Assembly: GCA_008632985.1 (NCBI GenBank)
Contig: QPGO01000170.1
Coordinates: 1 to 64,000, forward strand
DNA length: 64,000 bases
Source: Psammoneis japonica
Taxonomy: Eukaryota
Direction: 5' to 3'
Shown: positions 1 to 64,000 of the stretch, piece after piece
Numbering within the stretch: position 1 is the stretch's first letter
Layout of the letters: each line of letters starts with the position of its first letter
The notes under the pieces: generated by a model
What the model saw: the letters and a program-made list of their open reading frames with translations, nothing else
The model's database searches: none
Told to the model about the DNA's origin: nothing
Translations under genes and position numbers: made by a program

Positions 1-504
1 ATCCGAAGTCGAATCTGTTTCTGTGACTCCTCAAGCAAACTGGGGAGTGACAGGATTTGAACAGGATTCAGGTGCGCGCGAAGTGTCGCGCGCTGTTTAG
101 TTTGCCGCGCACAGTTTTGTGTGCTTTAGTTCCGCGCGTTCGCACGCGGTGCAGTTTGCTTTCGAGCCACAAGGCTCACAAGAACAATGACAGCAGCCCG
201 ATTGCACCGACTCACACGTCTTCCGGCTCCTGTGACGGTCTCTGAGCAGAGACTCATCTGCCATTTGGACAGCAGTGAGGAGCCATTGTTTGAATTCTTG
301 CCATTTGCCTTCATTTTCTGTCACTTTTCATCACTCGAGAGGCCGATTTTTTGCACAGTTTGGCACAATCAACTCCTTCAATTTTGATCGTTTCGAAAAT
401 CAAAAGGTGAGTGTACACCCGAAAACACATGCAAAGTGTGCACTTGCCCTTCGATTTGGCAAAAAACGGATTTGGAAAAAGCCAATTGCGCCAAATGCAC
501 AAAT

Positions 505-592
505 TTCCAAATGATGGGAATCGAACCCGCGTGGAGCACCTGGAGCTGGAACAGGCCAGCCGCTGCCCCTCAATCCAACCACCACATTTGTC
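505..592 (-). pseudogene. Degenerate tRNA-like sequence (possible tRNA pseudogene or SINE head)
   Basis: Minus strand has a perfect B-box/T-loop GGGTTCGATTCCC and a potential acceptor pairing CAAATG/CATTTG about 87 nt apart; anticodon arm not convincing. Confidence 0.25.
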
Positions 593-739
593 GCTGCTGG
601 AAAAAAGAGTTTGATGAGCACCGCTGCTTGCCAGAAGAAGATGCGAGGCTGGAAGCTTCACACCAATGAGCTGACTTGCATCACTTTGGAAGCAATTGAA
701 AAACATTTGGCAGCTTGTGAGCAACAAGACAATCTGGGA

Positions 740-1135
740 GACGTGTTCCAGCTCTGGGTGGGACCTCGTGCTGCTGAACTGTGACACAATTGTTTTTTGT
801 CATCTGTCGCATGTTTCGCACGCACATTTCTACGTGTTCCATTGTAAAAAATTGTTCCACACTGCCTGTTTTGCGAAGCCAAAGGCTTTCTGTCATCTGC
901 ACTTGCGTCAATGAAAATGCGCTGGGCACATTCTTTAATGTCTAAAGAGTGTGCCCGGGCACACTGTAAAGAATGCACTTCAAGTGTGGAGGAGGAGATG
1001 CGTTCGCAAAATTGCCTCTTTTTCTGTTGGCGATCATTCACACATTCATTGCTTTGCAATTTTGCTGCGGAGCTCGCACGTAGAATTCTGCGGGCCCAAT
1101 GTCACAAAAAGTCCCACCCAGGACTGGAACCCGTC
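740..1135 (+). mobile_element. MITE-like element copy A (about 396 bp, 25-bp imperfect TIRs, 4-bp TSD GGGA)
   Basis: Left end GACGTGTTCCAGCTCTGGGTGGGAC vs reverse complement of right end GACGGGTTCCAGTCCTGGGTGGGAC (22/25); GGGA at 736-739 and 1136-1139. Confidence 0.75.
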
Positions 1136-1159
1136 GGGAGATGATGCATTCGAGAAGCA

Positions 1160-1561
1160 GATGGGGTCCAGTCCTGGGGGTGGGACTCTGTGTGACATTG
1201 GGCCCGCAGAATTCTACGTGCGAGCTCCGCAGTAAATTTGCAAAGCAATGAATGTGTGAATGATCGCCAACAGAAAAAGAGGCAATTTTGCGAACNGCAT
1301 CTCCTCCTTCACACTTGGAGTGCATCATCAACAGTTTGCCCGGGTGTGTTCTACAGACATTAAAGAGTGTGCCCAGAGTGTTTTCATTCTCATGAATGTT
1401 GAAAATAGAAAGCCTTTGGCTTCACAAAATGGGGAGCATGGAACAATTTCGTAGAATGTCACACGCAGAAATCTGCGTGCGCGACATGCGACGCGATCCA
1501 AAAAACTCTTGATGTCACAGTGCAGTGCTACGAGGTCCCACCTCTAGAGCTGGAACACGTC
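1160..1561 (-). mobile_element. MITE-like element copy B, inverted relative to copy A (4-bp TSD AGCA)
   Basis: Reverse-complement homolog of 740-1135; terminal motifs at 1160-1186 and 1535-1561; AGCA at 1156-1159 and 1562-1565. Confidence 0.75.
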
Positions 1562-1673
1562 AGCACAAGTCTGGCACATGAAGCACACTTTGTCATGTCT
1601 TTGCTTTTCTGGTTGTCTGCCACCAGCTCAAAAAATCTGCCACACACTGTGTTTTCATTGTCACTTTTCTTTT

Positions 1674-1832
1674 GCCAAGAGAGGTGTCTGGCAGTGCAGT
1701 GGCACAACAAAGTTGGGCCGTGGCAAAAAAAACAAAAAAAATGCACTCTGTGTGTTTTCCTTGTCAGTTTTCTAGTGCCAAGAGAGGTGTCTGGCAGCAC
1801 AGTGGCACAACAAAGTTGGGCCGCAGCAAAAA
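1674..1832 (+). repeat. Direct duplication of an approximately 57-bp unit
   Basis: GCCAAGAGAGGTGTCTGGCAG(TG/CA)CAGTGGCACAACAAAGTTGGGCCG(TG/CA)GCAAAAAA at about 1675 and 1777. Confidence 0.9.
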
Positions 1833-3814
1833 ACCCAAAAATGCATGGAGCTGCTGATGCTTGAAAAAAAGGAGACATGAAACAAACAAACTTTGGGGCC
1901 CACCCTCAGCATGTGAGGTGCTGCCAGCTGGGGCAGAGAAGCAGAGAACAACAAGCCAGTGCCATGATGTGAGAGTTGTTCTTTGACACGCTGTTTTGTT
2001 TGCCACAGACAAGTTTTGCATGCAGTGTCATGGAAGTGGAGCATTGCAGCAGAGCAAATGATGACACAGCACACATGAAACAAGAGAAATTTTCAGACAC
2101 ATGGCACTTGGTGTGCTTCATGATGCTGCCCTCCTGCCTGTGTTTGAAAATGAACTCTGCACTCAGGATCATCAAGTGCACTTGATGTCTCAATGCATGA
2201 TGACCATGAATCCAGACAACACATGAGATGCTGACAGCTTGCTGGCAGCTCCCAAAAGTCTGCCCGCTCCAAAATCACGTAGATGCCCCGCAGACTTGCA
2301 CTGATTCCTGCCCCAAAAGTCTGCCCTTTTCGCGACGCAGCTTCCACACGATTCTTGTGCCAAGCACATCTCAGGAACCAAGGACTTTTCTGCATGATTT
2401 TGTGTGCAGAATTCATGTGATGGAAACACAATAATTTTTTTTACTTGTTGGAGATTTGTTGCGCACCAAATGTGCCAGATTCTTGCATGCAGACACAAGG
2501 TGCAGATCAGACAAACAAACATGCCATGGGAACTTCCGTGCAATTCTACGCAATCGGGCAGACTTCTGAAGAGGCAGACTTTTGGGAGCTGCCCAGCTTG
2601 GAACAATTTGGGTTAAAACAAGAGCTGGGGACAACAAAGCTGGCTTCTTCTTTGCAGAAGTGTCTTTTTCAAAACTCGTGCTCATTTGCATGGGCTCCAG
2701 TTGCCGCTCTTTTTTGCATGCTGTGCTGCTCCCCATGTGTTGTTGGAAAAGCTCTCTTCTTCCTCCTCTGCTGCTTGCCTCACCACAGACCTCTGTGCTG
2801 TTGAGAGAGAGAGCTCCTGTGTCATGAGCTCTCAGCTGCCCGTTGCTGACTGCGCAAGAGAGCTGAGTTGGGCAGAGCGCGCAAAAAAATTGCCAGCTGC
2901 AACATTTCCCCAAGTTGCAGCAAATTGATGATCCAATGATGGTGATCAACAGTGGCCTCAGTGCACACCAATTGATTGTGGCCTCAGCACACACAAAAAT
3001 GCAGAAAGCAAGGGCGCGCCCCACGAAGATGGCCTCAAATGAGGAAAAAAGCACTGTGCATCAACAAACCCTGTTGGTTGTTCAAGACATAGATCGCCAA
3101 CACTTGCAACAAACTGCATTGAAGACAGCAATGAGAAAACCTCTCTCTTTGTCAATTGGATTGGAACTTGGAAGCATTTGAGATGTTTGGCTTCTTATCT
3201 TGCATTGCATTGTGTGTGTGAGTCGTGAAGTGCCAGTCCGACGTGCGTTGAGCAAAATTTTCAATGTCTGTCTGTCGGTTTCTGAATAGCCGGGACTTGC
3301 TCAATCTTTGGTGGCGTCTCTACGGCTGACTCAACGGACGAGGCTATTCAATGATGTTATTCAAGCTTTTAGACGTTATTTGCATATCATGTTTCTTTCA
3401 AAAGAATAGTATCGATTTGTATGAGCAAGAATCTAATAATGATCTATGAGTACGTATGAGTTCAAAACAAAATATTTGTCCAACGGAAGTATGCATTCAA
3501 AGAGCTCTGAATGTTCTCAAATGCAAATGCAGTGGTCGCCAGGGGTAATAATCATAGAGTGTTTTCGATACCGTCCGAAATATTCGTTGATGCAAGGTTG
3601 AAAACAAATTGCAGAAGTGGTCACACTAATCGTTTTTCACGTGAGCACAACGTGACTTGCCCCAAAAAAATATGAACAACACTCGCATCGCCGCGTTCTT
3701 ATTGCTTCTCACGACCCCAACAAGAAGCTGAGTGAACCGAAACTTGTGTATGCTATGATGGCTGCGAACATCAATTGAGTGTGTTACTCTACTATACCAT
3801 CAGACTTATAGACA

Positions 3815-6800
3815 ATGTCGGGACGTTTTGAAACAACGACGCGTCGGTCATCACGGTTTCGCAGCGCACCTGCGTATGATGATGATTTCTATGCTCAACA
3901 AATATTTCAGGGCAGCAACAGCGGCCGTATGGAACCATCCACGACGACAGAACCACCACCCGGTCCACCCCTCATGTCTCCTGCACCCATGTCGTATATT
4001 GATGTCGGTGAAGAAGAAGCATCGGCCGCATCGAGTTTGTGTGCGTCTCCCAGCATGTATCCACCACGTCGCTCACCTCGCCCCAAAACGGCCTCTGTGA
4101 AAACGGTCAATCGTTATCGTGATTTGAGCCGCAAGGCTCTTCCGACTGAACGAGGACGACTCAAGGTGGTGCGTGCCGAACAAATGCGTCTAGAAGAAGA
4201 AGCACGGCGGCAACGACAAGCTCAGGAAGAATTGCTATTGCAAGAACAACGGGCAGAGTTGGAAAAGCAGCAATTCAAACAGCACGAATTCCAATTGTTG
4301 TCGAATCAATTGAGTCAAATTCTATATTGGTTGACAGAACAAGAGTTTCTCTCGTCAGAGCACCGTCTTGAAAGGGAACGGTTGCAACGGATTCATCAAC
4401 AGGAGCTGGAGCAAGAACGCTTGGAAGCGTGCCGTGCGGATCAAGCGTGTCTAGTACAAACCGTGTCTGCGTATGTGAAATGGCTCGCCGAGCATGAAAT
4501 TTCCCTAAAAGAGCACAGGATGCACGCTAAGGCTATACAAGAGGAGCAGCAGCGTTTCTTGCTGGCCAAGCGTCAAGCGGAAAAGTTTCATGAACAAACC
4601 ATGCTCATTCAAGAAGCTTCCATTCTAGTCTCGTGGTTGCACGAACAAGAAGAGGTTCAGAAGGAAAGGAGACGTATCGTACAGCAAGAGCAAGAGCTTT
4701 TGCAAGAAGAGGAGCAACGTCGAGCCATGGAATATCGATTGGCTGAACAGGAAATGCTTCTTCAAGAAACTTCTATTGTAATGTCGTGGTTGAACGAACA
4801 AGAAGGGTTGCAGAATCAAGCCAGACGCGTGCGACAAGAAGAAGAGCAACGCCGAGAGCTACAAGAGCAGCACCGCCTGCAACAAGAGCAGGAACGTTTA
4901 AAAGAAGAGGAGCAGCGTCGAGCTACGGAATTCCGAGATGCGGAACAACGCTTGCTCGTTCGAGAAACGTCTGTACTGTTGGTTTGGTTGAAACATCAAG
5001 ATCGCAAGATGCAAAGAGAACGACAAGAGGCTGCATTGCTCTTTGCCCAGCGCGAGGCAGAACGCAAGCAATTTGTACTGGAGGAACAGTGTCTACTGTT
5101 GGAACAAACGTCGGCTCTCAACATTTGGCTCACCGAGCAAGAAGTAGTTCAGCAAGAAGCTCGCATCAAACGTGAGGAAGAAGCTCGACTCGCCCAAGCC
5201 GCTCTTGCCCTTGCTGTGCGTCATGTCGAGCAGGAAGAAGCTCGTGCCAGGCAAGCTGAGGAATTGCAGGCACGGCTTACTCTGGAAGCCAAGCGACAAG
5301 CCGAGCAAGAGTTGCTTTTGGAACAAAACGCCACTCTGATGGAGTGGATGACGGAGCAAGAAGCCATTGCGGAAGAATTACGTGAAAACGTACTGGAGGA
5401 AGCAGACGTAGACGAGCACGAGATTGTTGGTGTGGTTACTCCTCCGACGACGCCGTCCAAAGAAACTGACGTTTCAGACATGGGCACAGAAACCGAGGAC
5501 GAGGAGGATATTGTTGGTGTGGTTACTCCTGCGACGACGCCGTCCAAACAAACTGACGTTGAAGACGCGGGCATAGAAACAGAGGAGGAAGAAGATGTTG
5601 TTACTGTCGAAACCCCTCCATCGACACCATCCAGAACTAGTGCTGCAGCTGCAGTTATCGGTGGAGCGGCTGTGGCTGGTGCGGTGGCCGGTGGAGCTGC
5701 ATTGGCAAGTAGCGCCGAGTCTGGTGTAGGCGTGCGCAAAGCCACAATGGCCAATGGCGACGAGCCCAAAGTGGAAAAGCCCAATGATACCCCTGCGACG
5801 GCGGATGCAACGGTATCCGTTGTGTCTGGAGAAGATACAGACGCACTGTTGATTCCTGCAGCCCATTCGTCCGAGAGCGCGATTAGCAATGTATCATCCC
5901 TGTCGTCCACGTCTCAACGTCGGCTTGTGCGTGGTGCGTCTGATGATGGTCCCGTTCCGAGACCCCGAGTGGTGGGACGTCGTACTCAAAGCGCTAGTGG
6001 TGGTGGAATGACCGTCATGGCGAACGGTCGTGTCCGTAGTTCGACCCGATTGACCCGCAATGCTCCGTCGTACAATACACGAAGGGGTTCTAGCATTCGT
6101 GGAATGCAGTCGCCTGGAGTTGTCGCTCCTCCGCCGCAGCCCGCTCCTACCCCCACTAAAGAAGAGCAACAACAACAAGACATGTGGGAAACTGCTAGTA
6201 TCTCATCCGTGGCGTCATCCACGAGCAGCTTGACGTCTTCGATACAGCTGACGAACGTTCCACCAGTGAGGGTGGTGGTGACAAAGGCATCCAAGGATGT
6301 CAGGGCTGGCATTTCCTTCAAGACGAGTAGCGGCAGTACCAGCGTTAGTGTTTCAAAGATTACGGAAGAAGGGTTGTTTGCGAACACGGATCTTAAGATT
6401 GGTTATGACGTGATTTCCATTAATGGCCAAACCGTGGAGGACAAGTCGCTCAGGGAAGTTGCCATGATTATCCGTCAGTCTGAAGGCGATGTGGTTGTAG
6501 TGGCCCAGCCTCCTGCAATTCAGCAACCCACGACGATTGAGTCGTTGGGAACCGCGTGGCCATCAACCGATCCTGGTTATCTCCACGCGGCGAGTGCAGG
6601 TATTTTGTGGCAGACGTTGGTTGGACAGCATGTCCGTTTTCCAAAATCGTGGTGGAAAGGAGCGCGATGCCCCAGCATGGGTGTGGACGAGGTGGTTCCT
6701 ACCAAGAATTTTGCGCGCGCACATTTGTGGAAGTACATTGCGGTCGATCGTGTTCAGAAAGAAGAATTGGTTCAGTACGTTCCGGAACCGTCCTCACAAG

Positions 6801-7379
6801 GACGTATTTTGCTCCATATGGTGATTCGAGATGAGACGTGGAAACCCGTCCAGGACGTGGCGTTTGGATGTTATTATCCAGTTGATGAGTCTGAAAACGA
6901 AAACAACGCTCGAATGTTGTGGATGGCCATTCGGAAGCGTTCCGCGCACACTGTTGAATCGACTTCTTTGATTGATCCCATTTTGGCGTCTGAATGCAAC
7001 ATTGATAGTATCGCATCCAAGTCGCCTTTGGGAGAAAATCGGCGCCTAAAGAACGACCATCTGCGAGCTGTAAGTCGTGTTGTTTTGTTTTTGTTTTTTG
7101 GAAAAGTCAAACGCAGGAGCTGACTTTTTTTTCCTTTTTGTCTTGCAGATCTTTGGAGATGCGCCGCCCGAACGTACGATGTTCATGATGGAGAGTGAAT
7201 TGGTCAAGACTCTCCGCAACTCGATGGATGATGTCTCGTCACCTTTTGTATCAGTAATGTTGCTTGACTTATTTCTGGTACGTAGAGCTGTTGCTGACAT
7301 TATCGAGACGCTATTTCTTTTGTTCCTTCTCTTACACATTGCTTCGCTTCAAACATTTGCGTTTTAGTTTAAGAAATAA
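3815..7379 (+). CDS. Large coiled-coil protein with 7 internal EQxLL..W(L/M)xEQE repeats, a PDZ-like domain and a conserved C-terminal domain of unknown function
   Basis: 1102-aa ORF; PDZ-like segment (AGISF...VSKITEEGLFANTDLKIGYDVISINGQTV); predicted introns 7070-7148 (GTAAGT...TTGCAG) and 7278-7367 (GTACGT...TTTAG), last exon FKK-stop. Confidence 0.85.
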
Positions 7380-7649
7380 GGTAGATGTTGGACGAACGAT
7401 GAAACATGCGTCAACGGCGAAAATGAAGAAGCGTACAGCGCAGTATCTTCTCTATCACAAACGATAGCCTGTGTTTTGTAAACGGAAAAGTAGACGTCAA
7501 AACTTTCTTACTGATTGAATTAACCCTGTCATGTCTATTATATACATGGGCATTTATCTAACGTTGAAAAGGCATCTGTGAACTGTTCACATTATACCCC
7601 GGTAACACACCACTTGAGAGGACTGTCAAGCAGTGTCCAGCATGCAGCC

Positions 7650-9623
7650 TTATCCGAATATGTTCATTGCATGGCACCCTTTGTTAGCAAAGGATGGATA
7701 TTCCCATTGCGGTACCATCACTTCCCCTTCCTCTTTGTTGCTTGACCTTCGTGTTGGATTCACTGTTTTGCGAATCGCCCTTGGTGCTGTGGAGCTTGTT
7801 GGAGCAGCAAACAACATTCCAAACACCGAGGCCTCGACGTCCTTTTTCTGACTCGATTCGGAAGCCGTGCTCAAGTCGTCTACAATGGATCTTTCGCTCC
7901 GGAGTGAATTTCTCTGTCCCAGCTCTGTTTCGGAAGACGAGAGCGATGTGGTATTTAGCGGCGACGGAGGCGCTTCTTTCGGACTCAAAAAACCTTCCTG
8001 AGATATAAAGTCGAGTCCAGAGGTTGCACCACCACTAATCGCGTCATTACCTGGGCTTTCCGATAGCATTTGCGTACTGCTAGTCCTGATGCTTCGTTCG
8101 TGACCGCTCCTCGACATGGAACCACCAGAAATGTACCGATTGACTTGCTCGTACTTTGTAGGCGACTTTTTCTTCTTGCCCAACTGTCCTGGAACAGTAC
8201 AGCGGAGAGACTTGAGCAAACGAACAGAGAGGTTAGAGCTGCTTCTACGCAACCCCACGCCATTGCCGTCGATTTTCTCCTCCTTGTCGTCCTCGTCGTC
8301 TTCAGAACAATTCACATCTTGCTCATCTTGCTCCAATATCAACATCAGAGATTCCTCAGCAGGGTTCCCGTCGTCCAAAGACAGGGATTCTCCGGTCCAA
8401 GCAGCTCACGCGTCCCATTGTCATTTACTACCAGCTTGCTTTGAGAATTGCTGGCCGCAAAGCAATTCACCATTGCAAGTCGACTCGAATGCTTGTTTAC
8501 ACCATCGACCCGACCACTGCGGCGCTGACGAGAAGAACGACCTTGCGTTACGGACGTCATTTTCTCGAGCGTTTCGAAGACGGTTTCCTTCTTTACCAAT
8601 CCCGACGAAAGAACGGGACCCATGAGATCAGACGGCACCATGCAGGAAAGATCAATGTGATCCGATACCAAGGTCTTGGCAATGGTCCGCTTTTCGGAAT
8701 GCGCCCGTGGAACAGCACACTTGCACATTAACAACCTTGGATTGACAGCCAGGCTACCATTGCTATTGTGTTGTTGCTCCTCCACTTCGCGGTCGGCAAT
8801 ACGCCCGGAAGGCATTAGTCCGTCTGTAGTCTCGGACCAAACGTGGACCGCTCCAAACAAGACAATCTCATCACAGTCGACATGATCGTCACATAGGAGC
8901 TCTCGTAACGCATCCACTCCAAGATAGGTAACACCAGGAAGTGTCAACAAGGGTTCCTCCGCACTGTTATTGTCGTCCATGTGCGGAATATTCAACAAAC
9001 ACGCTTCGGGATTTGTCCGAATGGCGTCCAGAGCCATGGCTAGAATACAAACTCCATCCACGGGTTGCAACTCTGGCTCGTTCCCAAACAAACCCAGCGC
9101 TTCGTCATACAAGGCACAAGCCAAGCGCATGTCGTGTTCCAACAAGAGCGCCGACAATTCACACGCCGCTCTTCCAATCCTTCTACTTGTAGTGTTCGGG
9201 CTAAATGACACAACTGAATCATTTCTCGAATACGCACGTGTCGTTCAAAGGCAAATTCCGAAGTCTCCGGTTCATCTTCGGACAAACCAATTTCATTCAT
9301 GAATTCTTCAATATCGTTTGTTTGCAGTGCTCCACAAGCGCCCGTACCGTGGCACCGCTGTAGGAATCAATCTCCACTTGAGTGCATTGCTCATTGCTCA
9401 TGTAGAGTTTCTTGAGGAGAATGGGGGATCGAATGGCCAAGACAAAGCGCGAGGCTGGAATGCAGTCGCCGTCTTGCGCAATCAATAAAATGTCCACGCG
9501 TGACGACGAACCATTGCTACCGCTTTCCGCCAAGCCATTCAACAGCATTGTGTGTGGCGCATCGTCATTGCTTTTCTCCTCCTCCTTCTCCTCCCAAACA
9601 GACGTTTCTTCTTGAGATTTCAT
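7650..9623 (-). CDS. BTB/POZ (plus BACK-like) domain protein, frameshifted in this sequence
   Basis: BTB motif VDILLIAQDGDCIPASRFVLAIRSPILLKKLY...ATVRALVEHC, then LACALYDEA and DEIVLFGAVHVW; continuity needs frame changes near 9320, 9165 and about 8400. Confidence 0.7.
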
Positions 9624-10543
9624 CGTTGTAGGATGTAACGAATGTTTTGTCAACAAGTCTCTCTCCAAAGTTTGCTTTCTATGTATTGCTCTACGCGATA
9701 TAAACACGTTGTTGGCCCTTCGCAAGAAAACTGCGACAGGGTGTAGTTGGAGTCGACGTAAACGTTCTCGGTGGATGCGACTTGTATCATCCAAAGAGAA
9801 GAAGTGAGTGGCTCATTTTTTTGGGCTGTGGGCTTACAAGATTCAAAATCCATTGACATTTATTCAGGGATTTGGAACAATAAACAGCTTGACACACTTT
9901 CTTCTTGGGAAGCTATTTTTATCGTTGAATATAGGAACTTTATGTATTTTGGAATGCAACGGATAACACGTTTAATGTTATCTAGAGAGTCTGGTTATGA
10001 GAATAAAAGGGGGAGAGATCAGTACTGTGTGTTCGGCGTTTTCTTTCGTTTTGCATCCTATCAACAAACAGCATGATTAGCCATTGTTGCTTCCCGTATC
10101 GTCTGAATGCATTTGGTAGCGAAACAATAGAATGTTTGATTGTTCGAGTAGACAACGTTGTCCGATCCAAAAGAGTACGATGTGTTGAGCTCGCACCTCT
10201 ATCATCATGTTGTGTGTGCTGATGGCATGCCACCGCGGCGGCGAGGGACCGGGACTGGGTGATTCATGGTGTAACGGTATTTAATCGAGGACTCCTTCCC
10301 TAAGTACCAGAACGTATATATTTCATAATATGTGTAACGGAAATGTTATTTTGCGACTTCTTCAGAGATCAAGGTGAAGAAAAAGGAAAAGATGATGTGC
10401 TCGCCACATTTTCAGAATTCAAACGATCACCTGCATCCTTGCAGAAAAATCTTGAGAGATAGCCTATCATCCTCAAGACGGACCCGGCACAAGCTACTTT
10501 ACTCCAAACTTTATGGAATGGCAAACGATAGAGAAGAAGAAGG

Positions 10544-13024
10544 ATGTGGAACGGGTCAAGACAAGCTGCTTCTGGTGCAGACAAGGACGAAGAAGAGAGC
10601 GCCGCAACCTTTCTTCCGTCTCGTCTCTTTGAAAAGAAACAAGGACGACAAGATGTGGCATGTTTAGCCAAAATCCGATCTCCTCCGCCACCATCCAATA
10701 CACCGCTCTCTGAATTGGTTTTTCACAAGAATACACTTGTTGAATCATCGTCTCGTGCAAGCCCTTCGCCAAGCAAGCGAACCTTCAAGTCGTCTTCTTT
10801 GAAAACACATCTCTATCGTGATTTGTCGCGATCGGCGCTTCCAACAACACGAGGAAGACAAAAGGTTCTCCTTGACACAAAGCGAACTTCTTGTAGCAAG
10901 ACCCTTCTAGTTGAAACACAACGAGAAACGTCCAACGCAAACATGGCGAATCGTTTTGAGGAAGATGTACGCATTGTGCGAGACTACCACAAGGCGCGGG
11001 AACAGCGACTGTTGCTGGATCAAACGACTCGACTTGTCTCTTGGCTGTACATGCAAGACAAGCATCAAGACGAGGAGTCAGCGGTTAGGGATTTTAAAGA
11101 CCGTCAACATGTTGTTGCCCCTTTCGACGACTTGCCTGCTCTTCCCGACACGAGTTCTTGGGCAGTGCAAGGGGATACTGAATATCCCCTCAACGAGGAA
11201 GATCAAGAGAATTGCAAACAGAATGTCGCCGCTCCACATGCCCCCCAAGAGAACCAAGCTGCAAGAGAGCAGTCCCTCCTAACCACCGAGACCCTTCGTT
11301 TGGTTTCTTGGCTTTCAGAGCAAGAGCGCTTGCGTCAATCTACTCTTGCGACCAAGGAAGAGCCCAATGAAGAGATCCTACGCGAGAAATTGTCTACACA
11401 GTCCGGGACCTCTTTCAAGACAAAAGCGAGGGCTGACGCCGACAAAGATACTGCAATCACTAAAGCAGCACAGTCTCGTGTTTCCCAAGGTACTTTCTTG
11501 GTCGTAGGAAGAGACCCGCCCAACACTCCGACTTATCGCAAGGGCAATATTTGTACTTCTGCTGAAGAGGTGACTGTATTTGTAACTCCATCTACTACAT
11601 CTTATCAAGGAGGACAACAAACGGAGCCACTTACCCTCAATACACGCGGGAGAGTGACTTGTTCCCCGCTCACGGTGACACCTGCGGCCATGACCCCTAC
11701 GGCTCCGAATGCGGATGTGTTCAAACATGTCGTCACACCAAGAAGTCTATCGAGTCAGCTGGCTCTACCAGATGAGACTCAAAGACCATTGGTTCAACCG
11801 AGCGATGAACCTCCTATAAGCGCGACAGATCGGATATACGGATTATCTTCAACATCATGTAACACATCTCGCAACCGATGTCTACCGATATTGTCAACCG
11901 CGGGTAGAGATTTGGGTGGAATGTACGTTGTGACTCCGCAAGTAATAAGTGCAAACGGCGTCCAATACAAATGCAGCGGCAAGGTGGTCAATAGACGACC
12001 AACGCGTATGATCCGTAACAACCAGGAGCGTAGAAGTCGTGGGAGTCTTCAGCATCCACGCGGGCGGATGGTAGTATCATCACGACGAGCAGACCATCAC
12101 AGTGTGGATCTCGACGAGACAGATGGCAACAGTTCAGACTGTACCTGCGTGTCGGGGATGGAAGGTCCTCGGGTCGTCAACAAGGATCGCTTTTGTGTTC
12201 CGTCTAGTAGCGCTGTTTTTCCACAGAACGATGAAGCATATCTTCATGCTTTGAAGGCAGGTACATGCTGGCAGACTTTGATTGGGCAACACGTTTGTTT
12301 TCCAAAAACTTGGTGGAACGGAGCAAGAGTGCCCGAGATGGGAGCAGATAATTTTCTGCCAGACGGGACAATACCACAACACTATCAATGGAAGTACATC
12401 TCGTTGGATCCATGCTCGAATCCTGCCCTCGCTTCCCTTGTGAGTGATCCCAGCTCAAAGGGAAGGCTTCTTCTCCATATCATCGTTCGAGACGAAATGT
12501 GGAAGCCAGTGCAAGACATTGTGATTGGCTGCTACTATCCTCGATGCCCCCTTAATACTACCGGATTGGCCACTGAGAAAGGGAACGTGCGTTTAGTGTG
12601 GATGGGTATTCGTAACAGATCGGATCATGTGAAAACATCTAGTAGGGCCGCCATCGATTCCATCCTTGTCAGCGACGACGATGAAGACTTGGAATGCAGT
12701 ACACTGCTCTCGCCGCTGGGCAATGGTCGTCCATTGGACAACAGTGATTTGCGTCCGGTAAGACAAAATCTTCGTATTGAATCTTTGTTCATATGTGCTT
12801 CTGTATGTCGAGCTTGAGGCATTATACTCAACTTTTTGTTACTTGGGCAGGTGTTTGGTGATGAGCCACCAAAAGAGACTTTGTTCATTCTCGAGAGTGA
12901 GTTGGCAAAACGAGTTCAAAGCGCTCGAAAATCGTCTCGCATATCTACTATTTCGATCTGCCTGCTGGAATTGTTTTTGGACAGTTCCTCTAGGACACGT
13001 GGAGCTTGTCATGGTAGCTTGTGA
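10544..13024 (+). CDS. Paralog of the 3815-7379 gene (2 W-repeats, same C-terminal domain, no PDZ)
   Basis: Shared YRDLSRxALPTxRGR and YLHAxxAGxxWQTLxGQHVxFPKxWW...RDExWKPVQD motifs; intron 12758-12850 (GTAAG...GGCAG) at the same position as in the paralog. Confidence 0.85.
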
Positions 13025-13738
13025 AGCATTCTCTTCGGCCTCTTTCGATGAATCAGATCAGAAGTTTGATTAAGGATGTAAAGAGGACCAGACGTCTTCT
13101 TTACGGATTCACTGGATCAAGTTACCTGTTTTAGAGGCTTAGCGAGCTAGCGAGACATCGATCTGCATGTGCCGTCTCATTTGTATACTGTGGCAGTGTC
13201 CCTTTAAAGAGAGAGACGTTTAGAAGTTCTAGCTAGGCCATCCAAAATTAGCGCCCCCTTGTCTTTGCTCTTCGATAAATAGAAGCACATAGAAGTGAAG
13301 TGAATGTTGCTTTGTATCCCCCAAGAACCTCCATTTACCCTGTACGGTAGGGCTAGACTACTACCCCGACACTCGAGGACCGAACCTTTGTTTATTCTGA
13401 TTTACGCGATAGTAATAAGGGAGGGGCTAAACCGTGCGCGTTGCGTTGCGTTGCGCAGCGCACTTTGTTGTTGTGGCCGTTTAATTTTGTGGTTCCGTTC
13501 CGAATGCAATGTGCAATGGCAGCAAAGAAAGTTTATGGTCGTTGCCAATATCTGCATCCTTTGCATCAAAGACAGACGAAGACGAAGAAAGATGCTGCTA
13601 GAGTATGCCTCGTGGTTGGAAGTGACTATCGCGGTCGTCTTCACGACCGTGCGTCCTGCACATCATCGCTCCTCACACGTGCCGAAGTAAACGACGGCTG
13701 ACTCCCCTGCGAACTTGAAATATTCCCCACCTCCGTTC

Positions 13739-15337
13739 CTATAGTCGTTCACGACTCAAACGAGCCTCCTTCTGTCGTCTTAAGAGCTTATCTGCTGGGG
13801 ATTCTCCTCCCTTGTGAGATTCCTGATGCTGTTGTCTTACTTGAAGGGTTCCTTCTCGACTATCATCATCCGGTACACTCCTTCTTGTACTGCTCCGTGT
13901 AGGCGATAGCTGATGACCTCCCCGCGAAGAAGAAGTAGCCACCGCCGCTGCTGCTTGTCGTTCACGACGAATTTCCTCCATCAAACGAGCTTCCTGTCTT
14001 TGTCCCCGGTGGACATCTCCCGTCGAGACGTTATTCTCGTAAGAAGCAGTAGTAGCAGCAGGAGGCATGATACGGGTCTTGTATTCCCGAATAACGATTT
14101 GCAGATCAAGATCGAAAAAGAAAGTGAATAAGAGGGACACGATGGAATCATAATTTACCCTTGCACAGCTAATGGTTTTAAAGGGCGGAAAATCGAAAAG
14201 CACGTAATACCAATTGCTCAATTTTACACTCACGTCATTGTTTCTGGTGGGTTCTTGGCTTTCACGACGGAAAAGCTCTCTGAGTTTCCCCAGCTGGTGT
14301 CTACACAACAATTCCTCGCGAGGATCCACCTGCACGTCAAAGCTGTTATTTCCAATAAAAGGATTACCCAGAGCCGAAGCGAGCGCTCGCCGTTGTCGCC
14401 GTCGTGCTTGGTCTTCAACAAGAAGACGCATCTCGGCAGCGTCTGTTAGTGTGGCGACTGCTTCGGCAGCTGCAGTACCTCCTTGCGAAAGGTCTGATGC
14501 AGCAGGAGGTGAAGTAGACAGGGTCGCTCCTCCCAGTAACGCATTTCTCGCCCTTGATGTTGCCACTGATGGCAATATCTCTGTTGGCTCTTGTGAGATA
14601 CTCGATTTGCTGCTTCTAGCTGCTTCAAGAACAAGTTGAAGTTCCGCCAGCTGTCTTCTCGAGGAGATTGTTGGCTGCGGCAGAGTGGAAGTAGCATCAG
14701 CACGAAGCACTACCGGCTGCCGTCTGGCTACTAGAGCAGAAGCACTTGCATTTCGCGTTAAGCCCGGCATGAATGCAGAGTCGGCAAGGACGACACCGGC
14801 AGCTTCAGAAGGACGACCAACAGCCACTCCTTGTTCTATTGCTGCCAACCGTTCTACTAGACAGTCACGGGTCATTTCTAGCTCCGCCTTTTCGCTCTGA
14901 AGCAGCCGGTTTTCAGAAGTGAGCTCCAAATGGGTGTCTTGCAGTTCCGCAATAAGATCTTTCTGTCTTTTTCTTCTTTTTCGCGCTGACTCTCTATTCA
15001 GCGCAAGCCTACGCGATCGTTTGGCATCGGTCGCTTTTGGATCGGCATTATCATGCTGCTGCTGCTCTTCTTGTAGGTTGCTTTCGATTTTCCGTTCTTC
15101 TTCATAATGCTGATGCTCTGCTGGTGGCTTCTGGTCGTCATCACTACCGCTTCCGAAAAGAGTGCTTTCGCAATGACTGTCGATTGGCTCGTCGTAGTAG
15201 TCTGGTTGACTTCGTCCAGAAGCCGTTTCCTGCTCTTGCTCCTTGTCGTCGTCTGCTATCTGACAGCCCTCAGCATCAGCATCTTGCTCCTGCTGGACTT
15301 GACGGTCATTGTTGGAGGGAGGCTCTTCACTCTTCAT
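13739..15337 (-). CDS. bZIP transcription factor
   Basis: Basic region KRSRRLALNRESARKRRKRQK followed by a leucine zipper; an intron-like in-frame segment (GTGAGT donor near 14232) may be spliced. Confidence 0.85.
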   Translation of the reverse strand: MKSEEPPSNNDRQVQQEQDADAEGCQIADDDKEQEQETASGRSQPDYYDEPIDSHCESTLFGSGSDDDQKPPAEHQHYEEERKIESNLQEEQQQHDNADPKATDAKRSRRLALNRESARKRRKRQKDLIAELQDTHLELTSENRLLQSEKAELEMTRDCLVERLAAIEQGVAVGRPSEAAGVVLADSAFMPGLTRNASASALVARRQPVVLRADATSTLPQPTISSRRQLAELQLVLEAARSSKSSISQEPTEILPSVATSRARNALLGGATLSTSPPAASDLSQGGTAAAEAVATLTDAAEMRLLVEDQARRRQRRALASALGNPFIGNNSFDVQVDPREELLCRHQLGKLRELFRRESQEPTRNNDVSVKLSNWYYVLFDFPPFKTISCARVNYDSIVSLLFTFFFDLDLQIVIREYKTRIMPPAATTASYENNVSTGDVHRGQRQEARLMEEIRRERQAAAAVATSSSRGGHQLSPTRSSTRRSVPDDDSREGTLQVRQQHQESHKGGESPADKLLRRQKEARLSRERL

Positions 15338-15699
15338 GCTATATCTGCTGTCTTTGGAAGGCCCAACGCCAATGTCAGTAACTCTCGACTGCCTCGCCCT
15401 CAGTGGACACTACTACTCTCTCTTTAGAGCAAGCAACGACGTCGCAGCGACGACACAAATGAGAACTATACTAACCACTGATTTCAGGAGCCCTGTTGCT
15501 GGACGCGCTACTATGATATGAAGAGGGCGGGGTAGAATGAAATCGGGGCAATAAGGTCCCACCCAAAATGTCATTCTACAGCAGCGGGAGATACTGTACT
15601 GTACGACGTGGCATATCGTGAATTGCCTGAATGGGACAAATTCACTTGTCCCATTGGATTATCAGATCCTGCTTTTGGTCATCGCGATTTCGAGGTTAT

Positions 15700-17550
15700 T
15701 TCCCAGAGAAAGATCGAGGTGCAGAGCAACATGCAGATGGTGGAAGTGCAAGGCGCTGGTTCTGCAAAACTGCCAAACTGCAACATGACAAACTCACAGC
15801 TCCCACTTTCCCTTCTGAATCTAGAATGTGTGTGTCCTCGAGTCTCAGAGAATCAACCAGATTTGGCGGTGCAGCCCTCCTGCTCATCCAAAGTGCGCGG
15901 CAGCAGAGAGGGCCCAGGCGCAAGCGGAGCTGGCCACAGGCCTGCTCTTGGCTTTTTGGCAAACCACAAACTCATTGCCAACAAGAAAGCTTGGAAGTTC
16001 CTGAGTCTGAATCTGATGCAACAATTTTGTGAAGGTGCGCTGCAAAAAAGAGGCGGTGGCAAGGAGAGGTCAAACCCCGCTGCGCTCAAGCTGTGCGCTG
16101 TGTGGCTTGCCATCAGCAGGCTCCAGAGGAAGTTTGTGCTTGCCACACTGGCACTCACACTTTTGCAGCAAAGCTGGGCTGGCTGCTCAAATCCAAAGAT
16201 CCGCTCAAGCTTTGCAACTTTCTGCCCGCAGCCATCTCTTTGAAGCGCACCTGCGCGGCAGCTGCTTGGGCTGCGGCCAAGTCTTGTGTGCCCCTTTTGG
16301 TGGCCAGAGAGAGGGTGTGTGCTGCAGCACTGGGCTTGGCACATGGACTTCTTTTGACCACCAGACATTTGTTGACAACAGCAGTTGGTTTTTGCAACTT
16401 GACTGCTTTTGTCTGAAGGTGGCCGTGGCTGGGTTGTCATGCTGAGTTTCCAGGTGATGCCATTGTGCACACTCTGTTTGGCCACAGCATCTTTGGTGTG
16501 GCTCAAGATGAGCCTGTCTTTGCACTCTCAAACAACCCAATTTGATGCATGCACAGCTTGGTTGCTCGCGCAGGAGCAAGCTGCTGCTCTGGCCCACTTT
16601 CCCCTGCACTCCAAAGATGTGTGTCTGTCTCGTGCTTGGCGCTTGGCTCTGCCAGCCAAGTGGCCCCAAACCTTGCACTTTGGGCAGAGCAGAGAGCAGA
16701 GCAAGAGAAAGAGTGAGAGGCAGGAGAGTCTCTGAAGCTGCTCGCCATTGTCGGCACTTGGCTTTTCTTGGCTCCTCAAAAGAGCGGCCAAAAACAAGAG
16801 AGACAGAGCTGACTGGCCTTTGTCTTGTGGCAAATCTCAGTGCACTCTGCACAATGTGAGCACAGAGGTGCGCAAAAGGTGGCAAGTCTCTCTGCACAGT
16901 GCCTTTGGCTTCTCCCAAGGACAGCAGATGTTGCCGCTTTCTTTCTGTTGGCAAGTCATGATGCCCCAAAGTTGTTTTGAGAGGAGATGGCTTTTTTGCC
17001 AGCGCTGTGGCAGAGATTGGGCCCGCTCTCTCCCCCAAACCCAACGCTGGATGGCAGGGTCTCTGGCACCATCCACGATGTGCAGGGGCAGCACAACAAC
17101 CAACTGGAGGTCAAGCTCAAGAGAGGCTGGGGTGCTGGGCAGCAGGAGAGGGCAGCCCTGGCTCTGCTGCTGGAAGAAGGCTCTGAGGCTGGTGGCGCCA
17201 AAGGCCTTGTTCTTCTTGAGGGCTCTTTTGGAGGCAATGGGGGTGTGCCGTTGCTGAGATGGAGAGCGGGCAAAGCTGGCGCCAGCCACTCTGGATCATG
17301 AGCCCGCCGCTGAAATTGTGCTTGACAGGCTCAGCTGGTGTGTTGTGCTGGTGGTTTTGGCAAAGTTTTTTCCCTTGCTCCTGCTCCTGTTTGAACTCAA
17401 GCGCACCCCCCACAGCCACTTCATGCACTGGTGGGTGCAGAGGAAGAGCAAAAACAATGATTCAGATTCAGAGAAGAGAGAAAAGAGTGAGCAGCAGCAG
17501 CCACCGCATGCGGTTGTGGGCCCACTGCCCCCCCCCCCCCGGGCACACTC
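15700..17550. other. TpA-free intergenic island (degenerate insertion)
   Basis: By eye no TA between 15824 and 17552; long overlapping Tyr-free ORFs; ends near a poly-C run at 17528-17540. Confidence 0.85.
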
Positions 17551-17764
17551 CGTACGATTACAGACAGTTCCAGTAGAGCCTACGCAGGTTCGTACGATGG
17601 TGATTCGTGGGGGCCGTCGGGGCGTGGTGGTGGGGGCTTTTCTGATGACTTCGCCCAGTTTTATTTCCAGGAGTATCCACCACAAACATCACAGAGGGGT
17701 AACAGGTTGCTGCCTTTTGTTTATTGATTGACTTGTGATCCATCACAACGTATTCGTAATTACA

Positions 17765-20700
17765 ATGGTGTCTGCTTCTAGTGAAAAAGAAGAAGAGGGA
17801 TACCGTTGCTTTTGTGGAGCGAATTGTACATGCGGAGAAAATTGTCGGTGTACCGAAGAAATTTGTCACTGTGAGGCCCTTTCCGTGCTGAAGAGTTTGG
17901 GATGCTCGGATCCAACCGCTACCAAAATAAGTTCTGCGACTCTGCGGAAAGAACAAGAAGTACTACAATCATGTTGTGATTCTCCCTTGTTTCAAACTCC
18001 AGAATCATCAACACAAACGGATGGTATGATGGAGTCGTTATTGTCCGCACAGCAGCCGACGACGAGTAGTCAATCGGCAGTAGTGGAATTAGTCGTTCGG
18101 GGCATGACGTGCTCCATGTGTACACGAGCCATTCAAACTACATTGCAAGACATGGATGGTGTGACGGGTGTGAGCGTCAGCTTAGCAACCGACTTGGCAA
18201 CCATTGAGTATTCTCCCGAAAAACAATCCGTCGAAACACTCGTGGAATCCGTTCAAGCCATTGGTTACACGGTGGAGGATGTGATTGAACAACAAGACGA
18301 AAACAACAACAATAACAATTCTGGATTACAACAACTCACGTCGGGACAAGATCAACATGTAGCGGATAAGAAGCGTGCCTTTTTGACGAGTTTGATTGGA
18401 ACGATTCCAATCATGATTATCACCATGGTATTGCCTCATGTCCGTGGACTCGAACCGATTCGTCACTGGCTCGAAACGACGGTACTGCTGTTCGGCGACA
18501 ACAACAAGATTCATGTCAGTCGTGAAGCACTAATCTTGTGGGTATTGGCAACACCCGTTCAGTTTGTATCGGGGTGGTCCTTTTATCGTGGTGCGTGGTA
18601 CAGCATCATGGTGACGGGTGTCTTGGGAATGGATGTGTTGATTGTCATGGGAACCACCGCAAGTTACATTTATGCCTTGTATGGAAGTTTCTTTGCTTCG
18701 ACTCATAACGACGGGGCACACTTTTTTGAAACGTCAGCCGTGCTTATCAGTTTTGTGCTTTTAGGCAAATGGATGAATGCCTTGGCGGTGCGTCGTACCA
18801 GTGATGCACTGACGCAACTCATGCAGCTGCAAGCCAAGGTGGCGTTGCGTGTGTCTCCACAAGACGAATCGTTGCTTTCTTCTTCTAGTAGTGACCACTT
18901 TGATCCTACGACAATGGCTTACAAGGAACAAGAGGTTCCAATCGAACATGTATTACCCGGTGATTTGCTCAAAATCAAACGAGGCACATCGATTCCCGCC
19001 GATGGCGTCGTGACGCATGGAGAAATGTCGGTGGACCAATCCATGATTACGGGAGAATCCGTACCCGTTTTAAAAACGGTTGGATCCATTGTGCTGGGTG
19101 GGACTGTCTGTGTCGAATGTGAGGTTGCCTTTTGTCGAGTGACGGGTGTTGGGTCGTCGACGGCTCTGTCTCAAATTGTACGGTTGGTTCAAGAAGCACA
19201 AACAAGACAAGCTCCGATTCAGAATTTTGCCGATACCATTTCATCCGTCTTTGTACCCACGGTAGCAACGCTGTCGGTCCTTACCTTTTTGGTTTGGTAC
19301 GCACTCTGCAATACCGGCGTGGTGCCATCCGGTTGGTATGAAGAAATGGGGGAAAGCGACGCCACCTTTTCCCTCATGTTTGGCATTGCGTGTCTTGTTA
19401 TTAGCTGCCCGTGTGCACTGGGATTGGCAACACCGACGGCCGTCATGGTTGGAACCGGTGTTGGCGCCAAACGAGGTATTTTGGTCAAGGGTGGCGATTG
19501 TTTGGAAAAGGCGAGTGCTATTGATTCGGTTGTCTTTGACAAGACGGGCACGCTGACGAGGGGAACTCCGACCATTACGGATTATTTACGTCTGTCTTTG
19601 CAAAGCCGAGGCAGCAGTACTGCTCTCAAAACTGGCGCCAACTGCTGTTCAAAAGAACCGTCATCCGAAAACAAAGACAGCTGTTGCAGCGGCGGCAGCA
19701 CCAAAGAGTCGTCTGCTTCGTGTAGCGCCAGTGAGTCTGATGTGAAGAAAGGGGACGACGAGTCGTTTGTTTCTTGTTGCGCAAGCTTGTCTGAAGTGAA
19801 GAATGTCTCCGGTGAGACGTCGCCGTGTTGCGCAAGCAAGAGAGATGTGGAGAAGAGGTCCGGCAAGTCGTCGACATCGTGTTGCGCAAACAAGTCTGAT
19901 TTGAAGAAGGGATCCGGTACTTCCGCCCTCTTATAAATGGGACCGATTGTGCGACTGACATTATGCAGGATCAAAACTATGTTTTGTGGCTCTTGGGCTC
20001 CTTGGAACGAAATTCAGAACATCCATTGGCAAAGGCTGTCGTAGCCTACGCAGAGTCTCAAATCGACTCGTCGTACTTGGAAGCTCACCCATTTGTCCAA
20101 CCATCTAATTTTCGCGCTCTTACCGGACGTGGTGCGTCTGGTATTATCAATGACACTGTAAAGGTAGCCGTGGGTAATCGTACATTCATGTCTGCCATGA
20201 ATCTGTCCGTATCCCCTCAAGCGCAGGAACAAATGATTGCATTGGAAGAGGATGGAAAGACAGCCATTCTAGCTGCTTTTAACGACGAGGTGCGGATAGT
20301 AATGGGCGTTGCGGACGAGCTTAAATCAGATGCAGCATCGGCCATCTTGTATCTGCAGAAAAAAATGAACATTGACGTGTGGATGGTCACGGGGGACAAT
20401 TCTCGTACCGCACGTGCCATATCCAAGCGTTTAGGTCTAGCTCAGAACCGGGTCATCTCGGAAGCACTGCCAGCATCCAAGGTCCGCCACGTACGCCAAC
20501 TCCAAGGAGAGGGACGGATTGTTGCAATGGTTGGGGATGGAATCAATGACTCGCCTGCACTGGCGCAAGCAGACGTTGGAATGAGCCTTGGTACGGGTGC
20601 AGAAATTGCGGCGGAAGCATCCGACATGGTTTTGGTGAGGGGAGACGTGGCGGACGTTTGCACGGCACTCGATTTGTCGCGAGTTATTTTTCGTCGGATT

Positions 20701-21141
20701 CAATTGAACTTTGTGTTCTCTCTCGTGTACAATTGCCTTGGCATTCCCGTTGCGGCCGGCGTTCTGTTCCCCTTGATCCACACACGCCTGCCCCCTGCCG
20801 TGGGCGCAATAGCCATGGCGTTAAGCTCTTTGTCTGTTGTGAGCAGCAGTCTTGCACTCCGCCTGTACAAACCGCCTGCTATCGATGACTCTTTGGAAAG
20901 TGACCTACGTCGACCAAGCTTCTGCAACTCCATACGGAAATCGCTACGAGAATGCCTTTCATACACGAGAATGTCGAACCGACATTCTTCAAGGGAACGA
21001 TCTGCTTCTGACACTGACGAAATTGGGGATTTGACGCAAAGATTACTGGACAATGACCACACAGTTTTACCTCATGGAAGTGACTTTGTAGACTTGGACG
21101 AGACTTCAGATCAGATGGAAAAGGGTGAAAGAGGAATCTGA
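17765..21141 (+). CDS. Copper-transporting P1B-type ATPase (ATP7/RAN1/Ccc2-like)
   Basis: GMTCSMC metal-binding domain, TGES, CPC, DKTGT, SEHPL, GDGINDSPAL, YN and MALSS transmembrane motifs; reading-frame break near 19930 (indel or unresolved intron). Confidence 0.93.
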
Positions 21142-22009
21142 CGTGACGCTGCTTATCCTGTTTCCGATGTTTTTTCTGTATCTTCAACTGTCACGTGCAA
21201 GAAATATTAGTTTGCTAAACATGGACTACAATCTAACCACAGCACATGTTGTAATATTACACCTATGAAAAATGGTCAGAGAATACGAATATTTGATGCG
21301 ACGATTGGAATTGCTGAATGAAAATCGAGACAGACATGCTCCGTGGTATTTAGCTTTCTCCGTCGTCATCTCTTCAGATCCGTGAAGATTAGATTGTGGA
21401 ACGTTACCTACGTAGAAATAATTTTGATCAGCTAAGGCAAATATAAGTTGCTTTTACAAGTACGCATCACAGAGATACAAAAGTGTGAGAGAGGTCAAAA
21501 GTTCAAACCGTGAGTTTTCTCGTTGGTTTTGAAACTCTGCAGTTATCTTTGACCACCGACGAGATGGATGCGAGAGACGCACTTTTTGGTACCGCCTTCT
21601 TTTCCTTCTTCACATTGTTTCTTTCCCTCTATCTTTGGGTGACAAGGAACAGCGCGAAGAACGTGACGATGCGACATGATGACAACAAGGTGCGACGGAG
21701 CGGGGGAAGCCAAAAAGTGAGCACGGGCTTACGTATCTCGAATGTGTCGTAATGACGCTTTCTGTCCGGTATTTTTAATGAGGTCATTTCTAACAACATG
21801 TCTCATCATGCGTTTTTATGCGCACATGATTGTTCTTTTATTTACCTCTCATTTTTTGGTCGTCGCCCTTTTCTCGACGTGGTCTGTCGCTGAGCCCATG
21901 ATCCATCTTTGTGTCAACCATGTAACGTAAAACTTACTCTACTCACAATCATTCGACAGTGAGAACAAAGAAGTCGATCGGCCATAGTTGGAAAAACTTT
22001 AGAAAGACA

Positions 22010-23094
22010 ATGATGACGAGAGCCTTTCTCTCGTGGCTACCGTAGTTGCCGTTCACCTCTTTGCATCCGCGGCCTTCGCCAACGACTCGGTATGTATTGT
22101 TGGGACTGGAACAATTGGAAGCTCCTTCGCCGCAGTCTTTTTAGCCCAAGGAAAGAATGTGGTTTGTTCAGACCAATGGGTCGCGGCCGAAACTGTAAAA
22201 AAAAGAATTGTCGACGTCTGGCCTACCCTGTTGATTCGAGGTTTGGCAAAGACTCGTCAACCAGATTTGGCCCGGCTCCACTTTGAGCCAGACTTGAGTA
22301 AAGCCGTCGAACAAGTTGGTTTTGTCCAGGAATGCGTCTTTGAGGACATTGACGTCAAGCAACAAGTGCTCAAGAAACTCGATCAACTCGTAAACCCATC
22401 CACAATAATAGCCAGCAGTACCTCCTACATTCCACTGGATTTGCTAACGGCCAAATGCAAAAAGAACAAAGACCGAATTTTGATTGCCCATCCGTCCATT
22501 CCGCATTGGGGATCATTCATGGAGCTCTGTGGTTCCAACGAGGCAAACGTGTCTGCAGCAAAGCAATGGTACACAAAGGCTGGCTTTGATTGCATCGTCA
22601 TGAACAAGACAATACCAGGACATGTTTGGAACTCCTTCTTGACGCTCAACTTGAGACACGGTGAAAAGCTCATCAAATCTGGCGTCTGCAGTGCTCAAGA
22701 CGTGAATACAGTTTTACGTCACTTGGGACGAGAATTCTACGCTCGTAGTTTGTTTCTGACGCTACTCATTGCTATCGGTGGAGACCGAGGTTTGGAAGGA
22801 GGCCTGGAGCTACGTGACCGGGTAGCAAACGACGCCATTGCCATTGTCGTGAGCTCTGCGTTTCGATGGCTTCCAGGCTCCAAGTTGGTGGGTAAAGCAT
22901 TTTCCAAGGTTCTCAAGGGCTTGATTGTACCAGCGCCTTGTCCAGAATGGGTGAATGCGTGCCGTCAAGTCGAGAAGCAAATTACCAAGAATGGATTGTT
23001 GAGTGTTCAGCGCGGCATGTTTGAATCAATCAAAGACATGTACCGACTACTTCCATTAGAAGTAGGGAATGATCCTTTGTCGCTTTCGAATTGA
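22010..23094 (+). CDS. 3-hydroxyacyl-CoA dehydrogenase family protein (lambda-crystallin/carnitine dehydrogenase-like)
   Basis: Rossmann motif IVGTGTIG, FVQECVFEDIDVKQ, IIASSTS, IAHP; ATG at 22010 is out of frame with the 22033 ORF, repairable by adding one base. Confidence 0.85.
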
Positions 23095-23703
23095 TTGTTC
23101 CATTCTGTGGTCTCTGCCTTTGTCGCTACTCTCATCTATTCTCTTCCTCCGTGGACTTTGACGAAAGAGCTACGTTCGTCAATAAAAAAAGATTGACAGT
23201 ACGATTGCGATTCATTCAAGACTTTCACTACGGGGAATCGTAGTTAATAGACGTTCACTGTAGAACTACATTTCTTCAAGAAATCTAATTACGAGGTATG
23301 AAACACAATCCCGCTGTTGTGGCTGCAATACGCAAAGCTTGCGGACAAAGGTCTGTTTCGTTCGCATGAACCGCCGCGGATCTGGAGCAAGAAAACACTC
23401 TCGAGAGTATTCATTGGATCTTTCAACAAGATACACTCACAAGTGGCTCCGCTCTCCTTGTTGGACTCGCCGTGAGCAACATCTGAAGCACTTGGCAACC
23501 CTGCCAATCCAAATTGATGAAGACGAGTTTGTTCGTATTGGAAGTGGGAGATTATTCGCCTCCCTTTGTTGCTATCTCTGACGGAGAGCTCTTGTTTCGA
23601 TACTGAAGCGGAGACGGTGACTTGCGGGGACAGACTGGTACTCTTTTTAATGAATTGTGTTGGCTAATGTAATTATTATCAAAATTTTAAATCGGCAAAC
23701 GAG

Positions 23704-25299
23704 CTACGTCCCAAAACCAGGGTTGGGAGCAGTAATTGGACGCCGTGTTGGATTGTTTGTTGGCCTACCAATGACTGTGATCGGAAGTGTCGGACGCGGT
23801 GTTGGATTTTTTGTTAGCCTACCAATGCCCGTGATCGGTGTCGGTTTGTTTGTGGTGGTCGGAGCTCTCGACAAAGACGCTGGATTTGGCGTAGGGGGGA
23901 GTGTCGGAAATCTTGTAAAAAGCAATTGATTTCTAGTGGGTCGCGGCGTGGGAGTTCTTGTCTGGGGTGGAGTAGGGTTTTCAGTTGGACGCAGCGTCGG
24001 AGTTCTTGTCCGAGGCGGAGTAGGGTTTTCGGTGGGACGCGGCGTAGGAGTTCTTGTCGGAGGAGGCGTAGGGTTTGCCGTGGGTGGTGGAGAAGGCACT
24101 CGTGTTGGGATCCGTGTTGGCAATTTCGTAATAGTAGGGAGAGGCGTATACGGATTACTCCCGGGAGTGTTTGTAGAGACGGTGGGACTTCTTGTTGGTG
24201 ACCCTGTTGGAAATCTTGTCGTTGGAGGCGGGGTTGGATCTTTTAATGTTGGAGTGCTTGTCGAGAAAGGCGACGAAGGATTTGCAGTTGGTGGTGACCC
24301 TGCCATGGACGAACTTGTTGGAGACGGCGTCAACGACATAGGGTTCCCCACAGAAGAGGTTGTTGGAGCTCCTGTCATCAGAGGTGTTGTAGTAGGGTAT
24401 GTGGTCTCGCCCACATAGGTGGGCTGTGGTGTATCGGGGATGCTGCTGACGTTGTTTTTGTTGCTGTTGTTTTTGTTGTCACCACGGTTGGAAGACGACA
24501 ATGGGACTGCAACAGCAGCAACAACCAACAAGAGCACAACTACTCCGAAAACCATGAAGCGACGGCGCTTCTTTGCTCCATCGATCTCTTTAGACACACC
24601 ATCATCACTGGCGTTATCGTCAGCATAGTTGCTGTCGGGTGCAGCCACAACTTGAGCAACTTGAGCATGGGCTAGAGGTGCATCAGGAGACTCTTTGTGC
24701 CGACGAAGCTCTTCACGGAGACGATCGTTTTCTTCCTTTAAATCACCAACATTGTCAATTGGCTGGGCGACTTGAGCAACAAGAGGCGTATCCGTCTGAT
24801 TGCGCCGACGAATCTCTTCTCGAAGACGTGCGTTTTCTTCCCTCAAGTCTCCAACATCTTCAGCTGGCTGGGCGAGTTCAGCTTCCACAAGAGGAGTGTC
24901 ATCATGGCGAGCAGGTGGTGGCATTTCAGGATCCGGGTAAACAGACTCCAATTCAGAAACGACGGTATTATCATCGCCGCCTCGGCGTCGAATCGCCCCT
25001 TGATGGTTGACAGCAAAAGCCCCGGCGACGACTTGTGCATCGACCAGATCAGCTGCTTCAACGTTTTCTTCTTCGTCAACATAATGACAAACACTTGAAT
25101 TCTTTGTCGTTTCAGCTGATGGTGTACGAGTTGAACTTACTTGCTTGGTCTCGGACAGTTTTGCTTCGGCGTTGTTTTCTTCTTCTGCTCCTGGATTCCT
25201 TCTGTGACCACGCCTGTCGCCTTGCTTCTTCTTCGGAATGGCTGACAAACTGGTTGAACCCTTCATCATGGTTCCATTTTTTCCTTTGCGACTAAACAT
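23704..25299 (-). CDS. Single-pass membrane protein with Pro/Thr-rich tandem repeats
   Basis: GAFAV motif, repeated DTPLV..AQP...DLxEENxRLREE, TM helix after KKRRR, 14-aa TPTPRPTENPTPP repeats; 3' end may continue beyond the stop. Confidence 0.8.
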   Translation of the reverse strand: MFSRKGKNGTMMKGSTSLSAIPKKKQGDRRGHRRNPGAEEENNAEAKLSETKQVSSTRTPSAETTKNSSVCHYVDEEENVEAADLVDAQVVAGAFAVNHQGAIRRRGGDDNTVVSELESVYPDPEMPPPARHDDTPLVEAELAQPAEDVGDLREENARLREEIRRRNQTDTPLVAQVAQPIDNVGDLKEENDRLREELRRHKESPDAPLAHAQVAQVVAAPDSNYADDNASDDGVSKEIDGAKKRRRFMVFGVVVLLLVVAAVAVPLSSSNRGDNKNNSNKNNVSSIPDTPQPTYVGETTYPTTTPLMTGAPTTSSVGNPMSLTPSPTSSSMAGSPPTANPSSPFSTSTPTLKDPTPPPTTRFPTGSPTRSPTVSTNTPGSNPYTPLPTITKLPTRIPTRVPSPPPTANPTPPPTRTPTPRPTENPTPPRTRTPTLRPTENPTPPQTRTPTPRPTRNQLLFTRFPTLPPTPNPASLSRAPTTTNKPTPITGIGRLTKNPTPRPTLPITVIGRPTNNPTRRPITAPNPGFGT

Positions 25300-25559
25300 G
25301 ACGAACGGTGTAAGTAGGGACGACTAGTAGATGCAGCCGATAGTTTCTTTTAATGTTGGATGTGTGATCCATACCGTACCGCGGATGAGTGATGAATGAG
25401 CGTGTTTCTGCAAAATTTCTCATCCGCCTTGTGCCAGTCGTGGTACCGGACAAAAGAAATTAAGGCGTGTAGCATTTTATATTTAAAATAGATATTAAAC
25501 ACTATTTGCTAAATGCCGATCAACGGAAATATTCTCATAACGGTTGGTTTGATCGCGGG

Positions 25560-28500
25560 GCCATTGCGGGCGGGAACCAGACTTGGCCCAGGGCATCTCA
25601 TCATTCAGGCCCATGCGTGCAAAGGACTGTTTTTTTTCTGTCCAAGCAAGGTTGCAATCTTTCTCTGATTGGAGAATTGCCGCCAACTTTCAGAAAAAGC
25701 AGCCCAAAAATGTGCAAAAAGAGCCAACAGAGCAAAGTGGTTGTGTCTCCAAGAAAGCGCTTGGGCAACACAAACCATGCGACCTTGAACAAGAACCAAG
25801 AACCGCCGCTGCCCCCCAGCAGCATGCAGAGAACCAACACAGATGCACCCAAGGTGCAGGAACAATTTGCCCTTGCAGCGCACCCTGCAACAGGGAAAAA
25901 GGCAAGAGAGTGGTGCGCAAGTGTGGTGCGGAAGAGCGTCTGACAGAAAAGAAATGTGATGCAGCATCTCAGAAAAATGACAACATCGCTGCCCTTTTGC
26001 CTGCTGTGCTGCTGGCATGACGCGCCCCCTTGTTCAAAAAGAACCTGCCTTGAGCAGGGTGCAAGCGTTCAAGCATTTTTTCATTCTTTGCTCTCTTGCC
26101 AGCACCGCACTCTTTCCATGAAAACAAACAAAATTTGGGGCCCAACTTCAAAGCCAGCGCCTGCTGCATCATGGCCGCATTTGCTCAGTGAGCTGAGAGA
26201 ACAGGAGAAGAAAGAACTCACTCTGTGGGAAATGGCAGAGGAGGAGATGATGGAGGCAGCTCTTGTCAAAATGAGTGCCCTCAGTTCTCTTGATCATTTT
26301 ACATGTGTGTTGGCACATCTTTGCTTTTGCTCTTGTCGAAGTGGTGCAGATGTTTTGAAGCTGTCCAGCATCATTGTGGCCCGCGCAACAAGCAACTTGC
26401 AACCCAGACATTGGGGGGGCTTTGCAGCTTGTCAAAAAGTGAGCACTTGCTCTGTCCAGTCTGCAGGACAACACCAACAGTGAGAAGGCAGAGAACAGCC
26501 TCAACTCCACAGATCATGTGCACCAGCAATGATGAAAAGAAGATGGAGCTTGGCGAAAGAGTGTCCAATGCATCCACAGCTTGATGCACTCCAAGAACAG
26601 GGCAATGGCTTCCATTGGAAGCACTGCCACCACAAGAGTGTGGTGGAGCACACAAGTGTGCTTTTCCTCCAAACCTCCATGACAGTCTCCAGCACGCGGA
26701 AAAGGCCGTCATTTCTCACAAAGCTTGTGCAGGTGCTGCAAAATGTCAAGCACAATGACTTGTCAAGCTCAGTTTGAAATGCTTGTCATGCATCATAAGG
26801 AGCTGTGACCAACCATCTTTTGCATTTCCTTTTTGTTTCTCCAGCAGCCCACTTGACTGCAAGAAAGAGTTCAGAGCATGAGACCTCAAGAGAGCCGCTG
26901 GCCATGAGATTGTACAATGACACCAGCAGCACCCGGTCCATGATCAGATGCCAACTGCAGTGGCTGCACAATGTCTTGGTGGCATGGGTGGAAGGGTGAT
27001 GATGGCACACCCTCAGGGGAACACCACTGCTTTTCAGTGCCCAGTGTGGAGTGCCTTGCCAAGAGAAGCACTGGTGCCAAGAAAGGAGCTGCTGATGCAC
27101 AACCTCCTGTCAAATCTGCCATGTCATCAAAGGACATTGTAAAAAATGGTGAGTCAACCTTGGCACAAACCTCTGCGGTGATTTCTTGGGCACCTTCACA
27201 CTCTGTTGGTGGCAGCAGTGGAGCAGCAAAAACAGCAAACATGTGTGAGATTGAGTTGCATCAAAAATGACTCACAGCAAATCAAAACTGGGAAGTTGCA
27301 TCATGCTGCAGATGCCTTGTTGCAGGAATGATGGAGATGGTCCTCCCACATCAACACCGACAATGTTGCAACAGCAAACTCACCATGGTCAGCGGCACCA
27401 TCATTTTTTGCCACAAGCACACAAAAAGCCGGAGGAATTTGGTTGGCAGATGAACATTGAAAAACATTTGTGTCAAGGTGCATGCAGATCATCTTTGACT
27501 GGGTTGGCAGTGCTGTGCAGCATTGTGGAATTTGGCAGGATGTTGCACAAATGGTTGCAACTTGTGGTCATTCATGAGTGCAGACACCTGTGTCTGTTTG
27601 TCCACTGCATGCGGCTGGTGTGTGTTTGCAGAGCAACAATGAGTCAGTTTGGAAATGTCCAGCGACACACGCGCCAGTTTGTTTTGGCATTTGGTTTGGT
27701 GACAGCAGTTGCATTGCATTTGTTGTGATGGAACAGAACAGCACATCCATCATGTGATGATTGCAGAGATGCAAACAGATGGTGCCACAAACTGTGCCAG
27801 TTTTTTTTGTGTTTGTGAACCACTGTTTTTCGATGGAGTGATCCCAGGCAGTGACATGACTTCCCACGGAGGTCAGCTGGGATTTGATTTGATGATGGAC
27901 ATGTTCTGTCATCCCCTTTTGATGAACTTGAGTGCAACGTCAACCGGAACTTTTGTTGATGCCGGTGGTGGGAAAGGCCATCCTGCCATGACACACAGGG
28001 GTGGTTTGTCCCGAAGGCGAATCAGCTGGCATTGAAATTTCCCCGGAGAGGCACGAAGAAGGAAAAGCCTGGGCAGAAAGAATGTGGGGAGTGGAGGAAT
28101 CATGTCCAGTGTTTCTGTGCATGTCTTTTTTGGATGCTTCATTGAGGGAGTCTGTGTGGAAGAGAGAAGATTTAAACATGCTGTTCAACAACTTTGGAGG
28201 ACATCATCTTAACTTGGGTCTTCAAGTGATTGGGCATTTGTCATTCATGGACATGTGCCATTTGTGTGGGTTGTTGACCACATTGCCGGCTGCACTCCAA
28301 GGCATTGCATTCATCAGGGAGAACAGGAAATTTGGTCCTGGCAAATTTTTTGATGAATGTGGTGGTGCCATGGTGGGCAGGAATGGAAAGGATGAGAGCA
28401 CCAAGTTGCAGTTCAAACAATTGATGCGTTTGCTGTGTGAAGGTGCAAGGCCATGTCCTTCAAAGTCATTGGCTAAAAACTGTTGTTGCATCAAGGAAAG

Positions 28501-31500
28501 GGACCGCATCATGTGCGACCACATTGCGCTCCATGACAGAAGAATGCAATGCATCCAAGAACAGGAGGCATGTTTTGCAAACACACACAAATGGGAATTG
28601 GAGAGAGCTCAGCAACGTGGTGGTGACACCATTGTTCAAGCAGGATTCTGAGCCAGTGATCCATTTTTGTTGGAGGAAAGGAAATGCACCAAAAGAATCT
28701 CTGTGGGTGCGTCATCTGGAAGTGCATCACTGGCCACATGGAATGACGTGCCACAATGGCAACATGTGGTTGTTTTTATGTTGCCGCAGAATGTTGTTGC
28801 ACGGTCATGGCAAAGCGCAGATTCACAGTGTTCAACAGCGACGCCAATTGCACTGGCAGTTGCCATCGGCAGAATGCCAAAACAGATGACAACATCAAGG
28901 CACAGGAGGCTTTGGAGTGGGCACCCCAGCGGGGACCCCACACCATTCCAAAGCTTGCTCAGCATGCAATGTCAGTGTTGTGCATGTGTGCAAAAAGCCT
29001 GAGTGGACACCGGGGGGTTTTCATGTTTTTGACTTGAGCAACTTAAGACGACATGCATGTGACGTACAAACATTGTGAGCAATTGCACCTCTGATTTGTG
29101 TTTGGCTGGTGTTTGCTTTTTGTTGCTTGAGTCAATGTCAATCACTTCAGGCTGGCAACCCAGCATCATCCTTGCATTTTTGGGGTGTGGTGGTTTGAAG
29201 AAATGCTTTGCCAGATTGGGGTTTTCTTGGGTTCACTTTGGACTTACATTGGCGCAGCTTTTTCAAACAATCTGAACCAAATGAGATGGCATGATGAAAT
29301 CACCAATCAATCTCATGCTGCCTGAGGTGCCAGTTCTGTCAAAGTCTGGTGGCACAGTGTGCCTTTTTTGTTCTTGTTCTCATCAAAGATTTCCCTTGCT
29401 CTTGAGCCAATCACAGGTGGTTTTTTTTCATTGTGTTTGTTTGGAACAGTTGGGACAGTCAAGCACATGGTTTTTCTCATTTGAGGGCTGGTGTGCTCAA
29501 CCCAACAAAGCATGACCTGTTTGTGTGTCAATTTGCCCCGTTTGTTTGGCGGACTTGTTTTCAGAGTCTTGATGCTGTGGCAGATGTGATGAATCCCATT
29601 CTAAAAAATCTTTCTTTCCTTGCAATGATCATTGCTGCGAATGGCTCAATGAAGCTGTTGGCCCCACTGGCTGTCTCTGTGAAGTGCGCCCAGATGCTGG
29701 CATGCAGCGCTTCAGCATGAATTTCATCACCTCCACTGGATGATCAAAAGGGGACAAGCTCTGAAAAAATTTTCCATTTGGAAGGTGACGCAGGCAGATT
29801 GGTGTTGAATGCTGCGCATTGGCATTGCAGTGCTGTTGGGTTTTGGGGCTGGCGCTCAGTGGGTGGTGGTGAGATTGCAGCGGGCGAATCTTTGCATTGC
29901 TTGGGTTCATCCGGGGTTTGCTTGGTGATGCACCTTGTTCAGTGTTGGCATCCACTCTGCCTTTTTTGTTCTTTTCTGAAAATTTTGATGCAGTGATGAA
30001 CGAATTGTGAATGCATCGAAGCACCCACCTTTCTGGGATGAGATTTGATGCAACAACAACAAAACCATTTTTTTGTCTGGGATCGGGTCAAATGCATTTT
30101 GCAGACATTTGAAAGTGACAAGGACAAATGCAACAATCAATTTTGAGGTTTTTGGACAATGTTGAGGAGGCACATTGACGTTTTTTGATGTTTGGGCAAC
30201 AAAGCCACAAGTTCACCTTGCATCATTTTCCCCTCTGAGTGAGGTGCATGCATGCCTTGCCTCTGGCTGGCAGCAACAAATTGGCACAAAACCAAGTTGC
30301 TTGTTTTGTGCAACACCCAAGTTGTTTGCGGCACTGACGCCAAGTTTCATGGCTCTTGTTGCAGCTTGGTGTTGTCAATGGAGCACTTTGACAACATTGG
30401 TTTTATTGTCATTGCCTGCAAGGTTAACAAAAGGTCAAGTTGTTTTCTCACAACGTGTTGTTGCCATGGATGTCGACGTTCAAGCCCCAGCAGAGACCCA
30501 TGTCAGCACTTGTTGACGCAATGATGACACTGGAATTGTCAAAGAGTGACAGAATGCATGGAGCCGGCTGCAAGAGAACCACAGTTGGAAAACACGGTTG
30601 TTGTTGCTCTTTTGCTGAACATCAAACATTGTGCAAAAAAGCAGCAGGAATGGAGCACCAGAACATCAGCTTTGTTCAGGCATGGATGTCGGTTGGCGCC
30701 AAATGTCAGAAGTTGTCATTGGCCTCACATTGTGACTGAACATTTCTTTTTGTGGACTTGGCCAATCCAAGATTTGCTTTCAACACAGCCATGCAAACCC
30801 AATGTTGTCCATCCATGGAACAGGAGTTGGGTCTTTGTTTTTCATCCCCAAGCCACCAAAAGCAGACCAACCCAAAAACAGAAGTGCAGTCAATGTCGAA
30901 CAAACTCACCACAAGTTGACACCTGCAAAGAGTTGGACATCATTGCATGACATGGAGGCTTGCCTTCCTTCTCATGCATTTAATGAGACTTCTTTGATGA
31001 AATCATTTTGCACGCACAGCCAAAACATCAACATCGGCAAGTTCAAAGTTGATGCAGAAAAGGTGTGCTGTGCGGGTTTGTTTTGTGACCAGTCCAAAAC
31101 TGCAAGCAAGGCCACCAATTGTGGGAGCAAACATGAGATGAAGGCCTTCGCGCTTGCATTCCAAGTTTCTTGATTGAGCTGAATGAAATTCAAAAGTGTC
31201 TGCACAAAGAAGGCTTCGCTGATGTGGACACGCAATTGCGCCACATTGCCGAGCATTTGTTTGTGAGTTGCAACCAGTTCACAGCACACAGCCAGGGTGA
31301 GACATTGCTGGATTGGAGGTTTGAACTTTGCACCAATGTGAGAAACCTTGTTGCGTGCATGAGCCACAATGGTAGTTGCACGGTTGCTGGTTGGCACAAG
31401 AGAGGTGAAACACAGGACATTTCCAGCATTGAAGGAGTGCGAGTGGAAGCCGCCAAGGCAAAAATCAATGTGTGCCTTCTGTTGCTGACTGGGCACACTT

Positions 31501-34500
31501 TAAGAAGTGGGACAGACCATGCACCTTGCGTTAAATGCTGTTAAAATCCCAACCCAAGCACCTGCTGCAGACCCAGCTGTGGGAGATGACAGTGCAAATG
31601 TGCAGCCCGGCAACAACCAGAATGTTTCAAGCAAACAAAGCAAGTTAAAGTGGCACTTTAAAGTGACAAATTTGTTGCTTCTTCTGTGTCATTGTGGAGT
31701 TGCTGCAGTGTGTCAAAACATCCTTGTAAAATCCAATGTTGGTGTGAGAGTCCAGCTGGCCATGCAAATTTGCTTGCCAAGAACAAGTTTCAATTTGGTG
31801 CGTGTGCTGTGCAAGCCGGGACGGGAATGTTGGTTTTCACAGTTGCATGTTTCAAAGCCTCAGTTCAGAAAGAAAACAGTTTAGCCAATCAGATTTCCAA
31901 ACTGTGCTTTAGGACATTTCACAATGAGGTGCCAATTTTGTCACATGATGACTGCCGGCATGTGTGAAGAACAGCAAACTGGCCTGCCAGAAGTGTGGCC
32001 ATGTCCAAAGTCATCTGTTTTCTACGTTTTGTGACTGGCCACCAGAGTTGTGACCGACGATGTCTCACATGACAAAACGACATTGCCCAACTCATCCAAC
32101 TTGTCTCATGTTGATCTGTTGTCATGCGGGCCACGTTTTTTTGACAAAAATGTTGTCCTGTGTTGTCAACAAATGTTTTGGCTGACGTCACAATTGTGCC
32201 TTGTTTCGGTGCCACCACCAGAATTAAGACAATCAACTGTGTCTCACAGAGCCATGACAAAATGACATTGCCAAATTTGTCTAATTTTCTCATGTTGATC
32301 CAGAATTTGAAATGATCAATTGCGTCACATGACAAAATGACATTGCCAAATTTGTCCAATTTGTCTCATGTTGATCTGTTGTCAAACGGACCACATTTCT
32401 GCAGGGCACCCTGCCACACACCGAGGTTCCTTGTTTTGTGACCGCCGCCAGAGTTTCAACTGATGAATCCTGCCATGCACCAGCTGGCACCATGCCAAAA
32501 CAACCATGAAAAGCACCTCATCGCTGCATTGAAACACTTGAAAAACAGAGACTCTCTCAACCCACATGCACCATGTCCTTTTGCATGAGAACGATTGACC
32601 AGTGCACAGCGGCGATCTTCTCATTGTCGAACAATGGGCAGCGCATGTCGAGTGCAAAGTCGGAGGTGCAATTTTGTGATGGCTCAAAATGAACACTGCC
32701 ATGTCACACATTTGATTCTTTGGAACAAAGCGAAAACCAAAGCTTTTGCAAAAACACCCAGAGACACAACCCTGCAAGGACTGTTCTCAACATTGCACTT
32801 TAAGAGTTCTTCCAAAGTCCATCAGATCATCTGCCATGGTGTGAAGTTTTGATCGAGGGAGCACAAAAAATTCTGTTGAGCCAGTTTTTTTAAATCACGA
32901 AAAACCGCTTGGCGACAGGTGCAAAAAATTTTGTTCTGAAGGCAAAAAAGTGTGCAATGGTGCTCTGGAGGTCACCCCTGAGCAGGAGGGTTCTCGCGTC
33001 AGTTGCTTTGGGTGTGCAGTGCTTGGCCAATTGCATGAAATGGCTTGAATTGTCTGTGCAGGCCGACACAGGGCTTGCACGCTCGCAATGCAGATGTTTG
33101 GATTTTGCAGGCACATTTCAGTCTCTTTGGGATTTCTGAGAACCCCCCTGCACTGCAACAACTCTGCGCACTGTCAAGCCATTTTGCCACTCAGAGAACC
33201 TAAATCTTGCCACACAAACACCATGGTTCAATGACGCTGCTCACCTGGCAGGCCGTTGTGACTGTGCTCTCCCTCTTCCTTGGAAAACAGGGGCATGTGC
33301 CATTGATGCAAGTTCTGTGTGAGAACAGTGTGCCGCTGGTTTCAGTGGGGGGATCAATCTTTTTTGCAAAATGTTGAGTTGGTGAGATTCAGCGAGACGA
33401 GTGATGACAGCGGATCTTGTGAGAGTGTTTGTGCCAAATTTCTCATTTGTTGTTTGTCTCCTCCTGCAGGCAACTCACGGATCGCTCAACATTGTGTGAG
33501 AACATGCTGCAGATGCATCCACGTCATGAACTGTGATGATTTCATTGTGGACAATTGTTGCATCTCCCATGGCAAGATGCAACTCAAGCTTCGGTGTGGG
33601 CCTCGTGCAGCTGTTGGGGCATTGAACACTGGACGACAAGTGCAGGCTCTCAATGATTGTAGATGACAAAGTTTGTTTTGGGATTGGCAGGGCTTGCCAT
33701 GATGTGATTGGAGTGCCTTGATCTGGGCGACAATTCCATGGTTGGTGGCATCCATGACAAGCTCTGTGGATTGACCACATTGGCCGCGTTTGATGTGTGC
33801 TGCAATCAGTTCATCATGGGCCACAATGATGTTGTGTTTCCACTCCAACGTGAGTCACATTGAAGTGAAATTGAGCATTGTCATCACATCCTGCTCTCAA
33901 AAACACTGTGCATTTGCCGTCAGCCCCTTTGTTGATGAATGCATCCAAGATGCTGGATGTGCTGTCCATCAAAGGACGGCGAGTCTCGCGGTTGTAGAGT
34001 CTAGGCTCTTCTTGCTTTGTGGTCTCAGATGTGCTGTTTGTCCACCCTCCTTGTGTTGTGACAACAGGGTGACAAGTTCCTGGGGACAATGCACCAAAGG
34101 CACAACATGACTCTTTTGTGATTGCACCCCAATGGCAATTTAGGTCCATCTCCATTGTGCTCAGGTTTGGCAGCAACTTTTTTATTGCATGTGAACAGAG
34201 ATGGTTTTGTGTGAACTGCAGTGTCCTTTCAGGGTCACCACAGCTGTTTGTTTCCACATGACAAGCAACCTTCTTGAGACAAGCATTCTGCAAAACACCA
34301 ATGAACTCCACAAGCTCTTCCATGATGGGGGGCTCCACATTTTGCCCAGAGGAAAGATGTTTTGAACATGTTGTGCCAATGCAGACACTGACCACAGTTG
34401 TGGGTCACTGTCAACATGTGCCAACCATTGCTGGAATGCTTGTGCGGGCAAAGGAAAAATGACGTGAGTTCCGAGAACATCGCCCACAGGATTTTTTTCA

Positions 34501-37200
34501 CTTGCTTGGTTCCACGAATTGTCGCTTGTCATGATGGCAAAAGTCAGGGTCGCTCGGAAGTGTAATCAGCTTGCAGTGCACAGCCAATTCAGCCCCATGC
34601 TGGGATCCAAATTTTGCAATGGTTTTGACATGATCGTGCAACACACCAGCCCAAACCAAGTGAGAAGCACAAAGATCACCACAAATGCATGTGATTGTCT
34701 TGATCCACACATCCCTGTGTCCTCCTTGGCTGGTGCTTGTGTTGCGATGCATGTCCTTCTGTAGATTGCGCAGATGCGGTGAACCGTGTCATGATTGAGA
34801 GCCAAAACAAGGGCCGCCACTGCAATGGGGTGGCGTTGCTTGGCAATGCACCCGTCAAAGTGTGGGCCGCCAACTGCCTTTTGATTTGCTCTTTGTCAGG
34901 CTGGCGCTGATTCTTGTGGCTCTCATTCTTTGGCAGCATGGTTGTCTTGTGAAAGATGAGGGAGCAGTGGCTTCAAGTGGTGCTGCTCTGTTGTTGGCCG
35001 AGTTGGCGGCAGCTTGCGAAGACAATGAAATGGTTTGACGGTGTGCAGAGTTGTCGCGGTGTGCTGCAGGGGCATCAACACAAATCCATTTCCAGGTTGT
35101 TTCACACATGTTGTTGTCCAACTCCTTTTTTGCCGCAGGATTTGCCCCTCGGCGTAATTCACACAGCCAAATGTTTGCGCAGAGGCCCCTGATCAGGGGT
35201 CAAAAAAAGGCCTTGTTTTTTACGGAATGAAGGATTCTCGTTTCCTGTGTGTGACGCATGTCGCAGCACAGGCCGGACTGTTGAGTTGTGCAGTGATGCC
35301 TGGGACAGTGCCTTCACAATCATGCGCCAACCATGAACAATTGCCGTCACATTTTCCTCGTTTTGATGCTGGAGCAGTTCAGTGGGTCTTTTCAGTTTCA
35401 ATCCACACAATTTAGAAGCCGTTTGAGAGTGATGACAGCCTCCAAGCATCAGACAAGTGCGCATGCAGCAGTTGAGGTTCTGAATGATGCAGCAGTCAAT
35501 GCAATGAGGGTTGAAGCAACCCCAGAGGACATGAGTCAGAAGTGTGACAATCACAGAGCTCGTTCCAAGAAAGGACATCGAGAACAAGGAGGTTACGAGC
35601 ATTTGAGAGCAGCTGAGAAAACAACATCAGAAAGAAGTGCAAGCACGTCAGAAAATTGTCAAGACGAGTGTCAACAGCAAGACGATTGTCATGACGACAT
35701 TTTAGATTCGATTGCAGAGCACTTTTGCAGAGCGCCTGCACAGTTGGATGGAGGAAAAAGTGGTGACAAGATTCACAACAACAAAAGTTCACGAGCTCAA
35801 AGAGCAGAAGGTGGTCACCGGGCCAATGTCAAGCCACCACCAGGATGGGGCAAAACGCCACTCGCACTCAAGTCGATCAAAAACTTTGCCATGGATGGAA
35901 TGGGTCCAAGTGGAGAAATGCTTCAATCGGCCGCGTGTGTCACACCAACTTTGAAACTCGTGGATCAAGTCCTGGATGACCTGGATGAGTTTGGGGCACT
36001 TGATCACGTGCCTCATTCGCGATTGATTGTGGTGAGCCAGACCAATCGCGCCGAGGGTTGCACAACATCTTCTGACGAGATTGTGGCATTTCTGTCCTCA
36101 AAAAATGATGGCTTGTCCTTCATTGGCTGCACTCACAATTCATTGCCCAAGGTTGGAGAGGCGCCATCGAAGCTGGGTGTCACCATTGGGTTTGCCGCAT
36201 TTGATGAGGTGCACGAGATGGAAGGGATTGGCAAACTGTCTGGATGTGGTCTCCATGACTCATTGATCCCAGTTGATTGTCGCTCATTTCTAACTGCCAC
36301 TCCACATCGACACACGGGCACTCCACAACAGGCTGACATTGTCGGTGGCAAGCTTTGTAAGGATGGCTCGTGAACGCTCATTCCCAACAAAAGCTCAGAG
36401 CACAAAAAGGCTGCTGGTGTCCGCAGTTTTAACAATGCGACCCTGTTTGGACCATGCCTCCCGAAAAAGATGCTGAGTGATGCCGCGAACCAAAACATCA
36501 CCGCTCCAATCACACTTTGTGCGCTGGATGCCGACAAAATTGATGCCGTTCTTGCTGATCCGGTCCTTGATGATTCCATCCCACCAGCACTCTCAAAGGA
36601 CCACCCACTCCCATTTGCAATTCAAGTGGCTTTTCACAAACTCAATGTGAGCAGCGCCGTGTCGCTCCATTCCATGAACTGCCGTGCTCGTGCTTTTGTG
36701 AGTGACGCAGCACCAGTTCTCGAGAAGGACAACATCACCGCATTTGCGGTCAGTGGCAGCTCGGACATGTCACCTGCCAAGCGGGAAGAAATCTTGTCAA
36801 GAGCAAAACGAGCAACCAAGTCGATTGTTGCCAGTTGCAGAGCATTGGCGACCGGCGTGGACGAGGCAGATTGGGAGTTGGCAGTGATGGCAGATCCAGT
36901 CCGAAGTGCCATTGACAAGTGCCAAATGATTGGACGTGTTGGCCGAAAGGCTCCTGGCAAAGAGCGTGGATGCATTTTGGTGCCCTCGCCAACAACTGGT
37001 GATGCTGAATTCATGGAAGATGAAGGTGGCTGTGAATCTTTCACGTTGGCATTCAATGCAATGATGGGATTGGATCCCGAATTGCGGGAGGATGTTGGGT
37101 GCATTTTGGTGCCCTCGCCTGTAACTGGTGATGCTGAATTTATGGAAGATGAAGGTGGCTGTGAATCTTTCACACTGGCATTCGATGCAATGGTCGGACT
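25560..37200. other. Large TpA-depleted block of nested degenerate repeats and gene relics
   Basis: About 11.6 kb with very few TA; TG/CA excess; dense Tyr-free spurious ORFs. Confidence 0.88.
32066..32385 (+). repeat. Three degenerate copies of an approximately 55-bp unit
   Basis: CATGACAAAA(C/T)GACATTGCC...CTCATGTTGATC at about 32068, 32253 and 32328. Confidence 0.85.
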
Positions 37201-37220
37201 AGATCCCGAATTGCAGGAGG

Positions 37221-37660
37221 GCACACTGAATTAATCTCACGCATTGGGCGGTGCCCCTGACCCCACTTTCACCCCAGATTGTCAAAATGTGTAAAACACC
37301 CCTGTTTTGTAAAACGCCATAGCAACAAGCAGCGGCTTGGGTCGTCATGGTGCTTTCGACAGTCGAGTCGAGCAGTTTTTGCTGTTTGCGCATTCAAATC
37401 GCGCGCACTGACAGTGAATGTTTACTTCCGGGTTCCTTCTGGTTTTGTTTCGACAGCCAAACATGACCGACGACTGACCGACGAATGCTCGAAAAAGCCT
37501 GCTACGTAGGATCCTACGTAAGATATAGGGTAATGAGCCAAAATGTGTGTTTTACACGACGAAGCACGTGTTTTACAGAATAACACGTGATTTTACGATT
37601 CCCCCCCTCCCCCCCCTTTCACCGCGAAGGTTGCGCCCAATACGTGCTGTCGTGTTTGTA
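37221..37660. mobile_element. Insertion interrupting the helicase gene, with subterminal 13-bp inverted repeat
   Basis: Coding frame resumes at 37663 (VIDESARLG...); CACGCATTGGGCG at 37238-37250 vs CGCCCAATACGTG at 37634-37646 (12/13). Confidence 0.45.
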
Positions 37661-37819
37661 CTGTAATTGACGAGAGCGCCAGACTCGGAAGGCCTTCGCA
37701 TGACGTAGAATTCCCTTCTCGAGTGCTTGGATCATTCATGCTTCCAGATTCGCTGCCCCTTGAAATGAAGAATGACATCATGAATCGAGCAATCACAGAA
37801 TGTGAGAACCGTGCAAGCG

Positions 37820-39039
37820 ATTGGGACCGAATGCATGAATTGCTTTTGGTTTGCAAAGAAAGAGAGGGTGACTGCAATGTTCGAAGAAGCCATGTCGAGG
37901 GTGGGAAGAACCTTGGAGCGTGGCCAAGCTGGCAACGTCATTTGAGAAAAGCGGGAAAGCTTGACAGTTCTCTCGAGAAATGGCTCAAAGACGTTAACGT
38001 TGCTTGGGATGTTTTTTCTGAACGTTGGGAAGAAATGTTTTGACTCCTCGTCCAACACAATGAATGCGAGGGGGGTTGCGACACACCACAAAGACACAAA
38101 GAGGATGGAAAGAACCTTGGAGCATGGTCAAGCACCCAGCGTGTCATGAGGAATGCTGGGAAGCTTGACAATGTTCTTGAGGAATGGCTCAAACATGCTG
38201 GCATTGCTTGGGATGTTCCTTCTGAACGTTGGGAAGAAATGTTTCGACTCCTCGTCCAACACAAGAAACGCGAGGGGGGTTGCGACGCACCACAAAGACC
38301 CAAAGAGGATGGAAAAAATCTTGGTGCGTGGCCAGTTGGGCAGCGTTTTTTGAGGAATGCCGGGAAGCTCGACAGTGCTCCCAAGGAACGGCTCAAAGAC
38401 GTTGGCGTTGCTTGGAATGTTGCTGCTGAATGTTGGGAAGCAATGTTTCAACTCCTCGTCCAATGCAAGAAACGCGAAGGGGATTGTGATGTTCCAAACA
38501 GACACACAGAGGATGGAAAGAAACTTGGAAGTTGGTTCCACAGGCAACGCGAGAAATGGAAGGCCGGGAAGCTCGACAGTGTCCTTGAGGAACGTCTCGA
38601 AGACGTTGGCGTTGCTTGGAATGTTCCTTCTGAAAGATGGGAAGAAATGTTTGGACTCCTCGCACAACATGAGAAACGCGAGAGACATTGTTTTGTTAAA
38701 CGAAGGCATGTCGAGGATGGGGAGAACCTTGGTGCGTGGTTAAATAGGCAGCGTGCTTCGAGGAATGCAAGGAAACTCAATGACATTCTTGAGGAACGGC
38801 TCGAAGATGTTGGCGTTTCTTGGAATGTTGCTTCTGAATTCTGGGAAGCAATGTTTCGACTCCTCGTCCAATATAAGAAACGCGAGGGGAGTTGCGACGT
38901 TCCAAAAAGGCACATAGAGGATGGGAGGAATCTTGGAGGGTGGTTACAGAGTCAACGCAGAGCGAGAAAAGCCGATGAACTGGATCACGATCGTGAGAAA
39001 CGCTTGGAACAAATTGGCATTCGGTGGAGCATTCGATAG
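37820..39039 (+). repeat. Six tandem 204-bp (68-aa) HA-domain repeats
   Basis: Equivalent positions at 37849, 38053, 38257, 38461, 38665, 38869; consensus WEEMFRLLVQYKKREGxCDVPxRHxEDGKNLGAWLxxQR. Confidence 0.95.
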
Positions 39040-39320
39040 GTTATTAATTGAAATATTGTTTCTACTCTCACGAAATCTTTGTAATGCCAGCACCCTATCG
39101 GGTCGCTTATCTTTGAAAGCTCAACAAACGGTAATCTTGTTTCCCTTGCGTCATCGCGTTTCGTCAGTCCGCCATGGCTTTTCTATGTTCCGACGATACT
39201 AACAAAAGCCGTGAGTCGCTGATCGATTACCGGTATGCTGGGAGAGCGCATATCGATAGTTGCCGGTTCGAGAAGTCGCCGCTTTCTATTATGATTCGAG
39301 GATTTCAGTTTCTCCGTTAT

Positions 39321-40295
39321 TTACTTTGCCAACAAGTCATCCTCGGACCCAATGCAATGATTGCAAAACTTGTAGTAATCATACTTTTGAATCATGTGCT
39401 CCCTCAACACTACTTGTCGGTTCTTGTCGCTCCACAGACACTCCTCGAGCGTTCTGTTTCGCTCAGCATTTGTTCTTCGATTGTAAAACTCGGAAAATGT
39501 TATTCTCTTTTGTTGCAGACGCCTTCCGATGTATTCCATGTACTCTGTTGTCTGCTTGTAATCAAAGCACTTTACCGTAAAGTTGAACAATTCACTCAGC
39601 AACTGATGGGAGAATCGCTCCATTTTCGTAATGCACTTGTCCGCTTGCCGAATCATCATATTGTTGCCATTGCATTTAAATTCAATTCCTTGATGATTGC
39701 ATTGTGACAATAAATGATCGATTGGGTCTCGACACGGTACGTGTAACTCCACGGGATACGGCCACGTTCCAAATTGCTTGATCCATTCTCCCCAATGAAC
39801 TTCGAGGCTGACGTAGTCACAATCTTCAAACCCAATTTCTGTCATGACGTCCCAAGGAACATTCAGACGGTTGTTTTGATTTGTACCCACCTTAGACATT
39901 GTGTCTTGAGCAGAATATTCGATTTCAGGAGACTTGTTGTTTCTCATAATAGTACTGTACTTTGCATTCGCCTTGTAAGCGTCGTAAGAGTAGCCCTTGT
40001 TTCCGCAGACTCGTTCATACTTTGCCGCTAATTCTCCATTCAGGTTGGTTCCCGCTGTCTTCATAATGTGAACATGGCCATACAGCACTGGCTGGTGACG
40101 AGTCTTTGATTCAAACTGAAGTTTTGCTTCTCTCTCGGCAGACAAAATCCTGCGCTCCTGGAAAAGGAAGATGCAGAGACTCGTCAATAACACTGATCTT
40201 ATGCTGCATTTCCAAACCAGTTTATTTCTTTTTCTTGTATCTCGACAATCATACCAACGCGAGAGACCTTGTTTGGGTCGAACTGCAGCCACCAT
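39321..40295 (-). CDS. Type II membrane protein, sulfotransferase-like
   Basis: N-terminal TM anchor, YGHVHIMKTAGT (5'-PAPS-binding-like loop), RDPIDHLLS (3'-PAPS-like motif); normal composition. Confidence 0.65.
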   Translation of the reverse strand: MVAAVRPKQGLSRWYDCRDTRKRNKLVWKCSIRSVLLTSLCIFLFQERRILSAEREAKLQFESKTRHQPVLYGHVHIMKTAGTNLNGELAAKYERVCGNKGYSYDAYKANAKYSTIMRNNKSPEIEYSAQDTMSKVGTNQNNRLNVPWDVMTEIGFEDCDYVSLEVHWGEWIKQFGTWPYPVELHVPCRDPIDHLLSQCNHQGIEFKCNGNNMMIRQADKCITKMERFSHQLLSELFNFTVKCFDYKQTTEYMEYIGRRLQQKRITFSEFYNRRTNAERNRTLEECLWSDKNRQVVLREHMIQKYDYYKFCNHCIGSEDDLLAK

Positions 40296-40519
40296 GATGA
40301 TGGTTCGACAAAAGGCCCTAACAGCACTCGGTGATAATAAGTATCGGTAACTAACCCACCAGCGCATCTCTGTTCTCTGTTCGCGATGACGGTCCAAGTG
40401 GGCCGTTTTCTTGTTGGCCGCCAATGCAACAGGAGGTGAGCACCTGCGACTCTGTCAGCAACAGCACTGACTGCAGTGAGTCCAGCTTTACTACAGAGCT
40501 TGGTGTTGATTGCATCCGG

Positions 40520-41800
40520 TGATGGTTATGCAGCCAACGGAAGTCTGTTGTGAACAAGAACCAACAATCTTTTCTGGTGGGGTTTGCGCACTCAGAGCAA
40601 GTTTCCATGTGTCGTGCTCTTGCTTGCTGCTGCTCTTTGAAATGTGCACTCCAAACTCAGTTCAGGCAGAGCAGTGCATGAGTCCCAAGAGCTTGGTCAA
40701 AACCTCTTGCCTGCTTGTGCCAAGGATTCTCTTTGGGTGCACAAATCCGCCGTTCCTTGCTTGTGCATCCATGGCCAAGAGGGGGGAGAGAGCAGAAAAA
40801 ACCAAAATGGCGGCAAAATGAAAACACACGTCTCAAGTCAAAATTGTCAAAGGACAAAATGACAAAAATGCATCATCTCACTGTGCTTGCCCCACCACAG
40901 CTTTCAAACATTGTTGTGTGTTGCTGATGACACTTTGGCAAAAGAGCAAAACAAGAGAATGGTGCAGCTTTGTTGTTTGTCCAACCCCTGCAGGAGTTCA
41001 CTCTGACACCAAGCAGCAACCTTGGTCACAACAAAAGAGTGGGAGCTTCTTGACAGCCAGCAGGCTGGAGACCACAATGCAAGAATTTGGGGCACAAGAG
41101 AGACCCTGCTGTGAATGGCTTGTTTCTGGTCACATGCAACAGAGAGGGAACACCAGCTTTTTGCAAGGCAAAAATGCCAAGCCAAGCCCAAATGGACGAC
41201 ACATTGCATCAAAAGATTTCACAAAAGCGGAGGATCAATTTGGGGTTTTCCCTGGAGACACCTTTGAAATGTTTCCCTTGTCCTCACCCATCTTTGCTTT
41301 CCACCATGTGTGCCTGCTGTTTTCTCTGTTTGCACACGCGCATCACCATTTTTGGACATCCCTCTTTGTTGTGTGGCTGGTCAGTTCTTTCATCCACATC
41401 ACCGCTGACAAAAGGCATGTGGAAACTCCTGGTGCTGCCTCACACCCCTGCTGAATTCTCCACACTGTTGCTCTCCAATGACCATTGGCATGGTCTCCTC
41501 TTCCTTTGAGTTGGGAAGTCCTCATTGCCAAAAGAAAATCAATGCAAAACTTTTTGTAAAGGACTTGCAGCTGACTGCCACAGGAGCTGTGAGTGCCACT
41601 GTGGTGTTTTCCTTGGGTCTTGCCTGGGTTTGTTGCACACCAAGACTTGCAGCATGTTGCTGGATCCAGCAAAACATGTTCATTGTGTCTTTGTGCAAGC
41701 TTTGTGCTTCTGTTTTCAACTCTTTGACCTGTCCCATTCTTCCATCTTCAACCTTGTCCATTTTTTACAACACCAGTGAATTGTCCTGCGACATCAAATT
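40520..41800. other. TpA-depleted intergenic island
   Basis: About 1.3 kb with only isolated TA, between two intact genes. Confidence 0.8.
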
Positions 41801-42091
41801 GCTGCGTTAAGCTGCTGTCACTGGCATTGTGCTGTCAGTATGTTGTAAACGTTGAGGCGAGTTGCAGCGTACACAGCAGCAACTAACAGTGGAGAGAAGC
41901 TGGGAAACCAGCAATGCAACGCCCATATAAAATCGCCAAAAATAAAAAAGTTACAATAAAGATAAATCCACAACGTCTAAGTCCAATAGTTAGTAGTACC
42001 TCCCAAAGGTACGCGTCAAATTCAATGCTTCAATTTCGCAGATTCTTCACAGCGTCTCGCCACACATCATATTGTTTCATCTTATTAACAA

Positions 42092-43243
42092 TTACCTCCC
42101 ACCTTGACGCCCGGGTGTACCAGGACGTCCTCCGCCATAGCCTCCTCGTTGCTGCGCGGCACTGGCAGGTTTCAGAATTTGAAACGAGCACATGAGGGTA
42201 TCGTCCACCGTCATCATGGCTCCGGCATTGTCAAATTCGCCACAATAATTGGGTGCCGAAAAGACAGTCACCAATTCCCGCCCGGCGAAAAACTCGTAGC
42301 CGTCCTCCACCACTTGATGGGCTCGAACGACCAAGTCCAAATCGTGTCTGCGAAGGAATTGGCGAACCACGTCTCCGCCAAAGGTAAAGGAAACGCCGCG
42401 GTCATTTTCTCCCCAGCCCTGTGAGTTTATAGTGATGGCGAGTTTGAAGAGAGTGAGAGTAATGAAAAATGCATAAGTATCTCATAGCTGTTTGTAATAC
42501 GTACAGTAATGCTTGGATCGGGGTCAGCCCATAGGATATCACAGAGCAGTCCAGTATCAGGCACATCACACGGCCGAGCGATATTGGCAATCTGTTCCAT
42601 TTGGCTAAGTTCGGGAGAGAGTCCTCCGTGCATGCAAATAATCTTGTCATCAATGACAGCACAGCATGGCAAACAATTAAAGGTGTTGCAGAATTGTTTC
42701 CAAATCTTGACCGAGAAGCGACGACGGCACTCGTCATAAAAGCCATAAATCCGATTAATCCCGGCACACTCGTGGTTTCCCCGTAGCAAGAAAAAGTTTT
42801 CGGGGTACTTGATTTTATACGCAAACAACAAACACACCACCTCGACAGACTGCTTGCCGCGATCGACATAATCACCCAAGAACAAGTAATTGGCCTGATG
42901 GAGCGAGTGAGAGTGAGAACGTTGAGTCACGAGGCGCATACCAGAACAGCAACACGAGCCAAGCACGATACTTTCTGCTACTCACTTCTGGAGGAAACCC
43001 TCCGTATTCAAACAAGCGCAGCAAATCCGTGTATTGTCCGTGCACATCACCACAAATCTTGATGGGCGCTCCCAACTCCAACAGCATGGGTTGACTCAAA
43101 AATACCTCTCGTGCCTGATTGCAGAGCGTTGTGGCATCCTGAACCGAAATGTCCACCGGTGTTCCCGGACGTTTGTTACGTGCCTGCAGCAATTGATCAA
43201 TCATGCCGTCAACCCACGCATCGTCTGGAGCTGACTGAGGCAT
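42092..43243 (-). CDS. PP1: Serine/threonine protein phosphatase 1 catalytic subunit
   Basis: [28 protein letters not shown]; exons 43243-42986, 42894-42505, 42418-42092 with GT-AG introns. Confidence 0.97.
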
Positions 43244-44116
43244 TTTTGAATATAATATTAATGTAATTCAGAAACTACAATCGCTCAACACCCGCAGTAG
43301 CTCTGCGTAACTCTGCCTCCGACACGAACTAGTACCGTAAGCACGTGATTCTCGCTCCTCTGCCGACAATTTCGCACCCGCGCTCAATCTACCGACTAGA
43401 ACGCTGTCCAGAAGTACAAAAAACAACGCAACAAGAGCTTGTAAGTAAGAGGAAGTTCAGTCATAATCACTAAAAACTACAGAAATGCGAGATAAACGTC
43501 CGTCAGTGTACCCGTTTCTGTGGGACTTGCATCGACAGAATACCGCTCAACGAGACCATGACAACCCATATGTCCTCTTTATCATGCATACAATACTTCT
43601 CTGCTTACCCTTTTCGTGTGTTCAAGAGAGTTGTTGTGCTGCTGGTGGTGTTGTGTAAGAAACAAAACACACACCGACCGTGCGAGCAAAAATGCCGAGC
43701 GCCGCAATGCTTCTCAGAGTGTTTCTACGCACGTTTTGTACGAAAGGCACGTGCGTCGCGTGGAACGAAACGAAGGAACGTGAACCACCAGACCGTGTGT
43801 CTGTACCTCGTCCGTAAACAATTTTCGGAGTGGGTAATTATCAGTATCAGTACTTTAAGGTTTCATTTTGTCTGTTATCAAAATTACATATATGGTTTTA
43901 ATACGTATATAAAACACATTCATTAAGAGATTAAGGCCATTAATTTGACCGTTGACAACCGTTCTATTCATTTGTATACAAATTATTATATAATAGATAA
44001 AAAGTAGCCGCGACACATTTTGGATTTTTGTCAAGAACAAAAAAGCAGACAAAGAACGACGTGCTCTTGTGTTTGTGTTCGTTGTTGCCTTGTATCCATC
44101 AAGTATACAACTTACC

Positions 44117-47100
44117 ATGCAACACGATATACCAGCATGGGAAGCAAGCAAGGAGAATGCGGCTCCGTTGGAACGAGGTCGCAATGTCGCAACCTTGGAA
44201 CGAGCTCTCACGTCAACCAAAAAGGAAGCGGACGATCCCATGATTGCGCAGTACGAAAAGTTGATTCGTCCCTCTGAGCACGGTCAAGCAAATCCGGACA
44301 ATGATCCACTCATTCATTGGTTGTCCTATATCAAGTACCATCAAGAAGAATATTCGTCCAACACGAGGCAACAGTTTCTTTTGTTGGAACGCTGCACGCG
44401 AGCGTTGGAAAAGATGGATCGATACAAGGATGACATTCGCTTTGTCCGAGTCTGCATCATGTACGCCGACAAGACGGCTGTCCCAAATGATGTCTTTCAA
44501 TTTCTCTACTCGAAGCAGATTGGAAGTCATGTGGCGCTCTTTTGGATTGCGTGGGCGTGGGTGGCGGAAAGCAATGAGAATTATGCACTCTGTGAAAAGA
44601 TTTATCGCAAAGCACTGAGCAAACAAGCCAAGCCTTTCAAGAAGTTACAACACCGACATGAGCAGTTCCAACGGCGCATGAGTAAAAAGTGGTTGACTCA
44701 ACAAGAAGAACAGAGTCACGAAGTATTCGACGAACAGGAGCCTCAACGAAGAACGCTGGGACAATTGAGTCGGTATAGTTCCGAACGGAATGATCGAGCC
44801 AGTCATCATCATCATCAACAACATCAGCCTGGAAGTAGCCATTTATCTACCTTCTCGGTGCGTAACACGAGTCGAGATCAACGAGTATCATCACGATCTC
44901 GGAGCAACAGCAACAAAGCGACTAAATTTGACATATTTGTCGAGGATGGTACGGCAGATCCATCGTCTGGGTACAGCTTTTTGGATATATCACGAGAAGA
45001 ACGAAGTACCAGTATTCGAGAATTGACCAAGGAAGCAGATCGTATCAAGGAGAATACCATTCAGGCACATCGTTGGAATGAGCATGGTGGATTGCCATTG
45101 GGATCGACCGCATCCGGAAGCGCTGGAGCTTCTGCTCGTAGTGGACCGCCACCAGCCTTTGCCATTCATATCGATGATGAATTGGCGCAGCAGCATGAAC
45201 AAGAACGGAAACGTGCCGCCATGCATCGTGACGAGCGGACGCTAAGACAAAAAGTAGATGGTGGAGTGGTGAGTCGATAGATGATACAGGTGTGAGATGA
45301 CAGAACTGGCATAGATACTAACCCCGTCTTTCACTCCTCTTCTTTTGATTGAGTAGGCAGAGAAACTAGCTCGTGATCCTTTGCGGTATGTTCGACATCC
45401 TTCCAAGCTAGAGCAAGACCAAGCGCAGGATGACAAGACTTCACATCAGCAAGGCAGCACCCAGAATCTTCCGAGTAAAACGGAAAAGCACTCGAGCGGT
45501 CGAGGCATTTCGTGTGGATTCAACAAGAAGCTCTTGTCAAAAGACTCGAACGGAATGGAGCAATGCTTTGAGGAAGGTCGAGCTCGTCATGGGCGTTTCC
45601 GCATCGTTTCTCCAGATGAGAACTTTAACTTTCTTGCTACAACCGAGGAGGATGACAGAACCTCCACAACAAACATGTCGAAAAGCATCGACTTCTCGGT
45701 GGAAGATGTTGAAATGGAAGAGGAGGAGGAGGAACAGCCCCTCCCACGCAAGAGTCTTTTCACACAAAATGACAGCTTTGAGCTATCCGTAGCAAATTTG
45801 TCCACCGCAAGCTCCACTGTAGATGAAGCCCATGCCGTTGGGGTCCCAACCAAGGAAGAAACCATCAATACCAAGATTGCCGCAAAAGAGTTGAGCATGA
45901 TGTTTTGCTCCAGTCCGGCCCTTGGTCTTATTCAGGAGACTGCCCGGAACGACGAACCTACAAATTTCACTGTATATCAAGATAATGCTTCCGATTCATT
46001 TGACAAAGGGAATCGATCGACCATATCTGCCAAAGTAAAGAATGCGGGAAGAGCACCAGTATTTTCTGTGTTTCAAGATCCCCCTTCAGAGTCGCTTGGG
46101 GGTAATGAAAACCAGCCGCCTGTTGTTACTTCTTCCAAAAGAAGTCGTGGTGATAAAGCAGCCTTCTCCATCTTTAAAGACGGTGCTACCGAATCCATTG
46201 ATAAAGAAAACAAGACTCGGCCGGCAGAAAGAGAGTCATCTGGCGATACGGCCACCTTTAGTGTGTTTCGAGATGTAATTCCAAGCTCACAAGGTAAGGG
46301 CGACCAAGTCCGTTCCAAGCAAAGTCAGCCTACAACTACAAGTGACTCGGATGAGTACGACACAGACGGGGAGGGGGACGGAATCACGGCCAACTTTGAT
46401 GCAATCAATGAGATATTCCGAACCAACGACGAGAATCAGGGACCCAAGAACCCCTTTGCACGTACAAACAAAAGCCGTGGGTTTGAGAAGAATGCGTTAC
46501 GAGCAATGGAGCCATCCGAAGTTGAGCAAGCGGATCCGGACGACTCTTCAGATGACAAATACTTTGAAGTCGAGACGCAGCCGGTAGAGAAATCCAATGT
46601 ACCAGTTGCTTCGAAGCAGGAACCAATGGTGTTCGAGATTTATTGTGATGAGGAGGGCAAGATGGACACTGATGCCATTTCTTCTACAAAGCCAGCGTTT
46701 GAAATATTCCAAGACAATGTTGAGGACGACAACGGTGGTGACACGGCAACCCTTTCGCTAGCAGGCGACTTTGCCAGGCAGCTAAATGATATTGCCGCAA
46801 CAACTCCCGCACCTGTCATGAACGAAAGTAACCGAATTGATGATTATCAGCCCAAATCACTACACAAGAGCGGTACTGTTCTGACAGATCATTCTCATTT
46901 TGGAGACATTTCACGTATTGACGAGACCAACCTCTCCTGGGACCGCGGACTTGCGCAACGTAGGACTGCAATCTCTTCGCCAGTATTTGATTCCGACAAC
47001 GACGCATTAGATTATGAGGAACTGCATAGGCAGGACATTAGCAAGGCCATCATTCATTTGGAAAGCCAAGCCGGGGAATTGGCAGGGACTAGATCTTCCC

Positions 47101-48279
47101 GCAGCGCTCCTATCTTGACGAGGATGCTAACTACAAAAGGATCAGTTCATCACAAACCGGATCACAAGATCCCTCCGGTGCTCTTCAGAAAGAAGAAGAA
47201 TGCCTCTGAGGGCACAGAAATTGACATGGGGGGTGAAAGAGGGGTGGTCAAACAAGAGCTTGGTCGGGGAGCTTACGGAGTGGTACTCTCGTTCGACTCC
47301 ACCAATGAAGAGAACGAGGATGAAGCAGCAGTAGTAACGATAGCGGTCAAGGCACAATCTCCTACTGACTGTTTGGCCTGGGAATACGTTGTATTGGGAA
47401 AAGTCGAAGAGCGAATCATGGATTATTGGGCAAGACGGATGAAGCAAACTCCGTTTCCTTTTCCTCTCGGTATTTCGTTTGTCTCGCTTTCGGACGGAGG
47501 GTATTTAGGAATGACAGCTGGTTCGAAGTCGGGATTCAATCTAGTTGACCTTGCCAATATTTACAAGCTACAGGAAGGAACATCGGTACCAGAGCTTGTT
47601 GTTCTTCATTATACTGCGCGGATGCTTCTCTGCCTGGAAACCCTCCATCGACATGGACAGATACTGGTAAGCACAATGTTGGACACAATGACAGATCTTG
47701 GTGCAATTTTTGCTCAATTGATGTTATCGATCTTTTCATTTTCAGCACTGTGATGTCAAGCCGGACAACTGGGTGCTGACAGCTTCTTCCGAGGCGTACG
47801 TGGGATGCGAGGAAGTTGTTCCTGCTTCGGATCTAATGTTGGTTGACTTTGGTCGTGCAGTAGATTTAAAGGCTGTTGCTAAGCCTGGTCAAGATCCGAT
47901 GGACGTCAAGTTGCGCGGGGATGCCGCAGGGCAAGACATGGCGTGTGTAGCAATGCGAGAAGGACGCCCGTGGTCCTTTGATATCGATACTTTTGGTCTT
48001 TGCGCTTCAGCCCACATTCTCTTGTTTGGATCTCACATGGAAATTGAAGTACACAAAAGGACACAACAATGGCGACTGCGCAAGCCCCTTCGTCGGTATT
48101 GGAACAGAAGCTTGTGGAATGATTTGTTTAGTAGCCTGCTGAATGTGGACGGTGTTATTCAATCTCAATTACAATCGCTTCGACTTGCATTTGAAAGTCA
48201 TCTGCGAGAGAATGGAAAAGAGCTTGCAGTCTTGCTCAAACGACAGGCAAGATTCTTGCCACAGAAACGACCCACGTAA
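44117..48279 (+). CDS. BUB1: Spindle checkpoint kinase BUB1/BUBR1 (MADBUB)
   Basis: WEASKENAAPLERGR KEN box, Mad3/BUB1 TPR region, GLEBS-like EQCFEEGRAR, CDI-like TINTKIAAKELSMMF, kinase GRGAYG/HCDVKPDN/DFG; exons 44117-45268, 45357-47666, 47746-48279. Confidence 0.93.
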
Positions 48280-48879
48280 TGGCAGGAATGAGTTAACGGG
48301 ATTCCGCAGCTTCAAAGACGACTACTAGAGGTGGGAGTAAGGCGACGTGTTGACGGAAGCTGTCAATAGACCTTGATATTGTTTGCTGCGTTACGCCACT
48401 GAATACGGGTAGACGCAACATGAAGTAAACGATCTTGATTTTGTATCCTTTCCCCTTCCGTAGCACTGCTTTAGATTGCACCTCACCATTTTCTTCACAT
48501 TTCTTTTCCACGAATGGTACGAATACTTGTAGCCTTTTCCTATCCTGCTGCGCAGGTCGCTCGTTCTCTAGCTAAAGGAAGCTTGAGTCTGCCAAGCCCA
48601 CTTGCGATGGCGACGGCCGCACACTTGCAGCCAACACCGGTTGCGCACCCAAACAATTCCGCCCCCATGATGCCTAGCGCATCGCACCTTATCAAAAGTC
48701 GGGTCTGCGCAAACAAGGACAAGAAGTGAATTATCAGGCCACACCGTAGCCACACTGCCACGAGAGTCAGCATGCACATTATCGGCGGTTCAAGACAAAG
48801 TCGTAAATCTCTTGTGACAAAAGCTTTGCTTTCACTGCTGAAAGAATTTTGTGTGCACATGATGACAGCTTAAATGCTG

Positions 48880-50820
48880 CAGTGGCTGCAGTTGCTGTTG
48901 GCCACAGTGCCTTTCCCATTGCTGCAAAAACTCTGGTGGTTTCCAGTGAGTGGTTTGCAGCTCCACACACTGGAAGGGGGCAAGCAGACCTCACTCTGCT
49001 TCAAAATCACCCTCATTTGTGATGGATTGCCACCACTGCCATTGACCTCACAGTCATTGAGCTGCTCACTGCAACCCTGGAGAATGATGGTGGAGGTGCC
49101 ATTCATGGCATTTTTGAAAATTTTCTTCTTTGCCAGCTGGCCTTGTGCAACAATCAAGTTTGCTGACCCAGCTGGTCCTTTTCAGCAACATTTTTTGGCC
49201 CCCTTTGTGGCACAATGCAGAACATCATCAGTGTCAACATGCAAGGAGCAGCACTTTTGAGTTGAGGAGCAGCACTTTTGAGTTGGCAAATGAGTGTGCC
49301 AACATTGCCAAAATCGTCTTTTTGGCCTTGCAGAATTGTGCCATTTCTCCAGCACCACATTTTTCTTGTGCTCCTTTTTGTGCTCTTCATCAACTGCTTG
49401 CAGGCTGCTTCACAGCCTGATGTGCTGCACGTGGGCTTGCACCCCCAAGCTTGGCAAAAACATTGATCAGTTTGGCCCTGAGAATTTTTTTCTCTCAATG
49501 GCATCTGTTGCCACAGTGTTGGTGTCTGCATGCATGTGGTCTGGACTTCATTGTGGCATTCTCTCCTGAAAGAGCTGCAACCAAATGGCAGAGATGGCCA
49601 ACATGCTGACATGGCAGAGATTGTCACAGCTGACAGGAAAATCATGTGTGTCAAATGTGGCAGCATCCTTGGGCAACAGCAGCATTGTCTTCTTCAACCA
49701 GCAGTGGCAGATCCTTTCTTGTCATTCCCAAATTCCAGCAGCAAAGTGACAAATGAATGACCAGTGATCAGGAGGTTGTGAGTTGTGACAAATGTGCATG
49801 TCCAACCAAGTGTTGGTGCGATGACATTTGTGAGCTTCTTCTCACAGCATTCTTCGTGGTGCTCTCTTGTCACATTTTGTCACATGTTTCAAAGCAACCA
49901 CTCTCCCTCAGAAAAAAACACAAAGATCAACTTTGGAGATGTTGTCACCATGGGGTGTTCCACAGGTGTCTGGTCTCTCAATTTTGTCTCCTCTGGCAGC
50001 TTGCAACATTGATGAGATTTTCCCCAGGTTGTCAGATTAAAGCCATCTGGGTCATCCTTGTTCCCTTTGTGACATTGCCAAGGGTGCCAGCGAGCTCTTG
50101 ACAGTTGTTGATGTGCTGGCCAAGTGCATGTTTGGCAAGCTGGTGGTGTGCTGGCTGGCCTGCAGACAAACACAAGCTCAATGAGAAATGCACATTGCCA
50201 TGGGCAATGTCTTTGCTTTCTGCACTCTGTGGCTCTTGGCATTTTTGGTGATTCAGTCAGTGCATGTCTGGTCAAGAGGGGGACAAGAGACCAGTTTGCA
50301 GGCTCTGTTTTGGTTGCTGACTGTTGACTGCATGTTTGACAATTTTGCAGCACAATGCAAGATTTTTCTCTACATCCTGTTAGACAATGTCTTGCTGATC
50401 AGGGTCCTCCAACAAGAAACATGCATTGTGGTCTAAAAGCACATCTTGTCAAACAACAAGGGATCAGTTTGTGGGCTCTGTTGTGGCCACCGACTGTTGA
50501 TTGCATGTTCAACATTGTTGTAGCACCTTGGCAGTGCAGACTGATCAGTGTCTTACAGTGAGAGACACACTGCAGTGTGGGTGTGTCTTGTCACCAAGGG
50601 ACAAGGGACTAGTTCACAGGCGCTGCCGGAGTCACTGACTGCATTGATTGCACATTCATCGGAGCCATCACCGCACGACCCTTTTTGTTCTGAGAAAGAT
50701 TTGTCACTGGAGACCGCTGACTGCTGTTTGAGTTGAGCAACTCCATTTCTGTTTCTGTTTTTGTGTTTTGCTGTCAAACGGGAGAGCAGCGCAGAGTGTT
50801 CTGACATTTTACAAAACAGT
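48880..50820. other. TpA-depleted block with degenerate internal repeats
   Basis: Very few TA; GCAGCACTTTTGAGTTG twice at about 49248-49285; three related units at about 50270, 50447 and 50590. Confidence 0.8.
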
Positions 50821-50858
50821 TCTCAATTCTTTGGCGTTCTCTGCTCATGGTTACAAAG

Positions 50859-50940
50859 AATAAAACTGATAAAGTAAGAAAGAAGAAAAAGAGCCCAACA
50901 ATAAAACTGACAAAGTAAGAAAGAAGAAAAAGAGCCCAAC
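50859..50940 (+). repeat. 41-bp tandem duplication
   Basis: AATAAAACTGA(T/C)AAAGTAAGAAAGAAGAAAAAGAGCCCAAC twice; the only difference is TA vs CA. Confidence 0.95.
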
Positions 50941-51029
50941 AATTGCCACTATTTACTAGGGTCCTATTTCTCTACCCAGGCAGGTCCTTGACAATGCAGC
51001 AATTTGACAATGCTTTTGTTTGCCGCAGT

Positions 51030-52490
51030 TTAAGTCCAAACTCTCGTACTGAGTTGAAACGGATAACGTTGCGATGTCCGACATGCGCCATTTCCTCGTC
51101 GCCTGGGAAGGACCACTTCTACAGTTAAGGCCTCAATAGTGGGCTCGACATTAGAGACTTCAATCTTCACATGTTTCTCATAATACTCTCTTTTCGATTG
51201 GATTCGAGATTCGGCGTATTCCACAGACTCTATCTTCCCGCATTCACCGGTTATGTCTCTCAAAAATGCCAAACATATTGCGTACTCCAACTCATCGTGT
51301 TCTGAATCAGTAAACTTGATCAAATTGCTCTCACACTGGTCGACCCTGCGGCCTTTTCTTTTCTTCAGTGACTCTAATGTAGTACGAGCAAGCTTGACCC
51401 AATTCTGGAAAGCAGGTACCGTGGCAAAAGTATGCGAGTGAACCAGAATGTTGCGAAATATAACGGGGTTAATGTCGGATAATTTTTCGAGCTGGGTGAA
51501 TGTCTGGATATCAAATACGCGACCGTAGCATTCTCGAAAGTGGCCGTTTTCAATTAATATCCCGAGAAGTTCCGAAACATACACTCTGTGTATTCCATTT
51601 GGAATTTCCGCTATCCCCGCGTTCGATCTTGTCGTGATGCAAACAGTCCTACTACCATTAATTGGAAACCCCTTCTGTGATCTGAGTTTCTCGGCGGATT
51701 TAATCAGATTTTGAGTATCCGAAGGTTGCATACAGAGCCCTGTAAATTTAACTAGCTAGGTTTAGTTCGCTCTTTTAGCGACATTGAATATGCTCATGGA
51801 GAATTGACTTACCAATGATAGAGGTTTCATGCAAAAGATGTGCCTGTTCATTACGGACCCTTTTTACAATCTCTTTTTCAGGCTCTGGGTCTACTTCCAC
51901 AATTGGTGCGCCGCTGCTAACCTGTTTTAAACGCAAACCAGGACTTGAAGAAAGAAACAAATGACTCTGAAGCGGAAGCGAGGCATACTTCGCGTTCTTA
52001 TCATCTGAGTATGTCCAGTGACGTGATTCATGACTTGGGAGAACAAAGAATCTTAGGGGTTCGCCTGGGCCTCGCACCAGCTCTAGCCCTGCAAGCAAAA
52101 CTCCCACGGCGCCCTTCGAATCTCCAACGATAATGGGTGTCGTCTTGCCAAATGTGCGATAGAACTGTTTCGCCACCAAAACGATGTGTCGAAAAACATT
52201 GGGATCCATTGTGCTATGAGGATCTTTAACTTCGCAAAATGCAAGTTTTTGCGTCGCGCTTGACCCTTTCTGTTTCACAAGTTGTCGAGGAGGAAGCCTG
52301 ATTTCAAAGTAGGCACCGGCACGAGCTCTGCCACGCAATAGGTTCTGCTTCTTTTGAATTCCTCAACTGCCTTATTGATTTCGTGCACGGCATTTGGCCT
52401 GCCGCGGCCTGCTGTGGGTGGTGCCGTTACACAAGAAAACGAGATTGCGAAGACGACGATCTTTAAGGACCGGGCAAAGCTCATCTTATC
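51030..52490 (-). CDS. Hypothetical protein(s), probably one frameshifted gene
   Basis: Chain of minus-strand ORFs (52544-52275, 52338-51775, 51731-51030) with normal Tyr/TA content; no family recognised. Confidence 0.4.
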
Positions 52491-53564
52491 TCTTTTGTTG
52501 CATCCGCAAAAGCAAGGACTGTCATGCAACATGAAAGGGGACAAATGTTATGAACCGATGGCATCCATCGCTTGTTGCAGCAGGGACTGGTGTGGTATCC
52601 TGATGGATCGACAATCCTGATAAAACATGCTGTGGATTCAGGATGCCCTGAAACTGAAACCAAAAAACAGAAGAAAACCGCATACCGTACCGCACGACTC
52701 TCTGCTCCATACGCGCGCCCAAGCAAGTGGTCCCGCGTGAAAATTTCCAGTGACTGACTCGACTAAAATGTCTTTTTGCACGTTCCGAAAAGCTGGTGCT
52801 TTCTGCATGAGAAACCAAAAAAAACCTCGACCGTGGTGATGACATTGTTTGTGGTGGCTGCAATGTTGAAGATCGAGCTGGAATCTCATCTGGAGAGTCC
52901 TTTTTTGGAGCATGTGGCATGGAGATTCCTGCAATTTTTCCTTGAGGTGCTTTGGTGCATCTCACGACAACTTCTCACAAGTTTTCGCTGTTGTTGCCTC
53001 CATCCACCAGAGTCCAGCAAAGGTTGCGAAGGAGTCTCCAACCAAAGCGCATGACAGAGTGTGGGCATTTGTTGAGCAGCTCAATGAAAATGGTGCCATG
53101 GCTAGATTTGCTCTTTTGGTTGGGGAAACCACCTCCCAATTTGGAAGTCTCCATGGCATGAAATGCCATGAGCCCAGAGCTCTCAATTGTTGCATCAAAT
53201 GCAGTGCTTTGAAACACACCCAACATCAACTCAACTCAGTTGAAATCCCAGCTTGTGGGTGATGAAAAATCATGAATGTCAAACAAATTGCTGCTTTTGA
53301 CATCAAGGTCCCCAAGTTCAATCCAAATGTGGCAGCACACCTCACAGCTCATGTGCGTGACACACACAAGCATGCTTCTTTTGTTGTCATCACACACTTC
53401 CAACAGATCAAAGTTCACAAAAAGGATGGAATGCAAATTCATCGGTGCATTCATCAGCGGCATTGGCACAATGACATTGATGGCAGAAGCAATCAAAAAT
53501 CCTCATTCATTGCCAGCATTTCTGCATTGCTCAGAATTTGAAATCTGACCACTGCTGTTGAGCG

Positions 53565-53655
53565 TTTGGCTTTCTTTGTGTCAAAGTGGAAATGGCACTT
53601 TAAAATTCACACCAATCATTTGGCTTTCTTTGTGTCAAAGTGGAAATGGCACTTG
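53565..53655 (+). repeat. Direct duplication of a 36-bp unit
   Basis: TTTGGCTTTCTTTGTGTCAAAGTGGAAATGGCACTT twice. Confidence 0.9.
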
Positions 53656-55809
53656 ACAATCTGCGCTGACCATTTGGCTTGCTTTGGCTTGTGAAGTCAG
53701 ATGAAGAGATTGGGTTGTGGGCTTGTCGTCAATCAGCCGCGAGCATGAAATCTTTGCCGCACAAGCCCACCTTAAAGTGCAGACATGTTCCAGCTGCATG
53801 TGAACCAAATTGTGCACACAACAGGAGTCATTCAAAATTGTTGCAAGAGCCACAATTGGCATTTTGCATGAGGAAAATGCCAAATTGTGCGGAAATGCAC
53901 ACAATGTCATGCAAGAGGGTGACTGGGGCTGCTGACTTTTCAGGAACTCAACTGAAATGTCATCTGATCAAGGGCATTTTGATTTAGATGGTGAAGAGCA
54001 GTGCCCTTGATCAGATGACATTTCAATTGATTTCCTGAGGAGTTGATGTTTGAGTGCGGATGGGTGGACAGACTGATGACAAATGTTTCTGGCACTCTTC
54101 TGCACAATTTCTACGTGATGACTCTGAGAGCCACAATGACTCCCATTGAAAACAACAATTTTTGCAATTTTTGCGCAGTCCCTGGCTTGCGATCGAAGTT
54201 TCACCACCAAAAAAGATTCGCGTGAATGTCAATGTTTTGCAACACACTGACAAGACTTGTGCAAGTGTTGCAATGTCATGCTTTTTGTGCCATCTATGCT
54301 TTTTCATTGCGATGAACAAATTGCAACACAATGGATGATTTTTGGCAAAAAGGTTGGAGATTTGCACATGTTGCATGTTTGCATGACAACACAAAATGTG
54401 CATTCACGATGCTTTCCAGCAGATGTTCTGCTGCACCTGCACGGGAATCTTTGCACCAAATGCAGTGTCACACAATCAGCACTGAGTCCATGCACAGAAG
54501 GAACTCACAATGCATGCAATGTGAGGACTTGAATGCCACCAAAAAAACAACTAAACTGTCCATGCGCTAAACACCTGCAAAAACGCATCTGCACAAGCAT
54601 TTTTTGTGAAAATTCCACATGCATGACAGACACACAATTTACACTCAGAATGCATTGTCGTTTTGTGTGTCACCTGGGTCTGATTTGTTGTCCATCATTG
54701 TCAAATCAACTGTGCCTCACTGTGAGTGGTCAACAGCAATGATTTCAGGTGTCTGGAATTGACAACAGAGTTTTTGAAGCACTTGAGATGCCTCAAGCTG
54801 CTTGACTGGAGGTTTTTGGTTGGTCGGGCTTGTCTAACCAAACCAATGCAAGAAGCTCTTTTGGCAATGTTGCAACCACTGACACTCCATTGTTGGTGCA
54901 AAACTCACCCAAGCCAGTCATCTGGAGCTCTCAAGCTGGTTTGTCCACGCTGTTCTGTTGCCCCGGCACTTGTTGCATGCTTTGGGGCTTGATGGAGAGC
55001 CAAGTGCAACCCAGTGCATAATGGCCAATTCCACAATTGAAGCTCAAGCATTTCTGCAAAATTGCAGTTGGTGCAAAGAGACCATGGTCTGGAGCTTGTC
55101 TGACCTTGACAATGGATGCATCTGCCTGAGTCTGCCTTTCCAGCCACTGAGTGAAAAAACTGAGTCTCACCTGCTTCATTGTGAGATGATGGCACACTTT
55201 TGCTTGGTTTCTTTCAGGTTAAAAAGCCCTGAAACTGTGAAAAACACAACATCAAACTTGAAAATGACAGAGTTGCTTAAAACAAGAGCAGCCGTTGATG
55301 CAATGGTGCCGGCCCTCAAATGACCTGCAGCTCCAATGTGCAAAAACCAAGTGTAAAAAATGCTCTCTTTGGCCAGCAGAACTCTGGAAAGTCCCACCCC
55401 AACAACAAAGAAGTCAAAAACAAAGGATTTTGACAGCAACAGCAAAACAAAAGAAAATGTTGCAAAGCTTGCCTTTTGAGTGCTCACCTCACAACACATG
55501 TTCTGGCATCTGACTCATGATCAAAGGCATCAAAAGCAATGCTCTTGTCCAAAATTCAAATTTTGCAATGATTCTCTTCAGAACAACTTAAAAACATCAC
55601 TTGGGTCCAATTTTGCATCATTTTGTGGTGCAGTTGGGCAATCCATTTAACAACCTTTGGCATTTTTCTCTTCTGTTCCATTCTCAAATGTCTCACAAAT
55701 GGCACAGGGCAGGTGGATGCTCAAAATCATTGAGTGTCAAGGCACAAAATTGTGCAGCAAACTTGGTCATTTGTTTGATGTTGAAGACAAATGTGTTTGC
55801 CACTTTTAA

Positions 55810-55888
55810 TTTTTGCACTGTGGAGCTTGCACACAGAATTCTGTGGGCCCAACATCACATGGAGTCCCACCCAGGGCTGGAACATGTC
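55810..55888 (+). mobile_element. Degenerate terminal fragment of the MITE family at 740-1561
   Basis: GGAGCTTGCACACAGAATTCTGTGGGCCCAA...GTCCCACCCAGGGCTGGAACATGTC aligns to 1069-1135. Confidence 0.8.
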
Positions 55889-56835
55889 AGCAACTGGAGC
55901 TTCTGTCTGGGTGCAACTTCCACTTGTGACAAGCAATGGGGGATTTTGCACCAGTCCTTCAGGTTTGCAAGCCAGAAACAAGAAGTTTTTGACAGCTTTC
56001 AGCCAAGAAAGGTGCATGTTTCAATGAAAGAAATTGCGGCAGCTCTGTGATGTCTTGTTGAGAGTGAACTTGCTGTTTGTTGCCAGAATGTTGCACGCTC
56101 ACCATGGTCACCCAAAAAACTCCTTTGGCTTGTTGAGCAACAACTTTGGAGACCGACAATGTTGCAGGATGAGGTGCTCCACACACAGTGTTGGGGTGCA
56201 AAATGTGTGCATGACATCAACACACCAGGCCCACAGCTCTGGTGACTCCTGTTTCATGCAGTGTGAGCACCATCAATGGGATGCATGATGTGACAATGCA
56301 CAGCACCACTTCCTGTCAGGTGTGTGCAGGGTTGTCAAGTTGTGAGTGGAGCCCATGAATTCACAAACACATTTGTGTTTTGGCCTTGAGGGAGGAACAT
56401 TCTCTGTGTCATCCACTGCAAGATTCATGGTGTGCTGCCACTCTGGTTCAGTGCAACCTTGGCATTGAGAAAAAAAAAACCAGATCTGTGTCATGAGTGC
56501 TGTCATCACTCCTCTGCCAGCCAGGCCAGCACCAGCTGACCCACACTTCCAGCACACCATCAAGTGCGGCAGAAGCTTGCGGGGATCAGCTGGACAGGGT
56601 GTTGCCAGAAGAAGGTGGTGCCCAACCACAACAATTGCAAAGGAACAAAGGAACAATTTGCACATGGAATTTGTTGCACATTTGTTGGCAACCACCACAG
56701 AAGGCACGCCACAGATGCAAAGGACAATCGCATTTGGACAGGTTTTTAAAATGGTCCACAAAGGGAGCCTTGAAGGTGGGATGAGCAGGTCATTGGAGAA
56801 AATGTTCATGGCACATAGAAACAACGCTGAGTCTT

Positions 56836-57273
56836 GTGCAGAAAAGCCAATGTGAGCAGCAAACCAAAGACAATCAAATGGCACCACAGGATGACTTGCA
56901 TTCTTGCTGAAAAGGGTCGCAACAGAAGCAGCACATTTTCACCACAAAGAGTGAAGCACTTGATTGCACGGCAAAGAAAAGAAGAGAGGTTGAAGACCAA
57001 TTGGCAAGGACAAAAGCAGTCCAGAGAAGTGACACGTAGATGGTCAGTGGCAACACTTGTGCAGAAAGACCAATGAGAGCAGCAAATGGACGACAATCAA
57101 ATGACTCCAAAGGACAACCAATGTTCTTGCTGAAAAGGGCTGCAACAGAAGAGGCACTTGCACCACAAAGAGTGAAGGAACTGATTGCACGGCAAGGAAA
57201 AGAGGCAGCATTGGACACCAATTTGCAAGGACAAAAGCAGGCCAGGGAAGTGACATGCAGATCATCAGCAGCA
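56836..57273 (+). repeat. Tandem duplication of an approximately 223-bp unit (coding-like relic)
   Basis: Two aligned copies starting GTGCAGAAA at 56836 and 57059; both translate to ...PQRVKxLIARQxKE.... Confidence 0.85.
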
Positions 57274-58379
57274 TCTGCAGATCCACGTGGAATTTGCACT
57301 GGAACCTGTGTAGAAAATTTTCTGAGACAACAGAAAATTACAAGAAATGACAACCAGCATGCAAACCAACAGGCCTCAACACTCGTCATTTTCCACTGAT
57401 GAACTTTGCTCATCATGCTGCAACAAGGATGTGCCATTGGCAAACATGGACATGGACAGAATGGGTTTGTTGGAGCCAAATCAGCACCGTCTGAGAACAG
57501 CAACATCAGTGCAAGAACACACATAGAAGCACACACAGGAGGTTGCCAGTGGGTGCTTGCACAGAAGAGTGTGACCTTGGCATTGAGAAAGCCCAGGGGG
57601 TCTGAACTGGTGTGCATCATGTGTGATGCACACAATTCAGGGAGCAAAGTCAAGGTGGTGCAAATGAAACTTTGGGCCAGATTCTGCACGTGCAGAACTT
57701 GTGCTGTGCTGGACACAAAACCGCTTGGACTGCCATGACTGCATCTCTGGTGCAAGTTGCACTTGGGACAGAGACAAGTGGCATTTTGACAGAAAGCTGA
57801 GAATCTGCTCTCTCAAATGGTGCCTTTGTTGTGTTCTCTGGTGCATTTTTAGAGCAAATTAGAGCCCTTCAAAGTTGAGGTGACGTGCATTTTGCACAGG
57901 CATTTGTGTGAAATGATGCACAAATGAAACTGCACTTGAGATTGAGGGTGCACACAATGGGGTCATTTTGTGCATTCAGAAACTCACTCCAATGCAATCA
58001 GCAGGCCACAGTGTGGCTCTTGTGCTCAAAATCAAATGCACAGAATTTCCCTTTGACAGTTGCTGATGGAAAAGGGCAAGAAATGGGTGCTTGCCTGAGG
58101 GTGGCCAGAGTGATCAGATCCATGCACCAACAGGAAAGAGCAGGCCAAAGCTGGAAATGTCCTGCACCAAAGTGTGTTCTGGATGTTGTGAGAGATTCTG
58201 AGCTGGTCTCATGTTTTGGCTGGGATGGAAAATGATGGATTCCAACAAGTTGACAAAACTCTGCAGAGCTGCGGAAGATTTCCATCACAAACTGTCAAGA
58301 AGATGCAATGTCTTCAGTTGTGAGGTTCCAACATCAAAAGGGAATGTGGGAAGATGTTGAAGAGTGGAATCATGACAAC

Positions 58380-61300
58380 ATGTGAGTGGGGAGATGCAAC
58401 GAGACATGGTTGACCATGACCCAGATCTTTTCTGCACATTGAGTTTTCATGAGGAGGCAGTCTGCCAGTTCACTTTCTGTGGGGACCCAAACAAGCAGGT
58501 GATGACCTTTGTGCTGACCCTCACAGACATGTTGGAAACGTTGCTTGACGTGTCTTGTGCATCAAGTCTGTTGGTCATTCTGAGCCATCAGAGCTGCAGC
58601 CTGATTGTCCAACATGATGGCAGGGGTGGTGGTGAGACGTTGAGAATCAATGGAGCAGTGGTGGGTGCCAAGGGAGGTGAAGTTGCAGGCCAACATTTGC
58701 AGGTGAGCAACTGCCATGGCACCAGTGCAGGTGCCCTGTGCACTCTGATTCTGCAGTGGACATTGCCACAGGGGTTGTGACAGTGGAGTTGGCTTCCACA
58801 ATTGCCCCATTGAAGAAAGCCACAAACCAAACAGTTGACTTGGCAGTGTCCAGACAGTCTTGCCAGCTGGCATTGGTGAAGACCACAAATTCAGAATGAC
58901 TGATGTTGTGGGCCTTGCAAATTGCGTGAACAGGGCTTTCCACAGGATCAGAACAGAATTTGATGGCAAGGTCTTGATGTTTCCATGGACAGCTGAAGAG
59001 ATGAACAAGGGTGTCAAAATCCTTCATGCCAGGGTTGGTGCAAGCCTTTGTGACTTTGCAGGTGATCCACAAAATGTTGGCATGGGTGTTTCAGGCAAGA
59101 TGTGGGATGGAGCAGATGGCAGATCAAAAATGGAGACAGGGAAATTTGGTCGCAATTGCCTTGATGTTGGCTTCATCAGTTGGTTGGTTTGCCTCACAGC
59201 ACATGCAATCAACCAGAGCTGGGGTGTCTTGAAAGCTGGGGCTACCCCAAGGTGAGTCCAGAGTGAGAAAATGCTTGAGGATGTTGCAAATGTAGCGGTG
59301 TTGGTTGAGGGAGAAGGATCCTTCCTCACAACAATGAATGTGCATTTGCAAGAATCAGGTGATGTTGCCAGTGAATGCAGTGTTGCACTTGGATGCAATG
59401 TGATTCTCAAAATCTTTTTCTGCATGATTGTTTGATCCAAAACAGCATCGTCTGTGTAGAATGTCAATTTGAGACATGAGCCATTGGAGAAGTGCTTGGC
59501 AAAAAAGGTGGGGTCAGCCTTTGAGTTGGCGCATCCTTGAGCAAGCAAAATTTGGAGAGCTTGGTTGACCACCAGAGGCCACTTCAGATGGTCCCACACA
59601 TGCCCTTCTTGAGTCTCAGAGGAACACCAAAATGTTCCGAATGCTTGGGGGGAAGCATTGCTTTGGGATCAAATTGAAGCAGACAAAGAGACAGCTGTGG
59701 GCAGGAGCCTGAAGGCAAGCACCAATGAAGTCACCATTCTTGATGTGTTGTTTTGCTTCAGCAACAAAAGCTGAGAACAACTTGATGGCAAAAGACAAGG
59801 CATTGGGTGACCAATTGTTGTCATTGTTGGATCGGCACTGCATGTCTCCATGTGCGCAGTGGCAAGCCTTGAGTTTCTCCAAAGATCCATTGGGCTTCTG
59901 TTTGGCATGGAGAGCAAGGGTGGTGCCAATGATCTCATCATCTGGGCAAGGGTGTTCATGAAGAGTGCAGGTCTCATCATCCACGATGAGGCGTTTGAGC
60001 TCAGAGCCAACAGCACACAGCCATGCATCACAAATCACGGGGGGAGGTTGTCTGAGGATGGCTGGCAAAGAGCAAGGAACAGGTGAGCAGTCATCAATTG
60101 GAACAGGAGAAGTGTCTTGGCGGCTTCCAAGGCCTGTTGCAATGGGTTGGGACACTTGCACCAGTGCAGGCTTGTTCCATGTCAAGTGAGTCATCAAAAA
60201 ATTTTTGCTCAAGGTGATCAATTGGGGAGGTGGTGGATGCAGCGTGTGAGTGTTTTTTGTTGGCAAAGCAAGCTGCAGTGAGTTTTCTGGCATTGGGGTG
60301 GGATGAACGGCACAAAGCAGGAGGAGCATCATTGACAGAGATTGCCAAGTCAGAGTTGGAGGCATTGGAGTCCAAAGTGTCCACATCAAGGATGGTGGGT
60401 GAATCAATGTCAAGAAATTCTTGGATGGTGCCAGCATGCTCATCAACGGGTGCATTGTCATGGTTGGTGAGTCCAGAGGAGCCAACAGGGAGAGCTCCGG
60501 AGAATGGGATGTGGTCGTCGTGCACCAAGGACAATTCAAAGAGTTCATCGAAATGGACATCGCATGCAACAATGAAATGTTTTGGCCTGACACCTTTGGG
60601 GCATGCATCAAGTGGCCAGCCTGATTGGGTGCAAAACCAACATGAATGCCACAAGATTGATGTTGGAGCAGTTGTTTGGTGGTGGTTGGGCAGCCGGTTT
60701 CTGGATTGAGTGGTTGACACACCTGTCAAAAGTGACAGGACAGCCAAAAACTCGGAAATGGCTGATTTTTGGGTCTTTGTTTAAGCATGGAAGTGAGGTG
60801 CAGAGAGGGAGCCATCCGGCAATCAGACACCTTTGACCAGGAGCACATTCAGCATTGCAGCGGCGTGGAGGAATGCATGGTGACAAAAATGGGCCAAGAG
60901 GCAGTCATTCACAAGAAGGCATCACATCATGTTTGGCATGACTTGCCACATTCTTTCACTTGTGCCATTCATTTCTTGGTGATGGGGAGCGGCGATTTCA
61001 ACCTTGACGCCATTTTCAGCACCAAAAGAAAGGAATTTGTGAGAAAGGAAAGGTTGCTCAGAGTTGGCACAAATGAAGTTTCCTTCACTTGGCCAACAGC
61101 TTGGACTTCGGCCATCCAAGACTTGAAAGTCACAATGATGTTGCTTGTTGTGGGACTCTCAAGACCACGGACACCACTGCAACAGCATCCTTTGTACGCA
61201 GCCATGAAAAGATGGTGCAGAAAAGATGTGCTGGGGGCAAGAGCAACATTGTGTGGGTTTGGAATTGTGCACATGAACACACATGGAAAAGTGTGCTCCA

Positions 61301-63300
61301 GTTCAGTTGGGTCACACTCAGCATGATTTTGTTTCCGTGACATGGCAACATGCACACTGTCCAGACAGTTGTCAGTCCGGGGGGCAATGTGGCAGTTGTG
61401 CCAAACTTTGCCAATTGTTCCAGCCAAAAGACCTGCAAGGTCAAGATCAACGGCGGCAACCTTCAGGGTTGAGGAGGGTTTGAGAGAATGTGCACCAGTC
61501 TCAACAGCATTGGCATCACTGGGAGGGGAGTGGTTGGTGGATGCATCATGGCAAGAGTGCTTGTGATGAAGCATTGGGAAGCTGAAATTGTGTCCATTGC
61601 CAAAATCGAGCTTGGCTGTGTTCGTCGTGACATGCACATTGAACAACTTGTCAGCAGTGAAAGCAGGGACCAAGAATGGGTTCCGGTTGAGACCAGGGAT
61701 GTGACACACATGTTCAGGGATGAGGTTGACAGGGCATCCTTGATCATCTTAGAAGTTCAGGGTGATGGAGCCAACTTTTGCAGCATGGACGGCAGCACTG
61801 TCTGCAATCATGACAAAAAACAACTTCATTGTCAGGTGGTTGCACTGTTGAACCAACGTGTCAATGGCAGCAAAAGGGAATCTTGTGAAGCTTCCTCCAC
61901 TCTTGACACACCTGGAAGATTGTTCAATGCAACTTTGCACACTGGGTGGATTGGTTTTAACAGATGCTTCCCAGCACCAATGAGAATGGTTGGCACACCA
62001 GTTGACTCACTCTAAAGAGTGAGAACACTTCATTTCAGGGACAACAGTGCGATGACAAAGAATGCATTGTCATCAGATGGGCCACATCAGGAGATGAACA
62101 TCCATGGACTTCAACTGTTTTCGGGTTCTCTGACACCCTCGTCTAACTTGCTCTGACACACTCCTGCCACTCACTCTGATTGTTCGTCCAACACTTCTTG
62201 GGCCACAACATGGGTTGGAACATTGCCTCAAGGGACAACACTCCACCTTGCACGTGCATTGTGGAGAACATCATGAGGTTTTCTCTCAATTTTGACCCCT
62301 TCAGCAAAATGCCACACATCTTGTTTGTTGTTTGAGCAGTGCCACGTGTCATCAAATGCATTGGCAATGCCCTTCACATAATCAACAAATGTCATTGTAA
62401 AATCTTGTCTGATCAATTCTTGCTGTGCATCACTCAGCATGTCATTTCGGCCATCTAAATGTTTCACTCGTTCTTGCATCCACTGGTGAATGGCGCTTGG
62501 AGTCAACATGAGGAAATCCACCGCGTGCACAACCCAGCAATGCTTTTGTGCATCAGACACAAATTTGATTGTCGTTCCAAAGAACATCAACAATTTCAAT
62601 GCATTGAACATGACTCCATTCTTGTCTTTGACAAGCTTGCAACAATCCAGATGCTCAGCAGTGTGATTGTGGCCTGGACGCATCAGTCCGCTGCATTCCC
62701 TGAGTTGGTCCATGCCAATTGCCGGCACACCTTGCAACCATGACACCTTTGCCATGCGGTTGATGTCTGGCCTTTCAAAGGCTGTTTTTGCAGGGCTCCC
62801 TTGCCCCTGAGCAAACAATGGCCTTACCTCATTGTGACTTTCTGGCCTTTTTGCCAGGAATTTCCAACAGGATTCACAGGTGTGCACCACAATGCTCAGC
62901 CACCTTGTCCTGTCTGTGATGGTCTCCATTTTGTCACAGACAGAGATCATTGGGGTTGCAGTGGATGCATGTCCCCGCATCAGCGGTGTCCATGTCTCAC
63001 GCATTTCAAACACAGTCACCATTGCTTTGAGCCTTGCACAGCATCTCTCTTTCCACTGCAAGTTGTGTGCAATTCAGTGCATCTTGTGCTGGAACAGGGT
63101 TTGGTGATGGTGGTCTTCCTCCATCAAGTTCTCCTCTCCTGTTTGGGTCAAAGGAAGGATGTGACCTCCTGTGCCAAAAACCTTGCAGGTCTTGCACTCT
63201 TCCATGTGCTTGCTTGGCATGCTGCTCAAATGTTGTGGTCTTGTTTCTGTTCCACCAATCTGTGGGTTGATTGTCCACAATGAGCTCATCTTTCTGAACA
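58380..63300 (-). mobile_element. Degenerate Ty1/copia LTR retrotransposon (gag-like, integrase, RT, RNase H)
   Basis: Integrase APHHQEMNGTSER, HFRVFGCP; RT LEKLKACHCAHGD, DFIGACLQA, FYTDD; RNase H FTNASWQDC...PVAMSTAESEC, LDNQAA; copia domain order INT-RT-RH; LTRs not resolved. Confidence 0.9.
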
Positions 63301-63617
63301 AACAGATCCTTGTGTCAGACAGGCATCTCAAACATCTTCACAATCTCAAGAAAACAATTCTTGGGCCAGCCGTCTGACACCTTGTTGTGCTTGTTGAAGG
63401 TGACATGCTCACAGCACGTGCATTCATCAAATGTGTGAGCATCGGCTGCTGCCATGTTTCCATCAAAACCTCTGGCTTCATTGCCATCCATTGCTTGATT
63501 GTGTGCTCAGTGTCACTTGCACCATGTTGCTCTGGGAGAAGATTGCACGTTTGTCATTCTCTGGTTTGCAGGGTCTGTCATAAAATGGGAGTCCACTCAT
63601 GTTGCCATTGGATCTGG

Positions 63618-64000
63618 CACCCCATTGCGGCTCATTTGCACTTGCAAAACTTCTTGCCTTGCAATGGTTTGGTCATAAAATCCCCGATCATTGCATCTGC
63701 AGGGCAGCATTCAAAGGGCAATCTTGTGTTGAGTGCCCTTGACCATTTGCCAGCACTTCAACAACCATTGGTCTCCAACAAGATTGTGCTCTTGTTGTCC
63801 TGGCACAGCATGTTCTTGACAACAGGAGGTCCTTGGTGTTCCACAAATGGTTTTGTCCCAGGAGCACAGTCGCTGCATTGTCAACTCCAACCAGTTCAGC
63901 TTCTGTGCTGCTTTGTGCATTGAGCTTCTGTCTTCTTGACATGGCTTGCATTGCTCCATCATCCATTGTCGTCACCGCTCCAGTGTGGCTCTTGAAGTTT
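63618..64000 (-). mobile_element. 3' end (RNase H) of a second, distinct Ty1/copia element
   Basis: KSHTG...QKLNAQSSTEAELVGVD, QDNKSTILLETNG, DFMTKPLQG. Confidence 0.9.

Follow-up and report, generated by a model that had tools for sequence, protein, structure and literature searches.

The few TA dinucleotides that persist in the TA-depleted blocks of a 64-kb stretch of Psammoneis japonica DNA (positions 1 to 64,000 of contig QPGO01000170.1, here called the window) share a flanking context: TA is followed by a purine and an A on one strand, and on the other strand it is not followed by two pyrimidines. Probably this shared context records which sequences are preferred by a process that turns TpA into TpG or CpA. 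Depleted and normal blocks were delimited with a two-state HMM on TA density. The depleted blocks sum to 32,126 bp with 120 TA, 624 CG and 7076 CA+TG, the normal blocks (gene islands) to 31,874 bp with 1197 TA, 1872 CG and 4631 CA+TG. In the deeper 2-kb windows TA is reduced to 2–8% of expectation, and CG is far less depleted in the leftmost block than elsewhere. The region 52.9–57.9 kb is present in high copy in run X1, with a summed word depth of about 970–9400 in 8 of 10 bins (single copy about 62). None of the 47 ORFs in depleted blocks has a recognisable Pfam domain; five HA-domain matches were found for ORF 38044-39039.

Table 1. Depleted blocks, degraded genes and retained codons in the window.
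Feature	Position	Strand	Basis and remarks
TA-depleted block of short repeats	1..3286		HMM; TA 25, CG 103
Small TA-depleted block	15698..17552		HMM; TA 1
TA-depleted block	25539..37121		HMM; 11,583 bp; TA 45
DEAD/Helicase_C gene, hypermutated copy	35297..37234	+	Pfam; one in-frame stop; fixes direction of change
Conserved Tyr codon, TAC then G	35594..35596	+	retained; proven survivor
Small TA-depleted block	37707..38696		HMM; TA 1; within HA-domain repeat gene copy
Small TA-depleted block	40528..41765		HMM; TA 1
Small TA-depleted block	48872..50809		HMM; TA 7
TA-depleted repeat-derived block	52765..64000		HMM; 11,236 bp; TA 40, CG 130, CA+TG 2581
Degraded Ty1/copia reverse transcriptase-RNase H remnant	58659..60113	-	protein homology; fixes direction of change
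Conserved Tyr codon, TAC then A	59292..59294	-	retained; proven survivor
GTAGA, i.e. TTC TAC on the minus strand	59456..59460 (codons 59456-59461, minus strand)	+	retained; Tyr next to DD in the catalytic box of the RT

The original prediction placed surviving TAs in TCTAC/GTAGA and TCTA/TAGA words and most of the rest in TTA/TAA. All 16 TCTAC/GTAGA and all 9 further TCTA/TAGA positions it gave are correct, and in comparison to TAs of normal blocks we found residual TAs enriched in TCTAC/GTAGA (16/120 vs 48/1197; OR 3.7, p 1e-4), in TCTA/TAGA (42/120 vs 136/1197; OR 4.2, p 2e-10) and in TTA/TAA (84/120 vs 482/1197; p 5e-10), while ATA/TAT is rare (15/120 vs 535/1197; OR 0.18). The motif itself has to be amended. 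The terminal C or G of TCTAC/GTAGA carries no signal over TCTA/TAGA, being present in 16 of 42 residual TAGA sites and in 48 of 136 in normal DNA. TAAA is protected equally to TAGA, and two pyrimidines on the other flank abolish the protection: if one flank is RA (the two bases following TA, read on either strand), the residual/normal counts are 11/13 for a second flank RG, 33/77 for YR, 27/79 for RY and 5/105 for YY.

At least one strand reads TAAA or TAGA (TARA) at 92 of the 120 residual TAs, as opposed to 295 of the 1197 in gene islands (p 2e-29). This holds for 21/25 residual TAs in block 1..3286, for 32/45 in block 25539..37121 and for 33/40 in block 52765..64000, a YY flank occurring at only 3/45 and 2/40 in the latter two. 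Enrichment reaches p <= 1e-9 in each of these three large blocks; the normal blocks span 21–36%. When the two halves of the window are compared, flank-specific survival correlates over the 16 flanks (Spearman 0.81–0.85), and trimming the block edges by 300 or 600 bp leaves the bias unchanged. The dependence on context is large and replicated in blocks and window halves, and supports the flank preference with a searchable signature that had been proposed. Nor do residual contexts match the background composition: of the 240 half-sites formed by the two bases 3’ of a residual TA, 45% read RA and 4% YY, compared to 18% and 22% after any A not preceded by T in depleted blocks (binomial p 1e-21 and 3e-14, with the RA and YY classes set after viewing the pooled data, n=120, from one window). 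Stop-codon avoidance lowers TAA and TAG somewhat in gene islands, far too little for the context effect. Altogether neither background composition, context-free new mutation, paralogy nor less-mutated patches explain the flank bias.

Comparing longer words between depleted blocks and gene islands, the check suggested in the original prediction, we found RRTAYY 0 times in depleted and 122 times in normal blocks, whereas TYTARA occurs 16 and 21 times and YYTARR 28 and 38 times, both at 74–76% of normal density. RTAY is present at 4 vs 372 sites and YTAR at 60 vs 190. The lost RRTAYY sites turn up as RRCAYY and RRTGYY. In RR__YY contexts the sum of TA, CG, CA and TG is 523 in normal and 534 in depleted blocks; losses of 122 TA and 92 CG (214 together) stand next to a gain of 225 CA+TG (107 CA, 118 TG). 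Because of this balance the difference between the blocks lies in conversion, not in ancestral content.

The direction of change, with TA ancestral and TG or CA derived, follows from two degraded genes. The helicase copy is 44–52% identical to its homologues (P0001-P0003), and its 9 columns with Tyr in at least two of these three now hold 5 Cys (TGY), 3 His (CAY) and 1 Tyr. When translated with stops read as X, the copia remnant has 7 protein matches at E <= 1e-5, of which the best 5 carry PF07727; against such proteins (Ty1/copia reverse transcriptase) E is 4e-70, while a Pfam search of the remnant itself found no RT. Among its 18 columns with Tyr conserved in homologues, 12 are usable (8 Cys, 3 His, 1 Tyr), and the 6 others, which read I, F, R or L in the window and partly lie in a frame-shifted stretch, were omitted. 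Together with the Tyr of the YxDD box this amounts to 22 conserved Tyr codons, now TGY in 13 and CAY in 6 cases and kept in 3. All three kept codons read TAC, with A or G as the next base. By hand tally TAY is kept in 0/11 cases before a pyrimidine and in 3/11 before a purine, the predicted direction (Fisher p 0.21). The catalytic Tyr had been noted before as FYTDD encoded TTCTAC, and indeed frame 1 reads LTFYTDDAVL here. Its site falls into the flank classes RA and CA, a combination with a fitted survival of about 45% (13.5 of 30), so that its retention requires no selection.

The effect is graded across all 16 flanks and is not on/off. A two-flank model in which six classes combine multiplicatively fits the counts (deviance 23.0, 15 df, p 0.08) with factors of 1.08 for RA, 0.50 for RG, 0.42 for CA, 0.27 for RY, 0.26 for YG and 0.035 for YY; ancestral contexts are approximated by gene islands of the same window, mostly coding, and these survival figures are therefore approximate. 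With a binary split into RA and non-RA the flanks are not independent (28/76/16 sites with none/one/both RA vs 36/59/24 expected, p 0.002), and it takes the graded model, with an RA factor saturating at 1, to remove this non-independence. Residual/normal counts are 6/45 for CTAG, 25/87 for CTAA, 4/109 for GTAC, 0/81 for ATAT and 0/183 for ATAC/GTAT. TACG has 9% of its normal density, compared to 1–2% for TACC, TACT, TATC and TATT. Protection is not absolute, as had been stated: the tandem duplicate of CGTAGA at 57035 reads TGCAGA.

If the context reflects the preference of the process itself, the mutator would act on every TpA at very unequal rates. The rate would be highest at RTAY (purine 5’, pyrimidine 3’) and best at the palindrome RRTAYY. 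When survival figures are converted to natural logs, it comes out about four times lower for each side reading TAR; it would be near zero for each side reading TAAA or TAGA (TTTA or TCTA on the opposite strand), leaving TYTARA hexamers almost untouched. As the two flanks contribute independently, a TA persists when one side reads TARA and the other does not read TAYY. The cause may lie in the local preference of a DNA-level enzyme that works on a symmetric site as a dimer or on each strand separately, and the attacked base could be the A (deamination to hypoxanthine) or the T. Base stacking is one possible physical basis of the flank preference: purines on the 3’ side would keep an A stacked and make it difficult to flip out, whereas flipping would be easy for an A that stands alone between pyrimidines. 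An intrinsic local preference is favored by two results: around TARA survivors we found no sequence information outside −2 to about +3, and residual TAs are not clustered (median nearest neighbor 66.5 vs 81 bp, P 0.13). The strand logic of TARA losses is not coherent, which counts against a mutator preference. The k-mer excess suggests CARA as the main product of TARA loss (it gains 9.6 and 4.5 per kb, compared to 1.3 and 1.8 for TGRA), but of the four losses with known polarity three went to TGRA and one to CARA; four more comparisons with uncertain polarity split 2:2.

Alternatively, most residual TAs could be new, made after erasure by ordinary mutation with a context bias, e.g. C-to-T at T-Y-C-A (G-to-A at T-G-R-A) of a dipyrimidine (UV-like) or APOBEC-like type. 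The context would then reflect creation of TA rather than sparing. We consider this unlikely. The blocks are old, as we counted 41 transversions and 21 other transitions besides 51 TA- or CG-type changes within the six duplicate pairs in the window, and some residual TAs may therefore be new; if a few per cent of the 7076 CA/TG precursors underwent a transition, more than 100 TAs would result. A binary model with one biased flank also fits (28/76/16 vs 25/82/13 expected for none/one/both RA, p 0.2), and at 58987 and 58995 the window reads TGRA where 3 and 2 other contigs read TARA, with uncertain polarity. However, a creation bias cannot yield the absence of RRTAYY together with an exact balance into RRCAYY and RRTGYY. 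One-sided creation does not predict the strongly non-random second flank (YY against RG), and YYTARR and TYTARA close to normal density would be a coincidence. All three residual TAs of testable ancestry are survivors since they lie in conserved Tyr codons, and none is demonstrably new. Creation of TA without any context was rejected separately, since it predicts 87/31/2.5 sites with none/one/both RA at any transition bias.

A context-blind mutator combined with shielding of TARA/TYTA is, in our view, a rather improbable explanation. Candidates for the shield would be a modified base placed on the motif, for instance N6-methyladenine or an altered thymine, a DNA-binding protein of high abundance, or a DNA-shape feature at the junction of pyrimidine and purine tracts. 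The original prediction had left open an enzyme or a protecting factor, and sequence alone would not separate the two. TYTARA is nearly completely spared, resembling an on/off effect, and CGTAGA/TCTACG words (9 in depleted, 9 in normal blocks) retain both CG and TA more often than the two-flank model predicts, as a bound or modified site might. On the other hand 6 of these 9 words lie in block 1..3286, a block of related short repeats with little CG depletion anyway. The short extent of the context and its gradation over 16 flanks also argue against shielding, and neighboring CG is not co-protected: CG density within 50 bp is not raised at residual TAs in comparison to CA/TG sites (2.05 vs 1.82, p 0.5), and RA has no effect on CG survival.

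Selection or ancestry as the source of the context, through codons or motifs needed by elements that were once active or through copies of a single site, is very improbable. It would suit the three kept Tyr codons and the sites 1081 and 1215, the same site in an inverted duplicate and the single clearly paralogous pair among the 16 TCTAC sites. However, of the 22 conserved Tyr codons 19 have been lost, and stops and frameshifts occur in both genes. The base at +1 in a Tyr codon is a pyrimidine, opposite to the context enriched here. The 13-mer context is unique for 119 of the 120 residual sites, the orientation of the TARA flank is not arranged in runs along elements (34 runs vs 38.7 expected, P 0.16), and the ORFs of depleted blocks lack recognisable domains.

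Taking a flank preference of the process as the preferred reading, we compared it with known systems. Its chemistry is opposite to that of repeat-induced point mutation (RIP): RIP changes CpA to TpA and so creates TpA, which is destroyed here. Both RIP, known from Neurospora and other fungi, and the hypermutation in TCG context of Pucciniomycotina (PMC3318451) share with it repeat-directed transitions, a dinucleotide core, neighbor preferences and the block-wise dinucleotide distortion adjoining normal genes; that RIP is C-to-T is discussed by Mettrop et al. (bioRxiv 10.64898/2026.01.13.699255).

As with ADAR, A-to-G changes affect both strands of repeat-derived sequence. The favored 3’ neighbor of ADAR is G, whereas here TAG survives better than TAC or TAT. 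To our knowledge ADARs are restricted to animals. The depleted blocks, in another difference from ADAR editing, are sharp-edged and include non-transcribed-looking DNA. As cited in Mettrop et al., ADAR edits double-stranded RNA preferentially where a U stands 5’ of the A. Mettrop et al. name the tRNA adenosine deaminases TadA/ADAT as candidate class, which likewise deaminate adenine beside a 5’ U or T. TadA off-target editing of bacterial mRNA has the consensus UACG, extended YUACGAA (PMC11472039), with a pyrimidine at −2 and C-G at +1/+2; in our data TACG takes an intermediate place, and pyrimidines at −2 have a protective effect. On DNA, amphioxus ADAT2 (BjADAT2) has GAA as its favored context for A and TCG as that for C (PMC10354150), and this GAA context without a 5’ T also differs from the process here.

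Hypermutation of TpA has been published once, for Bigelowiella natans, as A:T-to-G:C changes restricted to TpA in integrated giant-virus and virophage DNA (Mettrop et al.). The main text of that preprint holds no occurrence of “context”, “flanking” or “trinucleotide”, so a rule of RRTAYY over TYTARA is not described in it. In both organisms TpA becomes TpG or CpA on both strands of foreign or mobile DNA only, genes alongside are untouched, and the long-term signature is low TpA with raised CpA+TpG. The lineage here is a diatom-like stramenopile, the targets are transposon-derived repeats and gene copies, and TA depletion is far deeper than in the Bigelowiella NCLDV region (Rho 0.45). The flank rule provides a sequence signature for this barely described mutation process, which is searchable and can be used for testing candidate enzymes.

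The 64-kb window consists of gene islands that alternate with blocks of extreme dinucleotide distortion. In the deeper blocks, measured in 2-kb steps, TA falls to 0.02–0.08 and CG to 0.13–0.48 of expectation, and CA and TG reach ~1.6 to 2.2. We delimited seven depleted blocks with a two-state HMM on TA density. TpA density is 3.7 per kb in the depleted blocks and 37.6 per kb in normal DNA, with CpA and TpG raised in the former. By arithmetic from the counts, ~1090 TA and ~1260 CG have been lost, which roughly equals the ~2400 CA and TG gained.

Dinucleotide counts of the HMM segmentation and positions of CGTAGA/TCTACG in the depleted blocks
Feature	Position	Length (bp)	TA	CG	CA+TG	Basis
Depleted blocks, summed	1-3286, 15698-17552, 25539-37121, 37707-38696, 40528-41765, 48872-50809, 52765-64000	32,126	120	624	7076	HMM segmentation
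Normal DNA, summed		31,874	1197	1872	4631	HMM segmentation
CGTAGA/TCTACG, depleted blocks	831, 1081, 1215, 1452, 2280, 2547, 32023, 54112, 57037					

Long ORFs with few introns are found in the gene islands (PDZ, bZIP, copper ATPase, 3-hydroxyacyl-CoA dehydrogenase, Mad3/BUB1), and a helicase with five HA-domain matches is also located in the window; the HA domain is strongly expanded in diatoms. A small island with normal TA (37122-37706, 22 TA in 585 bp) lies between two depleted blocks within this helicase/HA-domain gene copy. Since the block boundary at 38696 falls inside the HA-domain repeats, one gene copy is partly hypermutated and partly not. The depleted blocks contain a copia reverse transcriptase (RT) remnant, a high-copy repeat and a helicase gene copy. 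The high-copy repeat family occupies 52857-57926. Here the contigs of sequencing run X1 reach summed word depths of ~970-9400 in 8 of 10 bins, compared to ~62 for single-copy DNA, and show numerous short pieces and joints; further copies of the family lie at 1040-1260. The stretch holds one N at 1296. Pfam detected no transposable element domains in 47 ORFs or in three read-throughs of 2666 residues. For the ORF at 59619-60725(-) no homologue was found; as hypermutation erases TAA and TAG stops, this frame is probably open by chance.

The TAs that survive in the depleted blocks share a sequence context. The original prediction had placed them in TCTAC/GTAGA, in TCTA/TAGA words and in TTA/TAA, and all 16 coordinates listed for the first motif and all 9 for the second are correct. 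All three contexts are enriched among residual TAs when compared to gene-island TAs: TCTAC/GTAGA accounts for 16/120 vs 48/1197, TCTA/TAGA for 42/120 vs 136/1197 and TTA/TAA for 84/120 vs 482/1197. ATA/TAT is depleted (15/120 vs 535/1197), and ATAT (0 vs 81) as well as ATAC/GTAT (0 vs 183 in gene islands) are wholly absent. Within the pentamer the TAGA core holds up, but the additional base does not, as GTAGA makes up 16 of 42 residual TAGA sites and 48 of 136 normal ones. We describe each site by two half-sites, one per strand, each defined by the dinucleotide that follows the A. Measured against gene-island TAs and against CA/TG flanks within the depleted blocks, AA is 3.6-fold and GA 3.2-fold in excess at this position, and TC, CT, CC and TT are scarce (0.05-0.18-fold). 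Background composition does not match: RA is found at 45% of residual TA half-sites vs 18% of all other As in the depleted blocks, and YY at 4% vs 22%. The shared flank context is real and stronger than originally stated; a flank preference is supported, although the motif as first worded needed correction.

TARA is present on at least one strand at 21/25, 32/45 and 33/40 residual TAs in the three large depleted blocks, and at 21-36% of TAs across six normal blocks. When the window is divided in two, survival per flank in one half correlates with that in the other (Spearman 0.81-0.85), and trimming the block edges leaves the flank effect unaffected. Unique 13-mers surround 119 of the 120 residual sites, and clear paralogy among TCTAC sites is confined to the pair 1081/1215. 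Within the depleted blocks residual TAs are neither clustered nor located in CG-rich, less mutated patches.

A separate pattern concerns the hexamer CGTAGA/TCTACG, of which depleted and normal DNA have nine copies each; it retains both CG and TA where each is scarce. Several copies read (C)ACGTAGAA. Its retention exceeds the expectation of the two-flank model described below; 6 of the 9 copies are located in related short repeats of block 1-3286, in which CG is little depleted, and two of them represent one inverted duplicate.

A binary test suggested that a single flank governs survival. This model was rejected, as the other flank proved strongly influential once it was split: sites with one RA flank survive in 11/13 cases if the other flank is RG, in 33/77 if it is YR, in 27/79 if it is RY and in 5/105 if it is YY. 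The 21 pair classes are adequately described by a graded, multiplicative two-flank model (deviance 23.0, 15 df, p 0.08) with survival factors of 1.08 for RA, 0.50 for RG, 0.42 for CA, 0.27 for RY, 0.26 for YG and 0.035 for YY. The departure from independence in the binary test arises because RA saturates at 1.

We also considered whether the 3' RA flank protects in a strand-specific manner, but abandoned this idea because the evidence conflicts. According to k-mer excess TARA is mostly lost to CARA, whereas among direct events of known polarity (n=4) three gave TGRA and one CARA, and those of uncertain polarity (n=4) were split 2:2. A choice of product set by the flanks was likewise rejected: in a hand tally of 19 tyrosine codons (see below), fits and contradictions were about equal for either strand model. 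Given this conflict, and Tyr products that neither strand model predicts, the flank effect may act on recognition of the whole site. Regional editing of a single strand was dismissed as the source of one-sidedness, since TARA orientation shows neither runs nor a tie to local CA/TG skew.

Hexamer counts indicate that the missing TAs were converted. RRTAYY occurs 0 times in depleted vs 122 times in normal DNA, YYTARR 28 vs 38 times and TYTARA 16 vs 21 times; the corresponding tetramers are RTAY with 4 vs 372 and YTAR with 60 vs 190. When the four interconvertible cores of RR__YY contexts are summed, normal and depleted DNA hold 523 and 534, the deficit of 122 TA and 92 CG being matched by a gain of 225 CA and TG that is evenly split. 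Because these totals balance, RRTAYY was ancestrally about normal in the blocks and was converted throughout, and YYTARR was mostly spared. Context-free creation of TAs from the present sequence, under any transition bias, predicts 87/31/2.5 sites with none, one or both RA flanks, compared to 28/76/16 observed.

The direction of change was assessed at conserved tyrosine codons of two degraded genes within the blocks, both of which have unmutated protein relatives. The helicase copy at 35297-37234 (+) aligns with three homologous proteins (P0001-P0003) at 44-52% identity, and nine columns with Tyr in at least two of the three homologues now hold 5 Cys (TGY), 3 His (CAY) and 1 Tyr. This copy also includes a tandem duplication of ~125 bp at 36967-37220 (89.6% identity), which repeats a peptide starting GCILVPSP. 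The predicted copia RT was recovered at 58659-60113 (-), which matches PF07727 proteins (E 4e-70), with Pfam itself giving no match for this stretch. Here 12 of 18 conserved-Tyr columns hold Y, H or C (8 Cys, 3 His, 1 Tyr); the other 6, partly within a frame-shifted stretch, were excluded. The Tyr of the catalytic YxDD motif is indeed retained as TTC TAC, in a different frame. Across both genes, 19 of the 22 conserved Tyr codons have been lost, giving TGY (13) or CAY (6) as predicted for TA-to-TG/CA change. As conserved Tyr codons have turned into Cys and His, the direction TA to TG/CA is fixed. The 13:6 ratio may reflect a 2:1 excess of changes at the coding-strand A, which by our estimate is non-significant. 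The three remaining Tyr codons are proven survivors, each TAC followed by A or G. By hand tally TAY was kept in 0/11 cases before a pyrimidine and in 3/11 before a purine, which is the right direction in few cases (Fisher p 0.21). Retention of the catalytic Tyr needs no selection, since the fitted survival of its flank classes is ~45% and the element is dead.

Other sources of ancestral sequence were of little use. Among the 40 of ~1340 differing places listed for the X1 contigs, 7 have TA where the window has CA or TG, ~11 have CG and 1 shows the reverse, too few for a test of context. Words of the window are next to absent from the sequencing runs X2 and X3. Metagenomes gave 0 matches to a degenerate 31-mer taken from the high-copy repeat, and the helicase alignment retrieved from them three short contigs with normal TA and 22-47% protein identity, of no use for ancestry at the DNA level. 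Duplicates inside the window are too old and too short for a per-context spectrum.

In the TA-depleted blocks CG is down to about one third. Its context dependence is unlike that of TA: GCGC is kept at 76% and ACGA/TCGA-type sites at ~17-23%, and an RA effect is absent from CG survival. In 1-1500 the counts per 500 bp are 3, 5 and 7 for TA (depleted) and 30, 17 and 25 for CG (near normal), whereas most of the remaining blocks are poor in TA and CG alike. Because 1-1500 has lost TA with CG near normal, TA loss and CG loss are separable processes or episodes. Deamination of 5-methylcytosine turns CpG into TpG/CpA in methylated repeats but is incapable of removing TpA.

An optimum that is palindromic (RRTAYY) and has half-sites acting independently would be expected of an enzyme with symmetric recognition of duplex DNA. 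We tentatively suggest that the mutator could be an undescribed enzyme of this kind, which would bind RRTAYY either as a dimer or separately on each strand and convert the central T:A pairs. Its specificity would differ from that of the known nucleic-acid deaminase families (ADAR, TadA/ADAT, APOBEC), and the near-immunity of TYTARA would be its fingerprint. Shielding of TARA by a base modification or a bound protein, which would also spare sites by context, is improbable: the survivors lack an extended motif, nearby CGs are not co-protected, and CG is lost irrespective of RA. If the mutator is a duplex-reading enzyme, the same RRTAYY/TYTARA fingerprint is expected in Bigelowiella and in any lineage having the system, and its gene should be findable by phylogenetic profiling.

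Hypermutation that erases TpA was previously known from one 2026 preprint on another alga, and the flank rule is a new quantitative property of this almost unknown process, drawn from one window and 120 sites. A hexamer test (RRTAYY gone, TYTARA kept, balance shifted into CA/TG) distinguishes the process, in whatever genome, from a general shortage of TA, and candidate enzymes can be assayed directly against the rule. In the normal blocks of 3287-52764, YY follows 33% of gene-island TAs vs 21% of other As and RA 13% vs 17%, so that the mutator's best context is also the commonest TA context in genes. Since YY-flanked TAs abound in genes that bear no footprint, the process must be tightly confined to repeats.

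Fungal RIP changes C to T at CpA (or other CpN) and enriches TpA, the opposite direction to the window, where TpA is lost and CpA and TpG are raised. ADAR acts on dsRNA and favours a 3' G and disfavours a 3' U beside the edited A; the window does not match, as TAT and TAC half-sites are lost most and TAG and TAA least. The process in the window is that published for Bigelowiella natans (Mettrop et al., bioRxiv 10.64898/2026.01.13.699255). In both systems TpA is turned into TpG or CpA, here at 19/22 Tyr codons and in the RR__YY hexamer balance, and in both mobile or foreign DNA is targeted and adjacent genes are spared, here as seven sharp blocks amid islands with normal TA. According to that preprint, the mutation rate in living Bigelowiella lines, which carry 231 de novo mutations, was measured to rise ~1000-fold in episodes, and a TadA/ADAT-type adenosine deaminase was proposed as the enzyme; the words "context", "flanking" and "trinucleotide" do not occur in its text. 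Literature searches outside subscription journals revealed no account of flank effects on TpA hypermutation and none of the process in diatoms. Bacterial TadA, for which PMC11472039 gives the editing consensus YUACGAA, has the T at -1 in common with the process in the window. Here, however, a pyrimidine at -2 protects (YTAR 60/190 vs RTAY 4/372) and TACG is intermediate. Amphioxus ADAT2 prefers GAA on DNA (PMC10354150), which does not agree with the flank rule; both comparisons concern specificity and not kinship. As far as bacterial TadA and amphioxus ADAT2 go, the flank rule argues against a simple ADAT/TadA-like specificity, as it does against an ADAR-like one.
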